IMG/VR virus record: IMGVR_UViG_3300028384_001500 | Span: 124,001 to 188,000 of that record | Length of the DNA stretch: 64,000 bases | Reading direction: 5' to 3' (one strand) | Shown: piece by piece, positions 1-64,000 of the stretch | Numbering within the stretch: the stretch's first letter is position 1 | Layout of the letters: each line of letters opens with the position of its first letter | The notes under the pieces: generated by a model | What the model was told of the DNA's origin: nothing | What the model saw: only the letters and a program-made list of their open reading frames with translations | The model's database searches: none | Program-made: the position numbers and the translations under genes

Positions 1-545
1 TCTTTAAATAGTTCTATTAGTGCATTTTTTCCTTTAAGAGCTCCTGATTCTATTTCTAAAGCTGAGTCTTTTCCATTAGCACTGACTAATCCTAAATGTT
101 GTGCCGCCTCTAATGCTTGGCCCGAAACCCCGCTTAAGGCTTCACCTGAAGCGTATGCAGCCTCTGTTATGCCGCCAAAAGTTTTTTGAACTTGTCGAAA
201 ATACAATACTTCGTCATCTAACTCTTTATTGTAGCTGCCTAATGCATTAAGGGCAATTTTTCCCATTTCCCCCACAGCTTTAAAAGATGCACCAAACACA
301 GCTGTCGCATTTGCCGATACTGACTTAATAAACTTTTTATTTTTTTCGCTTTCAGATTCTCTTTCATCGTCTCTTTCATCACTAGAACTAGAAAAATCAA
401 CGTCCGGAACGGTGTCATCACTACCTGAAGTAGATGTCGTGTCACCCGGTGAACTTGATCTTCTACCGGTGAACAGTCTTGAAACACTAGGGTCGGACAT
501 AGCTTCTATAAAAGCTTCTTTAATTTCGTCTTTTGTAATTGACAT
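1..545 (-). CDS. 5' part of a probable tape measure protein (runs off the window edge)
   Basis: Manual translation from ATG at 545 (MSITKDEIKEAFIEAMSDPSVSRLF...) stays open to position 1; Ala/Gly-rich helical character; directly follows tube and chaperone genes. Not in the ORF track. Confidence 0.6.
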   Translation of the reverse strand, partial: MSITKDEIKEAFIEAMSDPSVSRLFTGRRSSSPGDTTSTSGSDDTVPDVDFSSSSDERDDERESESEKNKKFIKSVSANATAVFGASFKAVGEMGKIALNALGSYNKELDDEVLYFRQVQKTFGGITEAAYASGEALSGVSGQALEAAQHLGLVSANGKDSALEIESGALKGKNALIELFK

Positions 546-571
546 AAATATTCCTGTTTAGATATAAATAT

Positions 572-842
572 CTATGTTCCTAACTTATTTTTAATACCAG
601 CTTCAAACTTATTTAGCATATCCATTTGGTTGTTACTATTACGATTTTTATTTCCACCGCTTCTAGCATCTTCAAATGCTTTGTTTTTATCGTCAAAATG
701 TTTAACAAGTCGGCGTAGAAACCAAGTACGATACCGTATTGGTAACTTATGCACCTCTGAATATGACATGTTAAGGTGAAGCTGGAGGGCGAAGAATTCT
801 TCTAGTATGTCTTCTCTCCAACTATGTACTGGGCCAAAAAAA
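572..842 (-). CDS. Tail assembly chaperone second frame (GT-like extension), or a small gene from ATG 769
   Basis: Frame ...FFGPVHSWREDILEEFFALQLHLNMSYSEVHKLPIRYRTWFLRRL overlaps the end of 822..1625 at a T7 run; sits between chaperone and tape measure. Confidence 0.6.
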
Positions 843-1625
843 CTCCGAATTAATCGGAAGCCCCATGTCATTATAATGATCGCAATTACTGCAATTATAC
901 TTCCAGCGCATATCAATGCCTGGTTCAGTATCTTTGATATGTTTTCTTAGTTTTCTACTATCCATTGCCGGCATATTTAAAACAAAATGCTTGATTTTAT
1001 TTTTATCTGTAATACCATCAATAGAAACAATTGTATTTTCTAAATAACTGGTAACAGAGTTATTATAAACTACACCCGCTGCTTTAAGTCTTTTTTCTGT
1101 AATTTCAATTTCTTTTTGATCATGCCCAGTTAAAAGTTTAAATTTTACTTCTTTTTTTGTAACAGGTAACACATAGGAAAATAAGTTTTTACCAGGCTCT
1201 ACTGGGTTTTCACTAAGGCGCCTAATAGATAACTGACTTAAGTCTACATCGACTTTGTTGTTTTTTCCGCACTTTTGACAATTGTGTTTTACTTTGTAGT
1301 CTGTACCATAACCTGTGATTCTAATAGAAACCATCAAAGAGTTTCTGTCGCCATCAATCATGTCGTTAACATTAATTGTTTTGTTAATCAAACAAGATTC
1401 AATAAGCTTTTCAATTACTGTACCATCTTTAATGTATGCCTGACTAGAAAGAATGTCTTCTTCACGCGCTGTCATTGCCTTTATTTGTAGGGTTTCTGTA
1501 TTATGTAAAATAGAGTCTGGGTGGTAAATTACTCCTTTTGACGGAAGAGGTACACTCTCAACTGGAACCTCCCATCCAAATTCGTCTTTTATAACGTTAC
1601 TACGTGGAATCATGTCATTGTTCAT
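822..1625 (-). CDS. Baseplate hub assembly / tail assembly chaperone (T4 gp26-like)
   Basis: LPSKG, MTAREEDIL, two CxxC pairs and C-terminal FFWP; follows the tail tube gene. Confidence 0.7.
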   Translation of the reverse strand: MNNDMIPRSNVIKDEFGWEVPVESVPLPSKGVIYHPDSILHNTETLQIKAMTAREEDILSSQAYIKDGTVIEKLIESCLINKTINVNDMIDGDRNSLMVSIRITGYGTDYKVKHNCQKCGKNNKVDVDLSQLSIRRLSENPVEPGKNLFSYVLPVTKKEVKFKLLTGHDQKEIEITEKRLKAAGVVYNNSVTSYLENTIVSIDGITDKNKIKHFVLNMPAMDSRKLRKHIKDTEPGIDMRWKYNCSNCDHYNDMGLPINSEFFWPST

Positions 1626-1644
1626 ATTTCTACTCCTAAATACA

Positions 1645-1678
1645 GAAAAAGCTTCTATAAATTATATAGAAGCTTCTC
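1645..1678 (-). terminator. Intrinsic terminator after the tail tube gene
   Basis: AGCTTCTATA-TAATT-TATAGAAGCT hairpin followed by TTTT on the minus strand. Confidence 0.6.
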
Positions 1679-1704
1679 TAAAAGTAAATAAAAATTAATT
1701 CTTC

Positions 1705-2196
1705 TTAGAACTGTAGTACACAATTGTCAACTTCTAGCGTTAAAGAAACTTTCATTAAGTCAGTTCCATCATAAGATAGACTTCCAAAGTTTGCTGATTG
1801 AATAATTGCACCTTTAATATCCCAAAGCTCAACAACTGTACCAATTGGATCTAACATTTTAAGTTGAAGATCACGCTTATAAAAATCAGCGTACCCTGCA
1901 CGACCTGAAACTGATTCGTAATGTGTTCTAACCCACTCCATAACTTGTTGCGCGCCTGATGGTGCAATTGGGTCATGAAGATCAACTGATATCGAGCCCC
2001 ACTTGATTTTACCGTCAGATATCATTCGATAACTATTAATAAACTTAATTTCTTGAGTTCCCATTGATACGTCTGGGCGTTTTGTTGACGTCACCAAAAA
2101 TGAATCAATACCTTCAATAGCTAGAACCCACCGGTAACCTCTTTTAGGTTCAAATTTATTTGGTAACATGTCTGTGACTGAAAGTGTTTCTGCCAT
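1705..2196 (-). CDS. Tail tube protein (gp19-like)
   Basis: 163 aa; FEPKR, W-x-WVR, LKMLDPIGTVVELWDIKGA; directly downstream of the sheath genes. Confidence 0.9.
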   Translation of the reverse strand: MAETLSVTDMLPNKFEPKRGYRWVLAIEGIDSFLVTSTKRPDVSMGTQEIKFINSYRMISDGKIKWGSISVDLHDPIAPSGAQQVMEWVRTHYESVSGRAGYADFYKRDLQLKMLDPIGTVVELWDIKGAIIQSANFGSLSYDGTDLMKVSLTLEVDNCVLQF

Positions 2197-2214
2197 TTTT
2201 TTCTCCTTATTCCT

Positions 2215-2225
2215 TTATATATATC
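2215..2225 (-). promoter_or_regulatory. Putative late promoter GATATATATAA (ATAnTTATA class)
   Basis: Identical copies at 11828..11838 and 13896..13906; variants upstream of other structural genes. Confidence 0.6.
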
Positions 2226-2231
2226 TATTAA

Positions 2232-5198
2232 TTAAAGATTTGAACCTGCATTTGTAACAACAAAATCAAGTGCAACAAATTCTACAGATCTAGTTGGTTG
2301 AATATAAATTTTTCCACGAATTGTATTGTTTTCAACGTCTGCCTGAGTTGTTGTTGACGTATCGATAACTGCCTTGTATCTATCAACGCCACTTTGCTCT
2401 TGAACTTTTTGCAAAATAGGATTAACCAGTGAAGTAAACTTCTCTAAGGTTTCTTCCCTATTTGGCTCAAATAATAAAGTATTGGCAACGTTTCTAACTT
2501 TTCTTCTAATGTCAATTAGTAATCTTCTTACGTTAATTCTATCTAGTGCAGAGTTTGCAGCTTGTAGAGTTTTCTGGCCCCAAATAGTTACACCAGTCCC
2601 AGGAAAAGCCGTGATAGGATTAATATCAGCTTCATATAGGTCATCAAGGTTTGTTCTGTTAAGTCTAACAGAAGCCATTTCTACGCTGTTTAAAGCACCT
2701 CTCGCAAAACCTGCCGGAGCAAACCAAGGGTGAGCAACTCTATCGTTAAGAGAATAAGCACCAAGAACTGCGACTGATGGTGGAACCTGAACAAGTGTGC
2801 CTGTGTCAGGATCGTTAACGACAACATCAGGAAAATATGAAGCTGCAAAAGAAGTATCAAGCGCTCTATTTTTAAACGAAGAAACTGTATTAAGTACGTG
2901 TGGCTTTTGTACAGATGAAGTAATTACTGTATTTACTTGATCTCGCTCCTCAATATCCATGACATAGAGAGCATCAAATCTTTCTTCAATTTTTTGAACA
3001 GCAAAGTCTGTTACAGATGCGTGTCTAAGGCCAGGTATCGCAAGAACTTGAATATCAACGTCAGTTTTTGAACTCATAATTTCTGTTGCTTTTCTATAAG
3101 CCGCTACCGTATTATCATTAACACCGTTGTCACCATCCATTTCTCTTTTAACTGCGTTGTTTGTTAATTTGTATCTGTCTGTATTAAATATATTTGTTCC
3201 GTTAAATCCGCCTTGTGCCATAAATGTAAATTTTGCAAACTTAACATTGCTTACTTTTCCTAAATCGTCAACAGTAAAGCCTCTTGTCTTGTTTGACTCG
3301 TTGGCTGCGATAACACCATTTCTAATATAGGAAGCGCTTAACCAATATTCTGGATCAGCAAGTGTATCTGATCCTGTTCTTACTTGAATATTTTCTAAAG
3401 AAAACTTATTATTATTAAAAGTGTCACTATCGATCACACTTCCATTTACGTCAGCAGCTCCTGCATTATCACCAACGGAGAAATTAAGTATATTTGTTCT
3501 ATGGCCAGGAAAATGTTTAACAAAAGACTGAAATGACTGATCTGGTAAGCCAATTAAATTAGGCTCGTTTGCGTCTGTCTTTCTAGTGGTTTGAACTCCC
3601 CAGAAAAGCCTAGAATCTGACTTCTTTTTAATACCTGTTCCTTGAGATACAGATTCTCTATACGGAATAGGAGGCTCAATCATGCCTCTAATTGAGTCTG
3701 CTGTCGTATAAATTCCACCGTTAATTCCGCCTAGTGATAATAAAGATCCGCTTGTTACTAAGTGATTAGGTCCTCTGAATCCCATAGGAAGTGCTGTCGC
3801 GTCAACATTTCCATTTTCAACATCATCAGACATTTCAACTCTGATATATCTAGATCTAACTGGGTGGTTTCCTTCAACAATTATCTTTTGACTATTTTTT
3901 GCAACATCAAAATTAAAGAAAATGTGTTGATCCCCAACAACACGCCCAACATACCTATCTGAACCTGGGTTTAATGACAGTCCTCTAAAAGATTCCAATA
4001 CAACCGGTTCTTCATCAGTATCGTTAAAGTCTCTAACAACTAAGTCAAAAGTACCGTATTGATCAATAGTTGACGATGATTTTCTAATATTTTCAATTGA
4101 AAATTTAAATCTATTAGATACATTTTCGCCTGATGACAACAAATGAATTTTAAATAAGTTTTTAGGATTTGCACCGTATGCTTGTGATATCACAAACGGT
4201 GTTTTCGCATTTGTAAATCTATCCTCGAAATCTTCAAAATTAGGTACTGTGCTAGAGCCTACGTTCCTGTCTAAAGATGAAGTCATTAACAAAACAATGT
4301 CTTCTTTTTCATCATTAGAACCGGGAGAATATTCACCTGCTGTAATAGCATTGCTACCTGTAACTACAGCAATATCTGGGTATATATCATAATGTGAATA
4401 AAGTAAATGCCCTTCTTCTTCAATTTTAAGAGGGTCTCTATTAAATACATTTGCAAAATAGTTTGGCGCCGTCATATCAAAAGAAGCAGTAACAACTGTT
4501 TTCTTTGCGCTGTCTGTGTTATTGTATCCATTCATTAACATTACAAATTCTTGCGTTGCTAAGTCAACTGACCCGGTAATATGACCTTGCTTGGAAGTTG
4601 TGGCAGTATTTCCTTTTGTTGGGGCATCAGTATACTGTGAAGCATTTCCGCTTAAGTGCAGAATTACACCACTTGGTGCCAACAAAACGCCTCTTAGAAT
4701 TGGTTTAGCTGCAGCTGAAGTTTGGATTCCAGCATCACTAAATATTGTAGATCCGTTTGACTCTGACATAAAACAGCCTAAAAAGTATGTTCTTCCTTTT
4801 ACATCACCATTTCCATTAGCTGCATATGGGTTGTTACCTAAGTTACCGTTGCTTTGGTAATTTTGATCACCTACCAAATAGCCTGCATTTGTAACTTTAC
4901 CTGTTGACGTGTTTCTTTGCAAACCATTACCTGCTCCAAGTACCCTCATGTAAGTAACAGCCTGAGCATTTGTTAACCACTGGTGAACAGCTATAGGCCC
5001 AAATTTTTCACCATCTGACTTTCCAAATGTAGTTGCAAAGTCCTTATAGTTTGCAAATGTCAAAGGAACAAACGCAGGTCCTTCATTAGCAGTCCCAATA
5101 ATTCCTGCAGGTACACCAACCGGTCCAGTTCGAGAAGGCTGACTTAAGTCAATTTCTCTAGTTTTAACTCCTGCTGATTTAAACGTTATTTCTGCCAT
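2232..5198 (-). CDS. Tail sheath protein, copy 1
   Basis: N-terminal SAGVKTREIDLS/GPAFVP; C-terminal PWFAPAGFARG, WGQKTLQ, LDRINVRRLL. Confidence 0.95.
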   Translation of the reverse strand: MAEITFKSAGVKTREIDLSQPSRTGPVGVPAGIIGTANEGPAFVPLTFANYKDFATTFGKSDGEKFGPIAVHQWLTNAQAVTYMRVLGAGNGLQRNTSTGKVTNAGYLVGDQNYQSNGNLGNNPYAANGNGDVKGRTYFLGCFMSESNGSTIFSDAGIQTSAAAKPILRGVLLAPSGVILHLSGNASQYTDAPTKGNTATTSKQGHITGSVDLATQEFVMLMNGYNNTDSAKKTVVTASFDMTAPNYFANVFNRDPLKIEEEGHLLYSHYDIYPDIAVVTGSNAITAGEYSPGSNDEKEDIVLLMTSSLDRNVGSSTVPNFEDFEDRFTNAKTPFVISQAYGANPKNLFKIHLLSSGENVSNRFKFSIENIRKSSSTIDQYGTFDLVVRDFNDTDEEPVVLESFRGLSLNPGSDRYVGRVVGDQHIFFNFDVAKNSQKIIVEGNHPVRSRYIRVEMSDDVENGNVDATALPMGFRGPNHLVTSGSLLSLGGINGGIYTTADSIRGMIEPPIPYRESVSQGTGIKKKSDSRLFWGVQTTRKTDANEPNLIGLPDQSFQSFVKHFPGHRTNILNFSVGDNAGAADVNGSVIDSDTFNNNKFSLENIQVRTGSDTLADPEYWLSASYIRNGVIAANESNKTRGFTVDDLGKVSNVKFAKFTFMAQGGFNGTNIFNTDRYKLTNNAVKREMDGDNGVNDNTVAAYRKATEIMSSKTDVDIQVLAIPGLRHASVTDFAVQKIEERFDALYVMDIEERDQVNTVITSSVQKPHVLNTVSSFKNRALDTSFAASYFPDVVVNDPDTGTLVQVPPSVAVLGAYSLNDRVAHPWFAPAGFARGALNSVEMASVRLNRTNLDDLYEADINPITAFPGTGVTIWGQKTLQAANSALDRINVRRLLIDIRRKVRNVANTLLFEPNREETLEKFTSLVNPILQKVQEQSGVDRYKAVIDTSTTTQADVENNTIRGKIYIQPTRSVEFVALDFVVTNAGSNL

Positions 5199-5220
5199 AA
5201 AAATTCTCCATTTATTTTAA

Positions 5221-8200
5221 TTATTCGAAACTTACACCTGAATTTGTAATAATAAAGTCAACTGCAATAAATTCAATTGCTCTAGTAGGAACTAAAACAA
5301 TTCTTCCGTTAAGTCTATTTTGTTCAATATCTTCAGCTGAATTATTTGATGCATCCATAACAACTTCAAATCTATCAACGCCTTGATTTAATTGAATTGA
5401 AGCCAACTGTGGTGTAACTTGTGCTACAAATCTAGATCTAGTTTGTGGTGTATTTTGCTCAAATATTAATTGATTTGCAATGTCTGACACAATTCTTTTT
5501 ACTTCTAAAAGCATTCTTCTTACGTTAACTCTATCTAAGGCAGATCTATTCTGTTGCAATGTTTTTTGACCAAAAATAACGAATCCACCATTAGGGAAAT
5601 TAGCAATAGGATTGATTCTAGCTTCGTATAAAATGTTCCTATCCTCTGCGTTGAGTCTTACTTCAGAATTAACAACGTTTAATAAAGCGCCTCTATTAAA
5701 ACCAGCAGGGGCAAACCATGGATAAGCAACTGAGTCATTATATCCCAAAGCTTTAATTGCTGCAATAGAAGCAGGTAAAGAGACATTTGTATTGTTAACA
5801 TCGTCTGCAAATATCATGTCTGGAAAATATGTTGCTGCATAACTATTATCAAAAGCACGTGCCTCAAATGCGTCAATCGTTTCTTGGACGCTTGGTCTTG
5901 TAGTAGCATCAAAAAGTCTGTTTCCGTTATCATCATAAGAAGGAATATCCATAATGTATATTGCCTTGCTATAATCACGAGTTAAGTCAGAAACAAAGTC
6001 TGTTACAAAAGAGTCTCTAATCCCTGGAATACCTACAACGTTAACACGTGTTGATAATGGGTCAGTCATGATCTTGGCTGCTTCCCTATAAGAGTTGATA
6101 ATATTGTTTTGTTTTCCTGAACCTGGCGATGAGTCAGCATGTAAGTTTTGATGTGTGTAAGTCCCTAATGCTTTGTTTCCTTTTCCACCCGCGTCCAAAG
6201 AAGATGCTTTATCATTCATTAGACGATTATCTTTATCGAGAATATTTAAACCATCAAAACCACCGTACATAATGTTAGTAAACTTTGCATAGTCTGTAAA
6301 TCTATTAAAGTATTTTGCACTTCTTGCAGCAGCTAATGTTGCAAATGTAATACGCTGTCTAGATCCAACATCATCGAGAATTGTGTAGTTTTTGGTTTCA
6401 AGGACACCATTTCTTAAGTAAGCAGCATCTTTAATATGCTCGTTAGCTGAACCTGTTACTTCGCTGGCAATAGAATCTTCAATTGTCGACGTGGTTGCAA
6501 TTTGATTAAATAGGGCAACATTTGCCAATGTAAACTTATTATTGTTAAATACATCTGCCCCAGAACCGGTAACTAAAGTATCTAATTTTTGAATTCCTAA
6601 GAGTTTACTATAGCTCTCAACTAACGGGTTTTTCTTTGAAGAAGCATTAGGTTGAAGTATTGCATTACCTATAGTACCTGTCAAAGGTAAAGTTTCTAGT
6701 TTAATACCCCAGAAAAATCTACTATCAGCCAACTCTAATGAACCAGCTTGACCGGTAAATCCAGCACTACTTGCAGCTGCACCTCTTGTTGACTTAAATC
6801 TAAAAGGAACGGGAGGCAAAATAGACCCCGTGAGGTGTTCTCCCGCAACCGCTGAAGATCCTAAAACTGCTCCTAGTCTTGATCTTAAAGATCCGCCTGA
6901 CAATGATGTGTCATCGTCAGTAAGATTATCTGTAGTTTTAAGTAACGGAAGTCCTCTAAACCCAAACGGCAATGTCTCCTTAGGGATTAAGTTATCTTCT
7001 ACGTTACTATTCATAACAATTCTAACAAATTGTGACTTATTAGGTCGCTTACCTTCAACATTAATTCTTCTTTCAGACTCTGACTCAGCATTAAAATTAT
7101 AATATGCTTTCATATCACCAATTTTATTAGCAACATAATTTTCGTCTTTAGGGTCAAGCGTACATTGTGAGTATTGCTCTAAGACTTTTAAGTCTGTGTC
7201 TGTATCATTATAGTCTCTTACTAATACAGTAAAAGTTCCGTAAGGATTCTTTTTGTTAGTTGATCGTCTTAAATTAGATATTGAAACTTTTACTCTTTTA
7301 TTTCCAATTTCACCGTCGTCTAACGCCTCAAAATGGAAAAGATCATATTCTTTAGTTCCAAATGGTTGCGAGATAAACGACGTCGTTTTTGCTGTTGTAT
7401 ATCTTGTATCGAATCTACCAAAAGCATCTCTAAATGATTGCCCGGTGTCTCCACTACTATTACTTGTTCCAGCTGAACCGGATACAATACCAACTGTACC
7501 TTTATTTGCTGTTCTTGTCACTCTAGCTATTTCATCTTCGACTGCAAAATCAGCATAAAAAAGATGCTGTTCTTCTTGGAATCTGTCTGGGTTTTTGTTT
7601 AAAAACTTACCAACATAATGTTTGCTTGACGGATTCAAAGAAGCAGTATAAATTTTAATTCCTACGTTTCCTTCGTCATTTCCAAAATCAGATCCAATAG
7701 CACTAGATAAAACTAGTTTAAACGTTCCTTGCGTTTCACTTCCATCATATGCACTAATTTCTGCTAAATCATCCGCAACGTTAGAAGTACTATATGCATT
7801 ATCATAATCAAGCAATTGAATTCTTGATCCTGTTGCTGTTAAAATCATACCCCTTACTAGGCGTATTGATGTAGATGTGTCAAACGAATCACTATCTGTA
7901 AATAGTGGATATCCTGCACTTTCATTTGCATTTACATCATGCGATGCAACAAGAAATTGCACAGAACCAGCATGTCTATTTTCACCTGTAACTGGGCTTG
8001 GAGTTTGTGCTGCTGCTGTCGTTCCTTTAATTCTAAATCCTGCACTTTTAACAGTACCTTGTGTTAACGTTGTCTGTATGTCACCAGTGGTATTTGCAGC
8101 TCCGGCACCAAGTACCCTTATATAAGTAACAGCTGTTCTATTTGAAAGCCACTCTTTAACTGCATAAGGCCCATATTGTTCCCTGTTAAGAGTACCAAAT

Positions 8201-8367
8201 TTTCTCTCAAAGTCTACAAATGAACCTAAAGTGACAGGAACAAATGCCGGTCCTTGGGTTGCTGTCCCAATGATCCCTGCAGGTACACCTTCGATTTCTA
8301 CTGTTCTCTGAGTTAAATCAATTTCTCTCTCGAAAAAACCCGGAGATCTAAATGTTTGTTCTGCCAT
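5221..8367 (-). CDS. Tail sheath protein, copy 2
   Basis: SPGFFEREIDLT, GPAFVP, PWFAPAGFNRG, FGQKTLQ, LDRVNVRRML; AGGAG RBS favours ATG 8367. Confidence 0.95.
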   Translation of the reverse strand: MAEQTFRSPGFFEREIDLTQRTVEIEGVPAGIIGTATQGPAFVPVTLGSFVDFERKFGTLNREQYGPYAVKEWLSNRTAVTYIRVLGAGAANTTGDIQTTLTQGTVKSAGFRIKGTTAAAQTPSPVTGENRHAGSVQFLVASHDVNANESAGYPLFTDSDSFDTSTSIRLVRGMILTATGSRIQLLDYDNAYSTSNVADDLAEISAYDGSETQGTFKLVLSSAIGSDFGNDEGNVGIKIYTASLNPSSKHYVGKFLNKNPDRFQEEQHLFYADFAVEDEIARVTRTANKGTVGIVSGSAGTSNSSGDTGQSFRDAFGRFDTRYTTAKTTSFISQPFGTKEYDLFHFEALDDGEIGNKRVKVSISNLRRSTNKKNPYGTFTVLVRDYNDTDTDLKVLEQYSQCTLDPKDENYVANKIGDMKAYYNFNAESESERRINVEGKRPNKSQFVRIVMNSNVEDNLIPKETLPFGFRGLPLLKTTDNLTDDDTSLSGGSLRSRLGAVLGSSAVAGEHLTGSILPPVPFRFKSTRGAAASSAGFTGQAGSLELADSRFFWGIKLETLPLTGTIGNAILQPNASSKKNPLVESYSKLLGIQKLDTLVTGSGADVFNNNKFTLANVALFNQIATTSTIEDSIASEVTGSANEHIKDAAYLRNGVLETKNYTILDDVGSRQRITFATLAAARSAKYFNRFTDYAKFTNIMYGGFDGLNILDKDNRLMNDKASSLDAGGKGNKALGTYTHQNLHADSSPGSGKQNNIINSYREAAKIMTDPLSTRVNVVGIPGIRDSFVTDFVSDLTRDYSKAIYIMDIPSYDDNGNRLFDATTRPSVQETIDAFEARAFDNSYAATYFPDMIFADDVNNTNVSLPASIAAIKALGYNDSVAYPWFAPAGFNRGALLNVVNSEVRLNAEDRNILYEARINPIANFPNGGFVIFGQKTLQQNRSALDRVNVRRMLLEVKRIVSDIANQLIFEQNTPQTRSRFVAQVTPQLASIQLNQGVDRFEVVMDASNNSAEDIEQNRLNGRIVLVPTRAIEFIAVDFIITNSGVSFE

Positions 8368-8389
8368 CAACTTCTCCTAAACTAACAAA

Positions 8390-8399
8390 TATAAGTATT
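8390..8399 (-). promoter_or_regulatory. Putative late promoter AATACTTATA
   Basis: About 20 nt upstream of the sheath start; matches the recurrent motif. Confidence 0.55.
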
Positions 8400-8425
8400 C
8401 ATTTTTTTGTGTAATATCTTTTTAA

Positions 8426-9628
8426 TTATTCATATTGTCTGTCAATATCTTTTACAATTCTAGATGACACAACAGACTCTCCTGTTCTAGAGTTAACATT
8501 TTTTACTTTTAAAAACTCTGTTGACCCTTCTGTTGAAAAAGGATTCTCCACAAACCTTTCAATTGACTCATTAGACTCTCCTCTTTGAATCTTTAAACTT
8601 TCTTGATTTGTAATTTCAGAAAGAACATGTCGCTCAAATCCTTCTTTTTTTGTTTCAGGTTGATAGTCTAATTTAACTGGCGATCCCGTATCTGAATATG
8701 TAAAATCAATTACTGGAGCTGACAAGTAACTTCTCATTTGCAAAGGGTTCCCAGGAACTTTTGTATTTAAAATATAGCCAGGAACAGTCAAATCAAAGCT
8801 ATACTTAATTATTCTCTCATCATCTGTCATACTGTCAAAATTATTTTCAAAATTAATATTGTCCCCAATAAATGCAACTAATTCATATCCTTCTTTTGTT
8901 TGCATTGCAAACTCACCACCAGGAACGTCAATTTTATTTAAAAAGTATTCAATCATTTGATTTCCTTGCTGCATATACTGACACCAAAATGTAATATTGT
9001 ACGTCATAGCAATAAAATAAGGATAAGGCACCTGAATAATTTCAAAAATATTAGTGTTGACGTCTGAGTTTAAGTTAACATAAGAAGATCTAGAAAACTG
9101 AAGATTGCTTTTCTCTCTTCTCGATGAAGATCTTCCTTCTTTCGCAGTTAAAGAATTGGCCGAATCTATAAAGTTACCACTTGAAGAAACATTGTCTTGA
9201 TTTCTTATACCTTGTTTATTTAAGATGTTTTGAAAATCTCTATCTTTCTCTGACAATCTTTTTTTAACAGAATAATTTGGTTGTGCCCTAAGTGATATTG
9301 GTGTTCCTTTACCACCTTGGCTGGACCCGATATCTATGTTTTGTCGTGTTATTGATATTAAAGGTAGAATATTTGTATTGTTTCTATCTCTTATTGGATT
9401 TTTTCTTCGTGTTAATGCAAATCTTTCACCAGTTGCAAAAATCACAGGCACGTTTTTTGTAACACCTTTTGATGTGACTTGAAAGTTTAATTTGCTGTCA
9501 AATAAATCAAACACTGTCCTGTCTATGTTTTCAATTCCAATAGAAGGAAAGTCAAAATTTTCTGGTACGTTATTTCCATCAAAATCTTTAATAATGACTT
9601 GCTTTGGTGGGATTCTTACTTTAGACAT
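8426..9628 (-). CDS. Tail completion / sheath stabiliser (gp15-like)
   Basis: VPVIFATGER, LPLISITR, PYPYFIAMTYNITFW; lies between neck and sheath genes. Confidence 0.65.
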   Translation of the reverse strand: MSKVRIPPKQVIIKDFDGNNVPENFDFPSIGIENIDRTVFDLFDSKLNFQVTSKGVTKNVPVIFATGERFALTRRKNPIRDRNNTNILPLISITRQNIDIGSSQGGKGTPISLRAQPNYSVKKRLSEKDRDFQNILNKQGIRNQDNVSSSGNFIDSANSLTAKEGRSSSRREKSNLQFSRSSYVNLNSDVNTNIFEIIQVPYPYFIAMTYNITFWCQYMQQGNQMIEYFLNKIDVPGGEFAMQTKEGYELVAFIGDNINFENNFDSMTDDERIIKYSFDLTVPGYILNTKVPGNPLQMRSYLSAPVIDFTYSDTGSPVKLDYQPETKKEGFERHVLSEITNQESLKIQRGESNESIERFVENPFSTEGSTEFLKVKNVNSRTGESVVSSRIVKDIDRQYE

Positions 9629-9631
9629 ATA

Positions 9632-10294
9632 TTACTCATCATAAAAAGACGATCCAACATTTGTATCGTCACCTTTGCTTGAAACTTCTTTTGGCCCGCT
9701 AATTGGTGTGTCTAGCACGCCATTTTTTTGTAGATCTCTCACATCGCCTGTTTTACCTAGGCGATTTTCTTCAAATCCACGTTGTTGGACAAAAGTATCT
9801 TGTACTGCATCGTCATCTAGATAACCTTCAGAAGTAGGCCCAAATATTTTCGCTAAAAATAAATCTTTCCTTGCTTGTCTTCCACTAATTGTTATAAATC
9901 TTTTATGCTCTATTTGCCCAAAAATAGTCTGACTTATGGGTGCTTTAACCACTTCAAAAAAAGTACTTCCGTAAGAAAAAAAGTCGCCTTCTAAAATCTC
10001 AATGCCTTTATCTAAAAGATCACGTGACTGTATATAAGCTTCAATAGTATAGTATTCTTCAGATCCAAATCGATCAGTCTTAATTTGTTGCGCCTCATAT
10101 TTAACCAAACAATCAAGTTCAATTGGTGATTCAAAGACTTTATCAGGGCTTTCCTCATAAATGTCATGTACTTTTGATTTAATCTCAGATATTTGAAAAA
10201 GATATATTTTTTGACCTATTACATCTTTAACTACTTCTTTGGCGATATCATTAATAAAATTCATTTCGCGTGGTGTTATAAAAAGTCTTGCCAT
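9632..10294 (-). CDS. Neck / head closure protein (gp14-like)
   Basis: DIYEES..K.F, FG, EGDFF motifs and synteny. Confidence 0.65.
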   Translation of the reverse strand: MARLFITPREMNFINDIAKEVVKDVIGQKIYLFQISEIKSKVHDIYEESPDKVFESPIELDCLVKYEAQQIKTDRFGSEEYYTIEAYIQSRDLLDKGIEILEGDFFSYGSTFFEVVKAPISQTIFGQIEHKRFITISGRQARKDLFLAKIFGPTSEGYLDDDAVQDTFVQQRGFEENRLGKTGDVRDLQKNGVLDTPISGPKEVSSKGDDTNVGSSFYDE

Positions 10295-10302
10295 GACATC
10301 TC

Positions 10303-11451
10303 CTAGAAAATTGTAATTACTTTACCGTTAGGTATTGGTACGTACTTAAGTTGTTTTTGTATTTGTTCTGCCCTTGTTGCTTGTGTTTCAATAAGCTTGT
10401 CATAAGTCATACTGTCTAGCATTTCTCTTAACTTATCTTTAAGTCCATCTCTATCAGACCTCCCGTTGCTAATCAAATCAGAACTATTTAAAGAAACATC
10501 AGAATTAGGTACAGGAATGCTTCCAAATTTACCCCTAATATAACCTAACTGCTCCATTGAAATAGCTAGCGTGTAACTTCTAATCCACTGGCGACCTATG
10601 CTATTAATGCGGTTATACTTGACATTGCCAAAAGGAAGATTACTCATATTTGATACACCGTGAACTGTATCATCGCGATAAGCAGGTGATGTTGGATCTG
10701 GGTACTGTCTAATTCTTAAGAATAATTTAGATTCTGTTGTAGGAATAGGATAAATTCTAAAATTTGTCCCCATAACTTTGTAAGAAAAATTAGATCTTCG
10801 CACTCTATTTGAAAGGTCTAGTTGCCCACCACGCAAAAGATCTTCGTATACAGGAAGAATATAAAAGACTGTTTCAGGTGTAAAAGACTCAAAGCTAAAC
10901 TCGTTATTAAGGTAATTAATTGCTGATGTTGTGTCAAAAAATCTGTATGCTGCTTGAGGATTATAGTGAAACACTTCTTCAATTTTAATCTTTCCTTTTG
11001 TATTGTCAAAAAGAAGTCCATTAGCCCCACTTAACTCTGTGTAAATATTGTAGTCTTGTCTTCCTACTTCTAGCTGTATCGATCCTGATAAAGAATTATA
11101 AGACCCACCAATTCCAGCTTCCATAGCATAAGGTTCAGCAAAACGACCTAGAAACTCTAGATTTTCTCTAATAAATTTTTCTTCGCCACCAGTCATGCTA
11201 CCTGTAGAAAAACCTAGATAACTAACTAATTGTGACTTAGCTTGATATTGGTTTAATATAGAACTATATTCTAAAGTTGCTTCTTCAAAGTTACCCCATA
11301 TCTGCTTTTTAGTAAGTTCAACTGATAATATATCATCACCTAACTTTCTTTTTACAAAGGTAACAATATTATCAGCTTCGGTAGAAAAATCAGATTCACT
11401 ATCGTATATACCAAAGGGTGTAGGATTAGATGTATTTTCAAAATTTGCCAC
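10303..11451 (-). CDS. Neck / head-tail adaptor protein (gp13-like)
   Basis: RKLG..VELT..Q, WIRSYTLA...LGYIRGKF; GTG start preceded by GAGG. Confidence 0.8.
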   Translation of the reverse strand: MANFENTSNPTPFGIYDSESDFSTEADNIVTFVKRKLGDDILSVELTKKQIWGNFEEATLEYSSILNQYQAKSQLVSYLGFSTGSMTGGEEKFIRENLEFLGRFAEPYAMEAGIGGSYNSLSGSIQLEVGRQDYNIYTELSGANGLLFDNTKGKIKIEEVFHYNPQAAYRFFDTTSAINYLNNEFSFESFTPETVFYILPVYEDLLRGGQLDLSNRVRRSNFSYKVMGTNFRIYPIPTTESKLFLRIRQYPDPTSPAYRDDTVHGVSNMSNLPFGNVKYNRINSIGRQWIRSYTLAISMEQLGYIRGKFGSIPVPNSDVSLNSSDLISNGRSDRDGLKDKLREMLDSMTYDKLIETQATRAEQIQKQLKYVPIPNGKVITIF

Positions 11452-11513
11452 GCTTTTACCTCATGTATTTAAATATAATTAGGCTAAAAACTCAACAAAT
11501 ACTTAATTTAATT

Positions 11514-11807
11514 TTATTGGTTGTCGTAGGCACCAGCCATGATATCTTGACAGCATTCCATGATAATTCTTTTTGTAATTGGGCACTCACAACATTCAAC
11601 TAAACACATAATTGCTGCACAACAGTCTTCACGTGAAACACAATTTTTTGTTGACTTCGTCATTGAATAGTTGTGACCCATGTCTGGTCTTGAATCTGGA
11701 AATCCCACAGGATTCATCCCGCCATGACCCATATTAGTCATACCCATCATTTTGAATTCTTTTAAAATCATTTTTCTAATATTAGAGCGATTAATATTTT
11801 TTTCCAT
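11514..11807 (-). CDS. Small Cys/Met-rich protein with a leader-like N terminus
   Basis: NRSNIRKMILKE N terminus; 9 Cys in the C-terminal half (CC, CCEC, CC); AAGGA RBS. Confidence 0.7.
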   Translation of the reverse strand: MEKNINRSNIRKMILKEFKMMGMTNMGHGGMNPVGFPDSRPDMGHNYSMTKSTKNCVSREDCCAAIMCLVECCECPITKRIIMECCQDIMAGAYDNQ

Positions 11808-11837
11808 GGTACATCCTTTTATTTCTATTATATATAT

Positions 11838-12242
11838 CTACTTATTTTTATATTTTCTTTTTGAATGCAACAGATCTTCTTCATGCCCGTCAACACCGTG
11901 TGACTCATGTGCTTCACCTAAATCATCGCTGTCTTTTACTTTCTCTAGTAAAATTGCAGGTATGTCAGTCTCAATTCCAATGCTAGGCCATTTTACATCA
12001 TATATTGCTATATGACCGCTTTCGTCCAGGCTGTGCCAGAGCACCTTTCCTATTTCATTTAAAGCAGAATCCTTCCGCTTAACATGAGTTAGTCATGTAT
12101 GGCCAATAATGTCATCAGCTGACTTGTCTCTTTTGGTTACATGGTCTAATCCGTAAGAGAACCCTTGTTCTTTACTAGCATAAGAAAGCCTATCTAATTC
12201 TTCTTTAATCAAACTTTTTAATTGGTTTTTTGTTAATTTCAT
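11838..12242 (-). CDS. Candidate selenoprotein, 134 aa, UGA at codon 50 (12093..12095) read as Sec
   Basis: ATG at 12242 overlaps the upstream stop (ATGA). Reads MKLTKNQLKSLIKEE...IIGHT-UGA-LTHVKRKDSALNEIGKVLWHSLDESGHIAIYDVKW..., in frame with track ORF 11838..12044. SECIS-like hairpin follows the UGA. Confidence 0.75.
12056..12086 (-). promoter_or_regulatory. Putative bacterial-type SECIS element
   Basis: CAUGUUAAGCGGAA-GGA-UUCUGCUUUAAAUG: 8-bp upper stem, bulged U, lower stem; G-starting apical loop begins 20 nt after the UGA. Confidence 0.7.
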
Positions 12243-12574
12243 TTTTTAGGCCCACCTTCTGTATATCCTGTGCAACTATTTGTTGCTTTACAAGAAAAGC
12301 CAAATGCGTGACAAAAAGCTGATGATTTATTCTTTGCAGTTACACCCGCCTCAATAGCTTCTTTTGATATATCATATGCAGCACAAGTTTTACAATATTT
12401 AACTTTGCCAAATTTATCTTCTAAAAACTCTTTTAAATCTTTGCGTTTTTTAGGATTACCGTATTTAGCATTTTTAATTGCTTTTTGTTTTCCGCCTTTG
12501 ACTTTCTTAAATGCATTGGCTTTTTTAGCAGCTTCTCTAATTAAATATTTTAGCTGCCCTAATGTAATTCTCAT
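12239..12574 (-). CDS. Leader-bearing small protein with a Cys cluster (HiPIP-like spacing)
   Basis: MRITLGQLKYLIRE leader; CKTC...FCHAFGFSCKATNSC. Confidence 0.75.
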   Translation of the reverse strand: MRITLGQLKYLIREAAKKANAFKKVKGGKQKAIKNAKYGNPKKRKDLKEFLEDKFGKVKYCKTCAAYDISKEAIEAGVTAKNKSSAFCHAFGFSCKATNSCTGYTEGGPKK

Positions 12575-13863
12575 TTTTTCTTTCTCATTCTTTTTGTTTT
12601 CTTTTTGCTAGCTTCTTTACGCTTTTTTGCATACTCGTATGCTTTTTTAAGACGCTTTTTCGTAGCAGGATCTTTTGCATTTTTATACGCAGCTCGTACA
12701 CGCTGGTGTATAAGATTAATTATCTGTGACTGTCGCTTATGACTTTTAGATTTAAAACTTTTTTTAGATAGCGTTTTTTTAATATCAGAAGCGGTTTTAA
12801 ATTTTACAGACACAGTATCCTTAGGATTTTCGTCTGTGTAGAGTCTTCTTCCACTACCTTTAGGTTTTTTACCTGTACCTACCTTTGGATCTTTTTTTTT
12901 TGACTCGCGCAAGTTTTCTTTTTTTGCTTTTTCTCGATTATAGGCTTCTATTTCTTCCGGGGTAGGTGAATTATTAAATGCATCTACAAAGTCAGATCTT
13001 CTGGTGCCTTGTATTCGATAATCGTCAAAATATACATTGTCTGTCCTAGATGTAAGCATGTTCCACACTTCTGCCATGGATTGTATACCTCTTTTTCGCC
13101 AAGAACTGGTTGTTCCAAAAGGATTGCGTGCCATGGCAGCAGCAGACTCAGGTGAAACTCCATTATAAAAGACGTCGTCAAGAACACCTTCCTCGTGGTA
13201 TAATTCTGAATAACAATCGTCATCCGGATCAGGTGTTAGGCCAAAAAAGTCCATTTCGTCACTTCCTTTCGCTGTGGTCTGCTTATAATACACACCTTGA
13301 TTCTCAGGAGCATTAACTTTAGAGTCAATAATGTTATTAATGACATCAGTGTTTCCACCTTCAAAGTCAGTTGTTATACCAGCTGGTGCAATTGGTGCGA
13401 CAACCTCACAATAATAAAAAATCAGGTCAAACATTAGATCGCCAATACCTCTGTTTTGGGCATTTACAGAAGTATAAATTGAACTAACTGAATATGTATT
13501 TGGTATACATTTAGCATCATGCCAGTATCTTACTTCTCCGTCTTCGTCTGCACCAACGGCGTCTTCTTCAACGCCCGGGCCTAATTTTCTTATGTAATGT
13601 ATTCTTTGATCGACGACTTCGTCATCTAATACTTTTAAAGGGTGTCCTTGCAATTGTCCTGTCAACTTAGTTAAGGTCGCTGACGCAATCAAGTCCCCTC
13701 CGTTAAAAAGGTCAAGTATTGTGATCTCTTCGTTGCCGTCATCTAAAGTTTCTTGATATCTTAAAGATAGACTAGGTAACGCTGCTAGTAGACTGTCATG
13801 TTGAGTAGTCTCAAGTATTATCTTTCTGATTGATTCTCTGATAAGTTTTCTTAATAAATTCAT
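12571..13863 (-). CDS. Leader-bearing protein with a GNAT-like domain and a basic C-terminal domain
   Basis: MNLLRKLIRE; VSSIYTSVNAQNRGIGDLMF resembles GNAT motif A (QxxGxG); Lys-rich tail GTGKKPKGSGRRLYTDENPKDTV after an internal LRE. Confidence 0.6.
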   Translation of the reverse strand: MNLLRKLIRESIRKIILETTQHDSLLAALPSLSLRYQETLDDGNEEITILDLFNGGDLIASATLTKLTGQLQGHPLKVLDDEVVDQRIHYIRKLGPGVEEDAVGADEDGEVRYWHDAKCIPNTYSVSSIYTSVNAQNRGIGDLMFDLIFYYCEVVAPIAPAGITTDFEGGNTDVINNIIDSKVNAPENQGVYYKQTTAKGSDEMDFFGLTPDPDDDCYSELYHEEGVLDDVFYNGVSPESAAAMARNPFGTTSSWRKRGIQSMAEVWNMLTSRTDNVYFDDYRIQGTRRSDFVDAFNNSPTPEEIEAYNREKAKKENLRESKKKDPKVGTGKKPKGSGRRLYTDENPKDTVSVKFKTASDIKKTLSKKSFKSKSHKRQSQIINLIHQRVRAAYKNAKDPATKKRLKKAYEYAKKRKEASKKKTKRMRKKK

Positions 13864-14032
13864 TAAAACGTCTCACGCGTGTTTTTACTATTCCTTTATA
13901 TATATCAAAGTACATATGCAAAATAAAAAGAAATACTAGTAGAAAGAATAAGTCCAACGGGAACATGTAATCATCCCATAATTTTTGCAATCTTTTTTTA
14001 ATGCCCATATTTTTATGTATACATTCTATACT

Positions 14033-14061
14033 AAAAAAGACGCCTCGAAAGACGTCTTTTT
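14033..14061 (-). terminator. Intrinsic terminator with UUCG loop
   Basis: AGACGTCT-TTCG-AGGCGTCT-TTTTT. Confidence 0.8.
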
Positions 14062-14081
14062 AATAAAACTTAAATTAGCTA

Positions 14082-14345
14082 TTAGGTTTGGCCACCTACT
14101 TCAGTACCATCACTATCTTGTGTTGGAACTGCATTATGTCTTTTAAGAGTACCATCTGACTCAAAAAACAAATACCAAGTTTCTCCTGTTGGTGCTTGCA
14201 AAGAAATATAAGATGGTTTGTTTGAATCAGATCCACATTTTAAATCAATGTGTCCTGCTTCTGCTGATCCTGAGACAGCAACTTCAAAGCCACCGCCTGA
14301 TAGCTGATGTAGACCTTTTGTGTCCGTTACGAGTACTTTTGGCAT
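14082..14345 (-). CDS. Small beta-rich protein, possible virion decoration protein
   Basis: 87 aa, AAGGAG RBS, own leader and terminator. Confidence 0.6.
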   Translation of the reverse strand: MPKVLVTDTKGLHQLSGGGFEVAVSGSAEAGHIDLKCGSDSNKPSYISLQAPTGETWYLFFESDGTLKRHNAVPTQDSDGTEVGGQT

Positions 14346-14366
14346 AATCTTCTCCTTTTATAAATT

Positions 14367-14423
14367 TGTCCACAAGATTCCGACACGACGGTGGGATCGC
14401 CTTTATGCTGTGTGCCGGGCCTG
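14367..14423 (-). ncRNA. Candidate structured 5' leader RNA (possible pseudoknot)
   Basis: GC-rich island in an AT-rich intergenic region; CCGGCAC/GUGUCGG stem, inner GGCG/CGUC hairpin whose loop CCAC is complementary to downstream GUGG. Confidence 0.45.
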
Positions 14424-14433
14424 TTTATATTTA

Positions 14434-14682
14434 TTAACTAAAAATTAATTTTTCTAACATTTCTTTATATTGAGGTCGCGTCATACCTTCTGGTCGCTCT
14501 TGCGTTCTTTTTTGCAAGTACTCCAAAATTTTGTCAACCCTAGGGTCAGCTCCACTTTTTGCTTTTGCTAGTTCCTTTTTAAGAGCTGCAACTTCTTTTT
14601 GCAAAGCAGCAACTTTTTTCTCTAGGTCTGCGTGTTTATGTTCTGGTGCAGCAGATGCTGCTGTAGTTTTCTTTGCTGGCAT
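14434..14682 (-). CDS. Small coiled-coil hypothetical protein
   Basis: GGAGG RBS; heptads LEKKVAALQKEVAALKKEL. Confidence 0.75.
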   Translation of the reverse strand: MPAKKTTAASAAPEHKHADLEKKVAALQKEVAALKKELAKAKSGADPRVDKILEYLQKRTQERPEGMTRPQYKEMLEKLIFS

Positions 14683-14763
14683 GTTTTCCTCCGTTTATTT
14701 GTTATATTATAACATGTCTAGTATAAATATAAATAATAATATCTTTTTTCCAGGAGGTCATAT

Positions 14764-15102
14764 ATGAAACCCATCATCATTCAAAACAGCAAAATACCTG
14801 TTTATTTGTCAATATTTATTAGCATTGGTGCAATTACTCTGTTCCCTTTTATTATCTCACGAGATGAAATGAGCGAAACCACAATAAGACATGAATGCAT
14901 ACACATAGAACAACAACGTGAGCTCTGGGTTGTTCCTTTTTATCTACTATATGGTTTTTATTGGCTCAAAGGAAAGTTGTCAGGAATGACAAACGACGAG
15001 GCTTATATGAATATTCCGTTTGAACAAGAAGCTTATCGAAAAATGTATGACAAAGAGTATTTAAAAACAAGAAAGCGTTTTGCCTGGAAGGAGTATGTTT
15101 AA
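14764..15102 (+). CDS. Small zincin-like metalloprotein; only credible plus-strand gene
   Basis: AGGAGG RBS; AITLFPFI, RHECIH (HExxH), PFEQEAY. Confidence 0.8.
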   Translation: MKPIIIQNSKIPVYLSIFISIGAITLFPFIISRDEMSETTIRHECIHIEQQRELWVVPFYLLYGFYWLKGKLSGMTNDEAYMNIPFEQEAYRKMYDKEYLKTRKRFAWKEYV

Positions 15103-15947
15103 TAAAGTTCATCTGCCCATGATGAGTCAAATTTTGATGCAGGCATAGAGCTGTATCCTAGTTCAATTCTTAGATTGTCCATAATATTCTCTGCTTTTTT
15201 ATAAGTCTTTTCTGAATGTAGTTCGCTTTCATTATAAAGACGTTGAAGCTGATAGAGGGCGTCTAAAAGAGAGTCCGATCCATCAATATCTTTAGCTGCC
15301 ATTCTTGACGTGACGTCTATCGCTGCAGGTAAAATGCGATCAATGCTGGAAGAAAATACATCATTTGATGCATCTAAACCTACTACTTTATATTTGTTTT
15401 TTACAACTTCTTGCTTCCATATTTTTTCAAAGTTTTTCTTACCGTTAGGGCTTAACTGCGCTACTAAATCATTTGGAAATTTAAGCGCGTCTCTAGAGTT
15501 GAAACCGTTAACAAAAGTATTTAATATTTCATAAATTTTTTCTTCTGGGGAACCACCATACGGTCTTTTAAATGGTGTTGATTTGCATAGCCACATAAAT
15601 CCTGGTGAATACTCACTTGTAGGTGGTGCTGGATTAATACCTATACCGGCAATTTGAACTAGTATTTTTTCACGGCTTGACTGGTACCATAAAGTTTTTT
15701 TACCACTTTTATCTTTGCATAAAAAAGCATAATTATTATGCCAGTTTTGACGGACTAGAAAGAATTCATCAATGACTAAATACTCTCTATAATAATCTTT
15801 TATTTTTTGTCTATCTTGTAGTTCAATTTTTGCAGCTTCAGCTTCAGCTTCAAGACGTCTTGTTTTCTTACTTTTAAAGAAGTCAAAAAATCCTTCATTT
15901 AACTCTTGATATATCACCTGCCGGAGTTGTTTTTTTGTCATTAACAT
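15099..15947 (-). CDS. Leader-bearing hypothetical protein
   Basis: MLMTKKQLRQVIYQELNEG N terminus. Confidence 0.75.
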   Translation of the reverse strand: MLMTKKQLRQVIYQELNEGFFDFFKSKKTRRLEAEAEAAKIELQDRQKIKDYYREYLVIDEFFLVRQNWHNNYAFLCKDKSGKKTLWYQSSREKILVQIAGIGINPAPPTSEYSPGFMWLCKSTPFKRPYGGSPEEKIYEILNTFVNGFNSRDALKFPNDLVAQLSPNGKKNFEKIWKQEVVKNKYKVVGLDASNDVFSSSIDRILPAAIDVTSRMAAKDIDGSDSLLDALYQLQRLYNESELHSEKTYKKAENIMDNLRIELGYSSMPASKFDSSWADELY

Positions 15948-15950
15948 GTT

Positions 15951-16484
15951 TTAAATCCATTCATCGCTAAAACTATCTTCTTCAATATCAGGTGTCCATC
16001 CCGGGCTATATCTTTGAATTGCTGCGTCGTTTAATTCACCCACATATCTTCCATCGTACAAGTCTTCAACATCAATAATATGTGTAAAGGGAGCGAATCC
16101 AGGACGAGGTGTTCTTAAAAGATTAAGAACTTCACCAACTAAATCCTCGTTTTCTGGATAATGATTTTGTCCTAGAGAATTGTCAAACCTCTTTTGCTTA
16201 ACAACTAGACTTACACCGTTTGGAGATCTAGGTGGCTTAGGTATCTCTATGTGTGTTTCATAAACACTTAAGACTTCACTAAACATTTGTGCAAACTCAA
16301 GTGTGGCAAAATCAGGGTTCTGTATATACGTAAAAAGATAACCGTTTGGTCCGGGCTGTTGATATATGCTAACAGCTCGCATGCCTGGCTTTTTTAAGTG
16401 AGGTGGAAAGTTAACTGGGTATGATTCATAGCCACCAATAGACTCAAATATTAACTTTCTTAACTGTGATATTGTTATTTTCAT
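15951..16484 (-). CDS. Leader-bearing hypothetical protein
   Basis: MKITISQLRKLIFES N terminus. Confidence 0.8.
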   Translation of the reverse strand: MKITISQLRKLIFESIGGYESYPVNFPPHLKKPGMRAVSIYQQPGPNGYLFTYIQNPDFATLEFAQMFSEVLSVYETHIEIPKPPRSPNGVSLVVKQKRFDNSLGQNHYPENEDLVGEVLNLLRTPRPGFAPFTHIIDVEDLYDGRYVGELNDAAIQRYSPGWTPDIEEDSFSDEWI

Positions 16485-16493
16485 TGGAATCTC

Positions 16494-17888
16494 TCAAGTA
16501 AGTTGCATGTATTGCTCAAATTTTGGTCTTAAAGAATGTACAGGATTCATACCTATTTCTGCTTTAAAGGCTCCATTCTTCCATTTTTTAATTTCTATTT
16601 TTTCTAAACTAAAATATTCTTTAAATATACCGTACCTTTTAATAGCGTATCTAAACCATAATCCAACTAGTTTATTGCATAATTCATTATGTCTGTCTAG
16701 CAAGCTTTGCAAGTCTATTCCAATTTTTTGCAAACTATATGCATCTTCATACATTGCTTTAATTTGATCCTGTCCTTGCTTTTTAATTTTGTTAATACTT
16801 TCTTGACATCTATTGTAAAAGTGATTAATAACACTGGACTTTCTTTTAAAAGATATATCTTTTTTTGTCATATTTTTGTAACTTGCCTTTTCATGTTTAT
16901 TAGTGGTACTTGATCGAATACGTGCAACTCTCATCATTCCCACTACCCATGCTTCTATTTCTATCTTAGTAAAATAATAATATACTAAAAAGAGTGGTGG
17001 ATTACGATACTTATTATATGAATCAAATATCACAGGAGATAATCTTAAAAAATCTTCTGCCAAATAACCTAGCTGGTCTTTGATTGGCGAAATTCTTTTT
17101 ATACTTTTTACAAAATCATTAGTTTTTTTCAAAAAATCACGATCGTGAAGTTCTCCCATTTTGTCAACCACTAGCATTTCTCGTTTAGTTTTTAAATAAA
17201 ACGACTTGACCAGACTAGAATACTTCATTAATCCTTCACTCTCATCATATTGCCTATCAAGATAACTTATTTCGCTAGCCTCGGGAGCGTCTCTTAAATC
17301 AACTTTATTAAACTCATTAGATTGCTTAAAGTGATGTATTTCATGAAAAGCAGTTGATTGGAATTGTTCAATTACTTCATTAATACCACCGTAATTGTTT
17401 CTTTCTCTGTCATCAAAGGCTGCAAAACCTGGATGTATTCCAAGCGTCAAAGTTAATGTATTGTCGTAAGGGTTGTATCCACCACCACCCGGGAAGAACT
17501 TAAGACCTTCTAAAAAACCCGCGCTGTTATATCCTGAATAACGAATCTTAATTTTTAAGCCATCAAGTTTGTTTATAGATGAATTCTTATTCAGTGTTTT
17601 CTTTTTTGCGTTCTCTAATATTTCTTCACTTTCTTCTGATAGTTCTGAAAAAGCGTTTTTAATATCGTCAGTTACTTTTTTGTAATTTCCGCTATCTAGA
17701 TTACTCTCCAACCAAAAGTCTGTCGATTTTACATTTTTATTTAATGATTCTATTTTTTTAATTTTTTCTACTATCGCATTGATAGTTTCCCGGACAAGTA
17801 TTCCAGTACCTTGAGCGTCTCTCCTGGAAGCTTCTTTTAAAACAGATTTACATATTAATTTTCTCAATTTACTTCTTGTAATTTTCAT
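16494..17888 (-). CDS. Leader-bearing zincin-like metallopeptidase
   Basis: MKITRSKLRKLI..LKE; GGGYNP, FHEIHHFKQ, downstream YYFTKIEIEAW (third-ligand Glu). Confidence 0.65.
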   Translation of the reverse strand: MKITRSKLRKLICKSVLKEASRRDAQGTGILVRETINAIVEKIKKIESLNKNVKSTDFWLESNLDSGNYKKVTDDIKNAFSELSEESEEILENAKKKTLNKNSSINKLDGLKIKIRYSGYNSAGFLEGLKFFPGGGGYNPYDNTLTLTLGIHPGFAAFDDRERNNYGGINEVIEQFQSTAFHEIHHFKQSNEFNKVDLRDAPEASEISYLDRQYDESEGLMKYSSLVKSFYLKTKREMLVVDKMGELHDRDFLKKTNDFVKSIKRISPIKDQLGYLAEDFLRLSPVIFDSYNKYRNPPLFLVYYYFTKIEIEAWVVGMMRVARIRSSTTNKHEKASYKNMTKKDISFKRKSSVINHFYNRCQESINKIKKQGQDQIKAMYEDAYSLQKIGIDLQSLLDRHNELCNKLVGLWFRYAIKRYGIFKEYFSLEKIEIKKWKNGAFKAEIGMNPVHSLRPKFEQYMQLT

Positions 17889-18697
17889 TAGTAGGCCCCT
17901 TCTACACCACCGTCAATTATAACAAACCGGCCATCTTCTAGGCTTCTTCCAATATTTCCGTAACCTAGATCATTAATGTCATTTTCACTCATAACGTGCA
18001 ATAATAATTGCATGTCCGGGCAATTAAGAATTAAACTTTTTATACTTTCCAACCCTATACTTTCAAGCATACCAGTAACATGAGAATTATTAGCAAACAT
18101 ATAATTAGTCACTGTATTTAACCCATCATTAACAATTTCTTCAATTGTCCAATCGTCATAATTTATATCGTCAGGTAGAAAGGTCATAAATATAGACCCT
18201 ATTAATGAAATATTACCGGTAGTATTGTCAGAATATCGGTTAAATTCTTGCGATAATCTTTGCATACTTTTAAAGCTGCTAATAACTGCTTCTCCTAACC
18301 CATAAGGCGTGTGGATAGGAGGTGTGTTTTCAACAATAAGCCATCTAAACTCTGGGTCATGCACATAAACCTTTGGAAATATTTTGGTATAGCGGTTAAA
18401 TAAATCTATTTCTTTTTTATTGTATTTTACACCGCTATCGTTTCCTATGTCAATGTGAGCAACTTTTGCGACTAAGCCAGGCCGTCCATTAATTTCATAG
18501 ACACCGCGATAACTACCTGCGCCAATATTATCACCAATATTTTCCTCTAGCCAGCCGGGTAATTCTGGATATAGTCTTGAGTCAGCTTTTTCAGGATTAT
18601 CCATTAAACGAGTAATAGTTGGGCCAAAATGCTTTCTTTCTCGATCTGTAAAAGACTCCCATATTAATTGCTTTAACTGACTTCTTGTTATTTTCAT
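17888..18697 (-). CDS. Leader-bearing protein-kinase-like protein
   Basis: IGAGSYRGVY (Gly loop), VAKVA (Lys), helix-C Glu, NDLGYGNIG (catalytic loop), IIDGG (DFG-like). Confidence 0.75.
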   Translation of the reverse strand: MKITRSQLKQLIWESFTDRERKHFGPTITRLMDNPEKADSRLYPELPGWLEENIGDNIGAGSYRGVYEINGRPGLVAKVAHIDIGNDSGVKYNKKEIDLFNRYTKIFPKVYVHDPEFRWLIVENTPPIHTPYGLGEAVISSFKSMQRLSQEFNRYSDNTTGNISLIGSIFMTFLPDDINYDDWTIEEIVNDGLNTVTNYMFANNSHVTGMLESIGLESIKSLILNCPDMQLLLHVMSENDINDLGYGNIGRSLEDGRFVIIDGGVEGAY

Positions 18698-19386
18698 TAG
18701 TAAAATACGCCGTGTTGATTTGCAACTTTTTCAGGTAGCTTGTTAAGTCTTTTCATGGTAGGACTAAAATCGCCTTCTTTGCCAGAAACGATATTCATAA
18801 GCCTGTAATAGCCAGGGATATTTTGTAAAGTTTCAATAACATCCCAGTATTCTGGATAATCAGACGACTTAAGTAGTTCTTTAATCTCTACATTCATTTG
18901 ATGTTCAATTTGATCAACATGCTCGGTATAGTCTGTTTTTCCACCGTAATATGGGCTACCTTTTTGAAGGGCTGTATTATCTTTATAAGAATCTCCAACT
19001 TCTATCGCATCAAATGCTTTATCCATTTCATCATGTGCATAATCTCTTAGCGCTAATTCATCTTCGGTAAATCCAAAAGGTTTAAATTCACCTTGATCAC
19101 CAACCATGTCAGCCAATTGTACACCTTGATTCATACTAGCTATTTGTTTTTCATCAAAAGACGATCGTCCACGAGAGTCTATACCGTGTTTTAATCTATC
19201 TGGGGCAAAAGATCTAAGTCTTTCATCACTCTGTGCGTCTAAAAAGTCTTTTTTTGCATCGTGAGTGTGAAAAGCTTTCATGTGAGGACTACCTGGATCG
19301 TTAGTAGTGTCAAATGCATCACCTTCTGGATTAACATAAATTGTTTCTTTGATAAGTTTTCTTAATTGCTTTCTTGTTATTTTCAT
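18697..19386 (-). CDS. Leader-bearing hypothetical protein
   Basis: True start is likely ATG 19386 (MKITRKQLRKLIKET), in ATGA overlap with the upstream stop; the track start 19464 is over-extended. Confidence 0.75.
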   Translation of the reverse strand: MKITRKQLRKLIKETIYVNPEGDAFDTTNDPGSPHMKAFHTHDAKKDFLDAQSDERLRSFAPDRLKHGIDSRGRSSFDEKQIASMNQGVQLADMVGDQGEFKPFGFTEDELALRDYAHDEMDKAFDAIEVGDSYKDNTALQKGSPYYGGKTDYTEHVDQIEHQMNVEIKELLKSSDYPEYWDVIETLQNIPGYYRLMNIVSGKEGDFSPTMKRLNKLPEKVANQHGVFY

Positions 19387-20003
19387 TGTATTTTTACTCC
19401 TAGCCAAAGGCCTTGTGCTGCTTGTCTTACATACCCTTCTAAAAGATGCGCAGGTATAACCCACTTAAGAGGTTTTTGTTCAGGCATTATTCTCATATCT
19501 ATTCTGCCGCGAGTCATTGTGATACGAGTTTCTTGCTGTTTTATATAATTAATCTGACCTCTGTCAGATACTGTAGAAGTGCTTGCAAGGGTCATGTCTG
19601 GGTTAAACAATAGCATTTGCACTACAGTTTCATGATCGTCAATTGTGATAATCGTTATAATCGTTTCAACTAACATATGATTATTTTGATTTGCACATGC
19701 CTTGGCGTCCAATAAATAATTGCAATTATCGTATGCATAATCGATTGTATCTTTATCGTATACTTTAACAATAGATTTTTGTCCTAGGCGATCCCAAGTA
19801 CCTCGATCATTTTTTATTTTTCCGTCTTTCCAGTACGTGCTGTTATAGGCATAGACAGATTTGCTGCTTAAAGTCCCTTCTGTTTCTGCAGATACATTGA
19901 CGATTTTTGGCGTTGATATATACACCTCTAGGCCGCTGTGTTCTTCTACAACAATCGTCGTTTGCGCAAATGCCATTAAAATTATCAAAGCGTATAGTAA
20001 CAT
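19383..20003 (-). CDS. Hypothetical protein with a signal-peptide-like N terminus
   Basis: MLLYALIILMAFAQ; GAGGAG RBS. Confidence 0.7.
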   Translation of the reverse strand: MLLYALIILMAFAQTTIVVEEHSGLEVYISTPKIVNVSAETEGTLSSKSVYAYNSTYWKDGKIKNDRGTWDRLGQKSIVKVYDKDTIDYAYDNCNYLLDAKACANQNNHMLVETIITIITIDDHETVVQMLLFNPDMTLASTSTVSDRGQINYIKQQETRITMTRGRIDMRIMPEQKPLKWVIPAHLLEGYVRQAAQGLWLGVKIQ

Positions 20004-20016
20004 TCATTCTCCTCAT

Positions 20017-20622
20017 TTAATATTCTTCTGAGTCTTCTTCAGGGTCAATTCCAATTGGCTCACCTTTTTTATTTAACATTTTTGGCATTCGAATGTCTCC
20101 TGATGTTAAAGCTTCAAATCCCACGTTAAATTCACTGTATCCGGATTTAATCTCAATATCAAATTCTGCAGCTGCTTGGATCGGTATCTCTGTAATTGCT
20201 CTAAATGTTGCTACGTATTCATTGTAAGGCATGCCGTAACCCTTGATACCCTTCAAGCCGTTCGAATAAGACAGATTTAATTGTTCACCTATATAATTAA
20301 ATAAGATTTGTACACGAGGAATGCTAGAAGTATTTCCTCTTTGTACGCTATAAGGGACTTTATTGTCATCTACATATTTCATTGCTAAAATTAAATCTTT
20401 TACCAGCATCCGATAGAGATCAGGTTTGTATTTAATAAGTGGGTGTATTAGCTTGATAGCATGTTCCATTATTTTGCCAAAAAATAACGCTGACAAAAAG
20501 GGTGGATAAAGTAATGCATTATATGGGGTTTGCTGCACAGACTCCGGATCCCAAGACATCAATTTAATTTGATCATATCCGTCTTCAATTACTTCAAGAC
20601 TAGAAAGCTCATCCATCGGCAA
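20017..20622 (-). CDS. Hypothetical protein, possibly the frameshifted C terminus of 20609..23044
   Basis: No clear RBS; overlaps the upstream ORF; its frame is open further upstream (QVDLAKLLIKYLPMDEL). Confidence 0.55.
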   Translation of the reverse strand: MPMDELSSLEVIEDGYDQIKLMSWDPESVQQTPYNALLYPPFLSALFFGKIMEHAIKLIHPLIKYKPDLYRMLVKDLILAMKYVDDNKVPYSVQRGNTSSIPRVQILFNYIGEQLNLSYSNGLKGIKGYGMPYNEYVATFRAITEIPIQAAAEFDIEIKSGYSEFNVGFEALTSGDIRMPKMLNKKGEPIGIDPEEDSEEY

Positions 20623-23044
20623 ATATTTTATAAGCAGCTTTGCCAGGTCTACTTGAAATACTGTTTATCATTGTTTTGTAAGATTCCTTAACGTCCTCAG
20701 GTTTATTCATGTAACGCATATAATATTGAATCTGTTCTGCAGGATCTGGTATAAAATTCATTTGTTGCACAACACCGCTATCAAGCAATTCTTTTCTAAA
20801 TGGCGTTAATATCCTGCACAATTCTGTATAGTACTTTGTAAATTCAGATATAGCTTTAGATGTACCGATATCAAAACCCGGTATTTTGGCTAGTACAGGC
20901 AACAGATCTCTAAAGACATAATTATACTGCGTGCGAGACCTTAAAAGTGCATCTGTTGCCAACTCAATTAACTCTATTGCCCTAGGAGGAAGTTCGTAAT
21001 CACCTTTAATATGACCCATTATAGGAAAGTGCATCTTAGGTAAAATTGATGCACCCATTTTTATCATATCACCGTCAATATCACTTCCGCTAAATCCATA
21101 GTCTTCTGCTTTCTCAAAAGTCTCTTCCATGATAGGTAAAAATTTATCAAGAATATATTTTTTAACTTCGACACTACTGTTTCCATGATCAAGCATGTTT
21201 TTCATGGCACTAACTAATTCCTTAAGTGCATCAGACATTTGCTTGGACTCAGGTGTAAGATAAAACCCAAATATTTCTTGGATCCTATCATTTAGAACGT
21301 CATCGAATTTACCTGCAAGTATCATTTCTTCAAATTTGCGGTGTGCAGTTCCGACTTGATAGGAACCTGATGTTAATCGCTTTAAAGACTCTGAAATTGC
21401 GGGAATTAACCATGGCAGCTTATGATTGTGAAGAATGCCTTCCATGTTGTCGGTTACTTTAGAAATAAGTAGTTCGCAAATTGATGGATTAAAAACGACA
21501 GATGAAGCGAAAAAATTGGTAAAGAGATTTAAAGATCCTCCTGTAGATCTAAATTGGGATTTTGGTACAAAATCCCACTGGGTTTGATCAGTCATTGGTG
21601 GGTCAAGAAGACCACGCATTTCATAGTCATTTTTTAGTTTTTCAATTATATTATTTCTTTTGTCTTGTGACTCTTTTGAGTGTGGATCAAAAAGAAGGTC
21701 GTCAGTTAGAGTGAGATATGCAATACTTTCTTTAACTTTTTTACTTACTTCTGCATGCGCAGAGCCGATTAGCGATATAACAATATATGGGAATATTCCT
21801 TCTGTTGCCAATTCTGACTGAGCCATTCTGCTGTCTTTAACACGCGGTACATTTCTCATGTAGATATAGTCTAAAACAGAAGAGCTAAGATGAGTACTTC
21901 TAAGAACATTCATTACAAAAGCCATTCGATGGTTTGGTTCAGCTAGTGTTGATAAATGTTCTTTAAAGACTGTTTTGTTTCTTGCACGTGCTCTCAAAGG
22001 TTTTATATCTTGCATACCTATATTTTGTTGCTGTGCCCTATCCTCTTGTGACACACTAGAACCTTCTAAGCCTCCCGGGCCTTTAACAGCAAAGTGACCT
22101 TTAATGTATCTAATTATTTTCTGAGTTGTTTCAGGACCTAAAACTTGAATAAGACTGTCTTCTGTGACGCCATGCTGATTTCCCCAGACACTGGCACCTC
22201 CTGCATTACCAGGAAGCACAATACTGTCTGGGCCTGACCCATTAAAACCAATTGAAAAATTATCATTATATACATTTGGATCATTATAACACTGGTGTTG
22301 TGGGTATAAATTCCTATTGTCGTAAGGCCTGTCAGGTTTTTGTTTGGCTACGTAGTAAAGTGTAATACCTTGTCTAGTATAAGTTTGCCAATGTCCTCCA
22401 TAAACAGTACACCATGCGTTAACACCAATTGCTTGAGCACCTGCCATTGTGTACGGTCTAAGAATATCCCAACCGTCGATTTCCATGTGTCTAATTAGAC
22501 CTAATCCTCCAGAGACGTCTTCGTTTAAGTCCCCACCAATTGCAGCATATTTTTGCGCAATTGCTTCCTCAGCTGCCAATTTAGCATTACCAGAGGAATC
22601 TTCACCTTTAGTCGCTACTCTGTCTTTGCCTACTAGTTTTTCATATGCTTTATTGTTTTTTTGTATAAAGCGAGCATCAATATCGTCAATAATCCCGATT
22701 AGTGTTTTGTAATCAGGAATATTATTAGGATCTAGGTACTCATCGGGTAACACACCTTTTTGCTGGGAGTACTTTTCATGCATAAGCACACAAAAAATAA
22801 TTTGTCCATAGCTAAAATTTTGATATAAAACAAAATTACCGGTCTCATCAGATATAAACTGCCCTATCATTTTATCTAAAAAGCGAAGATACTTGTTTTT
22901 GTTGCGTATCATATTAATCGCTTCTGCATATCCGTACTCCGGCTTATTCATTGCTGGGTATTTATCTAATATGTCTTTGGCTTTAATTTCAAGCAACAAA
23001 GCTTCAAAAATAAGTTTTCTAAAAATTCTACGTGTTAATAACAT
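20609..23044 (-). CDS. Large leader-bearing hypothetical protein
   Basis: MLLTRRIFRKLIFEALLLE; internal AWCTVYGGHWQTY..LYYV motif of a type seen in large-phage proteins. Confidence 0.75.
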   Translation of the reverse strand: MLLTRRIFRKLIFEALLLEIKAKDILDKYPAMNKPEYGYAEAINMIRNKNKYLRFLDKMIGQFISDETGNFVLYQNFSYGQIIFCVLMHEKYSQQKGVLPDEYLDPNNIPDYKTLIGIIDDIDARFIQKNNKAYEKLVGKDRVATKGEDSSGNAKLAAEEAIAQKYAAIGGDLNEDVSGGLGLIRHMEIDGWDILRPYTMAGAQAIGVNAWCTVYGGHWQTYTRQGITLYYVAKQKPDRPYDNRNLYPQHQCYNDPNVYNDNFSIGFNGSGPDSIVLPGNAGGASVWGNQHGVTEDSLIQVLGPETTQKIIRYIKGHFAVKGPGGLEGSSVSQEDRAQQQNIGMQDIKPLRARARNKTVFKEHLSTLAEPNHRMAFVMNVLRSTHLSSSVLDYIYMRNVPRVKDSRMAQSELATEGIFPYIVISLIGSAHAEVSKKVKESIAYLTLTDDLLFDPHSKESQDKRNNIIEKLKNDYEMRGLLDPPMTDQTQWDFVPKSQFRSTGGSLNLFTNFFASSVVFNPSICELLISKVTDNMEGILHNHKLPWLIPAISESLKRLTSGSYQVGTAHRKFEEMILAGKFDDVLNDRIQEIFGFYLTPESKQMSDALKELVSAMKNMLDHGNSSVEVKKYILDKFLPIMEETFEKAEDYGFSGSDIDGDMIKMGASILPKMHFPIMGHIKGDYELPPRAIELIELATDALLRSRTQYNYVFRDLLPVLAKIPGFDIGTSKAISEFTKYYTELCRILTPFRKELLDSGVVQQMNFIPDPAEQIQYYMRYMNKPEDVKESYKTMINSISSRPGKAAYKIFADG

Positions 23045-23062
23045 ACATCTCTCAACTATACT

Positions 23063-23091
23063 AAAAAAGGTTAGAAACCTGTTCTAACCTT
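23063..23091 (-). terminator. Intrinsic terminator
   Basis: AAGGTTAGAA-CAGGT-TTCTAACCTT-TTTT. Confidence 0.75.
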
Positions 23092-23121
23092 AATTATCTG
23101 ATAAACGACGTTTAATCTAGA

Positions 23122-23334
23122 TTACTTTGTCTGTACAAACTGGTATAGTTTATCAGCCTCAGCAATGATTTCTTCAGTGGTTGGCATTGTTGGCCATGTA
23201 ACTGTTGTTGCGTCTAGTAGATCTCTGTCACAAAGATAGCGAATTCTTTCTAGTTCTTGGTGATACTGATTTTGCAAGATACCTTCCGCTTGTGATAATA
23301 AACCCGCTCTAAGGGTATAAGGATTTCCACTCAT
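23122..23334 (-). CDS. Small phage hypothetical protein
   Basis: AGGAGG RBS; NPYTLR..LL..A...PTTEEIIAEADKLYQFV; flanked by terminators. Confidence 0.75.
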   Translation of the reverse strand: MSGNPYTLRAGLLSQAEGILQNQYHQELERIRYLCDRDLLDATTVTWPTMPTTEEIIAEADKLYQFVQTK

Positions 23335-23414
23335 ATTTCCTCCTGTGTGTATGTAGTGTGTGAAATTGTGCGATATGCACGTTAAATATTAGCCTATAAT
23401 AATAAAATGTAAAC

Positions 23415-23446
23415 AAAAAAAGACGCCTTCCGAAGAAGACGCCTCT
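23415..23446 (-). terminator. Terminator after the major capsid gene (cUUCGg loop)
   Basis: AGGCGTCTTC-TTCG-GAAGGCGTCT-TTTTTT. Confidence 0.85.
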
Positions 23447-23468
23447 TTATTACCAGAAGGTGTTTGGA

Positions 23469-25418
23469 TTAGATTACATCCATATCCAAGCAAGTAACTG
23501 TTCCGTAGAAGTCGGCGCGAACCATTTTCTTTCCGTAACGAGTCATTACACCTTTTCTTGGTGTAAAGTCTTCTGGTGCGAAGATCGTTGGAGTTACGAT
23601 TAATGGTACGTACGGAGCATAGACGTATCCAGACTCTAAGTAAGAACCACCTTTGTAACCTACAAGGATCTTGTTGCGTGGGAAGTAAGGATCTTTGTAA
23701 ACAGTAAATCTGTTAGAAAGAGAACCAATTGCTTCAGCACCAATGTTAGAGATAGCTGCTTGACCTTGACCATCAATTTTGATAGAAGGCTTGTACAATA
23801 CAGAAGCTTCGAAGATAGTAGCAACTTCAGGCGAAACCACGATAAAGTTAGCAGAACCACGAAGTGTCTTTCTGTGAATTTCGTTTGCTACGTCGATGAT
23901 GGTTTCAACAAGAGTTTCATACCATTCACGAACTGTACCAGTGAAAGCAGGACCTGGGTTAAGTGAAGAAGTTCTAGCGATTTCTGCACCTGTTCTCTTG
24001 TTAAGGAATTTACCTGGAGAACGCGACCAGAAGAAGTTAGCACCTTTTGCTTCAACCAAGAGGTCGTTAAGGATTTCACGATCGATTTCCAATGCAATCT
24101 GCTCAGAAAGAATTTGAGTCAATTCAACTTCAGCATCCATTGAGTGATATGCATTCAAGTCTTGAGCGAGTTCTGGAGACCAGCGAGCTCTTAACTTACG
24201 AGTTGTAGCTGTAACAGCAATTGACTCGATCTTGATATCAATCTCTGGAATTACCGGTTCTGGTACAGAGTTAAAGTTAGACTCAAATGATGGAATAACT
24301 AAAGTAGTACCTTCGCCACTTGAGGTTTGATTTTGAACTGAGTCAGCAACTGGGAATGAAGCTGTTAAGTGCATTGCAGCATTTAAAACGTCAGCGTCAC
24401 CAGAAGCGCTTCCACCATCAGCGTGTTGCATCACCATCAAGATACCAGTGTTAGCAGCAGTAATGTCAGCTAATGGGTCTGGAGTAAATGTAATCGCATC
24501 ACGAGCACCAGACATAGTTCCTAACTGGTTAAGGCGTCGAACATTAAGAATATTAGTTCCGCCTTGGATAGTTGGACCAGGAACTGTGAAACCGTTAGTT
24601 GTAGTTTCAGCTGAGAAAAGAGCAACTTGCTTAACTTGAGTTGCGTCAAATCTTCTTTCAGTTGATGCATCTTCAATAACACGTGAAGCTGAAAGTACCA
24701 AGAAAGAGTACTCGTTGTCACCGTTGTTGATTCTAGTCAACAATTGTGGATCGAATTGTAGTAATTTAGCATCAGCACCGCTAGTTCCTGCTACGCCTGT
24801 AGAGCTAGCAGATTGAGCTGCACCAGTACCAAAAGAACCGATCATAGCAAGAGGATTTTCAGATTCAACCAATTTATAAGTTCCGTGAACTTTTGAGTAA
24901 GCTGTACCCACCAAATCATATTGACCACCAGTTGCATCAGAACCGGTACGAATAGACTTACCTACTGGATTATTATAGATTGAATCACCGCGTGAGTAAG
25001 TAGAAGCAACAGTATCGGTTAAGTTACCAGCTGCATCAACACCAGCATCACCACCAACGTCAGATCCGTAAGTGTAGTCTAAGTAGAAAAGAAGACCAGA
25101 TGGAAGTGACATAGGCTGGATAGATACTAATTCGTTAGCAACTAATCCACCGAATACACGACGTACGATTGGGAAAGCGATGTTAGTGAAACCATCAATG
25201 TTTGATCCACCGTTACCACCACCTAAAGTGTTTGCCTCACGAAGAACTTGTGCAGCTTGGTTTTCCATTAAGCGTGCCATGTTTTCGCGGCCGTGACCCT
25301 CAAGTCCTCTTAAAAGACCTGTGCGAGTCCATTTTTCTTGAATTCTGCTAGCTTCGGCACCTACGTGACGATCGCGAATCCCTTCAGTTAATTGATTTAA
25401 AGTAAATGATCTACTCAT
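23469..25418 (-). CDS. Major capsid protein (T4 gp23-like)
   Basis: VSIQPMSLPSGLLFYL, TRKLRARWSPELAQDLNAYH, EIDREIL, YAPYVPL, FTPRKGVMTRY. Confidence 0.97.
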   Translation of the reverse strand: MSRSFTLNQLTEGIRDRHVGAEASRIQEKWTRTGLLRGLEGHGRENMARLMENQAAQVLREANTLGGGNGGSNIDGFTNIAFPIVRRVFGGLVANELVSIQPMSLPSGLLFYLDYTYGSDVGGDAGVDAAGNLTDTVASTYSRGDSIYNNPVGKSIRTGSDATGGQYDLVGTAYSKVHGTYKLVESENPLAMIGSFGTGAAQSASSTGVAGTSGADAKLLQFDPQLLTRINNGDNEYSFLVLSASRVIEDASTERRFDATQVKQVALFSAETTTNGFTVPGPTIQGGTNILNVRRLNQLGTMSGARDAITFTPDPLADITAANTGILMVMQHADGGSASGDADVLNAAMHLTASFPVADSVQNQTSSGEGTTLVIPSFESNFNSVPEPVIPEIDIKIESIAVTATTRKLRARWSPELAQDLNAYHSMDAEVELTQILSEQIALEIDREILNDLLVEAKGANFFWSRSPGKFLNKRTGAEIARTSSLNPGPAFTGTVREWYETLVETIIDVANEIHRKTLRGSANFIVVSPEVATIFEASVLYKPSIKIDGQGQAAISNIGAEAIGSLSNRFTVYKDPYFPRNKILVGYKGGSYLESGYVYAPYVPLIVTPTIFAPEDFTPRKGVMTRYGKKMVRADFYGTVTCLDMDVI

Positions 25419-25455
25419 GTTAATTCTCCTTTTGAAAGTAGTTTCTATTTATTTT

Positions 25456-26919
25456 TTATAAACCTGCCAAACGTTGCCATCTACTCAACTCATTGTTGGA
25501 AGACGTTGCGTTTGCCTGTGAAGAAGTAGTTGGGCGAGAAGAACTTCCAAAAACACGAGATTCTGAGATAGTGCTTCTAGTACCACCGGTACTTCTAAAC
25601 GTTTCAGTTAATGACTTATACAAAGATTTTGCTTCAGTCAAAGATTGTGCTTCATCCAAAGCCTTAATAACAGACTTTTTCTGACTTTCGTTAAGACTTT
25701 TGTTCTGCAACAATTTGTTAACATACAAAAGCTTTGCATTAAATAAATTGAGATCTTCCAACTGTTCACGAAGAGAATTAACAGCTCCTCTGTATTTATT
25801 CAGTTTCTCTGACTGAGATCGATTTTGACGTCTCAGCTGGCGAATTGCCTCGTTAAGCTTGTTGATTTGTGGTGGGTTTGTGAACACATCTTGTCCTTCT
25901 TTTCCGCCACCAAAAGCACCCTTAACACCTGCTTTTTTGTTGCCCGTTCCGCCATATGCACCGTTGACACCAGCTTTGCTGCCGCCTTTTCCACCGAAGT
26001 GGTGATCCATTTTACCTTCACGAACTAACCTTTTAACTCTGTTGATTTCTTGGCGAAGAACACGTGGATCAACATTAAAAACTTCGTCCAACTGTTCCTC
26101 TTCACCTTCCGGATCTTCCATGTCCATGCCTTCCATGTCATCCATCTCTGGCATATCCATGTCCATGTCTTCCATACCCATACCAGCACCACCTGCACCA
26201 ACATCTAATTCAAGTTCTGCAATTAGACCTTCAACGGCAGCTGCAACTTCATCTTTTGAAAGCATTGCATCGTCGCCCATGTCTTCACCTTCCATGTCGT
26301 CCATCTCTGGCATATCCATGTCAGCGTCCATTTCTGGTGCTTCTTCTTCGTCTTGTTCTAATAAAGCTGAAAACTGCTCATAAAGTTCTGCCATTTCATC
26401 TGTCTCATCGATGTCATCTTCGTACATGCCCATGCCTTCGTTTGCTTCTTCAGCTTCTAATGATTCCCTTAATGTTCTAAGGTCAACTTCGTAATATTTT
26501 CTAGACATTTTTTCTCCTCTTTTGCTAGATAATTTATTAGCACTTTCATCAAGCTTGTGCGATAAATTTAACAGCTTCTCTCTTTGGTTATCATCCATTG
26601 AGGAAACTGCACCTTTTACAGCACTAAAAAGTGCTTTTTGTGACTTAGACTCATTTAGAGAATCTAAATTTTCTTCACCAATTAAGTTGACTAAAGAAGC
26701 CAATGCTCCTTCGTCAAGATAAACTTCTTCGTCAAGGCTTTCAGAAGTGTCATCATCTTCTGTTTCTTCACTCTCTTTTTCACCTTCAAGCAGCTGCTCT
26801 TCAATAAACTCTCTAATTTGAGGAGTTACTGATTCAAGAATTGCTTTTTTCGCATTTTCTTCTGCAACTTCTTTAAGTTTTTTTGCGTCTGCAATTGCTT
26901 CTTCAAATAATTTGCTCAT
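25456..26919 (-). CDS. Prohead core / scaffold protein (gp22-like)
   Basis: Highly acidic, coiled-coil, many (L/I)xE sites, NLFNAKLLY, C-terminal RWQRLAGL; GAGG RBS favours ATG 26919. Confidence 0.85.
   Translation of the reverse strand: MSKLFEEAIADAKKLKEVAEENAKKAILESVTPQIREFIEEQLLEGEKESEETEDDDTSESLDEEVYLDEGALASLVNLIGEENLDSLNESKSQKALFSAVKGAVSSMDDNQREKLLNLSHKLDESANKLSSKRGEKMSRKYYEVDLRTLRESLEAEEANEGMGMYEDDIDETDEMAELYEQFSALLEQDEEEAPEMDADMDMPEMDDMEGEDMGDDAMLSKDEVAAAVEGLIAELELDVGAGGAGMGMEDMDMDMPEMDDMEGMDMEDPEGEEEQLDEVFNVDPRVLRQEINRVKRLVREGKMDHHFGGKGGSKAGVNGAYGGTGNKKAGVKGAFGGGKEGQDVFTNPPQINKLNEAIRQLRRQNRSQSEKLNKYRGAVNSLREQLEDLNLFNAKLLYVNKLLQNKSLNESQKKSVIKALDEAQSLTEAKSLYKSLTETFRSTGGTRSTISESRVFGSSSRPTTSSQANATSSNNELSRWQRLAGL
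26129..26322. repeat. 35-bp direct repeat (26129..26163 and 26288..26322) encoding DMDMPEMDDMEG
   Basis: ccttccatgtc(a/g)tccatctctggcatatccatgtc occurs twice with one mismatch. Confidence 0.85.
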
Positions 26920-26959
26920 AAGATTAACCTCTGTATGCAATTAATTATTACGATATTTT

Positions 26960-27565
26960 TTAAATATCATAAAAATTGTTATTTATCTCATTAATAAATG
27001 ATCTTAGTCTATTAATATTAGATGTGTGCTTATTCAAGGATCGCTCATGTTGATCAATAATATCGTCTAAAGACATAATATTACTGTCGCTTTCATAGTG
27101 TCGTGGTAAAGGAGCTCTTGAAGTACCGTATTGAGTTGCAGTCATATCAACTCTAGGTCGACTATATATTTTTGGGTATGTCGTAGATGACATAGAAGTC
27201 TTTGTAACCTTTTGCCCTTTAGAACCTCTATAAGTTAAATTAGGTGACAACCCTTGTACAACCGTGTTTGTGTGGTTGCTATACTCTGCCAAGTTTGTAT
27301 ATGCACCGGTATAATTGCTTTGACGGTTTGCCTTGTGACCAATGTCTACATAAGGTCTATTACCATCTATTTTTGAGATTATATCTATATCTTCGTCTTC
27401 TATGTCTTCGACGTCATAAGTGTCAGGCTCATCATATATTCCATAATCGCCCCCTAAAGAATACTCGCTGCCCAAAGGTCCATTTTTGAGTTGACCGTAA
27501 CCTTGCCCAAGTTTTGAGTCGGCAGGGCCAAAATATAATTCATATAATTTGCTACGCTTTCCCAT
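26960..27565 (-). CDS. Hypothetical head-region protein
   Basis: 201-aa ORF in the head operon. Confidence 0.65.
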   Translation of the reverse strand: MGKRSKLYELYFGPADSKLGQGYGQLKNGPLGSEYSLGGDYGIYDEPDTYDVEDIEDEDIDIISKIDGNRPYVDIGHKANRQSNYTGAYTNLAEYSNHTNTVVQGLSPNLTYRGSKGQKVTKTSMSSTTYPKIYSRPRVDMTATQYGTSRAPLPRHYESDSNIMSLDDIIDQHERSLNKHTSNINRLRSFINEINNNFYDI

Positions 27566-28064
27566 CAGAACCCAAATAAGATCTACCAGAAATATAATTA
27601 CCTAGTAATGTTTGTTTAGCTATTTCTTTAGATGTTTCTGAAGGTGATACTAATCCTCCTTTTCCGCTACCAAACTCTATGTTAAATTGAGGGTTTGGTA
27701 ATTCACCTGCATACTCAGGCATGTCAGCAGCATTAATACTACCTGGCCCAGGAGACGTCAAGTTAGGAACATAAGGCGAAGCAGGAAGACCTCCTCCACC
27801 CGTTTCTACATCTTCTAAATTAGGAACTGGATTTTGTGAATTACCTTTAAAATCTCGATCAAAAGAATTTATACCGTGACCGTTGACAACAACACCATCT
27901 AAAGCTAGTTTTTGATACAGTTTTTTTCTTTCTTCGTCTGTCATTTCGCCAGTTAGAATAGGAGAGTGTGGAAAAGATGCTTTGATGTTTGCGTCATTTC
28001 TTGCACCTTTTGATTTATTAGGAGCCGGCGAAGTCTGTACTATTGTCTGTCTTTGTTCTGGCAT
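27552..28064 (-). CDS. Hypothetical Pro/Gly-rich head-region protein
   Basis: GGGGLPASPYVPNLTSPGPGS; operonic position. Confidence 0.7.
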   Translation of the reverse strand: MPEQRQTIVQTSPAPNKSKGARNDANIKASFPHSPILTGEMTDEERKKLYQKLALDGVVVNGHGINSFDRDFKGNSQNPVPNLEDVETGGGGLPASPYVPNLTSPGPGSINAADMPEYAGELPNPQFNIEFGSGKGGLVSPSETSKEIAKQTLLGNYISGRSYLGSDGKA

Positions 28065-28065
28065 T

Positions 28066-28275
28066 TTATTTTCCTTTGATCTTTTTGATTAAAACTTTTT
28101 TCATTTCATGAAGTTGCTTAGCTTCCTTTAAAGACTTCATTTGATAATTTTTTATCTTCTTTAAAAGGCGCAAAGATTCAAGGAGTTTTTTATTTTGCTC
28201 CATTTCAATTTTTTGACGCTCTTCTTTAATTAGTCTTTTAATAGTTTGTGGTGTCAGCTTAAAAACTTTTCTCAT
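28066..28275 (-). CDS. Small basic protein with a leader-like N terminus
   Basis: KLTPQTIKRLIKEE; AGGAG RBS. Confidence 0.7.
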   Translation of the reverse strand: MRKVFKLTPQTIKRLIKEERQKIEMEQNKKLLESLRLLKKIKNYQMKSLKEAKQLHEMKKVLIKKIKGK

Positions 28276-28320
28276 GACAATTCTCCTGTTTGCATCAATA
28301 AGTATCTATAAAAACAAAAT

Positions 28321-28872
28321 TTATCTATTTCTAATTGAAGGTGCAAAAGCTAAATTGGCCCACTTGCTCGATGCGCCACCAAACAATTCTTCAGGTAAAG
28401 ACTGATCAACGACTTTTGCTGCATGATCTCCTTGTGCAGAAACTGCCGGGCCTGACGGTCTTGACCCTTCTTTTTGCTCCCTAAGTGTTGTTGCTGCTGT
28501 GTCTGCAAATATATCACTCATAATTGGATCGTCTGTAATACCTTGAACTGTTTTTGTTATAGCATCACTTCTATTATTTTTTGCTGCACTATCTACGCCC
28601 ATCTTAATAGAATCTAAATATGAAGGCCTTCTAGTAGGTCTAGGTTTTCTAGCACTTGTCACTTGTGTTGCATGGTGAGAAAGATTTGAGTCAGAAATAT
28701 TTCTTGTTCTAGTTTGCGGTGTAGAGTTTTCATATGCTTCATGCAAGGTACCTCTTAGTTCTCTAGCCTCGCTAAGTGTTGCAACATTATTTCCTACTAA
28801 ACCTTCTGCCAATATTTCAAGTAAGCATTCTTTGACAATTGATTTCATTGCCTTTCTTGTTTTATTATTCAT
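28321..28872 (-). CDS. Hypothetical prohead-associated protein
   Basis: MKSIVKECLLEILAEG; directly downstream of the protease gene. Confidence 0.7.
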   Translation of the reverse strand: MNNKTRKAMKSIVKECLLEILAEGLVGNNVATLSEARELRGTLHEAYENSTPQTRTRNISDSNLSHHATQVTSARKPRPTRRPSYLDSIKMGVDSAAKNNRSDAITKTVQGITDDPIMSDIFADTAATTLREQKEGSRPSGPAVSAQGDHAAKVVDQSLPEELFGGASSKWANLAFAPSIRNR

Positions 28873-29475
28873 TTACCACCTCAGAATTTCATTAAACATT
28901 CTATCAATTTTATCTGTCTGGTTAAAAAATTTGTCTAAATCTTTTCTTTGTATCTTGTGTTCTTTAAGCATAAAAGCACCTGGCGTACTAGGTTCAGATA
29001 CCATATCAAAGCAAATTAATTGAAAATCATCTTGAACAACTTGGTTTCCACCTTTTGACACCGTCGAACCAACGCCTCTTGATGATATCCCTAAGGTTAC
29101 ACCACTTTCAATAAGCGACTGAATAATTTTTCCACTAGGTGTGTCTAAAATTTCAATTCTTCCGTATACGTCATCACCTTTCATATAGGCTTCTCTTACA
29201 ATATGGCTAACATTTTTAAGTTCAACTACAGAAGAGTCTGGGTGATCGCATTCACCTAATGCTCTATTTTCTCTAATCATTTTTTGATAATTCATAATTT
29301 CTCTTTCTAAAATAGGCCTAGGGTAAACTCTTCCGTTTTGGTTAAGTGTGTTTGCTCTCTGAATGACGCCTGATAACATTATCTTTCCACCAAACTTTTC
29401 TCTTGATTCTTTAATCATTTCTTTTGAACACTGGATAGGTGTCCATTCTCTTAAAACATTTAAATCATTAGCCAT
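28873..29475 (-). CDS. Prohead protease (gp21-like)
   Basis: NQNGRVYP, ALGECDHP, VSHIV, LGISSRGVGS, FDMVSEPSTPGA. Confidence 0.95.
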   Translation of the reverse strand: MANDLNVLREWTPIQCSKEMIKESREKFGGKIMLSGVIQRANTLNQNGRVYPRPILEREIMNYQKMIRENRALGECDHPDSSVVELKNVSHIVREAYMKGDDVYGRIEILDTPSGKIIQSLIESGVTLGISSRGVGSTVSKGGNQVVQDDFQLICFDMVSEPSTPGAFMLKEHKIQRKDLDKFFNQTDKIDRMFNEILRW

Positions 29476-29476
29476 G

Positions 29477-30319
29477 TTACTTTACCTCTTTTTTAATTTC
29501 TGATATCATTTTTGTAAGTGTTAAAAACTTAACAACATTTTGATCATCAACTTCTTGAGAAGAAAGTGTTTTAATTTTTTGTCTTACTTCGTCAAGTTTG
29601 TTTAGTAAATATTTGTTATCAGTTGTGTCTTCAAATTTTTCCAAAGATCTAAGTGCTTCTATTTTTTTAGTTTCAAAAAATTGCTCTAACTGGTTGTCTT
29701 TTTTATCAGAGAGAAACACATAACCTTCGATAATTCTTTTTTGATCGCTTGATAGGCTTCCTCCATAGTGTTTATTAAACTTTTCTGTCAATATTTTTAA
29801 AACTAAACGATCATTATGGGAAGCATTTATTTTATTTTCCTCATTTAAAGATACTTTTTCTTTTAACATGATCGACCCTAAGCGAGTTTCTAAATCAACA
29901 AGACTTTTAATATCTTTTTCTGACTTTCGCCATTCGTTCAGGGTTAATTGAATCACTCCTAAGTCTCTGTAGTTGTCAACATTTCTATAATAAAAATCTT
30001 TGTCTTTGATTTGGTAATTGATATCTTTTAGTAACATTGACTTTTGACGATCTAAAGTCTTTTCATTTAGCTGTTTGCTAGCAATCTTCGCCTCATTTAA
30101 AATGGAAGCAACAGTATGTGTATTTGTAATGTTAGATTGTGCCAGTGCATTAAAAAGTCTAAACTCTTTATAAAGGTCTGTCCCTTTTTTAAAATGCTTT
30201 TCAATAAGTTTTGTGGCAACTTTAGCTTCTTTCTTATTACCTTCAATTAATTTTGTAGCTACATGCTTAAGCAAAAGCTCGTAAACAATACCTACATTTC
30301 TTTTTTTATTATGTTTCAT
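29477..30319 (-). CDS. Hypothetical protein between portal and protease
   Basis: MKHNKKRNVGIVYELL; helical; head operon. Confidence 0.75.
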   Translation of the reverse strand: MKHNKKRNVGIVYELLLKHVATKLIEGNKKEAKVATKLIEKHFKKGTDLYKEFRLFNALAQSNITNTHTVASILNEAKIASKQLNEKTLDRQKSMLLKDINYQIKDKDFYYRNVDNYRDLGVIQLTLNEWRKSEKDIKSLVDLETRLGSIMLKEKVSLNEENKINASHNDRLVLKILTEKFNKHYGGSLSSDQKRIIEGYVFLSDKKDNQLEQFFETKKIEALRSLEKFEDTTDNKYLLNKLDEVRQKIKTLSSQEVDDQNVVKFLTLTKMISEIKKEVK

Positions 30320-32264
30320 CGTCTTCTTCTCCTGATGAATTATTCTCAGAAATTATTATAGAATTCGTTTTTCTACTACCATAAGTATTATCAAAACGCT
30401 GTAAAGTTGATTTTAATGTATCATTAATTTTTGCGTTAACAGAAATTTGCTCGTCAAGATATTTATCTAAATTAAAATCATCATCAGACTCAAGCAAGTC
30501 TTTTGCTGAAGGTGCTTTTATGGATTTTTTAAGATCATAATTTAATTTACTCATTCCTGCATCAATTTCTTGATCTCTTTTTCTAGTCTTTCCAAACTTT
30601 TTTACACTACTTCCGCCTGTATTTAGACTACTTCCTTTGTTAATAACTAAGTCTTCATCAAATTTATTTTCTTCGTCCTCTTCTAATCCATCAACGTTTA
30701 GTTCAATTAGTTTTTGAATTTTAACAGGAAGTTCGTCATCTTCAATTGACTGTTGCTCTGAGAGTGCGCCTAGGTCAATACCCCCTCCGCCTAGTTCAAC
30801 ATTACCTCCGTCAAATTGAGGTAGCCCGGCTGCTGGATTTTCTGGCCCATCAGGAGTAGTTAGTTGTGTTGCTTCAATTGAAAGATCACTTATTTTATCG
30901 TCTCTAAGACCTGATTGAACTGCTTCAATTTCTTCATCAGAAAGTCTTAAAATATTTTTTTGAACCCATCTTCTATCCACTAACCCTGCAGTTTGTAGTG
31001 CTGATGCTGCTGTTGTAAATCTTCCGTTGTAAAGCTCTAATTTTTGCTGCTGCGCGATTGTTGATGGGTTTGACAACATTAATTTAAAGTCTAATAAATC
31101 TTCATCACTAAAGCCATTACAATAAAGATGAACAATTGCTATCTTGTTCATTTCTGATAATACAGTTCTTTGAATTCTTGCAATTGTACGACTAAATCTA
31201 ATATCTTCTTGGGAGAGTGTTGCCTTAGCACCTAGACCTTCATCATAACCTAGATACGCCTTAGGTATTTTAAGTGCAGCAAACAATTTCTTTTGAATAT
31301 ATTCTACATCTTGTGTTTCTCCGGCGATAGTATCTCCGCCAAGAGGTTCAATTTTTGTACCACTATCTCCACCACGTACAGGAATAAAATAATCTTCATC
31401 AATTGAAAGTGGATTATATCTTAAATCCACTCGTCCAGTTTGCTTATCTACAATTGACGTGCGTTTTAACGAAGATTGTGCTTGTTCCATGTAGTTTGCA
31501 ACTTCTTCTGGCGGGACATTTCCAACATCAATGTAAAATATTCTACGACCTGGTGCTCTAACAATTCTGTGTACTAACATTGCGTCTTCTAATAAGATCA
31601 TTTGGCGCCAAATCCTTCTAGCAGGTTCTAGAACTGATGACCCGTACGGTAAAAATGCATCATTTCCTAAAAGTCTCATATGAGAAACTTGCCAATTTTC
31701 TAATACTTGATTACCTTGTGTCACCCATCTAAAACGAACTGCCATTGGATCATTAGGGTCAAAGCCCTCTTCTCTTTCTACTTCAGATATAGGCAATGGA
31801 AAACAGTTAATCACACCGTGTTTAGGGTGCACATCGTTAAATAAAAAACAATCACCATATTTAACTAAATTCCTAACCCAAGATGACATGTTAAATTCTA
31901 CATTAAGTGTATCATAAAACAATTCTGTAAGGATCTGTTGTATTTTAGAATTATCAGAGTAAATATGTAAAGTCTTACCTGCTTCGTCAGCTGACACTGA
32001 TTCTTCTGAATAAATGTCTAAAGCGCTAGCTATTTCAGGTGTATATTCCATTTCAGAAAAATCTGAATACCTTGCCATTCTGTCATAAGTTCCGTATGCA
32101 GACATTGCGTTGCTATAAACCGTTGACTGATTTTTCTTAAATTGATCAAACGCTGATGATGTGTAGTTTTTATCTGTGTTTTTAAGCACGTTTCTTCTTA
32201 CAACAGGCCCACTTCTAAATAATCGTGTCAGTCTTTGAAAGAGATTTCTATCATTTTTTGCCAT
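30309..32264 (-). CDS. Portal protein (gp20-like)
   Basis: LLEDAMLVHRIVRAPGRRIFYIDVGNVP, EDYFIPVRG, DVEYIQKKLFAALKIP. Confidence 0.97.
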   Translation of the reverse strand: MAKNDRNLFQRLTRLFRSGPVVRRNVLKNTDKNYTSSAFDQFKKNQSTVYSNAMSAYGTYDRMARYSDFSEMEYTPEIASALDIYSEESVSADEAGKTLHIYSDNSKIQQILTELFYDTLNVEFNMSSWVRNLVKYGDCFLFNDVHPKHGVINCFPLPISEVEREEGFDPNDPMAVRFRWVTQGNQVLENWQVSHMRLLGNDAFLPYGSSVLEPARRIWRQMILLEDAMLVHRIVRAPGRRIFYIDVGNVPPEEVANYMEQAQSSLKRTSIVDKQTGRVDLRYNPLSIDEDYFIPVRGGDSGTKIEPLGGDTIAGETQDVEYIQKKLFAALKIPKAYLGYDEGLGAKATLSQEDIRFSRTIARIQRTVLSEMNKIAIVHLYCNGFSDEDLLDFKLMLSNPSTIAQQQKLELYNGRFTTAASALQTAGLVDRRWVQKNILRLSDEEIEAVQSGLRDDKISDLSIEATQLTTPDGPENPAAGLPQFDGGNVELGGGGIDLGALSEQQSIEDDELPVKIQKLIELNVDGLEEDEENKFDEDLVINKGSSLNTGGSSVKKFGKTRKRDQEIDAGMSKLNYDLKKSIKAPSAKDLLESDDDFNLDKYLDEQISVNAKINDTLKSTLQRFDNTYGSRKTNSIIISENNSSGEEDDET

Positions 32265-32273
32265 TTATACTTC

Positions 32274-33899
32274 CTAAAATAACCATTTATGTTCTTTAAT
32301 ATTTATTCTGTTTTTTGCTGAATTTACAAATGGGTTGCTTTTTGGCCCAGATGATCTATTTTGTTCAGCGTTTGATCCTTTACTAAATATTGTTACCGGA
32401 GATGAAACGCCTTCTGGAGAGTCTTCGTAAGGTGTTGTGTTTCTAGACATAGCCTTAAGCATTGCATCGTTAATTGCCTTTGAATTCTTGCTATAATCAG
32501 CAGATGCATCAAATAGCCAAGTTCCAATTGCAAGACTCATAACTAGGTCATCATTGTAACCTCTTCTAGCAGAAGCTCTTCCGTTGTTACCTACTGCAAA
32601 CACCTTTAACTCCTCATAGAACCTACTAGAGTATACAGCGAGTTGCTTGTTTCTTAAAACTTCTTCAAGTTTAGTTAGTATTGTTCCTCTTGTTTTGCCG
32701 TTTGTGTTAAAACCTGCGACGTCAGGTGTTTGTTTCGGAACATACTCACCAATATAAACACCTTTTCTTCGTTTATAATAGAGCCTAGGATATTTAAGCT
32801 CTTGAAGTTTAAGTATTGTTGCGTATCCGTAACTATTGTTTTCAGGGCAAACCAAAGCCTTATTGTACTTTAGGCCGTATGTATTAATAAGCTCAGCAAA
32901 TTTATCTGGTCGTATCTTACCTTTATACTCAGCTATGACCTCTGAGTTATTAACATCAATAATGTGAAATGTTGAAAAATCTTTTGCGTCGCCTCTAGCT
33001 ACATCTGCAGATATTACGTATTCGTTCTCTGACAAAGGCTGTTTCCAGATCCATACGTTATTATCTGGGCCTTCTCTCATTTTAGGAGGGGTTACAATAC
33101 CCCCTAACCATTCAATGGTCACACTGTCCAAATACGTTTCACCAGAGACAGCAAAGTCGCATAGGTATTCTTGTGCAATTTGCCTTTTAGAAAGGTTAGC
33201 TGTTACTTGTTTAAACCACTCTTCACCACGTTCAGGGTGTTCATCCCACATAATCTTAATAGGATTGAATTCATTTAGGCCGGCTTCTGCTTCTGTATAT
33301 AATTTATGATACTGACCGCCTACGCCATTTGGAGTTGATAGGATAATTACTCGACCACCAGTAGAAATTGTGGGGTAAATACCTGTCCAGATAGTATCAA
33401 AGTTTCTTACAAAGGCAGCTTCATCAACTATAAGGAGTGATAGTGCTTCAGAGCGACCGGCGTCTTCCGAGGTTGGTATTGCCTTAATTTGAGAGCCATG
33501 TGAGAATATAATCTCTTGCTTATTGTTTGAAACAATTTCGGGCAATAACATCCACTTAGGAAGTGACTTAATCATTGTCTTTACTTTGATAATAAAGTTT
33601 TGTGCAACTTTTAGTTTTGTTGCAATAATAAGAATATTTTTTTCTTTTTTAAATATCGCCATCCAAACTGAATAAGCAGCAACAAGTGTAGAAAGACCCA
33701 ACTGCCTTGATTTAAGCACAATATTAAATCTATGTTCATTAAAATCTTCTGTGCATGCCTCTTGAAAAGGAAACATCTCAAAAGGAATAAGACCTTTAAC
33801 AGGATGCTGAATTTTTACATAGTTCTTAAAAAAATAGTTAGGATCTTTTCCGCACTTAATAATTTCTGATACTTGCGCTTTTTTAGTTAGTTTGGCCAT
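32274..33899 (-). CDS. terL: Terminase large subunit
   Basis: KSRQLGLST (Walker A), LLIVDEAAF (Walker B), STPNG, nuclease ADVARG and DDLVMS. Confidence 0.97.
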   Translation of the reverse strand: MAKLTKKAQVSEIIKCGKDPNYFFKNYVKIQHPVKGLIPFEMFPFQEACTEDFNEHRFNIVLKSRQLGLSTLVAAYSVWMAIFKKEKNILIIATKLKVAQNFIIKVKTMIKSLPKWMLLPEIVSNNKQEIIFSHGSQIKAIPTSEDAGRSEALSLLIVDEAAFVRNFDTIWTGIYPTISTGGRVIILSTPNGVGGQYHKLYTEAEAGLNEFNPIKIMWDEHPERGEEWFKQVTANLSKRQIAQEYLCDFAVSGETYLDSVTIEWLGGIVTPPKMREGPDNNVWIWKQPLSENEYVISADVARGDAKDFSTFHIIDVNNSEVIAEYKGKIRPDKFAELINTYGLKYNKALVCPENNSYGYATILKLQELKYPRLYYKRRKGVYIGEYVPKQTPDVAGFNTNGKTRGTILTKLEEVLRNKQLAVYSSRFYEELKVFAVGNNGRASARRGYNDDLVMSLAIGTWLFDASADYSKNSKAINDAMLKAMSRNTTPYEDSPEGVSSPVTIFSKGSNAEQNRSSGPKSNPFVNSAKNRINIKEHKWLF

Positions 33900-34342
33900 T
33901 AATTAATCTCAAAAAATGCTCTTCTATAAACATATGCTTGTCTAGTCTCTGCATAGTGATTAATCATTTGGACGTCAGTTGTTCTTTTATTTTTGTCTTC
34001 TTTAGTCTTTAAAGCTCTTCCAGCATTTTCTTTCTTTTTAAACTCTTTTTTAAGACTAGACATGTATTTATTAATGTGTTGATTAAGCTCACTTTCAGTT
34101 TGACTAATTACTTGATGTTGATGGCCGTGTGGACCTAGATTTACAATGCACAAAGATGTAACACAAAGAGAATTTCCTTGTAAGCTAGCTTTTGTTGCAA
34201 CAGATGAGGTATTACCGGGTCCTGTGGGTGTATATCCTAATCCCATGCCAGGTGTCTTCTCTCCGTAATTAGTACTGCTTTTTCCGTAAGTATCGTTAAT
34301 AAGATTACCTAAGGTATTTAATTCTTCAAAATTTAGCGACAT
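33899..34342 (-). CDS. Hypothetical protein
   Basis: 147-aa ORF coupled to terL; GGAG upstream. Confidence 0.7.
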   Translation of the reverse strand: MSLNFEELNTLGNLINDTYGKSSTNYGEKTPGMGLGYTPTGPGNTSSVATKASLQGNSLCVTSLCIVNLGPHGHQHQVISQTESELNQHINKYMSSLKKEFKKKENAGRALKTKEDKNKRTTDVQMINHYAETRQAYVYRRAFFEIN

Positions 34343-34354
34343 ATGCCTCTCCTT

Positions 34355-34609
34355 TTAATTTTTATAAAGTTTACGCTTTATAGATATATAACTTCTAACA
34401 TCAGTTTTATTAGGACGCCAGCCATTTTTCCATTCATTTCTTCTAGACTCAGCAAAGTTAAGATAACAATCATTACAACAATTGTATTCTCTATTTTTTT
34501 CAAAATCTTCAGAAGAAGCCAATGGGAACTGACAAACCGGACAATAAAAATTTTCTTTTTTAAAATTGCCAATTACTTTAATTTTAGGGCTGGTAGACAT
34601 ACGAATCAA
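34355..34609 (-). CDS. Small zinc-finger protein
   Basis: CPVC...CCNDC, WKNGWRP. Confidence 0.7.
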   Translation of the reverse strand: MIRMSTSPKIKVIGNFKKENFYCPVCQFPLASSEDFEKNREYNCCNDCYLNFAESRRNEWKNGWRPNKTDVRSYISIKRKLYKN

Positions 34610-37600
34610 CTCCTTTTCTCATGATATCGATGTTATTGTCAACGACGTCTTTAATCTCATCAATGTGAGATATTACTACAATATTTTTAAACCACTTTTT
34701 AAGGGTATGTAATAACTTACCACAAGCTTCTAAGTTTGTTTCATCTAGCGCACCAAAACCTTCATCAATCATCAGCATGTTTGTCTTGGGAAGAGAAGAT
34801 ACGTTAATTAAGGCTACTCTAATTGCAAGGGATGCCATCATTTTTTCCATACCAGATCCAAGCTCTATAATTCTCTTACTATCTCCGTAGTTAATAAATA
34901 TATCCATTGTGTTGCTATCTAGGTCAGCTTCTAGATCTACTGTAAACCCAACAACCCCTTTTAAAATTTTAGATATCTCTGTGTTAATCTGGGGTAGCAT
35001 GGCGTGTATAATTTGCACAGGTATACCTTTGTTTGATGTTGCCTGTATAAAAAGATCATATACTCTTAAAGCTTTGCTAATCTTTTCATATTCTTTCTTT
35101 TGTTTGACTAGCACATTTTTTTCTGCTTTTTCTTTTGCCAATTTTGTAATCATTCCTGTTCTTTTGGCGTCTGATTCTCTAATTAGACTATTTGTTTGGC
35201 TAATTCTTTTTTCTGCAAGAATATGTGCATTATCTGTTTCTTGACTATCATAGCGTTCTTTTAAGTCTTTGTATTCTTTTTCAAATGTCAAAATATTAGG
35301 CTTAAGATTGTCGATGTCTTTTTCATAACCTTTAATTTTTATCTTAATCGATGATATTGACGTGACTAGTTCAGACTTTTTCTGCAATATTGCATTGTAT
35401 TTGTCCAATTCTTCACTGTAATCTTTTCTTCCTAATTTTCTAAAAGCAGCCTTAAGATCGTCTACTTTTACTTTAAGCGCCGTTACTTTGTCTCGCTGTT
35501 TTTCTAGTTTTCTTTTATTTGAGTGAGACTCTTTTATAAACTTGCATTTAGGAAACTGATCACCACAAGGCACTTCTTTCAACTTTTCCACAGACTTTTC
35601 AATAAATGATAGTTCTTTTCTTTCGTATTTTAAATCGCTTTGCATTGAAGAAAGCAAAGACTCAATTTGTTTTTGGGCATCTCTTTTTTCTCTTATCTCA
35701 TCTGGGTTAATGTTACTTAAAAACAGATCTACTTTAGATATTTTTTGGTCTGTTTCAAATATTTCATCTTTTAAGTTATCCCGCTTAGTTATTAAATTTT
35801 CCAAAGACTTAGTTGCCACGTTCCATTTCTGCTCGGCAATTGATACTTGTGCGCCGGTTATGTAATCAGGTTTGACATTTGAATGTAAATCCTTTACATA
35901 GGCTTCATAGTCTTCTCTTAACTTTTCTAGCTTTTCTTCTTCTTTCTTAATAGACGTCTTTATTTCACTAATAGAGTACTCCTTTAGACCTATTTGTTTA
36001 TCCCAGTCACCTTTATTTAAGGTTTGTGCCTGCTGTTTAAGTGAAGCTGCTTCTTTTTTTGCATACTCATTCATTCCGTCAAAAACAGTTAAATCTAAAA
36101 AGTTTGCTAAAATAGCTTTTCTTGCACTGGCTTTTTCTTTAATAAAATTGTTCATATCACCCTGTGAGGCTAATGAAGTCATCAAAAACTCTTCAGGCCC
36201 ACCAATCATACCTCTAATAATCTTTTCTGTTTCTCTGCGTTGCTCTTCAGTAAGATCTTCTATGATATCACCCGACTTATCAAGTTTGTAAAACTTAAGT
36301 GTTGTAGGTGCCCAAACATTTTTCTTTGTCTGTTTCTTGACTGTTTGCCTAATAATTCGATACGGTACGTTATTAATTGATATATCTAATTCTGCCTTGC
36401 AAGAATTTTTTCTTGTATTAATCAAATGGATATTTTTAATTGAGCCTCGATCTGAGGTGTTAAATAGAGTGTATGCAATAGTACCAATAATAGATGACTT
36501 ACCTCTAGCATTTCTGCCAAAGATACCTGTGATGCCGGGCAAGTTTTCAAAATTAATAAAATTTCCGTCTTTGTAAGAAAAGCAATTATCAAACTTAAGA
36601 CTATTAATCGACCACCTGACATTTCTTAAATCCCTATCAGATTGTGCTATTTCTGAAAGACTTCTATCGACTAAGTCGTCTAGTTTTGTTAGATCATTAT
36701 CTGACAAATTGTTACTTTTATAATACTCTCTAATCAATTCCTTATGCTTATCAGGGCTTCGCAAGTCAATTGACATTGTTTTACCTGAGCTTGTTTGAAT
36801 TGTATCTGATTCAAACTTTGATTCAACTTTAAAAACAACCTCAGAAGCAGCCTTTTGCTTTGTTAGTATTTTTTGAAGCCTTCTTGCATCAGCTTGACTA
36901 ATGTAGTTATCAGCACGAATTCTAAATCTTGAAAGATTAGGATACTCTTTGCATTTATTGTACGTCTTTTGTACGTCACCTTGCCAATCAACTGTTACAA
37001 AATGATATCTGTTTTCAACAGGGTAGAACTGACATGTAAAATTGTCAGCATCTTTAATATCCCATAGTAAAAACCCTTTTTCGTTATCTTCACCAAAGTT
37101 TTGCTGAATTGTAGATCCGCAGTAGGCAATGGTTTCTTTTTTATTTAAGAACTGTCGTTTGTGAATGTCACCTAGCATTGCAAAGTCATATGATTTAAAG
37201 AGATCTAATGTAGACTCGCCTTCTAGTTGCCAGTCTACATCAGTAAGACTACCTCTTACAGCACCGTGATACAATGCAATGCTGACATTGTCTTTTGACG
37301 GTTTTGCCTTAAAGAAGTTTTCTTCATCAAAGCAAGATAACACACACCATTCAAACCCTGGAGCAAACTCATAAGTACCCGACTTTTTGTACAGGCGTAT
37401 CCTAGGGTTGTCTAATGCTTCAATAATAGGTGTAATAGCATCTTGCCTATCTCTATTTAGTATAAGGCCGTCATGGTTTCCGAGAATGACATGTGTTGGT
37501 GCTATTTTAGCCAGGCCATTAAACCACCAACACAAGTTTTGTATTAACTCTGGGGATATTCCTTGGGTCTTAGAATGTACAATATCACCACCTACATAGA

Positions 37601-37715
37601 TAATATCAGGCTGCAGCTCTTCAGCTTGCCTAAATAGGTCTTTAAATGCTAAAACGTATTCTTGATGGCGAGAAAGTCCTCGCCAGTGGATATCAGCTAT
37701 GTGTAGTATTTTCAT
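34584..37715 (-). CDS. Fused SbcD/Mre11 nuclease + SbcC/Rad50 ATPase (gp47-gp46-like)
   Basis: ADIH, GGDIVH, GNHD, GDIH phosphoesterase motifs; GRNARGKSS Walker A, coiled coil with CGDQFPKC, GSGME signature, IDEGFGALD, ISH. Confidence 0.92.
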   Translation of the reverse strand: MKILHIADIHWRGLSRHQEYVLAFKDLFRQAEELQPDIIYVGGDIVHSKTQGISPELIQNLCWWFNGLAKIAPTHVILGNHDGLILNRDRQDAITPIIEALDNPRIRLYKKSGTYEFAPGFEWCVLSCFDEENFFKAKPSKDNVSIALYHGAVRGSLTDVDWQLEGESTLDLFKSYDFAMLGDIHKRQFLNKKETIAYCGSTIQQNFGEDNEKGFLLWDIKDADNFTCQFYPVENRYHFVTVDWQGDVQKTYNKCKEYPNLSRFRIRADNYISQADARRLQKILTKQKAASEVVFKVESKFESDTIQTSSGKTMSIDLRSPDKHKELIREYYKSNNLSDNDLTKLDDLVDRSLSEIAQSDRDLRNVRWSINSLKFDNCFSYKDGNFINFENLPGITGIFGRNARGKSSIIGTIAYTLFNTSDRGSIKNIHLINTRKNSCKAELDISINNVPYRIIRQTVKKQTKKNVWAPTTLKFYKLDKSGDIIEDLTEEQRRETEKIIRGMIGGPEEFLMTSLASQGDMNNFIKEKASARKAILANFLDLTVFDGMNEYAKKEAASLKQQAQTLNKGDWDKQIGLKEYSISEIKTSIKKEEEKLEKLREDYEAYVKDLHSNVKPDYITGAQVSIAEQKWNVATKSLENLITKRDNLKDEIFETDQKISKVDLFLSNINPDEIREKRDAQKQIESLLSSMQSDLKYERKELSFIEKSVEKLKEVPCGDQFPKCKFIKESHSNKRKLEKQRDKVTALKVKVDDLKAAFRKLGRKDYSEELDKYNAILQKKSELVTSISSIKIKIKGYEKDIDNLKPNILTFEKEYKDLKERYDSQETDNAHILAEKRISQTNSLIRESDAKRTGMITKLAKEKAEKNVLVKQKKEYEKISKALRVYDLFIQATSNKGIPVQIIHAMLPQINTEISKILKGVVGFTVDLEADLDSNTMDIFINYGDSKRIIELGSGMEKMMASLAIRVALINVSSLPKTNMLMIDEGFGALDETNLEACGKLLHTLKKWFKNIVVISHIDEIKDVVDNNIDIMRKGVDSYVYQP

Positions 37716-37725
37716 ATTGGAGTCC

Positions 37726-39084
37726 TTATTCTTTCATTACCACTTTGGTATCTTTTTTGTCAATTTGGAATTGTGGTTCGCACCCTGGTATTATAACCCA
37801 GCATCTTTTAGATTTACAAGGTTTTGGTTTAGGTGCATAGCCATCAGTCATAATAATATAGCCATCATATTTAGCAATATGCTTTCTAAAGTGATCCTCG
37901 ACACAGTTAAAACAAGTACCTCCGCCCCTAGTTCTATATGCTTTTCGAACTGTTTTATTCTTTTTCCAGACAAACTCACTCTCTTCATCGACTGCTGTAT
38001 CGAAGTGATAGATGGTAAACGTTACCCGTTTTGCCAATTCATTAAGTGTATTGAATAGTAATTGCAATTCATGATCGCCAACGGATCCGGATTGGTCAAT
38101 ATAGACTGCAATGTTAGATGTGTAACTTGTTTTTCGACCTGGATGAATGTATGGGTATTTCTTATTAATACGCTTATAAGTTCTAGAGCGATTAGCTTTT
38201 TGCTTAGAACCACAGAAATATCTCAATACATTTCGCCAGTCGATTTCATCGGAAAACATTGCTTGGATTTCCCCTTGCATGCTAGCTCCAACTGAACCCC
38301 ATGAACGATTTTTGTTTGCTCGATTTGCAGCTTTTTTAACAATCTCTTTAATTTTAGCATCGGCCATGGCTTTTTCAGCATCAGTAAGCTCTTCATCAAA
38401 GTGATGATCAAAACCTTGACCGGGCTGACCGTTACCAAATCCGTGTTCGCAAGAGCCATTCCCTCCACCACCAGAACCTTCGTCATCACCAGAACCATCT
38501 TCAGAACCATCACCAGAACCACACATTGGACAGCTACCTGTGCCTTTTTGCCCCATAGACTCCTGAATGGCATCTTGAATATCTTCATCAGACATGATTT
38601 TTTCCATGTACCATTCAGATGCCTTATTTAAAGGTAGCGATTTGATAAAGTCACTCATTTGGATTTGTTCTGGCGTTGGGGTATAATCTTTAGGAAATAC
38701 TGTTGCTTGGCCAGGAACTAATCCGCCGTCAGGTAATTCATCAAGCGGTATTGTTGAGTTAATTGCCAAATCAGTTGCAATATTCCACATGAGGTGTGGC
38801 TTTTGCTTTCTACCTGTAACATGTTTATAAATCAAATGATAACATTCGTGCTTAAGTAATCCAAACACTTTTTTTGTTGTTAGCTTGCCAACAAAGTCTG
38901 GGTTCCAATGCAGAGTAAATTCTCCTCCGGAACATGAAACACCAGCTGTTGGTATGGCATAGGTTTTTTGTCGACGAATATGACTCATTATATCTGAAAA
39001 GAAAGGCTCATTTAATAAGAATTTAAGCATAATCTTTTTAAATCTTTCATCAGTTAATTCTTCTTTTGTTAAGGCATCTACCAT
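37726..39084 (-). CDS. Metallopeptidase-like + vWA domain protein (DUF2201-type)
   Basis: KHECYH, WNIATDLAIN, IDQSGSV (MIDAS), GGGT, MTDG. Confidence 0.85.
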   Translation of the reverse strand: MVDALTKEELTDERFKKIMLKFLLNEPFFSDIMSHIRRQKTYAIPTAGVSCSGGEFTLHWNPDFVGKLTTKKVFGLLKHECYHLIYKHVTGRKQKPHLMWNIATDLAINSTIPLDELPDGGLVPGQATVFPKDYTPTPEQIQMSDFIKSLPLNKASEWYMEKIMSDEDIQDAIQESMGQKGTGSCPMCGSGDGSEDGSGDDEGSGGGGNGSCEHGFGNGQPGQGFDHHFDEELTDAEKAMADAKIKEIVKKAANRANKNRSWGSVGASMQGEIQAMFSDEIDWRNVLRYFCGSKQKANRSRTYKRINKKYPYIHPGRKTSYTSNIAVYIDQSGSVGDHELQLLFNTLNELAKRVTFTIYHFDTAVDEESEFVWKKNKTVRKAYRTRGGGTCFNCVEDHFRKHIAKYDGYIIMTDGYAPKPKPCKSKRCWVIIPGCEPQFQIDKKDTKVVMKE

Positions 39085-39106
39085 GTTTCCTCCTGTGGTT
39101 GTTTAT

Positions 39107-39134
39107 ATTATACACTAAGGTATGTGCTGTTACA
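39107..39134 (-). promoter_or_regulatory. TGTAAC-N16-TATAAT promoter
   Basis: One of three identical-architecture copies. Confidence 0.75.
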
Positions 39135-39147
39135 TTATTAGAGGTTA

Positions 39148-40212
39148 TTAGATATCGTTTGCTGCATTAACAACTTTAACAACCTTACCACCTAAGAATT
39201 TGTGGAACTTTTTGATATTGTCAAGGTGTTTTGTTTCCATTAACATGTTCATAAAGTTAACCAACATTTCATCGGAACAACTATCAATAAATGATGAGGC
39301 TGTCTTTGCTTGAGTAACCGTTACATCATTTGTTTTTAAATAAGTAATTGTGATACTCAATAAGTCATTCTTTTTATCGTTTGTCAACTTATCAATTCGG
39401 CTTTTGACACCACCTTTGTCATTATGATAACGATTAAGCAAGTCTTTTGCACTAAACTTTGATTGGTGGTTTTTGACATAGTCACTAAAAGCAACTGTGC
39501 CAGCCTCGCCAATAAAACCTAACCCGATAGAGAAGATAAGACTGTCATAATCTTCACCACAGTGTGTAGATGGATCTAGGTTTGCGTGTTTAAGTGCTTT
39601 ATCAAATCGAGCCCATGATGCAGGATTAGGATAAACAATACCTGGTTCAAATGTACCAGTATGACGAAGTCGAGCAGGATATTTCTTAATAAACCCAATA
39701 GTAAGAGGGTCAATATTACCAACATTTTCAGCCCATTCTAACCAGTCATCAGTTGTTGGTTCTAAGTCAATAGACCAAAAACGACGAAGAAGAGCAGGAT
39801 CCATTTCAGTAACTTGGTAGTCGCTGCCTTCATTAACTGCTGCATAGACACGGGTTTCTGGGTGGAGCTTGTGACCGTTAAGTTCTCGATCCAATACAAT
39901 TTGGAAAGCACATTGTTGTACTTCTAAAGTTGCACGGTTAAGCTCATCGAAGAATAAGACTCGAGGTTCATTACAAGCTTCAATAAACCAATTGACTGGT
40001 GCAAATCTTGTTGTGCCATCGACCAATTCTGGAAGACCAATGAGGTCACCCTCTGTCATGTATGAAAGTCGTCGATCCAATACTTCTAATCCGATTTCTT
40101 TACCAATTTGGTGAAAGATATGTGATTTACCAATACCGGTTGGTCCTTTTACTAATACTGAAATTTCTGGTGGAAGGTTTGATACTACTTTTACGAAGGT
40201 TTTGATATCCAT
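39148..40212 (-). CDS. MoxR-like AAA+ ATPase
   Basis: GPTGIGKS, DLIGLP, LFFDELNRA, MDPALLRRF, NPASW. Confidence 0.9.
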   Translation of the reverse strand: MDIKTFVKVVSNLPPEISVLVKGPTGIGKSHIFHQIGKEIGLEVLDRRLSYMTEGDLIGLPELVDGTTRFAPVNWFIEACNEPRVLFFDELNRATLEVQQCAFQIVLDRELNGHKLHPETRVYAAVNEGSDYQVTEMDPALLRRFWSIDLEPTTDDWLEWAENVGNIDPLTIGFIKKYPARLRHTGTFEPGIVYPNPASWARFDKALKHANLDPSTHCGEDYDSLIFSIGLGFIGEAGTVAFSDYVKNHQSKFSAKDLLNRYHNDKGGVKSRIDKLTNDKKNDLLSITITYLKTNDVTVTQAKTASSFIDSCSDEMLVNFMNMLMETKHLDNIKKFHKFLGGKVVKVVNAANDI

Positions 40213-40243
40213 TATATCTCCTGGATGATTAGGTTGTGGTTAT

Positions 40244-40271
40244 ATTATATACAATTTTTATCATGGTTACA
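40244..40271 (-). promoter_or_regulatory. TGTAAC-N16-TATAAT promoter
   Basis: Same hexamers and spacing as the copies at 39107 and 40827. Confidence 0.75.
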
Positions 40272-40274
40272 TTT

Positions 40275-40796
40275 TTAGTCAACTTCAATTTTCTTAAGCC
40301 CTTTAGCGTATATCCATCTAAACCCACCTGTGGTAAGTATTTGATATTGTGTGTTATCTGTAACTACCCTTGAACCTGTATAATCGGCAATACCTCGATT
40401 ATCAATAGACTCTTTAACAATTATACCATATAAGTCTTCGCTTGCACCGTAGAGTCGACCTGGAAGTACAACTAAGTCTCCAATACCGCAGTTCCATTTC
40501 ATCTGTCGTCGTCTAGTTTTTGGTATCTTGCCTTTTACTTCTTTTTTAATCTTTCTAAGCTTTTGCTTTTGAGTTTGTTGAAGTTGACCTGATTGAGCTG
40601 CTTCTTGTCTTTGTTTTTCTAGGGCTGCTTTAACTTCTGCAAGAGTTGTTGGTACTTTTTCCTCTTCTGGTTGCTGTGTATTGCCACTTTCTTTTAAGCC
40701 AAGTTCTTCAATTTTCTTTTGGGCTTCTTCCTCAGCTTTTTGCTTACGAACTTTTTCTTTAATGGCTTTTAATTGTTGTCTATTTAACTTTGCCAT
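40275..40796 (-). CDS. Hypothetical protein: charged N terminus plus SH3/KOW-like C terminus
   Basis: AGGAGG RBS; IGDLVVL...GIIV beta pattern. Confidence 0.7.
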   Translation of the reverse strand: MAKLNRQQLKAIKEKVRKQKAEEEAQKKIEELGLKESGNTQQPEEEKVPTTLAEVKAALEKQRQEAAQSGQLQQTQKQKLRKIKKEVKGKIPKTRRRQMKWNCGIGDLVVLPGRLYGASEDLYGIIVKESIDNRGIADYTGSRVVTDNTQYQILTTGGFRWIYAKGLKKIEVD

Positions 40797-40826
40797 AACT
40801 ACCTCCTAAATTGGTTGGACAATACT

Positions 40827-40854
40827 ATTATATATGGTAGTATGTGCAGTTACA
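40827..40854 (-). promoter_or_regulatory. TGTAAC-N16-TATAAT promoter
   Basis: Third copy; shares spacer GCACATAC with the 39107 copy. Confidence 0.75.
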
Positions 40855-40857
40855 CTT

Positions 40858-42126
40858 TTACAAAAGTTTGTTAATTTTATCAGGTTGCATGTGCGCAACA
40901 ATATTATCTATGTACCTGTCACCAATCATGGTATTGACCTTTTCAAAGTCAAAATCACAATCTGATGCTAGTATAATCCTACCAGAACGACCGTTACCGT
41001 CACAAAATGGATGTATGTATTCATAAAGAATATGTCGTAACCACGGATGACTAGAGTGCGCATGACATTTCTTAAGCTTTTGATTTAATTCATAAGGTTC
41101 CGGATATTGACACCCTGATGGTGAACTATGTGAATAGTTTCTAAACTCACCCGGTGATCCTTTCTCTAATATATTTTGATCAAAACACTTGTGAATATGA
41201 CAGATTTTATGATTATTGTCAATCTTACCTAGTTTATTTGCCATGACTAAACCGTTAATCTGAGAATTGATGTGAGGGCAGTTTGTAATATGTTTAGGTG
41301 GTACGCCCATCATTAAGTATTTTGCTGCTTCAAAGCAGTCGCTATATTCTAAATTAAACTTTTCAATTCCTGACGTTCTTTGCAAGAAATAAGCCAGATC
41401 ATGACATGTATCTTTGAGATTGTCACTTTTAGATCTAAGTTTTTCTGCAAAATTTTTATAATGTTTTTTAGATAGAGTCTTGTCAATATTACTAGCATTT
41501 TCGTTGTTGAATATATCAGCTAACGTTTCTCCTATAAGCCTTCCGTATTCTACATCTGTTGGATAGTGTACAGCATTTTCTATTCTTGACTGCCCTATTA
41601 ACGATGATAAGGTTTGCAAATCTTGTTTTATTTCTGGTATCGCATTTGAAAGTACATCACAAAGAAAGTATGCAATTGCTGTATGCCCGGATGGAAACGA
41701 CGGTGACTTTTTATATTTAACTTTCAAGTCTTTGTCAGCATCTTTAAGATAATGTATAGGGCGAGGCCTATTATTGTCATATTTTAATTTTAAAACAACG
41801 GTATCAACGTCGTCTAAAACATCCTTAATTTTCTTCCAGTCTATGTTTCGATATCCGTTTTCTTTACAATAAGACCTAAATATGTCTTCAACACTATCAT
41901 CAGAGTTTTTAAGAAAAGAAGTCGACATGCAAGGATTATTATGACACCGTTGGACTTCTTCTATGTCTGATTTAAATCCTTTTGTATTTTCAGCTGGGTG
42001 CTTTAAGACAGGTAATCTATCCATGCAATCGTGGGGAAGATATCTATATCTTCTGGACATTCTATCAGCATGCCCTTTATCAATATCTAATTTTGTTTCC
42101 TCAAATAGATTTAAAATAGATCTCAT
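40858..42126 (-). CDS. PAP2-family phosphatase fused to a Fic domain
   Basis: KYDNNRPRP, SFPSGH, SRIENAVHYPTD (three PAP2 motifs); C-terminal HPFCDGNGRSGR (canonical Fic motif). Confidence 0.85.
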   Translation of the reverse strand: MRSILNLFEETKLDIDKGHADRMSRRYRYLPHDCMDRLPVLKHPAENTKGFKSDIEEVQRCHNNPCMSTSFLKNSDDSVEDIFRSYCKENGYRNIDWKKIKDVLDDVDTVVLKLKYDNNRPRPIHYLKDADKDLKVKYKKSPSFPSGHTAIAYFLCDVLSNAIPEIKQDLQTLSSLIGQSRIENAVHYPTDVEYGRLIGETLADIFNNENASNIDKTLSKKHYKNFAEKLRSKSDNLKDTCHDLAYFLQRTSGIEKFNLEYSDCFEAAKYLMMGVPPKHITNCPHINSQINGLVMANKLGKIDNNHKICHIHKCFDQNILEKGSPGEFRNYSHSSPSGCQYPEPYELNQKLKKCHAHSSHPWLRHILYEYIHPFCDGNGRSGRIILASDCDFDFEKVNTMIGDRYIDNIVAHMQPDKINKLL

Positions 42127-42845
42127 TAATACTCATCGTGAAAGTCATAGTCTAAAGAGTGATATACTTCTGATATATCATCTGCAATTTGTGCAATTTT
42201 TGTACGTTGCCAGTCATCTAATTCATATCCGTCAGGGATCATTTGTAAAAGTTTTTGTGAGTATTTTGCAACCTTATACAATGACGGTTTTGCCATGTAA
42301 TTATTATTGTGATATTTATGCCCGTCTAATTTACCGTCATGATCATGATGATGTTTATACGCATCGACTGCATATCCTGCTCCAGTTAAAGTACCTAAAG
42401 CATTACCAATCATACCCATTGTATCTATTGAATAATCTGATCCGTCGTCTGAGCATCCTGCACATGTGCCGCATCCGCAACCTCCTTCATTCAGCATTTC
42501 ACCCATGTAACCGCATTCCATGCATTCACCTTCGTACATTGAACCACCACATTGCTCACACATTTTGCCTTCTAAAATAGAAGACTCCATTGCACCACAC
42601 TGTTCACACATGCCTTCAAATACTGAGTTGCTTCCACACTTGTGACAGCTACTTCCTCCACCGAAGTCATCAAAAGAGTCGACATGTTTTGTTAAATTTA
42701 GATTATGAGGAGCACGTGCTTGTGAACGATATCCTGTATCTCTGTAGCTGTCTTTTCCTCGGGCGATTAATGCGTCTTCTCCTACCATTTTTGCCATTTC
42801 TTGCATGATCAAACGCCTAATCATGTTTTTTGATAATTTGCTCAT
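42126..42845 (-). CDS. Leader-bearing Cys-rich protein with zinc-ribbon-like repeats and a helical C-terminal domain
   Basis: KLSKNMIRRLIMQE; repeated CxxCG; His-rich linker. Confidence 0.7.
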   Translation of the reverse strand: MSKLSKNMIRRLIMQEMAKMVGEDALIARGKDSYRDTGYRSQARAPHNLNLTKHVDSFDDFGGGSSCHKCGSNSVFEGMCEQCGAMESSILEGKMCEQCGGSMYEGECMECGYMGEMLNEGGCGCGTCAGCSDDGSDYSIDTMGMIGNALGTLTGAGYAVDAYKHHHDHDGKLDGHKYHNNNYMAKPSLYKVAKYSQKLLQMIPDGYELDDWQRTKIAQIADDISEVYHSLDYDFHDEY

Positions 42846-42853
42846 TTTATCTC

Positions 42854-43819
42854 CTAAAATATAGATCCTGAACTGATATTCTTTATTAAATATTCAATTC
42901 TATCAGATATTTCATACTTCTTGGCGTTTTGTATATAAAATTTTACTTCTTCCTTTGTCATGTCACCAAAGTCTTTTTCTTTATGATCACATATTTTAAC
43001 ATCAATACCAAAAGAAGTTAAGTTTTTTGCTATTTTCATTGTTTTCTGGATAGCATCAGGGTCCATACCTAGAATAACAGAAGAATTATTTTTTACTATT
43101 TTTTGAAAAACATAGTGACTTTCATCAATCCAACTTCCTAAAATAGGTATAGTATTCTCAATTGACTTTATTGCGTCAAAAACACCTTCTACCAAAACGA
43201 TAGGTTGCGACCAATCTATTAAATGCTCATTAAAAATAATTTCTGTTTTCTTTCCGTCACAATTTTTGTATTTTCTAAAAGAATTTTCATCATAACTTCT
43301 TGATAGGTAGAAGTTAAGTTTCATGTCTTCTGAAAATGACGGAATGATAATTCTGTTAATATATTCGCTTTCGTTACTTATTCCTATTTTAAACCTTAAA
43401 AGATCATCAGAATTACATCCTCGTTTGTGCAGATAACGTTTAGCAATCTTACCTTGAATCGTATTGTCTAAATATAATAACTTAAAGTCTGAAGGAAGTC
43501 TGATTATTACTTCTTTTTGTTTTTCTACTTCTTGTTGTAGGTTAAATGCTTCGGATAACTTTGCTTTAGTCTGTGTGTCAATGTGAGCATTTTTAAATGC
43601 AAATGACGCAACATTTTTACCTTTTGACTCGCAAACCCAACAGTGATATATTCCTTTTTCTAAACATATTGATAACTTTTTCTTTTTTGAGCTAGTTCTG
43701 CTATTTTCTTTACATATCGGACAAGAAACAGATACATTTTTACCGCTATTTGCTAAAGATGATTCACCAAATGCAGCCTCAATTAAAGATATTTTTTCTT
43801 GCTTTGTCGTAATTTCCAT
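42854..43819 (-). CDS. DNA primase
   Basis: CPIC...HCWVC zinc finger, RIIIP, KYKN, TOPRIM VEGVFDA and DPDA. Confidence 0.9.
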   Translation of the reverse strand: MEITTKQEKISLIEAAFGESSLANSGKNVSVSCPICKENSRTSSKKKKLSICLEKGIYHCWVCESKGKNVASFAFKNAHIDTQTKAKLSEAFNLQQEVEKQKEVIIRLPSDFKLLYLDNTIQGKIAKRYLHKRGCNSDDLLRFKIGISNESEYINRIIIPSFSEDMKLNFYLSRSYDENSFRKYKNCDGKKTEIIFNEHLIDWSQPIVLVEGVFDAIKSIENTIPILGSWIDESHYVFQKIVKNNSSVILGMDPDAIQKTMKIAKNLTSFGIDVKICDHKEKDFGDMTKEEVKFYIQNAKKYEISDRIEYLIKNISSGSIF

Positions 43820-43843
43820 ATTACAACAGTAACTAGTTACTAT

Positions 43844-44383
43844 TTAAATTACAAAATAAGCTTTACCAATTACATAAGCATCAGCCATATCATAACAAGC
43901 GTCCAGTCTTCTAACTTGTCCTTTATTTCTACCTGATTTAAGAATTTTAGTTGGCCAGGACAACTCAGGCCTGTCATTCATTACCCATTCAAGCACTTTT
44001 TCTTTTGTTGTTTTAGACTTATCTTTTTTATCTATTTTAAGATTGACTGATTTTCTAGCAGTGTTAACATTGATTGCTTCTGACTCTAGTCCAAACAGCT
44101 CATAACATATCCATCTAACTGTACCATTAAATTGTGCTAGCGTCATTAGCGTCTTAGCAGAAGATAATCCTGGCCTAAAAGCTTGTAAATTTTCTTCAAC
44201 AGCTATATATTTAATTTCGTAATTCTCTTTGATTTTAGACATTACACGTTTAATTTCTTTAGCTTTTTCATAAAAGCCTTTATGTTTACGTAAGTCAATA
44301 TAGTTAATTAATTCTAGATCATTCTGATCATTAAAAATACAATATCCGGTACAGCTAGTTGATATATCTAGTGACAATAGCAT
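43844..44383 (-). CDS. RuvC-like Holliday junction resolvase
   Basis: LSLDISTSCTG, AVEE, DMADAYVIG. Confidence 0.85.
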   Translation of the reverse strand: MLLSLDISTSCTGYCIFNDQNDLELINYIDLRKHKGFYEKAKEIKRVMSKIKENYEIKYIAVEENLQAFRPGLSSAKTLMTLAQFNGTVRWICYELFGLESEAINVNTARKSVNLKIDKKDKSKTTKEKVLEWVMNDRPELSWPTKILKSGRNKGQVRRLDACYDMADAYVIGKAYFVI

Positions 44384-46731
44384 TAAAAATCCTCTTTTAG
44401 TCTTATAACAAATTCATCTTCTTCAGTCTTAAAAATAGGCTGTGAAAAGTTTGCTTTCATTATAATATTAAAGTTATTGTCATGAATGTTAACTGTAGTA
44501 ACGTATAGAGTGGATAAATCTTCATCGTTTGCACCATTTGAAGGTTGTATTACCTCAAAAGTTGGGTTTGAAGATGATGTAAACAATTCTTTAAATGCCG
44601 GAATATTTAATATCATTGTATGCAGGTTTTGTTCACCTCTAAATGTCACGTTTGTCTCATTCTTATTAAAGAATAAAAGGTGAGGTGACTTAACAACAGC
44701 CATCCCTTCATCATACAGTACAGTTCCTACATTATTCCATTTAGCATGCGGTGTTAAAGAGTCAGCACGATATAATGATCCGCGCTCATTATCTTTAAGT
44801 TTAATTTTAATTTTACCATCCGAACCTGTTAAGTCTTTTTCATATAACTCAAATGATCCAGGATGGATTCTGTTACCGTAATAAAGATTAGATATATCGT
44901 ATATAACAATTTCATTACTACTTCTATCACGTGTTCTCTGTGCTATTGTTAGAACTGCACCTTGATTCACACCTGGATTCTGAGAACTAGCAGACATCAC
45001 CTTGTCATAAAAACTTCCGCTCGTTGCAACTAAGCCCGGGTATAAAGAACTGCTAGGTATTAAATTCTCTAAACTAATAATAGAGTAGTCTGCTAAGCCC
45101 GCAGTCTTTAATGGGTCTTGATGAAACTTTCCGCTAGCCGACATAGGTGATGAAGATAATGCATAAAAGTTAGGTGTAAACAATCCATTATCATTTGGCA
45201 ATATTGTCATGTTTCTTTTTTTGTGAGATCCGGTGTGATAAATAAACTGATCTGCAGTTATATTTTCTATAGTTTGATCAAAGACTTCAGGAAAAAGACC
45301 AAAAAGCCTAGGATTCGTTTCATTAACAAATTCTCGGGTAAAATTCTCTAAATTAATAGACTTGCCGTTTGCACCGTAAGAAAAAGCAACATTAAAAGGA
45401 TCGTCAGTTGTGCTGGTAATTTTTTGAAAAGGTGAAACTAGCACCTCTCTTTCAGGTGTGGTTGGGTAAAAGAAAGGTGGGACATAGAATACTAAATTGT
45501 TAAAATTAGAAGGCCCTCTATTTTTAGCTTCTTCTCGTTCTGTTTCTAATATTGTTTCAGGGTTTGACAAGACTTTGTTATATAGTTTTATTTCGTGAAT
45601 TTCAGCATTTAGAGGGTGCGAAAAAGTATCATCATTAACTGATGGCGCGCTTCCCGGGTGATTAATACTAGTAAAACCTTCTGTGGTTGATAAGTCATCT
45701 CTGAGTAAATTTGCTAAATTTGAATCTGTGCCATTATAGTAGTTACCAACAACAACACCTGAAGGTTCCAAGTCTTCATTAGCAGATAAGGATGAAGAAG
45801 GTACATAAAAATTAGTTTCATTATCATCGATAAATATTGATCCTGATGAATTATTTTTAGTATTACCCCATTGAATACAAATATGGTGCCAATTATTTTT
45901 GGTCAAAGAGTGTGATGAAGTAAATATTAAGTCATTAGGATAATTACCTGCCGGGCTCGAAAGATTAATTTCTGAAGGTTTAGTATCAGCACTTTGACTA
46001 AGTTGCAATAAAACTTTAAAATCGTTCGGATTATTGTCTTTATCCAGTGAAGACCCGGAAACTATTGACACAGCAATCGAAGAAGAAATGTGAAAAACAG
46101 TTCCTGACTTGTAATCTGAATTAGTATATCTAGGATTAATCCAAAAATTTAAACTAAATTCATCAGGAAGACTGTATACTCCTGTTCCATTTTCAGAAAC
46201 GTTAGGGTATATCAACGCCGATCCAGTAGGAACAGTATCGCTAGTAAAAAAATTAAGAGTGTGATAATTTGAGTAAGTAAAAGCGCAGTTGTCATATCTA
46301 TGTTGATGATGAGGCATTAACACGTTTTTTACAATATTTTTAACTGTCCTGTTTGAGTTAAAGAGAACAGGCATGTCAAACCTAAACATGTCAATTGTTT
46401 TAGTAAATTTTTCAATCTTATCTGCATTATTAACTGTGTCCAAATAAGACTGTGCTAGCCCCAAAGACATTGTATTGTTTTGTAGTGTATTAAGTACATT
46501 TTGAGGACTGGTGTAGAGAGAAATTAAAGCTTCGCCTAAAGTAACGGTACCATCATTATTTAAATCAAAATTAGAAGGAACTGCTTGTTTTAAACACTTT
46601 GATCTGTGAGGGGCAACAAAATTAGAACCGGTAACTCCTCCTCCCACAGATGAAGATATAAAACTTACATTGGGCTTAAGATTAAGCCCAACATACTCAA
46701 AATTGTTTTTGTCTATTTTAACAAATGACAT
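44383..46731 (-). CDS. Baseplate/tail structural protein with a LamG-like domain
   Basis: FSLNFWINP, NNWHHICIQW, EIHEIKLYN; C terminus paralogous to 46740..47933. Confidence 0.65.
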   Translation of the reverse strand: MSFVKIDKNNFEYVGLNLKPNVSFISSSVGGGVTGSNFVAPHRSKCLKQAVPSNFDLNNDGTVTLGEALISLYTSPQNVLNTLQNNTMSLGLAQSYLDTVNNADKIEKFTKTIDMFRFDMPVLFNSNRTVKNIVKNVLMPHHQHRYDNCAFTYSNYHTLNFFTSDTVPTGSALIYPNVSENGTGVYSLPDEFSLNFWINPRYTNSDYKSGTVFHISSSIAVSIVSGSSLDKDNNPNDFKVLLQLSQSADTKPSEINLSSPAGNYPNDLIFTSSHSLTKNNWHHICIQWGNTKNNSSGSIFIDDNETNFYVPSSSLSANEDLEPSGVVVGNYYNGTDSNLANLLRDDLSTTEGFTSINHPGSAPSVNDDTFSHPLNAEIHEIKLYNKVLSNPETILETEREEAKNRGPSNFNNLVFYVPPFFYPTTPEREVLVSPFQKITSTTDDPFNVAFSYGANGKSINLENFTREFVNETNPRLFGLFPEVFDQTIENITADQFIYHTGSHKKRNMTILPNDNGLFTPNFYALSSSPMSASGKFHQDPLKTAGLADYSIISLENLIPSSSLYPGLVATSGSFYDKVMSASSQNPGVNQGAVLTIAQRTRDRSSNEIVIYDISNLYYGNRIHPGSFELYEKDLTGSDGKIKIKLKDNERGSLYRADSLTPHAKWNNVGTVLYDEGMAVVKSPHLLFFNKNETNVTFRGEQNLHTMILNIPAFKELFTSSSNPTFEVIQPSNGANDEDLSTLYVTTVNIHDNNFNIIMKANFSQPIFKTEEDEFVIRLKEDF

Positions 46732-46739
46732 TGATTACC

Positions 46740-47933
46740 TTAAAAGTCTAGTCTAACTCTAAAGGTCAAATCTTTTTCATCGTTCTTTTCTACCGGGCGA
46801 CTCAATTTTGCAACAGCTAAAAGTTCTTCATTTGCATCATAAAGACCTACAGTTGTAACAAAAGAAAATGACTTTTGAATATCTTCTTGGCCTGAATCGA
46901 TTACTCTAATTCTTCCTTCTGAGTTAGTATAAGATGGGTTTGTTGAGAAATTGAACTCATCTGCTGTTGCTCTACAAAAGTAAAGAGTAGAGTTAATTTT
47001 TGTATTATTTTGAAAAGTTAATGTTGTGTTTGAACCTGAACCAAATCGAGTTGCTGAAATATGCTCCAATACATCATCAATAGAAGCTGAAACTACAAAA
47101 TCAGGAATAAAGGCTCCCGACATTGGTGTAGATGATACTGATCCTACTGAGCTAATTGAACCGGTCATTATCTGGTTTCCATTAAACACCTTTTTCATGT
47201 CAAAAACTGCGACTCCTTGCTGGTAAAACATAAGGCCTACTGTTTCAGAAGTGTTTGCTGCGTTAACAATATTACCCACATCGCCACCTGTTGATGATCT
47301 TTCGACACTAGTTGAGGATCCTACGTCAGTAAAGATGGCTGATCCGGTTGTGGGATTCGTTGCTGTAATCGTTAAATTAACTGGGTTTGCGTCAGTTACA
47401 TGCCCATTTGATGAACTTTGAAACATTTTAATTGCAAAAGTCTCTCTTTTAACGCCATCTCGCACAAAAAGTCTTTTAAAAGAAATAAACAATGCTTCAT
47501 CAATTTCATCTGTTCCTGCTGTAGCATTTGAAAAAGGCGCAGTAAATCTTTCAGTACTACTCCCTAAAAGAAGCTGAGAAAACTGTTTATAAATGTTGAC
47601 TTTTTCACGCATCATTAATGACTGGGATGGGAAGAGAAACTTACCATTTGCATCTATATCTGATCTAGATCCTGTAACTGCCTCACTGTTATAGTAAAGG
47701 CCCATTGTTACATCAAAAAGCTCATTTGCAGTTTGAAGTGTGTAATTTTGATCATAGACTGTATGAAACAAAGACGAGGTAACAGCATTGTCACCTGAAC
47801 TAGTTACAAATACTTGGAATTTTTTTCTAGTATTTGATCCGGAAATATCCTCTTCTACAAAATCGACTAATTGATTCAAGACAGATGTTGTTTCTTTAAT
47901 GTCATCTGAAGATATTGTTTTAAATGTTGCCAT
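46740..47933 (-). CDS. Baseplate / tail-fibre attachment structural protein
   Basis: C-terminal TTVGLYDANEELLAVAKLSRPVEK...RVRLDF. Confidence 0.65.
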   Translation of the reverse strand: MATFKTISSDDIKETTSVLNQLVDFVEEDISGSNTRKKFQVFVTSSGDNAVTSSLFHTVYDQNYTLQTANELFDVTMGLYYNSEAVTGSRSDIDANGKFLFPSQSLMMREKVNIYKQFSQLLLGSSTERFTAPFSNATAGTDEIDEALFISFKRLFVRDGVKRETFAIKMFQSSSNGHVTDANPVNLTITATNPTTGSAIFTDVGSSTSVERSSTGGDVGNIVNAANTSETVGLMFYQQGVAVFDMKKVFNGNQIMTGSISSVGSVSSTPMSGAFIPDFVVSASIDDVLEHISATRFGSGSNTTLTFQNNTKINSTLYFCRATADEFNFSTNPSYTNSEGRIRVIDSGQEDIQKSFSFVTTVGLYDANEELLAVAKLSRPVEKNDEKDLTFRVRLDF

Positions 47934-47944
47934 GCTTTATTCCT

Positions 47945-48670
47945 TTAGTTTTCTATTCTTACTTCAAAAGTTGATGTAATACCTGAATTTATACCAGTTA
48001 CTTTAATAAATGTCTTGATAAAGTTTCCACCCGAAGTACTATATACGTTAAATGTTGTATCTGTCATTTCTTTAAGCGACAAGTTGAAAGAAGTTGTTGC
48101 GCTTACATTTCCTGCGCCTACACTTGCTCCTTTTTCATAAACAGAGATATTATCAGTATAAACAATATCAGGCGATTCATTGTCAATTTTTAAGAAAATG
48201 TTGTTAACTTCAATTCTAAATGAACTATCTATTAACTGAACATCAACATCAGGCGTTCCTGCAGCTGGTGAAACCTCTATATTAATAGTTTTTGTTTTGT
48301 TTGCGCCTGTTGCATTAGTTCGCTTAAAGACTGGAATTGATGCGCCTGTACCTGTTACTGTCTCTGTATTGGCAGTGATTGTAAATTGTGGAAAATGTGT
48401 GACAAATTCATTATCAATACTGACTAATTTATTTTTCAAGGCAAGACTTCCTGCTGTTAATGCCTCTAAAATAGGTGTGTTTTTCTCAATTTTTTCCTTG
48501 CCAACAGTCCTCCCAAAGTGCTCAATTAACTCGTAGTCTACTTCATCGTCTCCTAAAGCAAATTGAAATACTTGAAAAGATCCATCGTTTCTTGCTAACG
48601 CTCTTCTTCCTGCATCAGTCAATACAGCATCAACAATAATATTGTTGGTAGAATGATCTAAAAATCCCAT
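47945..48670 (-). CDS. Baseplate/tail structural protein
   Basis: DAVLTDAGRRALA..FALGDDEVDY..PILEA. Confidence 0.65.
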   Translation of the reverse strand: MGFLDHSTNNIIVDAVLTDAGRRALARNDGSFQVFQFALGDDEVDYELIEHFGRTVGKEKIEKNTPILEALTAGSLALKNKLVSIDNEFVTHFPQFTITANTETVTGTGASIPVFKRTNATGANKTKTINIEVSPAAGTPDVDVQLIDSSFRIEVNNIFLKIDNESPDIVYTDNISVYEKGASVGAGNVSATTSFNLSLKEMTDTTFNVYSTSGGNFIKTFIKVTGINSGITSTFEVRIEN

Positions 48671-48728
48671 GTAATTCTCCGGTTATTTTTGTATAATTAT
48701 ATGTTTAATTATCAGCGTAGTAAATTTT

Positions 48729-50816
48729 TTATTCAACACCGTATTGAAAACTTACATTTTTATCAGAAAAGTTTGCCGGACTTACTTCAAAAAAGTTTTC
48801 ACCTATTCCGTTAGGGCTAGCAAAGTTTTGTAATTTAATGTTGACAACTTGATCTTTTTGATTATCGACGTTAATTAGCTGCATTTTATACCTAGCTTTT
48901 TTAGGATCAATTGCTAATAAACCTAAATCAATTTCAGAAACTAGCTCGTTATTTAGATTGTTTAACCTCTTGTACTTGGTCACTTTATAATGATCCGGAT
49001 CTAAAAATACATTAATTCTATCATAGCCACTTACTTTTATACAGTCTTCAAAAGCGTCAACATTTAAAAGAATATTAGGGTAAGGCTTAGGGGCACCTTC
49101 CCTACTAATGACTTTTCTATGAACTCTATTTGTATATCTATCTCTTTCAACTTGAAGCTGAGGCCCATAATTAGAACTCATTCCGTGTGCATCGACACAA
49201 GCAACAGTATATATTGGTTTTTCTCCTTCTTTATGAGTCATATCGACAAAAGAAAGCCTAGGACCGTCCAATGTTTCTATACTTTCATCAATTGCAATCT
49301 CTGAAACTCCGCCTTTTATAATAGAATCGTCAAAGTTGTACTCTTTTAAAAGTGTAAAAGGTTGACTGGTGCTAAATCTTTTAAATATTTGAAATCGCTT
49401 AATGTCTCTCTGCTTATTTAGCGGAAATTGCCAAGTTATTCTAGGTTTAATGACATCAAAGTCAAAAGTAATCCTCATTGAATTAGGAGGTGGTGGAGGT
49501 ACTTTTTCAACGCAAGTTACGCCTGCCAATACGCCTTCAGACGCCATTAACATTGTAGCCAGCACATTTTGATTTAGTGAGCTGTCATCTTTATGTTCAC
49601 TGCTAGCAATTACTTTAACGGAACACAAACTTCTAATTTTATAAAAATAACTACCACCGTACCTTACATCATTATCAATCGCATATGTTGAACTGTGACC
49701 TTGAATAAAAAGACGATTAACAAAATTAACAGATTCATTAGGGAGTATTTCATATTTTTCAATGATATATCCAACAAACTTAATCTCTGGGAATTTCTTT
49801 ATGAATTCATTAATAAAACTCTGAGGCCCGGAAATTTCTTTTTGAGAAATTGCATCAACTTGCAAGTCATAATCAGCCTCTCCAAAAGTATTTGCCGGAG
49901 GAATAGAAGAAAGAATCTCAGACTTAATATCTCTAGAAAATTTTTCTAAACTTCTAATTTCGTCTTGGTAAACGTTGTCAGGAACTATAGTTGAATTTGA
50001 AATGACGTCTGCCATTAAAAGATTATTAAATTGAACAGAAAAAGATTGTTTTCCGATTGGGTCATTTGCAAAGTTGGCAATTTCTGGAGAGACGTCAGAA
50101 GGAGCCAAAGTATAACCCTCAGAAGCCATATTTGTCATAGCTTCAACAATTAGCTTCTTATCTGTACCTTCAAGCCCTCCCTTGTCTTTAAGAGTTGAAT
50201 GCAAAAGTTCAGCTGATTCTTTTTGCGATAATCTTTCTGTTGGTAAGTCATAAAAAAACGCTGACCCCTTGAGAATAGAATAGATATTTGATTCTTTTCC
50301 TGTGTCTATTAATTCTACACCTGTAAATATCTCTGACGAGGTTGTTCCTTCTGCAACGATTTTATTTAAAGAGTTTTGAAAATCAAAGTCTAGCTGATTG
50401 ATTGGTATTGTGTTTATTAGGCTATTTTCGACTTTAGGCGGCTTAATTTCAATTTTAACGTATCTTGGTAATTTTTTATTTTTTACCTGATGAAATATAT
50501 CTGCTGTATTACTTGCGTCTAAACTAACTAGTCTTTCGTTAAAGTTTTCTTTTCCATTTCTTACTCTTTCATCTCTAGTAAAATAATTATAAACAAAAGT
50601 TGCTTTTGCTGAAACAATTTCTGGTAAGTTTATTTTATCAGCTGGCCTACTAGTAAACGTGTCATAAGGCGTTGCCTTAGATCCGTAATTTTCTAATGCC
50701 AGTGCAACCAAGTCTTTCTCTAAATTATCAACAGTGCCTGCTATGCTAGGAGGTAAAACTTTTGCCTCACCTAAGTTTGAATTTACAGCTAATGTTTTGC
50801 TAAAATAAGTACTCAT
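48729..50816 (-). CDS. Putative virion structural protein with Fn3/Ig-like folds
   Basis: DNDVRYGGSYFYKIR, PPPPP linker, ITWQ, YTVACVDAHGMSS. Confidence 0.55.
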   Translation of the reverse strand: MSTYFSKTLAVNSNLGEAKVLPPSIAGTVDNLEKDLVALALENYGSKATPYDTFTSRPADKINLPEIVSAKATFVYNYFTRDERVRNGKENFNERLVSLDASNTADIFHQVKNKKLPRYVKIEIKPPKVENSLINTIPINQLDFDFQNSLNKIVAEGTTSSEIFTGVELIDTGKESNIYSILKGSAFFYDLPTERLSQKESAELLHSTLKDKGGLEGTDKKLIVEAMTNMASEGYTLAPSDVSPEIANFANDPIGKQSFSVQFNNLLMADVISNSTIVPDNVYQDEIRSLEKFSRDIKSEILSSIPPANTFGEADYDLQVDAISQKEISGPQSFINEFIKKFPEIKFVGYIIEKYEILPNESVNFVNRLFIQGHSSTYAIDNDVRYGGSYFYKIRSLCSVKVIASSEHKDDSSLNQNVLATMLMASEGVLAGVTCVEKVPPPPPNSMRITFDFDVIKPRITWQFPLNKQRDIKRFQIFKRFSTSQPFTLLKEYNFDDSIIKGGVSEIAIDESIETLDGPRLSFVDMTHKEGEKPIYTVACVDAHGMSSNYGPQLQVERDRYTNRVHRKVISREGAPKPYPNILLNVDAFEDCIKVSGYDRINVFLDPDHYKVTKYKRLNNLNNELVSEIDLGLLAIDPKKARYKMQLINVDNQKDQVVNIKLQNFASPNGIGENFFEVSPANFSDKNVSFQYGVE

Positions 50817-50827
50817 TAATCATTCCT

Positions 50828-53800
50828 TTATTTGTCAAAGTCATCTGGAAGTAAAGAAACTGTAACAGAATAATTATATACTTCCGGAAAATTTTCATTA
50901 ATTGATCTTGCATATTTCAAAATGGAAGAGTCTTTAGACTGACTCACACCAGCTACGTCTCTTAAATTAATTAAATTTTCATAAGCTCTACTAACTTTAT
51001 CAGGTCTTTGAATTTTACTGGTAATGTGATGACTAATAGGATCATCAAATATTTTAAAATTTGAGTCAAGTATAAAGTCTTTTTCGTTAACTAAGATTGA
51101 ATACACTTTATCGAAAGACTTAGGTGAGATAACCTTTTTAAACCTATTTTCAAAAGAAAAAGGCAAAGACTGCTTAAGTATCTTTGTCAATCTAAAGACT
51201 TCACTTTTTAACTGAATATCAGACTCTGTGTTTGGATATAGTTTGCTTAAAAGTTCTAAGACCCTTAAGTATTCATCAGATATGTTTGCACCCAATGAAC
51301 TTTCAGAAGTCATGTTAAAATTTATAGGTTGGGGCAGTAATAAAAAACTGTCTTCGTCAAAATTTAGACCGGTCGTTAACTTAGAGTACTCTTTTAAGAC
51401 ATAGTCAAACAAATGATTAATTAGCAAGTCTTTGTTTTTAAAAGCTTTTCCTGTGCCTACTTTTCCTGATCTTCCAGGTAAACCTGCCAACAAAGCTTTA
51501 CCAAATCCTTTTTTTGTATTTTTAATTAGTCCACCACTTTCATTAATAAAAACCCTAGAAACCTCCAGACTATTAAGAAGTTGATTAAATGTCATATCGT
51601 CTCTAAAATCTTTTAGATGCGATGATAATTCAAAATTATTAGGATTATAATCTAGTATGTTGGCACTGACGTCAAATACAAAGTTTTTTGGAAAAAAGCT
51701 ATATTCCGGATAAAAATGGCTTTTCTTGTAAACACTAATACAAATAAAATTGCTATCTAAGTACCTAATATCATCTGTTTCTTGAAAAGCATTAAGTCGC
51801 AAAGATGATATCATTGAGTTTGTAATTCCTACATTTAATATTGATTTACTACCTCTTTTTTCACTTTTTAAGAAGCCGTAACCTTGCTCACTTAATACTT
51901 TGCCCACCAGTCTATTCTTTTTTGCCAAAAATCTTATGTCTTTAGGAAAAAGAGACTCACTATTAGTTTCATAATTCTTTTGAAAAGAAGCTAGCATTAG
52001 GCTTGCTGTATCATCATTATTTAGAGTCAAAGAATCTTCGTACACTTTTAACTTTTTTAGAGAAGATATTGCTAATAATGTCTTCTTAGGTATTGTTTTT
52101 TCACCTATGCTGGACACACTTCCTTCTATTGTATTAAGCGCATAAGATTTAGACTTCTCTAAAGAGTTTGCATGAATATTAAATAATGAAACACAGTCTC
52201 TTATTCTTTTTTGTCTTATAAAAACGCGCTTGTAGAGGTCGTTAACAATATTTTTTGCAGAATCATAAGCTTCTTTCCCACCTGAAGACTCAAAAATATT
52301 GTTTAGTTCGTTTCCACGAAGTGCAGCAATAACAGCTTTTATTTGATTACTGTGTACTCCTAATGTTAACCCTCCATCGTCATCAGTTTTAGCCGTTGCT
52401 TGCAGCGTTAGTTTTAAAAGATTGTGAACATAAGAAAACCAAATTAAAGATCTTTGCACAGCAGAAAACTGAACTATTGACCCGGTAACGGCTGGGTTCT
52501 TTTTACCTCTAATTTTATCATCTTTATTTTCATCTTTAACAAAAAAAGAATTAATTCTTTCTTCTCCACTAGGTGTCCTATAAGGTATTGATCCTTGTTT
52601 TCCTACTGCTTCTGATAAATTGCGATTTTCACCTAAAATAATTTTTTTAATTGAATTTCTAAATAAAGTGTAAAAACCGTAACCTTTAGTGTTTGCAGAG
52701 TGATTATACCTGTAATTCCTTATTGTTCTTAAGCGTGCTCCTGGTGCAAAAGTTTCAGAGAAAACATTGTCTAATTTATTGTGATTCATTTTAATTTTTA
52801 GATTAGAATTACTCTTATCATCAACAGTGCTATTTAAGTATTTCCCTTGATTAATTGCACCACTAACTTTATTTTTATTAGTTAAGTCACCATCTTCTGC
52901 AAGTACAACTTTAAACTTTTCATTTGAATTGTGAAATTTTCTTTTTCCTACACCGCCATTTCTATAATCAATGTTGCAAATATCTTTTAAAAAGTAATCT
53001 GCCAAGTCTTCACAGTAGTATTGCACAAATGCTGCAATCGTTTCAAAAACTTTTTCGGTCGGTGTGTTTCCTAAATCTTCTCTATTAATAATGCTTCTTT
53101 CATTGTCATTATTTTTTTGTCGGTTGCCTATATCAAAAACAAATCCCCAAAACATACTAGCAAAAAGCTTTGTCATTTTATCAGGTGGAAGATCAGATAA
53201 GAATATTGACAAGAGTGGTATTTTGCTAATTTTTCTGTCATCATAATCTTCTAACATTGCTTTTAAATCGTCAGCCAGCGCATTATTCATATCTTGCAAA
53301 TAAGTGACAACTGAATTATTTTTAAGATAGCTGAAATTTGTCATTCCTTTGGTGCTATTTAAGGCCACCTGACTATCTGGAATCATTGTGAGAATGTCAG
53401 ATTGCAATGATTTTGATAATGACTTATAAGTAGAAGTAAAGTTATTAATATCAGAAAAGTCTATGTTGTTGTTAGTGTTGTTAGAAATGCCTGACGCAAC
53501 TATAGGGTTTTCAATAAAAAACTGAGTCGCCGGAATCAATCCTTTGCCATTTTTGTTCACTTCTTTTTTTGTCGACTCAATCGGAGAATAAAAAACACTG
53601 TTGTTAATTTCTGAAGACCCTGCCTGATTTTTTTCTTTTACACCTGCTATCTGTGCACCAAATATTCCAAACCCTTGTAAACTTTCATTAAAATCAGGAA
53701 GCCCTGTCCTTTGGATGTTATTGTCATCATTATCTACGCTTATTATGCTGTTTGGTACCCCTAAAACATCGCTAAGATAACTTCTAATTAAACCAGGATT

Positions 53801-55099
53801 GTTTGATCCGTAGTTGTTTCTTATCTGCAACTTACTGTTTACATTGTTAGTACTACAAACAAAGCTAATGTAATCATACGATAACGCAGCTAGCAGCTCA
53901 TTAATACTCGTAGTTTTATCAGAAACAGAATCACCTGCTGCATCAGATATTTTACCAAATACAGAATTTAAAAATGAATATGACATTGGTTTATGATCAA
54001 TTTGCAAACCTAGAGTTTTATATTCGTTGCTTAGTCCAGATTTTGCACCTGCAAACATACTTCTTAAATTAATTTGCTTAAGCTCAGATATGGCCTCTTC
54101 TAGATCACCCTCAATTCCATATCTAATTTCTCCCGGATCAACTTCTAAATAACCGTCATCTAAAGATGTTGCAGTTTCTAAGACAGTGCTAGAATCTTTT
54201 AACAATATTAAGCTGGCCAGTTGGGACAATGTATTTGCAAACATATCAGTGTCAGAGTTAAGCCCAGATCGATATAGGCTTAATAAACTCTTAGGGATAT
54301 TTGATTCATTATTAAGTAATGTCTCAGCTGAAGCGTATGCACGCTTAAGTGCATTTTCATCAAAAGCATTTGCTTGATCAAATGATTCGTTTTTATAAAA
54401 ATTTTCTATGGACCAAACAGAAGACAAATATTCGTCAATTGATGAAACCCTACCCACATACTTAATAATTTCCTCAATTATGTTTTCATAGATAATATAC
54501 TCTATCATTCCTAGAAAAAACGGGTGATTTGTATTTCTATTTACAATATCTTTTGTACTTTGCGTTGCTTGTTCTTTTAAGGATGTGGTTATATTTTTAA
54601 AAGTTTTCTGTATATCTTCGTCAGCGTCGTTATCAAAATTTAAAGCTACTATATTTTTTACTTCTTGGATAAAAGATTTTTCACTTAACTCTGGATACAT
54701 TTTATTTAAAACTAATTCAGCAGTTTGAATTATATATTCCCTTATTTGGCGATGAAGCTCCATCAATCTTGCAACATTAGTTACAGACACCTGTTTTCCA
54801 TCACCTAAATTATAATTTATAGTATTTTTATTTGTATCGTCTAGATCACCAGTTGCAAAAGGAATGAATTCAGAAATGCCGACAATTTCAGATCTTAACA
54901 TATTTAGGCCTTTACTTTGGAGCCTAACATATCTTACTGTTGTGTCTTCATCAGTAAATGCGATAGCGCCTTCTTTTGTTTGGGGTGGGCGATCTTGATA
55001 CTCTTTAAGCGATACTATCATTTTTCCCATTGAGGCTGGAATTTTAACTTCCTGATTTGTACTTAAACTAATTTTTGATTTATTAAGTTTTAATGGCAT
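50828..55099 (-). CDS. Large hypothetical protein, probably virion-associated
   Basis: 1423-aa uninterrupted ORF in the tail/baseplate operon. Confidence 0.6.
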   Translation of the reverse strand: MPLKLNKSKISLSTNQEVKIPASMGKMIVSLKEYQDRPPQTKEGAIAFTDEDTTVRYVRLQSKGLNMLRSEIVGISEFIPFATGDLDDTNKNTINYNLGDGKQVSVTNVARLMELHRQIREYIIQTAELVLNKMYPELSEKSFIQEVKNIVALNFDNDADEDIQKTFKNITTSLKEQATQSTKDIVNRNTNHPFFLGMIEYIIYENIIEEIIKYVGRVSSIDEYLSSVWSIENFYKNESFDQANAFDENALKRAYASAETLLNNESNIPKSLLSLYRSGLNSDTDMFANTLSQLASLILLKDSSTVLETATSLDDGYLEVDPGEIRYGIEGDLEEAISELKQINLRSMFAGAKSGLSNEYKTLGLQIDHKPMSYSFLNSVFGKISDAAGDSVSDKTTSINELLAALSYDYISFVCSTNNVNSKLQIRNNYGSNNPGLIRSYLSDVLGVPNSIISVDNDDNNIQRTGLPDFNESLQGFGIFGAQIAGVKEKNQAGSSEINNSVFYSPIESTKKEVNKNGKGLIPATQFFIENPIVASGISNNTNNNIDFSDINNFTSTYKSLSKSLQSDILTMIPDSQVALNSTKGMTNFSYLKNNSVVTYLQDMNNALADDLKAMLEDYDDRKISKIPLLSIFLSDLPPDKMTKLFASMFWGFVFDIGNRQKNNDNERSIINREDLGNTPTEKVFETIAAFVQYYCEDLADYFLKDICNIDYRNGGVGKRKFHNSNEKFKVVLAEDGDLTNKNKVSGAINQGKYLNSTVDDKSNSNLKIKMNHNKLDNVFSETFAPGARLRTIRNYRYNHSANTKGYGFYTLFRNSIKKIILGENRNLSEAVGKQGSIPYRTPSGEERINSFFVKDENKDDKIRGKKNPAVTGSIVQFSAVQRSLIWFSYVHNLLKLTLQATAKTDDDGGLTLGVHSNQIKAVIAALRGNELNNIFESSGGKEAYDSAKNIVNDLYKRVFIRQKRIRDCVSLFNIHANSLEKSKSYALNTIEGSVSSIGEKTIPKKTLLAISSLKKLKVYEDSLTLNNDDTASLMLASFQKNYETNSESLFPKDIRFLAKKNRLVGKVLSEQGYGFLKSEKRGSKSILNVGITNSMISSLRLNAFQETDDIRYLDSNFICISVYKKSHFYPEYSFFPKNFVFDVSANILDYNPNNFELSSHLKDFRDDMTFNQLLNSLEVSRVFINESGGLIKNTKKGFGKALLAGLPGRSGKVGTGKAFKNKDLLINHLFDYVLKEYSKLTTGLNFDEDSFLLLPQPINFNMTSESSLGANISDEYLRVLELLSKLYPNTESDIQLKSEVFRLTKILKQSLPFSFENRFKKVISPKSFDKVYSILVNEKDFILDSNFKIFDDPISHHITSKIQRPDKVSRAYENLINLRDVAGVSQSKDSSILKYARSINENFPEVYNYSVTVSLLPDDFDK

Positions 55100-55103
55100 G
55101 CTT

Positions 55104-57875
55104 TTACTCTATAATTTGTGCTGTTACTAGTCTTGGTAACAATATTCTTCCCGACTTAAGAAAAGGAACAACATAGTATTCTATTACGCCTTGTGCACCT
55201 GCGTGTTCAATTAAGTAAGAATAGCTTTTAGTTCTTTGATAATTGTCATTACTATGCGCTGCTCCATCTAAATATACATTGTTTCCTTCTTTAATAAAAA
55301 CTGCATAAAAATCAACGACTGAATCACCCTCAACGTCAAAGCTTAAATCATAGTATTTTTTTGTAATAGAATTATAGGATTCTCTTTCAATTAAGGCGTG
55401 TTGAATTTCTAATATATCTCCGTTTAATAAAGTAACATCTGTTCCTGAAGTACTTCTATTACTGCCTCCCACTTCAATATAAGCTATGTCACCTGTGGAA
55501 GAGTCAGCAAATATGTCTGCACCGTTATTTTGAACTATTTTCTTAGGGTCTCTAATTAAGCCTTTTTTGAAAACTTGTCTGTCATTAAACTTGTTTCTTT
55601 TTGCTGAGAAAACTTTATCGTTTCTATTTCTTGCATTTGATCTTGCAGCAGCTGAGACAAAATTAACAGACTTTGATATCGTATATTTTGCGAGAGAGTT
55701 TAATTGTGCATTAATACTATCAATTGCTTCGCTAGCTGGTTTAACTCTAGGTATTAGTTTATAAGTAACATCAGACAACAAAGGAGCCTCTTTATCTTCA
55801 AAAAAGCACATTCCTGATTCATTAGCAGTTACTTTTCCTATTGTTTTAGAGTCACCTGTGTCGTTGTCGATTCTTTGTATTTCAATAGAATAAACTAAAC
55901 CTTGCGCATCTTTTACTTTTTTAAGTTCATCACTAAATATGTCAAAAAGGTTTCCAAACATGTTTTTAATGACTTTATCTATTTCATTTTCAATTTTTTC
56001 AATTTTAAAACTTATCGATATGCTTCTCGTAGGTTGTTCAAAGACATCTCTAGTAAAACTTTCTAAACTATCAAAAGACTCATCTATAACATTAGTGTCA
56101 GATATTAATACTGTCTCAGTTCTGGCTTCAAACTTTTCGATAAAATAGTCTGAAGCCAATTTTCTTTCTCCGTTTGACATTATACATTCTACAACATACA
56201 TGTATGCTTTTCCCTCAAAGACATCACTATCAAAAAAGCTAATATTTTGTTTTCCTGAGGTTTTTTCTAGATAACTAAAGTCGTTATTATTTCCTTCCAA
56301 ATCTTTAGTTGTTAAAAGTTTGCCTTTTGCTGATCCCTTAAATCTGTATTTTTTTAAACAAACAGCAGCTATATTTTCTGATATATCGTAAATATTAACA
56401 TTAAATCCACGCCCACTTTCATCAATTTTTGCAATTAATTTTAAACTTGGAAAGTTCAAAGATCTTCTATTTCCTGACATGCTTTTACTTGATATTGACT
56501 TTGAATTTTGATATTGCTTGTCTCTGTAATTTAATGTTGATCGATAGAATATTGATGATGACCTATTAAAGTTAATAGGTTGTCTAGGGTTAGCATCTAC
56601 AACCCCGTCATTTAAAGTAGCAGTGTTTTTTGGAAAAACACCTATATTGCTAGCTATTTTTTTATAAAAAGAATCTAGCTTACCTTGTGATCTATTAATA
56701 GTTTTAGCTTCAATGTCAATACTTGCATAGTTTTTATTGTCTAAGTTAGAAACTGTGAGTTTAGAAACACCTGTAGGTTTTCTTAAAGTTGAAAGTTTAA
56801 CAATAGTACTTTGCTCTTTTACTTGGTCAGTTAGCGCTTTGACGCTAAAAGGTACAGATTGAGCTTGAATATTTAAACCGCCTAATGATTTAGCTATAAA
56901 AAGAATATAACCGTTTTTTCCAATTTTTAGCAGTTCGTCCTTACTAATAGAACCTACTATTTCAATAATTTTATAATTCTCAGTTTTTTCTACTTTACTA
57001 AATTGATATTTCTGACCAGATAAAAGATTAATCTCTTCAACAAGAGTGTTGTTTATGTCTTTAAAAAATGCCGGAACTTTAATTGTTGTATTTTTAATTC
57101 CTTTTCTTTCTTGATTAAAAGACCTTTTACCTATCGGATTTTCGTAATATCTAATAGGATCGATATCACTATCAATTAAATTATTGTACGTGTTTAAAAA
57201 AGTATCTAAATTAGATCCTCGAGATCTTTTAATATTTTGATCTATTCTGTCGTCCAAAGATTTAATTTGTAGAACTTTTTTATTACTACTTAAAGTATTT
57301 GTTAGTTTTGCGCGAGCAATATTAAAAGATCCAATTTTTTTTGCGCTTTCATATATATCGTTGTTTTTTGATAGCATAAAATTAGCGCTGTTTCTAGAAC
57401 TTCTAACTAGTGCTTTAGTATCTAAAATTACTTTTGAATTGACTCCAGATGTCAACCTGTTCTTATTAGATATTTTGTTTTTTTCTTTTTTTTCTCTTGC
57501 TCTTCGCCTTCTCTCTTTTCTTCTTTGTTGTCTTTTTGATGATTCTAAAAATGACTTAGTTGTATTATCTTTTGTTTGAGCGTCAACTTCTTTATCAAGA
57601 ATATTAGCGGCAACGACATTTGTCTGAGTCATTTTTCCTAATGTTCTGTAATAAGATAAATCTTTTGAAGATAAACGTGCATCAATTTTTTCACATTCAA
57701 CTTCATTAATGGTATCAAGATTAATTCTGCAAAATAATTTAATAGTCAGTATTGACTTATCTCTACCATCTCTGTCTTTTACAATGTTTTCTTTAAGAAT
57801 ACGTGGCTGCAACTTGTCATTGCTATTTTCGTTTGCTAAAATTTTATATTTTTTAATTGGGTTTCTAATAAACAT
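55104..57875 (-). CDS. Large hypothetical virion protein with Fn3-like segments and a basic patch
   Basis: FFDSDVFEGKAYMYVV; KRQQRRKERRRRAREKKEK. Confidence 0.55.
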   Translation of the reverse strand: MFIRNPIKKYKILANENSNDKLQPRILKENIVKDRDGRDKSILTIKLFCRINLDTINEVECEKIDARLSSKDLSYYRTLGKMTQTNVVAANILDKEVDAQTKDNTTKSFLESSKRQQRRKERRRRAREKKEKNKISNKNRLTSGVNSKVILDTKALVRSSRNSANFMLSKNNDIYESAKKIGSFNIARAKLTNTLSSNKKVLQIKSLDDRIDQNIKRSRGSNLDTFLNTYNNLIDSDIDPIRYYENPIGKRSFNQERKGIKNTTIKVPAFFKDINNTLVEEINLLSGQKYQFSKVEKTENYKIIEIVGSISKDELLKIGKNGYILFIAKSLGGLNIQAQSVPFSVKALTDQVKEQSTIVKLSTLRKPTGVSKLTVSNLDNKNYASIDIEAKTINRSQGKLDSFYKKIASNIGVFPKNTATLNDGVVDANPRQPINFNRSSSIFYRSTLNYRDKQYQNSKSISSKSMSGNRRSLNFPSLKLIAKIDESGRGFNVNIYDISENIAAVCLKKYRFKGSAKGKLLTTKDLEGNNNDFSYLEKTSGKQNISFFDSDVFEGKAYMYVVECIMSNGERKLASDYFIEKFEARTETVLISDTNVIDESFDSLESFTRDVFEQPTRSISISFKIEKIENEIDKVIKNMFGNLFDIFSDELKKVKDAQGLVYSIEIQRIDNDTGDSKTIGKVTANESGMCFFEDKEAPLLSDVTYKLIPRVKPASEAIDSINAQLNSLAKYTISKSVNFVSAAARSNARNRNDKVFSAKRNKFNDRQVFKKGLIRDPKKIVQNNGADIFADSSTGDIAYIEVGGSNRSTSGTDVTLLNGDILEIQHALIERESYNSITKKYYDLSFDVEGDSVVDFYAVFIKEGNNVYLDGAAHSNDNYQRTKSYSYLIEHAGAQGVIEYYVVPFLKSGRILLPRLVTAQIIE

Positions 57876-57877
57876 GC

Positions 57878-58933
57878 TTAATCCATTACGATTGTAAATA
57901 TATTGACAAATGTGGGCGTATTAAAATCATCTAAAAAAGTTTTACCTACGTAGAATATTTGCTTTTGAATTCTTCCATTTTCATCTGATTCATCTTCAAA
58001 TATTCCTGCGTCAACTATATCCAACTTTTGCATTGTTGGCCCTAAAGAATCTTCAAATAGCTGAATTAAAAGATTGTTTTCTGTTGACGTTTTGTTAAAC
58101 CTTATAGTTTTGTTTTCTTTTTTAGACTGCTTAATATTAGGAAGCTTCCCATTGATAAGTAGCTTTCTACTCTTTTTATTAATGCCTATTGCATTTTTTC
58201 TGATATCATTGTCATTTCCAAGAGGTGACATGTCTGATTCGCTAAAAACTTCATAACCAATTCTAGCCTTAATATCATCCCATGTTTCTCTTGATCTAGA
58301 TCTGATATCTGTATATGTACCATAGTTTGATCCATCTGTATTTACGGGAGGTAAAAACTGAAAATTTTCTAAGTGTGTAAGTTTTGGATCAATAAAAAAA
58401 GGATCAGCTTTATTAACATTTATTGTTTCTTTATAAGGGCTGCCGCCAAAAGGTTGCTCGTTATTGATTGTAAAAACTATCTCTGTATTATCAACTTCAA
58501 ATTCATTGTTGTCTCTTTTATCGTTTGTCCCTATGAAGTAATTTTTTTTAAAATGATTAAGCGAAGTGTCTAAAACAGAATTTTGCCCCACATCAAAACT
58601 ACTGCCTGTTACAGCATTTAAACTTAGCTTTTGCGCGTTATTAGTGTCTTTTAGAAAAATATTGTTCCCAACAATAGATCCAGTCGGCGAAAAGTTAAAA
58701 CTTATTAATTTTCCACTGTCATCTTTTTCTAAAACTATTGAGTTTTCTGGTCTTTCCATTACTTCAAAATAAAGTCTTTGTGATATATCATCTTTATGTG
58801 ATTTGTCGTAAAATGCATTGCAGTCTGAAAGTGAAGCAAACTCAGCTTTAAGCTCTCCCGCAGCAATTTGGCGCTTACCTTCTTGTGTGACAACTAAGTC
58901 TATGAATCTTGTTTTTTTATCTAGAATTCCCAT
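57878..58933 (-). CDS. Baseplate structural protein, N-terminal paralog of 47945..48670
   Basis: MGILDKKTRFIDLVVTQEGKRQIA vs MGFLDHSTNNIIVDAVLTDAGRRALA. Confidence 0.6.
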   Translation of the reverse strand: MGILDKKTRFIDLVVTQEGKRQIAAGELKAEFASLSDCNAFYDKSHKDDISQRLYFEVMERPENSIVLEKDDSGKLISFNFSPTGSIVGNNIFLKDTNNAQKLSLNAVTGSSFDVGQNSVLDTSLNHFKKNYFIGTNDKRDNNEFEVDNTEIVFTINNEQPFGGSPYKETINVNKADPFFIDPKLTHLENFQFLPPVNTDGSNYGTYTDIRSRSRETWDDIKARIGYEVFSESDMSPLGNDNDIRKNAIGINKKSRKLLINGKLPNIKQSKKENKTIRFNKTSTENNLLIQLFEDSLGPTMQKLDIVDAGIFEDESDENGRIQKQIFYVGKTFLDDFNTPTFVNIFTIVMD

Positions 58934-58950
58934 ATTTGTTTCCTGTTAAC

Positions 58951-58960
58951 TATAACTATC
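58951..58960 (-). promoter_or_regulatory. Putative late promoter GATAGTTATA
   Basis: 17 nt upstream of ATG 58933; matches the recurrent motif. Confidence 0.55.
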
Positions 58961-58976
58961 TTGCCTATAAAAAACC

Positions 58977-61900
58977 TTAACCACAATGATAAGTACACGC
59001 CAGTAGTTTAGACTTGAACCCAAGATTACTATCTACGTCTATCGTTGAAAAGTCAATTGATTCTGTTGCTTTTGCAACTGTAAAGTTTTTTAAACTATCA
59101 CTATCTTGCTTCATTCCATGACCTTCCCTATTGCTGCTGCATATATAATCACCAACCTCAATATTTCCATTTTCGTCTGTAACAAGTAACATTCCTTCAC
59201 CGACAGCATTATAACAATGTAGACTGCCGGAAACAAATGAGTTATATTCATCCCAAAGCCCGGTATAAACTCCTACTACTGCTTTATCTTTTGCAGACGT
59301 TGTTGTTTCAAATTCTACCCAAGCGTTAGATATATCGTTTGGCGAGTTTGATTTATGGACAACATTGCCGGTCGATTTTACAATACTACCTAGTTTATAA
59401 TCTAAACTTCCGCTTAACTTTACACCCGGGTGATTTCCCGTGAAAGTTCCGTATATGACTTCGCTGTGTATACTACCTACAAGTGTTCCATTCTGAGTAA
59501 AAGTAATCCAATAATTAGTCGTACCCATAGACTGATCAGCTGAGTCTATTCTCATTATTCTTTGGCCTGTTCCCATAATTGTATCGTTAGAGTCAATGTA
59601 AAACATTCCAACTTTATCACCTGATCCGTCTGTAGTATTGTATGCACTAGTAAATCTTGCAAAAGTATTACCGCTATCAGCAATGTATAACTCGTTTCCT
59701 CCTGCATCCAACGTAATGTCACCTGATACGTCTAAAGTATAATCACCAGTTACAGCAGCTGTCACACCTGAGAGTTGAGGTATATTATATGCAAGTTTAG
59801 TTACACCTGCTGATTTAAAAGTTATATCTGCGCCCCCGGCATCCAACGTAATGTCACCTGAAACATCTAGTGTAAGATTTCCTGTTGCATCAATTGAATC
59901 ATTTGTCCCATCAACGTTAAAACCTAGATAATTATTACCTCCATCACCAAAGTAAATTTGACCGCCATCTGCATCTAAAGTAATATCGCCAGTACAATCT
60001 AGTGTAAAATTACCTGCAACATCCATTTCAGGAGTACTATCTAGATTAAATGTCATCCTAGTTGTGTTATTATTTTTAAGCACAACTTGAGGCACAACGT
60101 CTGTTGCATTTAAAATTATACCACTTCCTGTTATTGCGTACGCACCAGTTGTTTCTATTCCAACCGGGTCGACACCAGAACCTCCGATATTGTATGTGAT
60201 TCTTGTATTTCCAGAATCTTTAAAATAAATTTGATCACCGCCGGCGTCTAGTGTAATATCTCCTGACGCGTCAATAATGTATGCGCCAACAACATCAACC
60301 TCTACAGCACCGGCGTTTGGAATATTATGTGTTAACTTTGTAATACCGCCTGATTTAAAGACAATGTCAGTACCAGCAGCGTCCAATATAATATCTGTAG
60401 AAGCGTCTAGCGTCATATCTCCTGTTGAATATATTCCTAATGGGCTTGGAGATATAATTCTAGGTGTTGAGTCTAATTCAAATGTTAACTCTGTCACTCC
60501 TGACCCATTAAATTTAATTTCATCACTACCTGCGTCAAAAGTTAATCCACCACTCCCAGTCAATGCATAATTTCCAACAACATCTACTTCAACTGCACCT
60601 AGTTGAGGAATATTGTAAGTTAATTTTGTAGTACCGCTATCTTTAAAATAAATCTGATCACCGGCTGCATCTAGCGTAATATCTCCAGAAGAGTCTAGAG
60701 TTATACTCCCGTCTGCAGACAAGCTCATATTACCTGATGTGCCATCATTATCGTAGGTTGACAGTGTTGTACTTCCGTTTGCAGCAACTTGAATTCTAAA
60801 ATAATCGTTTGAATTGGTGTCGTCATAAATTGACATGGAAGTGTTATCCATGTCAAAAAGAAAATGATTGGTTCCGCCATCCTTAAAATCTATTTGACCG
60901 CCACCCGCATCGATGACGATGTCACCTCCGCAGTCAATAGTAAAGTTACCATTAATATCTAATTCAGGTGTTGAATCTAGATTAAATGTAAATCGTGTAT
61001 TGCCTTGACCGTCATCCATAGTTATCTGATCACCGTCTGCTGATAGAGCAATATCCCCGGAAGCATCTAAAGTGATATCACCAGTTGCATTTAAATCAAT
61101 ATATCCATCAATGTTTGCAATTAATCGAGCATTTGATGCAGCATTATCTACTGTCGTTAAAGTAACACCGCCGTTAGGTACAACCTGGATGTCAAAATAA
61201 TCACCGGTGTCTGCATCGTCTCTCATTCTAAATCGACCGTTGTCTAAGTCAAAATTAAAAATTGTGTTATTACTATTATCAACAAAGTTTATGTCACCTG
61301 TTAAACTATCAAGTGTAATAGAACCATCGACTTCAAAAGTCAAGTCGCCACTGGTTCCGTCATTGTCATTTGTTGATATTGTACTGGCACCATTTGTGTC
61401 CACTTTAAATTTTAAATAGTCACTGCTAGTTACATCATCATAGATTGTTAGTTCTGTATTGTCCATGTCAAAAAGAAAGTGTGTAGAAGTACTATCTTTT
61501 ATTGTTAAAGAACCTCCATCTGCGTTAAGAACCATTGTTCCTGATCCGTCAATAGTAAAGTTACCTGTGACGTCTATTGTTGGAGTTGCATCTAAATTAA
61601 ATCTAAATCTTTCATTGCCGGCGGCTTTAAAATAAATTTGATCCCCGTCAGCATCTAGTATAATATCCCCTGCCACGTCAAGGGTTAACTGACCTGAAGC
61701 AACATCAATTTCAGCGTCGTCTGTAAAGTTAATATTCCCTTCAAGGTGCAAATCTTGCCATGCAGCCGTTGTAGATCCTAAGTCATAGGTGTCGTCTGCA
61801 CCAGGCAATATCCTACCTGTCACAGTTAAGTCGCTACCGTCAAACGTCAAATTTGTTTCGGCATTCATCCCATCGGTACCAGTTGCAGTTACAATTCTGT

Positions 61901-62588
61901 TATTTGCACCATTACTCATGAAATCAGAGACGTCGACAGCAAATTGCATATCGTAAGGATCAGCATCTGTACCGTCTGAAGTGTCTGTCCAGTTAATCTC
62001 AATGCCAGTTCCTTCTCTAAATTTTACTTCTTTATTCTCTGTAATTGTTACTTCTGTACCAGCTCCGTCTTCTAAAACAAATCCTGAACCCATTGTATTT
62101 TCTGTTACAAAACCACTGTCATTGTTAAAACCTGATAAATTAATGCTCCCTTTAGTCAACTTTTTATGAACGTTGCTGTTATTGACTACAACAAAATGAT
62201 CTCCATCACCATCAGTTGTTGATGTTGGTATTTCTGAAAGATCTAGCTGTATATATGGTGTTGATGTTGGTGTAGTAATATCCAACCCAGTCCCAACAGA
62301 TACTTCTGTTACTGTTCCGACTGCCTCACCAGAAGATGCATCGATTGTAATTTGTCCATTAGAAGCAGATGTAATTGTTATGTTGTCACCGGCAACTAAA
62401 TAAGACTTACCTTGGCGTGTGTGGTGTATTGAACCGCTTATAGTTGATGCGAATTCGTCACTAGACAAACCTACTTGTAGTGTATTTGGAAAGATTACTT
62501 TATTAATATTACCTGCAGAATTAATCTCTTTAAACGATTGCGTTTTTTTAATATCGTCGACACTTTTCTTGCTAGTGTTTTTACCCAT
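58977..62588 (-). CDS. Tail fibre with repeated beta units and a C-terminal chaperone/autocleavage-like domain
   Basis: About 13 GDITLDAxGxxIxFK repeats; C-terminal FTGNH...AVGEG...NGNIEVGDYICSS..GHGMKQ (peptidase G2-like). Confidence 0.8.
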   Translation of the reverse strand: MGKNTSKKSVDDIKKTQSFKEINSAGNINKVIFPNTLQVGLSSDEFASTISGSIHHTRQGKSYLVAGDNITITSASNGQITIDASSGEAVGTVTEVSVGTGLDITTPTSTPYIQLDLSEIPTSTTDGDGDHFVVVNNSNVHKKLTKGSINLSGFNNDSGFVTENTMGSGFVLEDGAGTEVTITENKEVKFREGTGIEINWTDTSDGTDADPYDMQFAVDVSDFMSNGANNRIVTATGTDGMNAETNLTFDGSDLTVTGRILPGADDTYDLGSTTAAWQDLHLEGNINFTDDAEIDVASGQLTLDVAGDIILDADGDQIYFKAAGNERFRFNLDATPTIDVTGNFTIDGSGTMVLNADGGSLTIKDSTSTHFLFDMDNTELTIYDDVTSSDYLKFKVDTNGASTISTNDNDGTSGDLTFEVDGSITLDSLTGDINFVDNSNNTIFNFDLDNGRFRMRDDADTGDYFDIQVVPNGGVTLTTVDNAASNARLIANIDGYIDLNATGDITLDASGDIALSADGDQITMDDGQGNTRFTFNLDSTPELDINGNFTIDCGGDIVIDAGGGQIDFKDGGTNHFLFDMDNTSMSIYDDTNSNDYFRIQVAANGSTTLSTYDNDGTSGNMSLSADGSITLDSSGDITLDAAGDQIYFKDSGTTKLTYNIPQLGAVEVDVVGNYALTGSGGLTFDAGSDEIKFNGSGVTELTFELDSTPRIISPSPLGIYSTGDMTLDASTDIILDAAGTDIVFKSGGITKLTHNIPNAGAVEVDVVGAYIIDASGDITLDAGGDQIYFKDSGNTRITYNIGGSGVDPVGIETTGAYAITGSGIILNATDVVPQVVLKNNNTTRMTFNLDSTPEMDVAGNFTLDCTGDITLDADGGQIYFGDGGNNYLGFNVDGTNDSIDATGNLTLDVSGDITLDAGGADITFKSAGVTKLAYNIPQLSGVTAAVTGDYTLDVSGDITLDAGGNELYIADSGNTFARFTSAYNTTDGSGDKVGMFYIDSNDTIMGTGQRIMRIDSADQSMGTTNYWITFTQNGTLVGSIHSEVIYGTFTGNHPGVKLSGSLDYKLGSIVKSTGNVVHKSNSPNDISNAWVEFETTTSAKDKAVVGVYTGLWDEYNSFVSGSLHCYNAVGEGMLLVTDENGNIEVGDYICSSNREGHGMKQDSDSLKNFTVAKATESIDFSTIDVDSNLGFKSKLLACTYHCG
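59680..61690 (-). repeat. Degenerate coding repeats of the tail fibre
   Basis: Recurrent GDITLDA(G/D/A)G(D/G)QIYFK; DNA repeat gcatccaacgtaatgtcacctga near 59704 and 59839. Confidence 0.75.
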
Positions 62589-64000
62589 TATACAACCTCG
62601 ACAGTTTCTGTTCCATACGTTCTGTTTCTTGCAGTATTATCATCAAAGAAAGGCAAAGAAGACGTTGCAAATAAGCTTAAATTAGAGCTTTGAAATAACT
62701 CCTCCGAGGTGCCGTCAATATCGCCTGCTTTAATTAAACTAAACTTTCTAAAGTTTAAATTTTCTTCATCGTAATCATCTTCAACAAATTTAATTCTTAC
62801 AGCAGCTTCTGTAATAGTTTGGTTGCCCCTTTCAATTACTCTTTTAAATTTACCATCTAAACCTTGACGTAGATTATCAATGTAAAAACCGTAGTGTTTT
62901 TTATTAAAATAATACTTTGGTCTACCACCTAAATTTTTAATTCCGGTGCCAGGTAGCATTAAAGTTGTTGCTAAAGTTTGAGCCACACCATAAGCGTTTA
63001 GATTACCACTTCCGTTATCTGTTAAATTTTTCTGGAATTTTGTATCAGCATCGCTAAACTGCCTATCCGGATCCACAAAACTTTCAAATCTATTAATTTG
63101 TGGTAAAAGTAAGTTTTTTCCAAAGTCATTATTAAATCGACTAGTTAATGTTGAATTTGTAGTAAACTGTGTAATACTTAATACATTACCTGGGTATATA
63201 AAAGCAGGTATTGGTAAAGCGTCACTATAGGGCTTAGCTTTGATTCTTTGTATTGGGTTTATTCCTATAACATAATTAGCATGAGTAGTATTTAATAGGT
63301 TATCATCAAAAAAAGCTATATTTCTACCTATAACATAAGATACATTATTGTCAGTATCAAGTGTAGAAAAAGAAAATTGATCAGAAAAACTACCAGTTAA
63401 CTCACCCCTTGTTTCAATCTGCCACTGATCGATCACCGGTTCACTTCCAATAACCTCATGCACTACATTTGATGTAAGGTTTTGATTCAGACCTTCGTGG
63501 AATTCTTTACCGTCTTTTACTTGCGAACCAAACAATTCTATATTTGTTATTCCTTTTAAAGTCATACTAAATTCATCAAACTCATCGTCACCCGAACCAA
63601 TCCCGGCATCGGATTTCCTAGGTAGCGGATATTGCCAGCCAATAATTAATTCATCTTCAGGAAATATTAAATAAGGTGAAGTTCGATCAAAAGAATTTAA
63701 ACCTGCTATTTTTAAAGTTTTTGTCAACTCTGTTGTCAATCCGTCTGCTATATTAATTTCTTTTGTTTCTAATAATGTCAAATTAGGATTAAATGCTGAA
63801 CTAATATTTCTACTCAAACTATTAACTGTTATTGGTGTTCTTCCTCCTGCAGAATCTAATATTACCGTGTAATCTGTTCCACTTTTACCTATGTCAAATG
63901 TAGAAAAAACATCTTGGGATATAATGGGGCTTCGACATGGAAATTCCATGGTTAGTTGATTTATTTCTAAATTATTAGTGCTTGACGTTATTGTTAAAAG
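62588..64000 (-). CDS. 3' part of a large virion structural protein (starts beyond the window)
   Basis: Frame is open from 64000 through 63949 (LLTITSSTNNLEINQLTMEF...); SPYLIFPEDELIIGWQ, FQSSNLSLFATSSLPFFD. Confidence 0.65.
   Translation of the reverse strand, partial: LLTITSSTNNLEINQLTMEFPCRSPIISQDVFSTFDIGKSGTDYTVILDSAGGRTPITVNSLSRNISSAFNPNLTLLETKEINIADGLTTELTKTLKIAGLNSFDRTSPYLIFPEDELIIGWQYPLPRKSDAGIGSGDDEFDEFSMTLKGITNIELFGSQVKDGKEFHEGLNQNLTSNVVHEVIGSEPVIDQWQIETRGELTGSFSDQFSFSTLDTDNNVSYVIGRNIAFFDDNLLNTTHANYVIGINPIQRIKAKPYSDALPIPAFIYPGNVLSITQFTTNSTLTSRFNNDFGKNLLLPQINRFESFVDPDRQFSDADTKFQKNLTDNGSGNLNAYGVAQTLATTLMLPGTGIKNLGGRPKYYFNKKHYGFYIDNLRQGLDGKFKRVIERGNQTITEAAVRIKFVEDDYDEENLNFRKFSLIKAGDIDGTSEELFQSSNLSLFATSSLPFFDDNTARNRTYGTETVEVV

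Follow-up and report, generated by a model that had tools for sequence, protein, structure and literature searches.

Ten minus-strand genes at positions 11514-23044 of the window (the whole 64,000-nucleotide stretch of DNA that was analysed) open with the sequence MK(I/L)TxxQL(R/K)xLIxE or a near variant. We propose, with a probability of roughly 0.7, that this shared N-terminus is a capsid-targeting propeptide of the T4 type and that the mature cargo proteins would be delivered into the next host. The genome is that of a distant T4-like jumbo phage, present as a 236.6-kb metagenome contig, and its T4-type genes include those for a gp23-like capsid protein, a gp20-like portal, a Peptidase_S77 prohead protease and a terminase.

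An array of leader-bearing genes

The ten array leaders listed in the sequence-only reading are all present, at the minus-strand starts 11807, 12242, 12574, 13863, 15947, 16484, 17888, 18697, 19386 and 23044. The location that it gave, between the capsid and neck genes, also holds. The array is bounded by the major capsid gene (23469-25418) and by a T4 gp13-like neck gene (10303-11451), whose product is 87% identical to a homologue with PF26809 (Phage_T4_gp13) in the syntenic relative L099. The following features make up the array and its boundary:

20609..23044, minus strand: candidate cargo, 811 aa; leader MLLTRRIFRKLIFE (23003-23044), then a second LLE site
20017..20622, minus strand: C-terminal piece of this large cargo protein, about 199-201 aa; other reading frame, without leader
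19383..20003, minus strand: gene of 206 aa inside the array, without leader; hydrophobic, signal-like N-terminus
18697..19386, minus strand: candidate cargo, 229 aa; leader MKITRKQLRKLIKE; mature part acidic
17888..18697, minus strand: candidate cargo, 269 aa, protein-kinase-like fold; leader MKITRSQLKQLIWE
16494..17888, minus strand: candidate cargo, 464 aa, HEIHH (HExxH) motif; leader MKITRSKLRKLICKSVLKE; first LxE ends at residue 19
15951..16484, minus strand: candidate cargo, 177 aa; leader MKITISQLRKLIFE
15099..15947, minus strand: candidate cargo, 282 aa; variant leader MLMTKKQLRQVIYQELNE; LNE ends at residue 18
14764..15102, plus strand: small HExxH gene, 112 aa, on the opposite strand inside the array, without leader
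12571..13863, minus strand: candidate cargo, 430 aa; short leader MNLLRKLIRE, GNAT-like middle part (a lead only), basic C-terminal domain
12239..12574, minus strand: candidate cargo, 111 aa; leader MRITLGQLKYLIRE; Lys-rich basic mature part, pI 9.8
12093..12242, minus strand: candidate cargo, 49 aa; leader MKLTKNQLKSLIKE
11514..11807, minus strand: candidate cargo, 97 aa; variant leader, ILKE ends at residue 17
10303..11451, minus strand: T4 gp13-like neck protein, phrog_211; array boundary

The array genes lie on the same strand within the head-to-neck block and are coupled by ATGA and TAATG overlaps. A strong terminator-like hairpin is located 3′ of the capsid gene, so that we only infer co-transcription of the array with the head genes.

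In relatives, the protein of which gene 20609-23044 encodes the N-terminal part has a length of 1,011-1,034 aa. The reading frame 20017-20622 is the C-terminal piece of this gene: its alignment covers residues ~823-1020 of the complete homologues, the junction lacks about 8 codons, and an ATG there overlaps the upstream stop codon. All 15 homologues of the large protein (22-83% identity) have the leader, with E14 and E19 invariant. An AlphaFold2 model of 20609-23044 was of medium quality (pLDDT 70) and had no meaningful match in the PDB.

The ATG of 18697-19386 overlaps the upstream stop codon (ATGA) and the JGI gene call for the source contig gives the identical 229-aa product; no homologue was found among 82 related loci. 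These loci had no homologue of 15951-16484 or 15099-15947 either, and both of these genes lacked a family match as well. An Atlas search with 16494-17888 gave zincin-like and polyvalent-protein domains, as leads only. The mature part of 11514-11807 has a high content of Met, His and Cys (9 Cys), and its homologues in L005, L017, L066/67 and L099 retain the leader; the 49-aa gene is likewise kept in relatives (the L099 copy is 90% identical). Concerning the untagged genes, the HExxH gene 14764-15102 matches phrog_15610 (E=4e-28) and is kept in relatives, inverted there too, and 19383-20003 is 88% identical to its copy in L099 and had no match in the family search.

The leader is restricted to N-termini

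A loose regular expression applied to six frames gave 14 matches, 12 of them within 33 residues of the start of a coding-strand ORF. For a profile scan, the 24 residues following each ATG were taken from all ORFs with 40 aa or more, both in the window and in the 82 related loci. At a threshold of at least 12 bits, 53 first-ATG peptides matched the leader profile vs 0 of 5,212 internal peptides; after one iteration, 108 first-ATG peptides and no internal peptide reached at least 10 bits. With a profile generated from non-window sequences only and a threshold of 8 bits, 12 first-ATG peptides of the window matched, compared with none of the 307 internal ones and 0.00 matches per shuffled replicate. 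Thus, the profile scan suggested by the sequence-only reading places the matches at N-termini, and none internally. The scan did not find the leader among tail, baseplate, portal, terminase and capsid proteins. Among the replication genes there are two N-termini with a weaker resemblance to it:

40275..40796, minus strand: possible additional member in the replication module; MAKLNRQQLKAIKE; weak match, 11.8-13.4 bits with later profiles
42126..42845, minus strand: weak leader-like N-terminus without (L/I)xE; membership doubtful

Starts 28275 and 42845 had been described as outliers. The latter is indeed a weak match, with no (L/I)xE within its first 30 residues, but 28275 is not an outlier, being the start of a conserved head-core protein that has the leader in relatives.

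The conserved leader positions are L8, K/R9, I/L11, I/V12 and E14. BLASTP with the mature parts gave no pair at E<0.01, as expected from their description as otherwise unrelated ORFs. In the single confident model, that of the kinase-fold protein, the leader is predicted to be helical; leader amphipathicity was not significantly higher than that of shuffled controls.

Head-core proteins, protease and putative cut site

The leader is also the N-terminus of conserved head-core proteins, which adds to the earlier reading. The head genes concerned are:

28873..29475, minus strand: prohead maturation protease, T4 gp21 family (Pfam Peptidase_S77, phrog_207, PDB 5jbl)
28321..28872, minus strand: conserved head-core protein, 183 aa, directly 3′ of the protease gene; diverged leader, then LLE and LAE sites
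28066..28275, minus strand: conserved small Lys-rich head-core protein, 69 aa; leader KLTPQTIKRLIKE
25456..26940, minus strand: acidic coiled-coil protein at the position of T4 gp22, conserved in 77 loci
23469..25418, minus strand: major capsid protein, gp23-like; putative maturation site VLRE, residues 58-61 (25236-25247)

Relatives of 28321-28872 read MKITKTQLKNLVKECLLEVLAEG at the N-terminus. Wherever a relative holds protease and capsid gene alike (38 cases), the stretch separating them includes one or more leader-bearing core genes; 23 of these relatives have both. With a profile of the core proteins only (at least 8 bits), none of the internal peptides of the window matched and ten first-ATG peptides did: five array cargo leaders, the two head-core proteins, the two weak replication-module N-termini and one probably spurious 49-aa ORF.

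The protease was identified with 96.4 bits to Peptidase_S77 (cut-off 27), E=4e-53 to phrog_207 and E=8e-18 to PDB 5jbl (T4 gp21), and its gene adjoins the scaffold and capsid genes. The putative scaffold, the coiled-coil protein 25456-26940, had no match in the family search.

All ten array leaders end in (I/L)xE, as had been claimed, and the site ends at residues 10-19. All 83 of the 83 leaders aligned have this Glu, and none has Asp in its place; in T4, Asp in place of that Glu retains targeting and blocks processing (PMC9026906). The capsid proteins of 82 relatives share a similar invariant site, (V/L/I)-L-(R/K)-E, and the corresponding place in T4 gp23 reads FLTE followed by AEIGG, where T4 gp23 is cut.

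Cargo turnover and alternative explanations

The interval between capsid and neck genes is a cargo hotspot. In 46 relatives it measures from 165 bp to 9 kb and contains 0-5 leader genes, vs 12 kb and ten leader genes here. L098 contains a 91%-identical copy of 16494-17888, followed by four different leader-bearing genes. The last 106 residues of 12571-13863 are 88% identical to a 129-aa protein of L066/L067, in which the basic domain comes directly after the leader without the interposed GNAT-like part, and the middle part is similar to a 262-aa leader-bearing protein of L099. Phage LR756508 (484 kb) has 20 leader ORFs, and for 15 of them the distance to the capsid gene is no more than about 50 kb.

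The AlphaFold2 model of 17888-18697 (75-sequence alignment; pLDDT 90.7, pTM 0.85) has an N-terminal helix at residues 5-24, and its best Foldseek matches in the PDB are APH(2''), MTR kinase, PRPK and B-Raf. G59, G61 and D262 are invariant, and at least 90% of the sequences have K78 and N248. Among 121 homologous cluster representatives, 26 carry the array-type leader; many others have a second leader, MKLL(L/I)ENWRKYLxE, which likewise ends in LxE. Altogether, the tests that were run (S77 protease, Glu sites, N-terminal restriction) agree with a T4-style capsid-targeting leader removed by a protease, and the cargo turnover, the kinase-fold cargo under differing leaders and the matching capsid site argue in the same direction.

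The leader might target the prohead and be cut on proteins that are structural components of the internal head and not effectors acting in the host, that is, core, inner-body or DNA-condensing proteins that remain in the capsid or merely escort the DNA. This is unlikely. The ancestral presence of the leader on core proteins fits it, as do the small size of several conserved members, the strongly basic character of two (12239-12574 and, with its Lys/Arg-rich C-terminus, 12571-13863) and the lack of a recognisable enzymatic feature in four. However, the variable members include a confident kinase fold, a GNAT-like lead and an HExxH protein, and complete turnover of structural components would be unexpected between phages with a 91%-identical neighbour gene.

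We consider it very improbable that the genes form one paralogous family, diverged except for an N-terminal helix that would serve oligomerisation, chaperone docking or regulated degradation and not capsid loading. Their adjacency and the near identity of the first six codons in four neighbours would fit, but lengths range from 49 to more than 800 aa, predicted folds differ, the same kinase-fold domain carries two different leaders, another domain is interposed in 12571-13863 where the basic domain follows the leader directly in L066, and the conserved core proteins beside the protease are tagged too.

Slightly less probable still is a conserved start that acts as nucleic acid, either as an A-rich initiation region or as a shared recombination sequence, with no role for the peptide. 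Synonymous codons for Leu, Ile, Arg, Gln and Glu differ between the leaders and no upstream DNA is shared, thus the leader is conserved as protein and not as DNA. Conservation extends to residue 14 with its invariant Glu, the capsid, portal, sheath and tube genes have no leader, and relatives with capsid proteins of only 61-78% identity retain the leader; AT-rich codons and tight gene coupling are what would speak for such a feature. Least probable is an export or membrane-targeting signal, which the N-terminal position and Met-Lys start would suit, since the leader is charged and polar without the hydrophobic core of Sec, Tat or lipoprotein signals and a hydrophobic N-terminus is found instead on the untagged gene 19383-20003.

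Proposed route of the cargo

Under the capsid-targeting reading we infer core binding, cleavage, packaging and ejection of the cargo. The array genes would be produced along with the head proteins, as block, strand and overlaps suggest. The leader of ~14 residues, predicted to be helical, would be the same peptide that heads one or two prohead-core proteins; since core proteins and cargo have it in common, the cargo may enter the scaffolding core via the assembly handle of the core proteins. After closure of the shell, the gp21-family serine protease would cut after the Glu of (I/L/V)-x-E and free the mature cargo within the head as the scaffold is degraded. The cargo would then accompany the DNA into the next host cell, where the kinase-fold, GNAT-like and HExxH proteins could act ahead of any phage gene expression; the small basic members may instead travel with the DNA or condense it.

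In phage SPN3US, 42 head proteins are packaged uncleaved (PMC10052503), and so the leader is not the sole route into the head and sequence alone cannot reveal packaging. Counting against the capsid-targeting reading, a cargo protein of 90-115 kDa would have to traverse the tail. The hairpin 3′ of the capsid gene, the two leader-like N-termini in the replication module, the unremarkable amphipathicity and the negative profile scores with T4 propeptides count against it too.

Comparison with known systems

Encapsulin cargo-loading peptides are short conserved tags that send diverse enzymes into an HK97-fold shell. The leader would resemble them in addressing diverse enzymes to a shell interior, but the encapsulin tag is usually C-terminal, is retained and binds the shell protein itself, and the encapsulin is a cellular compartment without DNA and without a delivery step. 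In phages and conjugative elements, polyvalent proteins combine kinase, zincin-like peptidase, acetyltransferase and ADP-ribosyltransferase modules that are believed to pass into the recipient cell together with the DNA. Domains of this kind are what the Atlas search suggested for 16494-17888, as leads; here they would be separate genes with one leader each, in contrast to domains within a giant protein.

The prohead protease of phiKZ-like giant phages, for example SPN3US, cuts many internal head proteins after Glu, and these are delivered to the host (PMC10052503, PMC5694885); many packaged proteins are left uncleaved (PMC10052503). Their propeptides are long and protein-specific, whereas a short tag is shared here. 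The reported phiKZ-like cleavage motif has a small residue where the leader has I or V.

The IP loci of T-even phages are hypervariable (Repoila et al., 1994; summaries in PMC3012670 and PMC9026906): according to these summaries, the cargo varies between close relatives and the targeting sequence alone is conserved. The array belongs to another phage clade, has another genomic location and is of larger scale; unlike at the T-even loci, the same junction holds from zero up to ten cargo genes in relatives.

A close parallel is the capsid-targeting sequence (CTS) of T4, also a short N-terminal propeptide ending in L/I-x-E on otherwise unrelated proteins, which occurs with a gp21-family (Peptidase_S77) protease and T4-type capsid, portal and terminase genes. 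The CTS resembles the N-terminus of scaffold gp22 (MKTYQEFIAE vs MLKEQLIAE), as the leader matches the core-protein N-termini. The leader has 14 residues vs 10 in T4, and the leader profile gave negative scores with T4 MKTYQEFIAE and other T4 head propeptides, hence no detectable homology. T4 has three small IP genes and Alt, scattered in the genome, in contrast to ten tagged genes in one 11.5-kb array between the gp23 and gp13 genes, with predicted cargo, known from sequence alone, in which large enzyme-like proteins reach about 1,000 aa. The concept is known from T4 (PMC9026906, PMC3012670), and the array appears to be a new and much expanded version of it.

Gene order of the window and its relatives

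The window (positions 124001-188000) derives from a 236,652-bp contig of the JGI metagenome 3300028384. It has a GC content of approximately 35%, every long ORF is located on the minus strand, and the genes are arranged as follows:

822-8370, baseplate hub, tail tube and two tandem tail-sheath paralogues
8426-11451, gp15-like protein and gp13-like neck protein
11514-23044, leader-gene array
23469-25418, minus strand, gp23-like major capsid protein
25456-26940, acidic protein, taken as scaffold
between putative scaffold and protease, four small proteins, including the two core proteins listed next
28066-28275, Lys-rich core protein, 70-110 aa in relatives
28321-28872, core protein of 140-180 aa directly after the protease, with MKITKTQLKNLVKECLLEVLAEG in many relatives; the window copy is diverged
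28873-29475, Peptidase_S77 prohead protease
up to 33899, 280-aa protein, gp20-like portal and large terminase subunit
34584-44383, DNA-metabolism genes
after the DNA-metabolism genes, large genes, most of them without assignment and one matching a baseplate protein, taken as baseplate or fibre genes

According to the capsid protein, the nearest named phages are the uncultured 484-kb phage LR756508 (50% identity) and Flavobacterium phage immuto (47%), together with Microcystis phage Mel-JY01 and Rhodothermus phage RM378. In IMG/VR, at least 596 contigs encode a related capsid protein, the best 80 of which are 61-78% identical. DNA nearly identical to the window was not found in the phage collection searched, and public sequencing runs contain only 5-6% of the words of the array region. 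The two tail-sheath paralogues (2232-5198 and 5221-8370, minus strand) are 988 and 1,049 aa long and each match phrog_23 with an E-value near 1e-57. The capsid protein has 649 aa, compared to 521 aa in T4 gp23. Since tblastn against named phages covered only about half of its length, the sequence suggests that it carries a large inserted region.

The leader is confined to protein N-termini

The sequence-only reading had reported ten genes sharing the N-terminal leader MK(I/L)TxxQL(R/K)xLIxE between the capsid and neck genes. All ten leaders are present at their starts, all end in (I/L)xE at residue 10-19, and the array indeed lies between the gp23-like capsid gene and the gp13-like neck gene. 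The leader has the form of a short propeptide (about 10-19 residues) at the extreme N-terminus. The array genes are joined through ATGA or TAATG overlaps, and independent gene calls on the source contig gave identical products of 229, 269 and 464 aa. Behind the leader, the mature cargo parts showed no pairwise similarity (BLASTP, no pair at E<0.01). The leader codons vary at synonymous positions and the DNA upstream of the leader genes is not shared, thus it is the peptide and not the DNA that is conserved.

A leader profile, as had been proposed in that reading, was scanned against the peptides following every ATG in the window and in the 82 related loci fetched first, and it matched N-termini only. 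At 12 bits or more it found 53 first-ATG peptides and none of 5,212 internal ones; after one iteration, 108 first-ATG peptides scored at least 10 bits, again with 0 of 5,212 internal peptides. A profile built without window sequences still gave scores of at least 8 bits to 12 N-termini of the window; it matched none of 307 internal peptides and nothing in shuffled sequences. Among 98 unique leaders the most conserved positions are L8 (91), K/R9 (88), I/L11 (88), I/V12 (92; I or V at P3) and E14 (83 of 83 aligned). The leader does not have the form of a Sec, Tat or lipoprotein signal peptide, as it has no hydrophobic core and its consensus is charged and polar throughout. In a test for an amphipathic helix, its hydrophobic moment was not significantly higher than that of shuffled controls.

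None of the tail, baseplate, portal, terminase or capsid genes of the window carries the leader. Two outliers had been noted at 28275 and 42845: the first is a conserved Lys-rich core protein with a leader, while the second is a weaker match without (L/I)xE. The latter is one of two weaker leader-like N-termini in the replication genes, the other being at 40796. This gene (40275-40796, minus strand) codes for a 173-aa replication-module protein that starts with MAKLNRQQLKAIKE and scores 11-13 bits with the leader profiles; it could be a cargo gene encoded outside the array.

The array is a hotspot of variable cargo

In 46 relatives, the capsid and gp13 genes are separated by 165 bp to 9.0 kb with zero to five leader genes, compared with 12.0 kb and ten leader genes in the window. 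The head and neck genes have conserved counterparts in 37-82 loci. For seven ORFs representing six genes (starts at 15947, 16484, 17888, 18697, 19386 and 23044/20622), no homologue was found in the 82 loci first fetched, and word-index protein searches with two cargo genes returned only the genes themselves or very close copies. Apart from the tag, the proteins are thus unrelated to each other, and the content of the locus differs from one relative to the next. The syntenic locus L099, whose capsid protein is 71% identical, shares with the window the large protein, an untagged 206-aa gene, an inverted small HExxH gene, the small genes 12242, 12044 and 11807, and a gene with a leader and a GNAT-like part, and a five-gene block of the window is replaced there by a single different leader gene. 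In another related locus, L098, the gene 16494-17888 is present at 91% identity, followed by four unrelated leader-bearing genes.

A 14-bp GC-containing hairpin with a T run (23417-23448, minus strand) directly follows the capsid gene, and a second hairpin (23067-23091, minus strand) is located just upstream of the first array gene. Because of these hairpins, the array may have a promoter of its own, or be expressed below the level of the capsid protein. No enrichment was seen for the T4 late promoter TATAAATA (3 matches, 8 expected), and scans for sigma-70 promoters and terminators gave chance levels overall.

Core proteins of the prohead share the leader

Two conserved genes between the protease and capsid genes, coding for core proteins, share the leader in relatives. 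At least one leader-bearing core gene was present in all 38 loci containing both the protease and the capsid gene, and both core genes had it in 23 of the 38. We scanned the window with a profile made from 59 core-protein N-termini of other phages only. This core-only profile gave five cargo leaders a score of at least 8 bits (12242, 23.5; 19386, 17.7; 18697, 15.6; 17888, 10.7; 13863, 8.7), with the leader at 23044 just under the threshold (7.9 bits); it also matched the two core proteins of the window and no internal peptide. A similar relation exists in T4, where the capsid targeting sequence (CTS) MKTYQEFIAE of the internal proteins resembles the N-terminus of gp22, MLKEQLIAE. Since the leader is common to the core proteins and the T4 pair offers a parallel, the sequences suggest that cargo enters the core through the core proteins' own handle. 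That the leader is the assembly handle of the prohead-core proteins and was captured by cargo genes is a tentative reading, to which we assign a probability of roughly 0.3.

Protease and predicted cleavage sites

The protease scores 96.4 bits with PF03420 (Peptidase_S77; cut-off 27) and matches the solved T4 gp21 structure (PDB 5jbl) with E=8e-18. This gp21-family protease is encoded inside a T4-type head module with a gp23-like capsid protein, a gp20-like portal and a large terminase subunit. T4 gp21 cleaves after (L/I)-x-E (PMC9026906). The capsid protein of the window has VLRE at residues 58-61, and (V/L/I)-L-(R/K)-E is invariant at this site in 82 of 82 relatives; the site is located just past a conserved ENQ, where T4 gp23 has its ..FLTE/AEIGG site. 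In 15 homologues of the large cargo protein, E14 and E19 are invariant at identities down to 22%. The leader Glu is never replaced by Asp, a replacement that in T4 allows targeting and blocks processing (PMC9026906). Cleavage of the leader after Glu by the prohead protease is predicted, with indirect support from the invariance of this Glu and of the corresponding capsid-protein site.

A second leader class

An exhaustive search with the 269-aa kinase-fold cargo protein yielded 121 cluster representatives, 26 of which have the window-type leader. Many others begin with MKLL(L/I)ENWRKYLxE or MKKILKEWRxYLxE, which likewise end in LxE. This second leader is absent from the window. On two marine contigs it was found on four (L094) and seven (L103) mostly adjacent genes, which adjoin three genes whose leader is of the first type or closely resembles it. 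The arrays (L094, 9618-12033; L103, 519-13949; L102, 8069-19324; variant MKKLFESWRxYLxE) consist of unrelated genes, lie beside a few genes with the window-type leader, and occur on marine phage contigs where PrkA/SpoVR/DUF444 genes are present as well; their tagged products include kinase-fold proteins and one weak ART-PolyVal match. The first leader type reaches the more distant LR756508.1: a scan of the entire 484 kb identified 20 ORFs at 9 bits or more and no internal control, and 15 of the 20 fall into the 143-220 kb stretch that surrounds its capsid gene (172 kb). In the cultured relative Flavobacterium phage immuto, two genes begin with a related sequence, MKKSQ(L/I)..I.E, and one of the two is located between the portal and protease genes.

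Individual array genes

The 17888-18697 product was modeled by AlphaFold2 with a pLDDT of 90.7 as a protein-kinase-like fold with an N-terminal helix (residues 5-24). Its top matches in the PDB are all kinase-fold enzymes (probability ~1), at TM-scores of only ~0.3. Within the family, G59, G61 and D262 are invariant, and 90% or more of the sequences keep K78 and N248. The modeled bilobal fold with a glycine-rich loop, conserved Lys, D..N and metal-binding Asp places the predicted protein in the protein-kinase-like superfamily. Pfam did not recognize it and gave nothing useful over 75 family members; an uncharacterised PHROG matches it. The other cargo proteins had no match in Pfam or PHROGs.

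For 12571-13863 a GNAT-like similarity is a lead only; the gene is modular, as its basic C-terminal 106 residues are found directly behind the leader in a 129-aa protein of the related loci L066 and L067. The 16494-17888 protein contains an HExxH motif, with leads to zincin-like and polyvalent-protein domains. The 811-aa product of 20609-23044 was modeled with a pLDDT of 70 and a pTM of 0.41, and Foldseek found only generic helical-repeat matches (E>0.06) and no assignable fold. This tagged gene and the 201-aa ORF that follows it (together 20017-23044, minus strand) match one protein that is 1,011-1,034 aa long in relatives. The frame changes at ~20609-20625 with about 8 codons missing, and the second piece has an ATG that overlaps the stop of the first; the gene could be truly split or decayed, or the break could come from an assembly error.

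The sole plus-strand gene of the array (14764-15102) codes for a 112-aa HExxH protein matching phrog_15610 ('protease') and is conserved, also inverted, in relatives such as L099, L017 and L067. The small conserved cargo protein 11514-11807 (minus strand) is Met/His/Gly-rich past the leader and then has 9 Cys in ~45 residues, a composition which suggests metal binding. The untagged 206-aa gene (19383-20003, minus strand) has a hydrophobic, signal-like N-terminus and is 88% identical in L099, conservation far above that of its tagged neighbours.

Comparison with T4 and significance

In T4, the CTS, its cleavage by gp21 and the polymorphism of the internal-protein loci are established (PMC3012670, PMC9026906); the principle was demonstrated there in 1996, and T4-like phages have been proposed to use it generally (PMC9026906, PMC3012670). 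In contrast to the T4 tag, the leader described here is distinct in sequence: both leader profiles score at or below 0 on T4 IPI, IPII, IPIII, gp22, gp67, gp68 and gp21. As judged from sequence, the leader is a tag that would work like the T4 CTS and lies outside that sequence family; every sequence-level feature of the T4 system except homology of the tag is found in the predicted system. We infer from the T4 precedent (PMC9026906) that the mature cargo would be ejected into the host. In the literature searched, precedents in T4 and SPN3US were found and no description of the present leader. Compared to T4, the leader is distinct and common to the core proteins, the cargo genes are clustered at the gp23-gp13 junction in a much larger array, the cargo reaches the size of enzymes, and the leader occurs widely in uncultured phages.

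If the leader is a true capsid-targeting tag, packaged proteins could be read from metagenomic sequence for a large uncultured clade; a first list would comprise the kinase-fold family (121 cluster representatives), a GNAT-like protein, an HExxH protein and the conserved ~1,000-aa protein. To our knowledge, it is only for a handful of cultured phages that the proteins which ride in the capsid and act within seconds of infection are known. A practical use would be a second packaging tag, possibly orthogonal to that of T4, for bringing foreign proteins into T4-like heads.

If cargo genes did capture the core handle, a whole uncultured, largely marine T4-like lineage, spanning at least 596 contigs in the capsid-protein search and with the leader carried also by the more distant 484-kb phage, would have an address system for injected proteins that is readable from sequence. 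The leaders would then be a bioinformatic handle to the kinases, acetyltransferases, peptidases and ADP-ribosyltransferases that uncultured phages inject, and in those phages that have the two leader classes side by side, these could load different cargo sets or amounts. The leader shared by core and cargo proteins would explain, in a concrete and testable way, how the scaffold is found by a T4-type targeting sequence.

What the first reader, a model, noticed from the sequence alone, without database searches (positions are those of the whole stretch)
11838..12242. Candidate phage-encoded selenoprotein: in-frame UGA plus bacterial SECIS hairpin in a probable virion cargo protein
Seen: the ORF track leaves 12045..12238 empty. 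An ATG at 12242, coupled by ATGA overlap to the upstream gene, opens MKLTKNQLKSLIKEE..., the same leader as its neighbours. It reads 49 codons to a single TGA (12093..12095, context GHT-U-LTHV), then continues in frame for 84 more codons through the track's 68-aa ORF. Just 3' of the UGA is a hairpin (12056..12086) with stem AAGCGGAA/UUCUGCUU, a bulged U and a GGA apical loop starting 20 nt after the codon. TGA is an ordinary stop elsewhere in the window (12239, 12571, 19383), so this is site-specific recoding and not a global code change. Established: bacterial Sec insertion uses a SelB-bound stem-loop directly 3' of the UGA, with a G at the start of a small apical loop roughly 16-37 nt away. 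Inference: the phage borrows the host SelA/B/C/D machinery to make a Sec protein that is probably packaged in the head. From memory and unverified, the sequence resembles marine T4-like phage proteins with H-x-C-A-T-H-V...YDV.F..G.E, which would put Cys at the UGA position. To my knowledge phage selenoproteins are rarely if ever described.
Basis: partly seen in the sequence, partly recalled or inferred. Interest (0 to 1): 0.95.

Follow-up and report, generated by a model that had tools for sequence, protein, structure and literature searches.

The report
Phage-encoded selenoprotein with SECIS hairpin
A marine T4-like phage gene carries one conserved in-frame UGA followed by a co-varying hairpin, at a position where cyanophage relatives have cysteine, which makes it a strong computational candidate for a bacteriophage-encoded selenoprotein family, something I found no report of in the searchable literature.

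Summary
A minus-strand ORF (ATG 12242) meets a single TGA at 12095..12093 and continues in frame to TAG 11838. A hairpin lies at 12080..12062, with an 8-bp stem and a GGA loop that starts 20 nt after the UGA.

Evidence for selenocysteine:
- **TGA is conserved.** It is invariant at this codon in all 71 IMG/VR relatives (51 distinct sequences) and in 8 of 8 database proteins checked. Flanking codons vary freely at synonymous positions.
- **"W" is an artefact.** The Trp shown in public protein databases comes from code-4 gene calls.
- **Cys homologs exist.** They share the H-x-[U/C]-x-x-H motif in T4-like cyanophages and other marine phages, and one BLASTP alignment crosses the site (48% identity, E 6e-23).
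- **Every TGA subfamily has a hairpin.** The sequences differ, but each sits 18-23 nt after the UGA with a loop starting (A)G[G/U], and compensatory changes are present. Six Cys-form genes lack it.
- **TGA is otherwise a stop.** Five other window genes end in TGA, and no other in-frame TGA in the window has such a hairpin.

No cellular genome encodes the family. The host, its sel genes and the protein's function are unknown. The domain is a small His-rich beta-barrel behind a leader shared by about ten ORFs of the head module.

The parts
11838..12242 (-). Whole recoded gene: ATG 12242, 49 codons, UGA, 84 codons, TAG 11840..11838. The predicted product is 134 residues with Sec at position 50.
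   Evidence: The frame is conserved on both sides of the TGA in all relatives. Codons flanking the TGA vary only synonymously.
12195..12242 (-). N-terminal leader MKLTKNQLKSLIKEEL. It is shared with about ten ORFs of the head module and is a probable capsid-targeting, protease-cleaved propeptide (inference).
   Evidence: One search lists the ORFs with the same leader. One search finds a Peptidase_S77 (T4 gp21) prohead protease at 28873..29475. The leader is modelled as a helix in the AF2 model of a Cys homolog.
12096..12242 (-). N-piece, 49 codons, ending in the conserved I-I-G-H-T. The His at -2 from the UGA is invariant across the family.
12093..12095 (-). In-frame UGA, the predicted selenocysteine codon.
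   Evidence: TGA in 71/71 IMG/VR loci, 45/45 in the first set, and 8/8 'W' database representatives. Cys (TGT/TGC) sits at the aligned position in homologs.
12062..12080 (-). SECIS-like apical hairpin: stem 12080..12073 / 12069..12062, loop GGA 12072..12070, 20 nt after the UGA.
   Evidence: fold; 33 sequences, 95.5% of cells paired, 3 of 8 pairs with double changes, 0/500 shuffles reach the observed score. It meets the bacterial SECIS model quoted in PMC13188914.
11841..12092 (-). C-piece, 84 codons: the rest of the conserved small beta-barrel domain (LTHV..VLWHSL..G.I..YDV.W..IP..LE..H.H) and a basic tail.
   Evidence: (141 profile hits). No Pfam family.

Best explanation
The gene encodes one polypeptide of about 134 residues. 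The UGA at 12095..12093 is decoded as selenocysteine by the bacterial host's Sec machinery (SelB with Sec-tRNASec, made by SelA and SelD). The hairpin at 12080..12062 acts as a bacterial-type SECIS that tethers SelB about 20 nt downstream of the codon.

Shown by computation:
- The UGA is conserved.
- Coding selection continues across the UGA.
- There is a Sec/Cys pair inside a conserved H-x-[U/C]-x-x-H motif.
- A co-varying hairpin with a G-initiated small loop sits at a fixed distance from the UGA in every UGA-bearing subfamily, and is absent from Cys forms.

Inferred:
- The Sec residue lies in the first strand of a small His-rich beta-barrel, next to invariant or near-invariant His and Asp residues. 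It probably serves as a metal ligand or redox centre.
- The protein carries a cleavable N-terminal leader that targets it into the T4-like prohead.
- The host must therefore be a Sec-decoding marine bacterium.
For: 1. The TGA is invariant in 71/71 IMG/VR relatives, 51 of them distinct. These span three or more subfamilies down to about 30-40% identity.
2. All 8 database 'W' representatives checked are TGA.
3. In 28 distinct group-1 sequences, the six codons on each side vary at third positions (GGN, CAY, ACN | CTN, ACN, CAY, GTY). The site is never TAA, TAG or TGG.
4. Cys homologs were found: 9-10 of the HMM representatives, 242 + 34 cyanophage records by tblastn, and specific sequences in P-HM2, ACG-2014d and AG-345 viruses.
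5. A BLASTP alignment of a Sec form against a Cys form runs straight across the site: IIGHT[U]LTHV vs VLGHSCATHV, 48% identity, E 6e-23.
6. Hairpin classes are GGA/GGG/GUC loops at 20 nt in group 1 and AGUU/AGUC at 18 nt in group 2, plus GGUCU or GAC (group 3), GUU, an AGUG/CGUGA alternative, and GUC at 18-23 nt elsewhere.
7. Covariation: 95.5% and 95.0% of cells paired, compensatory changes in 3/8 and 2/7 pairs, 0/500 shuffles, and a collapse when partners are slid. These changes cost amino-acid changes (KRKDSA to RKKGSS).
8. In group 2 the hairpin sits on non-homologous codons but at the same distance from the UGA.
9. The bacterial SECIS criteria of PMC13188914 are met by 49/51 family members, against 2.8% of background TGAs.
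10. Six Cys-form genes have no hairpin at 18-23 nt.
11. TGA is a normal stop elsewhere in the window, and no tRNA is present in the window.
13. In the AF2 model of a Cys form the site lies inside beta-strand 1 of the domain (residues 26-36, pLDDT above 90), so termination there would cut the fold.
Against: - There is no experimental evidence of selenium insertion.
- The host is unknown, so the presence of selA/B/C/D cannot be checked.
- The closest cultured relatives by capsid and neck proteins infect Flavobacterium, Microcystis and Rhodothermus. As far as I know the Sec trait is not common in those groups.
- Pelagibacter, the commonest marine host, lacks selC.
- The apical hairpin alone is modest (-6.8 kcal/mol, A/U-rich) and has a 3-nt loop, the lower bound of the model. 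It passes the -7.5 kcal/mol criterion only when the whole 58-nt region is folded (-13.5).
- The lower stem is not conserved.
- Only 64 kb of a 236.7-kb phage genome was visible, so a phage-borne suppressor tRNA elsewhere cannot be strictly excluded.
- Rfam gives no hit, but Rfam represents bacterial SECIS elements poorly, so this carries little weight.
Confidence: 0.8

Rival explanations
1. Programmed stop-codon read-through. The UGA is decoded at some frequency by a standard near-cognate tRNA (Trp or Cys). The downstream hairpin acts as a read-through stimulator or ribosome pause, so the cell makes a 49-residue product and a full-length product without selenium.
For: Translation must pass the UGA. 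The nucleotide after the UGA is C in 32 of 33 group-1 sequences, and from memory UGA-C is a weak termination context in E. coli. The hairpin is short. The host Sec machinery is unproven.
Against: The homologous residue is Cys, never Trp, and no TGG was seen at the site. Seven or so unrelated hairpin sequences all keep a G followed by G or U at the start of a small loop, 18-23 nt from the UGA. That is the SelB-type signature, not a generic stable structure. In group 2 the base after the UGA is mostly A, so no common read-through context exists.
Confidence: 0.1
2. True termination. Two separate products are made, the 49-residue leader peptide and a separately initiated C-terminal protein, and the hairpin has a regulatory or coupling role.
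For: Standard gene callers produce exactly this: many 63-77-residue database entries. In group 2 an ATG often follows the TGA directly.
Against: No start codon is conserved after the TGA. Group 1 has CTN/GCG there, group 2 also has CTG, GTG and ATA, and the GTG of the 68-aa ORF is GTT/GTA/GTC in relatives. The conserved H-x-[U/C]-x-x-H motif and beta-strand 1 straddle the codon. Cys homologs are contiguous polypeptides. Only TGA is ever used at the site, never TAA or TAG.
Confidence: 0.04
3. Genome-wide or late-gene stop-codon reassignment (TGA = Trp, code 4), or a phage suppressor tRNA, as in recoded gut phages.
For: Gene callers chose code 4 for many short contigs of this family. Stop-codon recoding in phage late genes is documented (10.1101/2021.08.26.457843, PMC9523058).
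Against: TGA terminates five other real genes of the window, several with ATGA overlaps. Only one of 45 candidate in-frame TGAs shows the signal. There is one TGA per gene, at one conserved site aligned to Cys rather than Trp. No tRNA is present in the window.
Confidence: 0.04
4. Sequencing or assembly error, or a unique nonsense allele (pseudogene).
For: None beyond the fact that the window is a single metagenomic assembly.
Against: The same TGA occurs in independent assemblies from JGI, ENA/Tara and Logan samples and across deep divergence.
Confidence: 0.01

Closest known systems
Bacterial selenoprotein genes with an intragenic SECIS (E. coli fdhF type; marine selenoproteomes of Zhang and Gladyshev, PMC1088965, PMC2398784; model in PMC13188914)
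   Same: There is an in-frame UGA and a stem-loop directly 3' of it inside the coding region. The loop is small, with G then G or U in its first positions, 16-37 nt from the UGA. Cys-containing homologs exist and the flanks are conserved.
   Different: The gene is carried by a lytic-type T4-like phage. It has no relative in 185,579 bacterial and archaeal species genomes. The protein domain is unannotated (no Pfam family). The E. coli-type bulged U is absent.
Selenoproteins of eukaryotic viruses (poxvirus glutathione-peroxidase homologs; review PMC8310308, which notes that a few viruses redefine UGA as Sec)
   Same: A virus relies on the host's Sec-insertion machinery to make its own selenoprotein.
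   Different: The poxvirus cases are captured host enzymes that use a eukaryotic 3'-UTR SECIS (from memory). Here the element is bacterial-type and intragenic, and the family is phage-specific.
Cyanophage T4-like gene cluster annotated 'possible cytitidyltransferase' or hypothetical (P-HM2 PHM2_164, P-SSM7, Syn9 gp185, ACG-2014d gp154)
   Same: It is the same domain, matched by sequence and by fold (BFVD E 7e-7 to 2e-5). The motif H-x-C-A-x-x-V ... H-[ST]-L-x-E-x-G ... YD[VIM] ... H-E-H is shared, and the genes lie near head genes.
   Different: These carry Cys (TGT/TGC), not UGA, and lack the hairpin. The domain is embedded in 439-597-residue proteins. Their hosts are marine picocyanobacteria, which as far as I know do not decode Sec. 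The transferase name seems to derive from a neighbouring or fused true nucleotidyltransferase.
Stop-codon-recoded phages (TAG to Gln, TGA to Trp; 10.1101/2021.08.26.457843, PMC9523058)
   Same: An in-frame stop codon sits in a late or structural gene, and standard gene callers break or mistranslate the gene.
   Different: Those phages reassign a codon genome-wide with suppressor tRNAs. This is one site per genome region, with a cis RNA signal, and TGA is kept as a stop elsewhere.
T4 internal head proteins and other gp21-processed core proteins
   Same: It is a small basic protein encoded in a T4-like head module (terminase, gp20, gp21, gp23, gp13). It has a short N-terminal leader shared by a set of neighbouring genes and ending in (L/I)-x-E, the cleavage motif I recall for the T4 prohead protease.
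   Different: There is no sequence homology to T4 internal proteins. Packaging and cleavage are untested.

Membership tests
Bacterial-type selenoprotein gene (Sec-UGA plus bSECIS) | The in-frame UGA is conserved among orthologs, with coding conservation on both sides. | tested here: met
   71/71 loci have TGA. Synonymous variation flanks an invariant TGA.
Bacterial-type selenoprotein gene (Sec-UGA plus bSECIS) | Cys-containing homologs have Cys aligned to the UGA. | tested here: met
   and 94 (alignment across the site, E 6e-23).
Bacterial-type selenoprotein gene (Sec-UGA plus bSECIS) | bSECIS geometry: apical loop of 3-9 nt, upper stem of 4-16 bp (PMC13188914). | tested here: met
   The window has a 3-nt loop and an 8-bp stem. 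Family stems are 5-8 bp and nearly all loops are 3-5 nt.
Bacterial-type selenoprotein gene (Sec-UGA plus bSECIS) | A G in the first two loop positions, usually followed by G or U. | tested here: met
   Loops are GGA, GGG, GUC, AGUU, AGUC, GGUCU, GUU and AGUG/CGUGA. One group-3 locus has GAC, where G is first but is followed by A.
Bacterial-type selenoprotein gene (Sec-UGA plus bSECIS) | Spacing of 16-37 nt between the UGA and the apical loop. | tested here: met
   20 nt in the window. The family has 18 or 20 nt in 48 of 51 loci, with the others at 19-23 nt and one scan outlier at 33 nt.
Bacterial-type selenoprotein gene (Sec-UGA plus bSECIS) | MFE of -7.5 kcal/mol or lower. | tested here: inconclusive
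   The 58-nt region after the UGA folds at -13.5 kcal/mol (window), and 50/51 family members reach -7.5 or lower. The apical hairpin alone is only -6.8. The paper does not say here which span is folded.
Bacterial-type selenoprotein gene (Sec-UGA plus bSECIS) | The structure is supported by covariation, and it is absent from Cys forms. | tested here: met
   (0/500 shuffles; 22 and 10 doubly changed cells); six Cys genes have no hairpin at 18-23 nt.
Bacterial-type selenoprotein gene (Sec-UGA plus bSECIS) | The translating cell has SelA, SelB, tRNA-Sec and SelD. | not testable with these tools
   The host is unknown. No tRNA is in the window. Only 64 of 236.7 kb of the phage was seen.
Bacterial-type selenoprotein gene (Sec-UGA plus bSECIS) | Selenium is incorporated at the UGA position. 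| not testable with these tools
   This needs 75Se labelling or mass spectrometry.
Stop-codon reassignment (code 4) phage | TGA is not used as a terminator, and many genes carry in-frame TGA. | tested here: not met
   Five other real genes of the window end in TGA. Only one qualifying in-frame TGA exists.
T4-type prohead core / internal protein | The gene is encoded in the head morphogenesis module of a phage that has a gp21-family protease. | tested here: met
   Peptidase_S77 at 28873..29475, portal at 30309..32264, Gp23 at 23469..25418, terminase at 32274..33899, and a gp13-like gene downstream. In L050 the homolog lies two genes after Peptidase_S77.
T4-type prohead core / internal protein | A shared N-terminal targeting or cleavage leader. 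| tested here: met
   About ten window ORFs start M(K/R)(I/L)T..QL+.LI.E or a close variant. That the motif is a cleavage site is my inference.
T4-type prohead core / internal protein | The processed protein is present in virions. | not testable with these tools
   This needs virion proteomics.

The most novel reading that the evidence does not exclude
Marine T4-like phages package a selenocysteine-containing, His-rich small-barrel protein inside their heads. This would make production of fully equipped virions depend on the host's Sec machinery and on selenium supply. The inefficient UGA/SECIS step would set, or sense, the ratio of truncated leader peptide to full-length protein. Presence of the Sec form versus the Cys form would then mark whether a phage's host decodes Sec. 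Some of these large phages might also carry their own tRNA-Sec.
Probability: 0.3. Interest if true: 0.92.

Novelty: new variant of a known kind. Interest (0 to 1): 0.88.

Why it matters
The Sec insertion mechanism itself is known. I found no report of a bacteriophage gene that uses it. Six searches of the held paper library that bear on this returned none. A 2026 review of prokaryotic selenoproteomes never mentions phages or viruses. The nearest statement is that some huge phages carry predicted tRNA-Sec genes (PMC10747093).

If confirmed, this would matter in several ways:
- It would add viruses of bacteria to the selenoproteome.
- It would define a new selenoprotein domain, H-x-U-x-x-H on a small beta-barrel, with natural Cys counterparts ready for biochemistry.
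- It would give a sequence marker that restricts the possible hosts of many uncultured marine phages to Sec-decoding bacteria.
- It would link phage reproduction to a trace element.
- It exposes a systematic annotation error: public databases hold this family either truncated or with a false Trp.

Tried and rejected
- **DNA search of cultured phages.** A distant-mode DNA search of the 2.5-kb region against 50,697 phage records found no match.
- **tblastn of the C-piece against cultured phages.** It gave only weak cyanophage hits. Group-2 and 'MEWKSS' subfamily queries found no cultured phage with a Sec form, so no host could be read off an isolate.
- **RNA scans.** Rfam and tRNA scans of the window were empty.
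- **Protein family scans.** PHROGs and Pfam gave nothing for the gene or its immediate neighbours.
- **Locus search with the broad alignment.** A3 was too diverse to be used.
- **Cellular genomes.** Two genome-contig scans found no cellular relative.
- **Structure search.** Foldseek against PDB gave only insignificant SH3/Tudor/KOW-like matches.
- **Giant proteins in the HMM hit list.** P0056, P0097 and similar hits lack the core motif. I treat them as probable compositional matches, without having examined their composition.
- **Extended lower SECIS helix.** It is not supported.
- **Second selenoprotein gene.** A search in the window and in the flanks of related loci found none.
- **Sec/Cys tree.** The 74-column tree is poorly resolved. 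It shows only that the labels cluster (1-2 switches) and that Sec forms span deep divergence.
- **Constraint observed.** The two pieces were searched apart, and full-length forms used were database entries as returned by the search tools.
Full report
**What is in the window**

On the minus strand an ATG at 12242 overlaps the TGA stop of the upstream gene (ATGA). It opens a frame that reads 49 codons to TGA at 12095..12093 and then 84 more codons to TAG at 11840..11838. The ORF lister therefore shows only a 49-aa ORF and a 68-aa GTG-started ORF.

Downstream of the TGA, an RNA fold gives an 8-bp hairpin, AAGCGGAA-GGA-UUCUGCUU, at 12080..12062. The 71-nt fold has -18 kcal/mol and z = -2.4. There is no bulged U, and the loop starts 20 nt after the UGA.

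The window is part of IMG/VR contig IMGVR_UViG_3300028384_001500, 236,652 bp, and has 34.8% G+C. It carries a T4-like head module:
- terminase at 32274..33899
- gp20 portal at 30309..32264
- gp21-type prohead protease at 28873..29475
- gp23 capsid protein at 23469..25418
- a gp13-like neck gene at 10303..11451 just downstream of the finding

Its capsid and neck proteins are closest, at 30-50% identity, to Flavobacterium phage immuto, Microcystis phage Mel-JY01, Rhodothermus phage RM378 and uncultured huge phages.

**The TGA is conserved, and the database Trp is an artefact**

Only the pieces were searched. The 84-residue C-piece found 44 database proteins with two length classes: about 133-137 residues, and about 63-77 residues. 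The DNA under these proteins has TGA, however. The look-ups report that the gene does not translate to the query under the standard code, and the codon is TGA in every case: P0005, P0042 and P0017, then the divergent P0167, P0135, P0121, P0084 and P0132. The W is a code-4 gene call on short contigs. The short class is the standard-code call that starts after the TGA.

In IMG/VR, 45 of 45 loci and then 71 of 71 loci, 51 distinct at the DNA level, carry TGA at the aligned codon. His is invariant two residues before it.

In 28 distinct group-1 sequences the flanking codons vary freely at synonymous positions: four Gly codons, CAY, three Thr codons, then CTN, four Thr codons, CAY, GTY. The site itself is TGA 28 times and never TAA, TAG or TGG. 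This shows two things. Translation continues across the codon, and the codon has to be UGA specifically.

No start codon is conserved after it.

**Cys homologs**

A profile of the C-pieces was searched against 1.84 billion representative proteins and gave 141 hits. Among hits that extend upstream of the domain, 38 show W, which is TGA wherever it was checked. Nine or ten show Cys in the motif H-x-C-A-T-H-V.

tblastn with two Cys forms found 242 and 34 phage records, almost all T4-like Synechococcus or Prochlorococcus myoviruses. The hits include:
- P-HM2 PHM2_164 and ACG-2014d gp154
- two single-virus genomes

All have TGT or TGC at the site. A Sec form (P0055) and a Cys form (P0129) align at 48% identity, E 6e-23, straight across the site: IIGHT[U]LTHV against VLGHSCATHV. 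This is the Sec/Cys pair on which SECIS-independent selenoprotein prediction rests.

A tree of the domain with the site masked is poorly resolved. Sec and Cys labels cluster with 1-2 switches, and Sec forms span long branches. The UGA has therefore been kept for a long time.

**The hairpin**

Every UGA-bearing subfamily has a hairpin at the same distance from the UGA, but with different sequences:
- Group 1: AAGCGGAA-GGA-UUCUGCUU and variants such as GGAAGAA-GGG-UUCUUCC, AAGAGGAA-GGG-UUCCUCUU and AAGCUGAA-GUC-UUCAGCUU. The loop is 20 nt after the UGA.
- Group 2: AAAGCUG-AGUU-CAGCUUU and GUCUG-AGUU-CAGAC. The loop is 18 nt after the UGA.
- Others: ACUUGGG-GGUCU-CCUAAGU, AGUGGAA-GUU-UUCCGCU, GUACAC-CGUGA-GUGUAC and AGCGUCG-GUC-CGACGCU, with the loop 18-23 nt after the UGA.

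On 33 group-1 sequences, 95.5% of cells pair. Three of 8 pairs show changes on both sides (22 cells). No shuffle out of 500 reaches the observed covariation, and sliding the partners drops pairing to 41-63%. On 20 group-2 sequences the figures are 95.0% paired, 2 of 7 pairs and 10 cells, again 0 of 500.

The compensatory changes cost amino-acid replacements (KRKDSA to RKKGSS). In group 2 the hairpin lies on codons that are not homologous to those of group 1, yet it sits at the same distance from the UGA. The RNA structure and its register to the UGA are what is being selected.

The published bacterial SECIS model requires a loop of 3-9 nt, a stem of 4-16 bp, G in the first two loop positions usually followed by G or U, a spacing of 16-37 nt, and an MFE of -7.5 kcal/mol or lower (PMC13188914). 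The window element fits on geometry. It fits on energy only when the region is folded (-13.5 kcal/mol). The apical hairpin alone has -6.8 kcal/mol.

Three controls were run:
- 49 of 51 family members pass a combined test, against 2.8% of the 2553 TGAs of the window.
- Only this TGA, among 45 in-frame candidates in the window, has such a hairpin.
- Six Cys-form genes have no hairpin at 18-23 nt.

**Alternatives**

- *Global reassignment or a suppressor tRNA.* This is contradicted by five other real genes of the window that end in TGA, by the single site, and by the Cys (not Trp) homologs.
- *Two separate products.* This is contradicted by the lack of a conserved start, by the motif and the first beta-strand straddling the codon, and by the exclusive use of TGA.
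- *Sequencing error.* This is excluded by independent assemblies.
- *Selenium-independent read-through stimulated by the hairpin.* This is the only serious rival. It does not explain the G-initiated small loop kept across unrelated hairpin sequences, or the absence of TGG forms.

I put Sec insertion at about 0.8.

**What the protein may be**

The family has no Pfam model and no relative in 185,579 cellular species genomes. It looks phage-specific.

An AlphaFold model of a natural Cys form (P0182, 61-sequence alignment) is confident for residues 30-88 (pLDDT above 90). It shows an N-terminal helix, which is the leader, followed by a five-stranded small barrel. The site lies in strand 1. PDB matches are insignificant SH3/Tudor/KOW-like folds. 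BFVD matches are only the cyanophage homologs.

Invariant or nearly invariant residues are:
- His at -2
- the Sec/Cys itself
- often His at +3
- the His of WHSL
- the Asp of YDV
- an H-x-H pair at the end of the domain

I infer a metal-binding or redox site with Sec or Cys as a ligand. This is not shown.

The leader M(K/R)(I/L)T..QL+.LI.E recurs on about ten ORFs between the protease gene and the neck genes. In another phage the homolog lies two genes after the protease. In cyanophages it lies beside head genes. Packaging into the head as a protease-processed internal protein is therefore a reasonable inference, still untested.

**Host**

The host is unknown. Literature in the library says Pelagibacter lacks selC, while Actinomarina has the full Sec machinery (bioRxiv 10.64898/2026.04.03.716425). 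It also says the Sec trait is enriched in marine communities (PMC5029168). All cultured phages with the domain carry the Cys form and infect picocyanobacteria.

**Novelty**

Searches of the held library found no described phage selenoprotein gene. A 2026 review of prokaryotic selenoproteomes does not mention phages or viruses. The 2005 and 2008 marine selenoproteome papers do not discuss phages or viral genes either. One paper notes predicted tRNA-Sec genes in huge phages and only speculates about Sec proteins.

The mechanism is the known bacterial one. The carrier (a phage), the protein family and the likely virion location are new. I rate it a new variant of a known kind, of high interest, pending experimental proof.

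Noticed in passing
window 12242, 12574, 13863, 16484, 18697, 19386, 23044, 28275, 28872, 42845 (minus-strand starts): About ten ORFs, nearly all between the prohead protease gene and the neck genes, begin with a similar leader (M-K/R-I/L-T-..-Q-L-+-.-L-I-.-E). This suggests a large set of protease-processed head-internal proteins in this 237-kb phage.
   Followed up: partly
window 11514..11807 (-) and 12239..12574 (-): The two genes flanking the selenoprotein candidate are small and Cys-rich. The 97-aa one ends in a CC..C..CC.C..CC cluster, and the 111-aa one has C..C and several single Cys. Neither has a family match. Together with the Sec/His-rich protein they hint at a redox or metal-related set.
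   Followed up: no
database proteins P0001-P0022, P0045-P0172; loci L044-L053, L129, L130: Public protein collections hold this family in two wrong forms. One is full length with a false Trp, from genetic-code-4 gene calls on short contigs. The other is N-terminally truncated and starts after the TGA. One code-4 call (L050) also runs past the true TGA stop.
   Followed up: yes
L054:3446-4762, L055:3845-5635 (cyanophages P-HM2, ACG-2014d): The cyanophage Cys homologs are annotated 'possible cytitidyltransferase' or 'cytidyltransferase' but show no transferase domain. The name seems to be carried over from the adjacent or fused true nucleotidyltransferase (PHM2_163, ACG-2014d gp153, with the ..GH motif).
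   Followed up: partly
window 34584..37715 (-): A single 1043-aa ORF combines a calcineurin-like phosphoesterase (Mre11/gp47-like) N-terminus with an SbcC/Rad50 (gp46-like) ATPase. In T4 these are two separate genes (from memory).
   Followed up: no
window 23469..25418 (-): The gp23-family major capsid protein is 649 aa. Pfam Gp23's best-scoring stretch covers only residues 387-640, and tblastn to relatives aligns in two pieces covering about 57%. This suggests a large N-terminal extension or inserted domain.
   Followed up: no
window 37726..39084 (-): This ORF has DUF2201 putative metallopeptidase and VWA-like domains and sits next to the nuclease/ATPase gene.
   Followed up: no
A2 alignment; L022-L043 vs L001-L020: In the 'MKEGK' subfamily the hairpin is encoded by codons 4-10 after the UGA, inside a 5-residue insertion relative to the window's group. 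The RNA element kept its distance to the UGA while the protein alignment shifted.
   Followed up: yes
L004, L008-L011, L013, L018, L026, L042; P0047, P0048, P0061: The region upstream of the H-x-U motif is highly variable in length (about 18 to 195 residues) and sometimes carries extra domains. Some C-termini add a K-rich stretch plus an LYPY..G(Y/I)..(G/D)GGE tail. The conserved unit is only the roughly 65-residue barrel that spans the UGA.
   Followed up: partly
P0056, P0078, P0090, P0097, P0119, P0154, P0158, P0163: Very long proteins (up to 5112 aa) hit the C-piece profile in many stretches but lack the core motif. They are probably compositional matches to the acidic/basic tail.
   Followed up: partly

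Follow-up and report, generated by a model that had tools for sequence, protein, structure and literature searches.

Leader-tagged genes beside the head module

The window is a 64,000-nucleotide stretch (positions 124,001 to 188,000) of IMG/VR virus record IMGVR_UViG_3300028384_001500. The genome (236.6 kb, 35% GC) is that of an uncultured marine jumbo T4-like myovirus and encodes a T4-like capsid protein, portal, terminase and gp21-like protease, as well as two sheath genes. Following the major capsid gene is an array of genes whose products begin with a common leader of 14 to 18 residues, with the consensus MKITRxQL[RK]xLIxE (Table 1). The original prediction had described these products as leader-tagged, and the tag is genuine: searching with a profile made from 16 copies recovers the leader in about 34 ORFs of the genome, 9,682 aa in total, with every match at an ORF N terminus and on the coding strand. 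Stripped of their leaders, the ORFs are otherwise unrelated, with only two paralogous pairs among the roughly 34. The conserved leader residues are encoded by several synonymous codons; hence, selection acts on the leader peptide and not on the DNA.

Table 1. Features of the tagged array and the adjoining head module (positions in the window)
Feature	Coordinates	Strand	Remarks
Small tagged ORF, 97 aa	11514-11807	-	leader profile
Small tagged ORF, 49 aa	12093-12242	-	leader profile
Small tagged basic protein, 111 aa	12239-12574	-	leader profile
P0003, 430 aa	12571..13863	-	leader, GNAT-fold core, basic C-terminal module
P0003 basic C-terminal module	12574-12897	-
P0003 GNAT-fold core	about 12904-13806	-
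P0003 motif A, QNRGIG	13441-13458	-	residues 136-141
P0003 leader	13810-13863	-
Tagged protein, 282 aa	15099..15947	-	leader profile
Tagged protein, 177 aa	15951..16484	-	leader profile
P0002, 464 aa	16494..17888	-	leader-tagged
P0002 EIEA	16950-16961	-	residues 310-313
P0002 HEIHH	17331-17345	-	residues 182-186
P0001, 269 aa	17888..18697	-	leader-tagged; minimal kinase, protein-kinase-like fold
P0001 IDGG	17906-17917	-	residues 261-264; includes metal-binding Asp262
P0001 catalytic loop, DLGYGN	17954-17971	-	residues 243-248 (D243..N248)
P0001 VAK	18464-18472	-	residues 76-78; beta3 Lys78 at 18464-18466
P0001 G-loop, GAGSYRGVY	18497-18523	-	residues 59-67
P0001 leader	18656-18697	-	residues 1-14
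Tagged acidic protein, 229 aa	18697..19386	-	leader Met at 19386; mechanical ORF listing begins earlier, at GTG
Tagged protein, 811 aa	20609..23044	-	first gene after major capsid protein; leader score 20.6; family searches without match
Major capsid protein, T4 gp23-like	23469-25418	-	phrog_138, E 6.3e-74; tblastn to T4-like capsid proteins
Acidic scaffold-like protein	25456-26940	-	(L/I)xE sites abundant; read from sequence
Conserved head-module protein, 183 aa	28321..28872	-	adjoins protease gene; leader-like N terminus
T4 gp21-type head maturation protease	28873..29475	-	phrog_207, E 3.7e-53

P0001 has the fold and catalytic residues of a minimal kinase

The protein-kinase motifs that the original prediction read in P0001 exceed what chance would give: they lie on near-invariant columns of its family and sit at their proper places in a confident fold model. 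That model (AF2, pLDDT 90.6) is a bilobal kinase fold, with a beta-sheet and alphaC in the N-lobe and the catalytic loop in the C-lobe. When it was compared with 48,161 PDB chains, 48 of the best 50 matches were kinase-fold proteins. In the N-lobe columns of 66 relatives, G59 is kept in 61, G61 in 66, K78 in 65 and the alphaC Glu, E96, in 59 (with Asp in 7 more); around the catalytic loop, D243 is kept in 43, N248 in 64 and D262 in 64. Glu occupies the catalytic Asp243 column in 22 of the 66 relatives, and we counted this against the kinase reading. The family profile aligns the catalytic residues with the G-loop/Lys and HRD..DWG segments of CK2alpha. Taken together, the model, the PDB comparison and the conserved catalytic residues bear out a kinase-like fold.

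Pfam gives no family match for P0001, and Pkinase (PF00069) has no match anywhere in the genome at E <= 10; for 2 of the 66 relatives there is a marginal hit to YrbL-PhoP_reg (E 0.005). P0001 shares the bilobal fold and the catalytic set with OspG, NleH, HopBF1, Rio, Bud32/PRPK and APH(2''), and like them it has neither an activation segment nor the alphaF-alphaI substrate-binding lobe. It would also resemble the effector kinases among them in being delivered into a target cell, provided that the tagged proteins are indeed packaged. Unlike these minimal kinases, it has no significant sequence-family membership, its Gly-rich loop has the form GxGxxR, in which the Arg is invariant, some 100 residues of helical character separate hinge and catalytic loop, and the chain ends seven residues after Asp262, the equivalent of the DFG Asp. 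A looser likeness is to T7 gp0.7, a phage kinase that serves host takeover: its alignment with P0001 is in register across the Gly-loop and the Lys region, at an hhalign probability of only 20% over 34 columns, and one Atlas neighbor cluster of P0001 carries the T7-kinase family. T7 gp0.7 is made early in infection and is not known to be packaged. We infer from the model that P0001 is an active minimal protein-kinase-like enzyme with a complete catalytic residue set. Minimal kinases of this type form 121 clusters at 50% identity, almost all of them leader-tagged.

P0003 has a GNAT-fold core and a portable basic module

The GNAT-like call for P0003 is likewise upheld at the level of the fold, with the residues of the cofactor loop conserved. 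Motif A is where it had been reported and likewise exceeds chance, on near-invariant family columns and at its proper place between beta4 and alpha3 in a confident model, which contains the beta2-beta4 sheet and the beta4-alpha3-beta5-alpha4-beta6 core; residues 69-117 are a lineage-specific disordered insert in that core. All 50 of the best 50 PDB matches of the core are GNAT-superfamily proteins. Among 39 homologues, the Gln of motif A is present in every one and Gly139 in 38, while position 141 is Gly in 28, Ser in 8 and Ala in 3. The Pfam family Acetyltransf_1 matches neither P0003 nor anything else in the genome. Its homologue P0019 reaches E 0.03 and 15 bits against that family (cut-off, 20.7) over the motif A region, and another homologue, P0008, is labeled by JGI as a GNAT superfamily N-acetyltransferase. 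P0003 is modeled as a GNAT-fold acyl-CoA transferase, presumably an active one.

Phage GNATs that modify host RNA polymerase have been described, as have injected polyvalent proteins with GNAT domains (PMC7824862). P0003 has the GNAT fold and the Q-x-x-G-x-[GSA] pyrophosphate loop in common with phiKMV Rac, the polyvalent-protein GNATs, TacT/AtaT and Mom. It is a separate leader-tagged protein, whereas the polyvalent GNATs are domains of a giant protein. Features of its own are a C-terminal half specific to the family, in which DPDDDCY and GTTSSWRKRG are invariant, and the fused, very basic module, which in related phages stands alone or is joined to other proteins. This portable module probably keeps the enzyme on DNA.

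Is P0002 a zincin?

P0002 had been predicted to contain a zincin domain on the strength of HEIHH and a downstream ExEA. The motifs stand: both are present, the second as EIEA, and HEIHH is conserved. The domain assignment found no family or PDB match. Searches of Pfam, PHROG, NCBIfam and PDB sequences gave none at any threshold tried, and sequence matches to the zincin-like MPTase of polyvalent proteins and to ImmA/IrrE (M78) were also absent. These two families do appear among the weak Atlas neighbors of P0002, which resembles them in having HExxH in a predicted helix and in its likely delivery with the DNA.

We lean slightly toward P0002 not being a zincin, with HExxH serving as some other metal or structural site, or simply lying in a helix that is conserved, and P0002 itself being a mostly helical internal protein devoid of peptidase activity. 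The failed searches favor this reading, as does the Atlas model, which is poor (pLDDT 0.57) and has zincin-like neighbors at TM 0.22-0.29 only. Chance predicts about 0.2 HExxH motifs in 9,682 residues of tagged protein, against one seen; hence, the motif by itself is not beyond chance. Moreover, neither His at motif position 4 nor Lys at the second position past the second His is allowed by the PROSITE zinc-protease pattern, and P0002 carries both. Against this reading, a homologue with only 45% overall identity retains F-HEIHH-F-x-QSNE unchanged; just two homologues are known, the other being 91% identical and also unchanged in the HEIHH block. A beta-rich segment, read from sequence only, precedes the motif helix as in zincins, and Glu192 lies six residues past the second His, the metzincin spacing for a third ligand. 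Glu192 and Glu310/Glu312 are conserved in all three P0002 sequences as third-ligand candidates, with nothing to discriminate among them. From its motifs, P0002 is possibly a zincin-like metalloprotein. Contigs from four seawater or estuary runs contain the gene body (nucleotide identity, about 94%), in each case without its neighbors in the window.

The leader as a candidate capsid address

In T4, the internal proteins and Alt carry an N-terminal capsid-targeting sequence of 10 to 20 residues that gp21 removes after a Glu (PMC5694885, PMC3012670, PMC12373910); cleavage C-terminal to Glu is a property of the gp21 protease family (PMC5694885). T4 has three internal-protein (ip) genes, and at least 10 have been reported across related T-even phages (PMC12373910). 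We consider it fairly probable that the window from 11.5 to 23.0 kb holds an array akin to these genes, whose leader-tagged products are packaged and injected. During assembly, the leader would dock a tagged protein to the prohead core, after which a prohead protease of the gp21 type would remove it by cleavage behind the conserved Glu. The trimmed protein would remain inside the DNA-filled head until infection and exit together with the DNA.

The capsid and scaffold-like genes are the head-assembly context for this cargo array, and by analogy we propose the gp21-type protease encoded nearby as the enzyme that removes the leader. Leader positions 11 to 14 read [LI]-[IL]-x-E, with a terminal Glu suited to such a protease, and this Glu is kept in 62 of 66 P0001 relatives from other phages. 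The conserved protein encoded beside the protease has homologues in 42 related loci (relatives of the capsid gene in IMG/VR number at least 596), and its gene directly follows the protease gene in all 11 loci whose gene order was examined. Most of these homologues start M-K-[LI]-[ST]-R-x-x-L-K-x-[IL]-V-K-E-C, and the scores of several are those of leaders. The comparison to packaged T4 Alt that had been drawn for this cargo is therefore strengthened, if indirectly, by the capsid protein, the prohead protease, the leader Glu and the likeness to a head-module protein. The T4 late-promoter motif showed no enrichment, which counts against a T4-type ip array.

By this analogy, we read the system as a variant of the T4 internal-protein/Alt system, from which we infer packaging, cleavage and injection. 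As with IPI-III and Alt, a short N-terminal leader ending in a protease-suited Glu is common to otherwise unrelated proteins, the gene arrays are variable, and capsid, portal and protease belong to the same lineage. The T4 cargo also includes a host-protein-modifying enzyme, Alt. Here, the leader differs in sequence and is slightly longer, about 34 genes are tagged, packaging is proposed, and the putative cargo includes kinase-like and GNAT-like enzymes instead of small inhibitors or an ADP-ribosyltransferase.

Would such enzymes modify host proteins? They might be packaged and yet have other substrates, a reading that we regard as somewhat unlikely. P0001 would then act like APH, MTR kinase and choline kinase and phosphorylate a small molecule or a nucleotide signal, and P0003 would acylate DNA (like Mom), aminoacyl-tRNA (like TacT and AtaT) or a metabolite. 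GNAT folds are known to act on tRNA, DNA and small molecules as well. The Atlas structure row for P0001 is APH/choline kinase, and its model is equally close to aminoglycoside kinases and to minimal protein kinases; the matches of the P0001 family profile, however, are to eukaryotic-type protein kinases and to the effector kinase SteC rather than to APH, and the minimal effector kinases OspG, HopBF1 and NleH align with P0001 over most of their length. For P0003, the GNAT matches include TacT3, AtaT and AHL synthases, and the basic module is of the nucleic-acid-binding kind, but the best single PDB match is the GCN5 histone acetyltransferase domain.

Elsewhere in the genome, one tagged ORF is similar to a HAD 5'(3')-deoxyribonucleotidase. 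Accordingly, the cargo is broader than a set of protein-modifying enzymes, or else the tag may have a different function. It is improbable that the leader instead docks to a non-capsid complex, or mediates membrane association or regulated degradation, for proteins acting in the producing cell: the HAD-like ORF does look like a metabolic enzyme, and further tagged clusters are distant from the head module (24-42 kb and 229-236 kb in genome coordinates), but the capsid gene and the head-tail adaptor gene bracket the largest cluster, the leader resembles the N terminus of the protein encoded beside the prohead protease, its Glu is nearly invariant as expected of a P1 residue for a Glu-specific protease, it lacks a hydrophobic core of the secretion-signal type, and T-even phages offer an exact precedent for a capsid-targeting leader.

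Tagged cassettes in related phages

If the tag does address the capsid, the injected proteome of uncultured marine phages could be listed from sequence alone. It would exceed the small restriction-enzyme inhibitors and single ADP-ribosyltransferase known for T4, and minimal kinases and GNAT enzymes would act before any phage gene is transcribed. These would be new candidate host-takeover or anti-defence enzymes, and the leader would be a second natural one for loading foreign proteins into capsids. More tentatively, and short of calling it probable, we suggest that uncultured marine T4-like phages of one large clade share the leader as a universal loading address and that dozens of interchangeable cassettes are packed and injected. 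The cassettes would include a widespread, so far unannotated family of minimal kinases, along with acyltransferases and nucleotidases, and together would be the phage equivalent of the effector repertoire of a secretion system. The DNA encoding the leader may also act as a recombination site that shuffles cassettes between phages.

P0001 relatives on two unrelated metagenome contigs likewise lie within arrays of leader-tagged genes. On contig L082, a P0001 relative adjoins an apparent homologue of the 177-aa protein (a visual judgment on the first 40 residues). In related contigs, the 97-aa and 111-aa ORFs have homologues that lie downstream of the capsid gene.

Kinase-like and GNAT-like folds among the leader-tagged proteins

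The original prediction was that leader-tagged proteins encoded here include kinase-like, GNAT-like and zincin enzymes, and every motif it quoted is present in the corresponding minus-strand ORF (see table). For the kinase-like protein, P0001, the sole significant match in curated libraries (Pfam, PHROG, NCBIfam) was phrog_4301, of unknown function (E 7.8e-12); the Pfam Pkinase model had no match in the genome. An exhaustive HMMER search recovered 121 relatives. In a 66-sequence alignment, the columns of G59, G61, R64, K78, N93, E96 (Glu/Asp), W119, N248 and D262 are nearly invariant, and that of D243 holds Asp in 43 and Glu in 22 of the 66. When the family profile was compared with PDB sequences, almost all of the best 60 matches were protein kinases, headed by CK2alpha at E 8e-4 and by SteC, an effector kinase, at E 0.037; the alignments took in both segments, Gly-loop/Lys and HRD..DFG.

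The AF2 model of P0001 (pLDDT 90.6) retrieved only kinase-fold proteins among the Foldseek matches listed, the best being APH(2'')-IVa (E 2e-4). A search independent of Foldseek, over 48,161 PDB representatives, placed kinase-fold proteins in 48 of the best 50 positions. APH-type and protein-kinase-type matches tie. The chain ends seven residues past the metal-binding Asp, so P0001 would be a minimal kinase, without activation segment or substrate lobe. A predicted kinase fold and near-invariant active-site columns thus bear out the kinase-like assignment. Comparison of the family with T7 gp0.7 by hhalign gave a weak match (probability 20%), in the Gly-loop region only. Searches of GenBank phages by tblastn with P0001 and two of its relatives found nothing, as did an IMG/VR pattern scan for P0001, and a word-index protein search returned P0001 alone.

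The N-terminal 320 residues of the GNAT-like protein, P0003, have 39 homologues, one of them labelled GNAT acetyltransferase by JGI. The AF2 model (pLDDT 71.5; 75-90 in the core, with residues 69-117 a disordered, lineage-specific insert) has a GNAT-like order of elements, and the motif A sequence QNRGIG lies between a strand (123-131) and a helix (140-155). The best 50 Foldseek matches were all GNAT proteins, none below E 0.02, and in the Foldseek-independent PDB search GNAT-superfamily proteins filled all of the best 50 places. Within motif A, all homologues have Gln136 and 38 of 39 have Gly139, and at position 141 the residue is Gly, Ser or Ala. One homologue reaches Pfam Acetyltransf_1 in the motif A region (E 0.03); that model is silent across the genome, and P0003 itself has no match in Pfam, PHROG or NCBIfam. 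A PDB profile search with the family and a tblastn search of GenBank phages with P0003 were also empty. The predicted fold and the conservation of motif A uphold the GNAT-like assignment at fold level, but sequence does not place P0003 in the curated family. Taken at the level of modelled fold and active site, two of the three predicted enzymes are supported.

In the modular P0003 family, the leader is followed by a conserved core that can have a basic module on its N-terminal side, and another on its C-terminal side. The C-terminal one is portable: it is found free-standing behind a leader in one other locus (L064, 16201-16590) and fused to other proteins in two more (L003, 15991-17214; L005, 14138-14668). 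Some homologues carry a second basic module (PGCYKVYPKKPKRGKKRRKALSKK...), inserted behind the leader.

Two metalloprotease candidates

The putative zincin, P0002, has only two homologues among 5.8 billion clusters (91% and 45% identity). The three sequences show no difference in the HEIHH block or in IEIEAW further along. No further relatives were found in IMG/VR by an alignment pattern scan, in metagenome contigs, in five related large contigs or, by tblastn, in GenBank phages. P0002 matched no Pfam, PHROG, NCBIfam or PDB sequence, the PDB profile search of the family was empty, and the Pfam models MPTase-PolyVal, DUF3920 and Peptidase_M78 had no match in the genome. Its ESM Atlas model is poor, with zincin-like neighbours (M78/MPTase, DUF3920) at TM 0.22-0.29 only. 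We regard a zincin-like metalloprotein as a tentative reading of P0002, somewhat short of an even chance.

From its sequence, the leaderless 112-aa ORF listed in the table has more support than P0002 as a candidate metalloprotease. Its gene is the sole plus-strand member of the array, and the product has an HExxH of its own (HECIH) and an N-terminal segment that looks hydrophobic by eye. Two overlapping TATAAATA motifs lie at 14722-14735, about 30 bp upstream. TATAAATA, the late-promoter motif of T4, shows no enrichment, with 3 copies seen and 8 expected.

Features of the window and of the same genome outside it (window coordinates unless marked)
Feature	Coordinates	Strand	Length	Match or remark
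Tail-sheath paralogues, adjacent, very long	2232-5198; 5221-8370		988 aa; 1049 aa	both phrog_23, ~E 1e-57
Leader-dominated ORF	12093-12242		49 aa	leader score 18.4; overlaps stop of 111-aa gene
P0003, GNAT-like, leader-tagged	12571-13863	-	430 aa	motif A at residues 136-141
P0003 basic C-terminal module	12574-12897		~108 aa	contains GTGKKPKGSGRRLYTDENPKDTV
Leaderless ORF	14764-15102	+	112 aa	phrog_15610 'protease', E 4.3e-28
P0002, leader-tagged	16494-17888	-	464 aa	HEIHH, EIEA
P0001, kinase-like, leader-tagged	17888-18697	-	269 aa
Major capsid protein, T4 gp23-like	23469-25418		649 aa
Conserved head-module protein	28321-28872		183 aa	directly after protease gene
gp21-like head maturation protease	28873-29475			phrog_207, E 3.7e-53
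Tandem leader-tagged paralogues (outside window)	genome 26415-31000 (L084:2415-7000)		764 aa; 763 aa	E 2e-177 mutual
Leader-tagged ORF, TTG start (outside window)	genome 38789-39460 (L084:14789-15460)	-	223 aa	phrog_2643, 5'-3' deoxyribonucleotidase, E 3.5e-20

A leader shared by otherwise unrelated proteins

Variants of MKITRxQL[RK]xLIxE head nine ORFs within 11514-23044. A profile built from 16 copies found about 34 such ORFs genome-wide (9,682 residues in total), every match lying on the coding strand at an ORF N-terminus. Once the leader was removed, the tagged ORFs formed only two paralogous pairs, and the tag therefore unites otherwise unrelated proteins. Its conserved positions are encoded by several synonymous codons (four for Leu8, three for Ile12), which argues for selection on the peptide and not on DNA or RNA. 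The 49-aa leader-dominated ORF may be what is left of a cassette, or may encode a tiny cargo peptide. The tandem 764- and 763-aa tagged paralogues, the largest tagged proteins after one of 811 aa, have no family match.

Evidence linking the leader to head assembly

The biggest cluster of tagged genes sits between the genes for the capsid protein and the head-tail adaptor, and the last residues of the leader are [LI]-[IL]-x-E. The T4 cleavage motif is (L/I)-x-E. T4-family prohead proteases all cleave after Glu (PMC5694885). The leader Glu is present in 62 of the 66 P0001 relatives from other phages. Homologues of the 183-aa head-module protein were found in 42 related loci, and directly follow the protease gene in all 11 with gene order listed. 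Most start M-K-[LI]-[ST]-R-x-x-L-K-x-[IL]-V-K-E-C, and by score several qualify as true leaders; the fuller form, MK[LI][ST]RxxLKx[IL]VKEC[LI]VEIL, reaches leader-level scores in three loci (L050, L047, L067). The N-terminus of the head-module protein resembles the cargo leader. Cluster position, terminal Glu site and this leader-like N-terminus together tie the leader to head assembly.

In T4, a capsid-targeting sequence of 10-20 residues directs Alt and the internal proteins to the prohead core, after which gp21 cleaves it off (PMC3012670, PMC5694885), and in T-even internal proteins the leader is the sole common feature (PMC12373910). The tagged proteins are alike in having a Glu-ended leader on unrelated proteins and a head-assembly setting. 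By this analogy, we infer that they are loaded into the capsid, a well-motivated though indirect reading. The T4 leader system (PMC3012670, PMC5694885, PMC12373910) and injected enzyme domains (PMC7824862) are already known; the literature searched describes neither this leader nor a packaged phage kinase or packaged kinase family.

Leaders on most P0001 relatives are of the MK[IL]T type or of a second, MKLLLENWRKYLxE-like type, and two relatives on other metagenome contigs lie within arrays of leader-tagged genes. The second type, seen in many relatives in the alignment, resembles MKLLLENWRKYLxE or MKKILKEWRxYIxE and has its Glu at the same aligned position. These alignments suggest that leaders differ between lineages but share the residue at which they are cut.

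The tagged 223-aa ORF also matches a HAD hydrolase family weakly and may be a nucleotide-metabolism enzyme. Such a nucleotidase-like ORF makes the cargo wider than the protein-modification kit originally predicted, and modification of host proteins is one among several possible activities.

Possible movement of cargo genes as cassettes

The P0002 gene body occurs at about 94% nucleotide identity in contigs of four seawater/estuary runs from different studies. In these contigs, matched at an identity threshold of 85%, neighbouring genes match solely at short leader-coding stretches, which suggests that cargo genes travel as cassettes. The matches outside the P0002 body are 37-53-base pieces at leader-coding 5' ends (16449-16485, 17853-17889, 18661-18699 and 19339-19391), and joints in the seawater contigs connect the body to different leader copies. 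This pattern hints at leader-coding DNA as the site of cassette recombination.

The source phage

The source is a single virus record of 236,652 bp (35% GC, completeness rating about 77%), of which the window is bases 124001-188000. Beside the genes in the table, the window encodes a portal protein and a large terminase. By tblastn, the capsid protein is only distantly related to its closest cultured counterparts, from T4-like phages of Flavobacterium, Microcystis and Rhodothermus, the best at about 50% identity over 57% of the query, and no alignment covered 80% of the query or more. No relatives emerged when 18 kb of the window were compared with GenBank phages by megablast. A related capsid gene is present in at least 596 IMG/VR contigs. 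In seven studies, seawater, marine and estuary metagenomes contain small portions of this region; no RNA run was found to hold the stretch. Given its distant T4-like cultured kin and its seawater, marine and estuary occurrence, the source is a jumbo T4-like myovirus, uncultured and apparently marine. Its capsid protein aligns with other T4-like capsid proteins as two pieces, over about 50-57% of its length, which points to an insertion of about 270 residues common to the whole IMG/VR clade.
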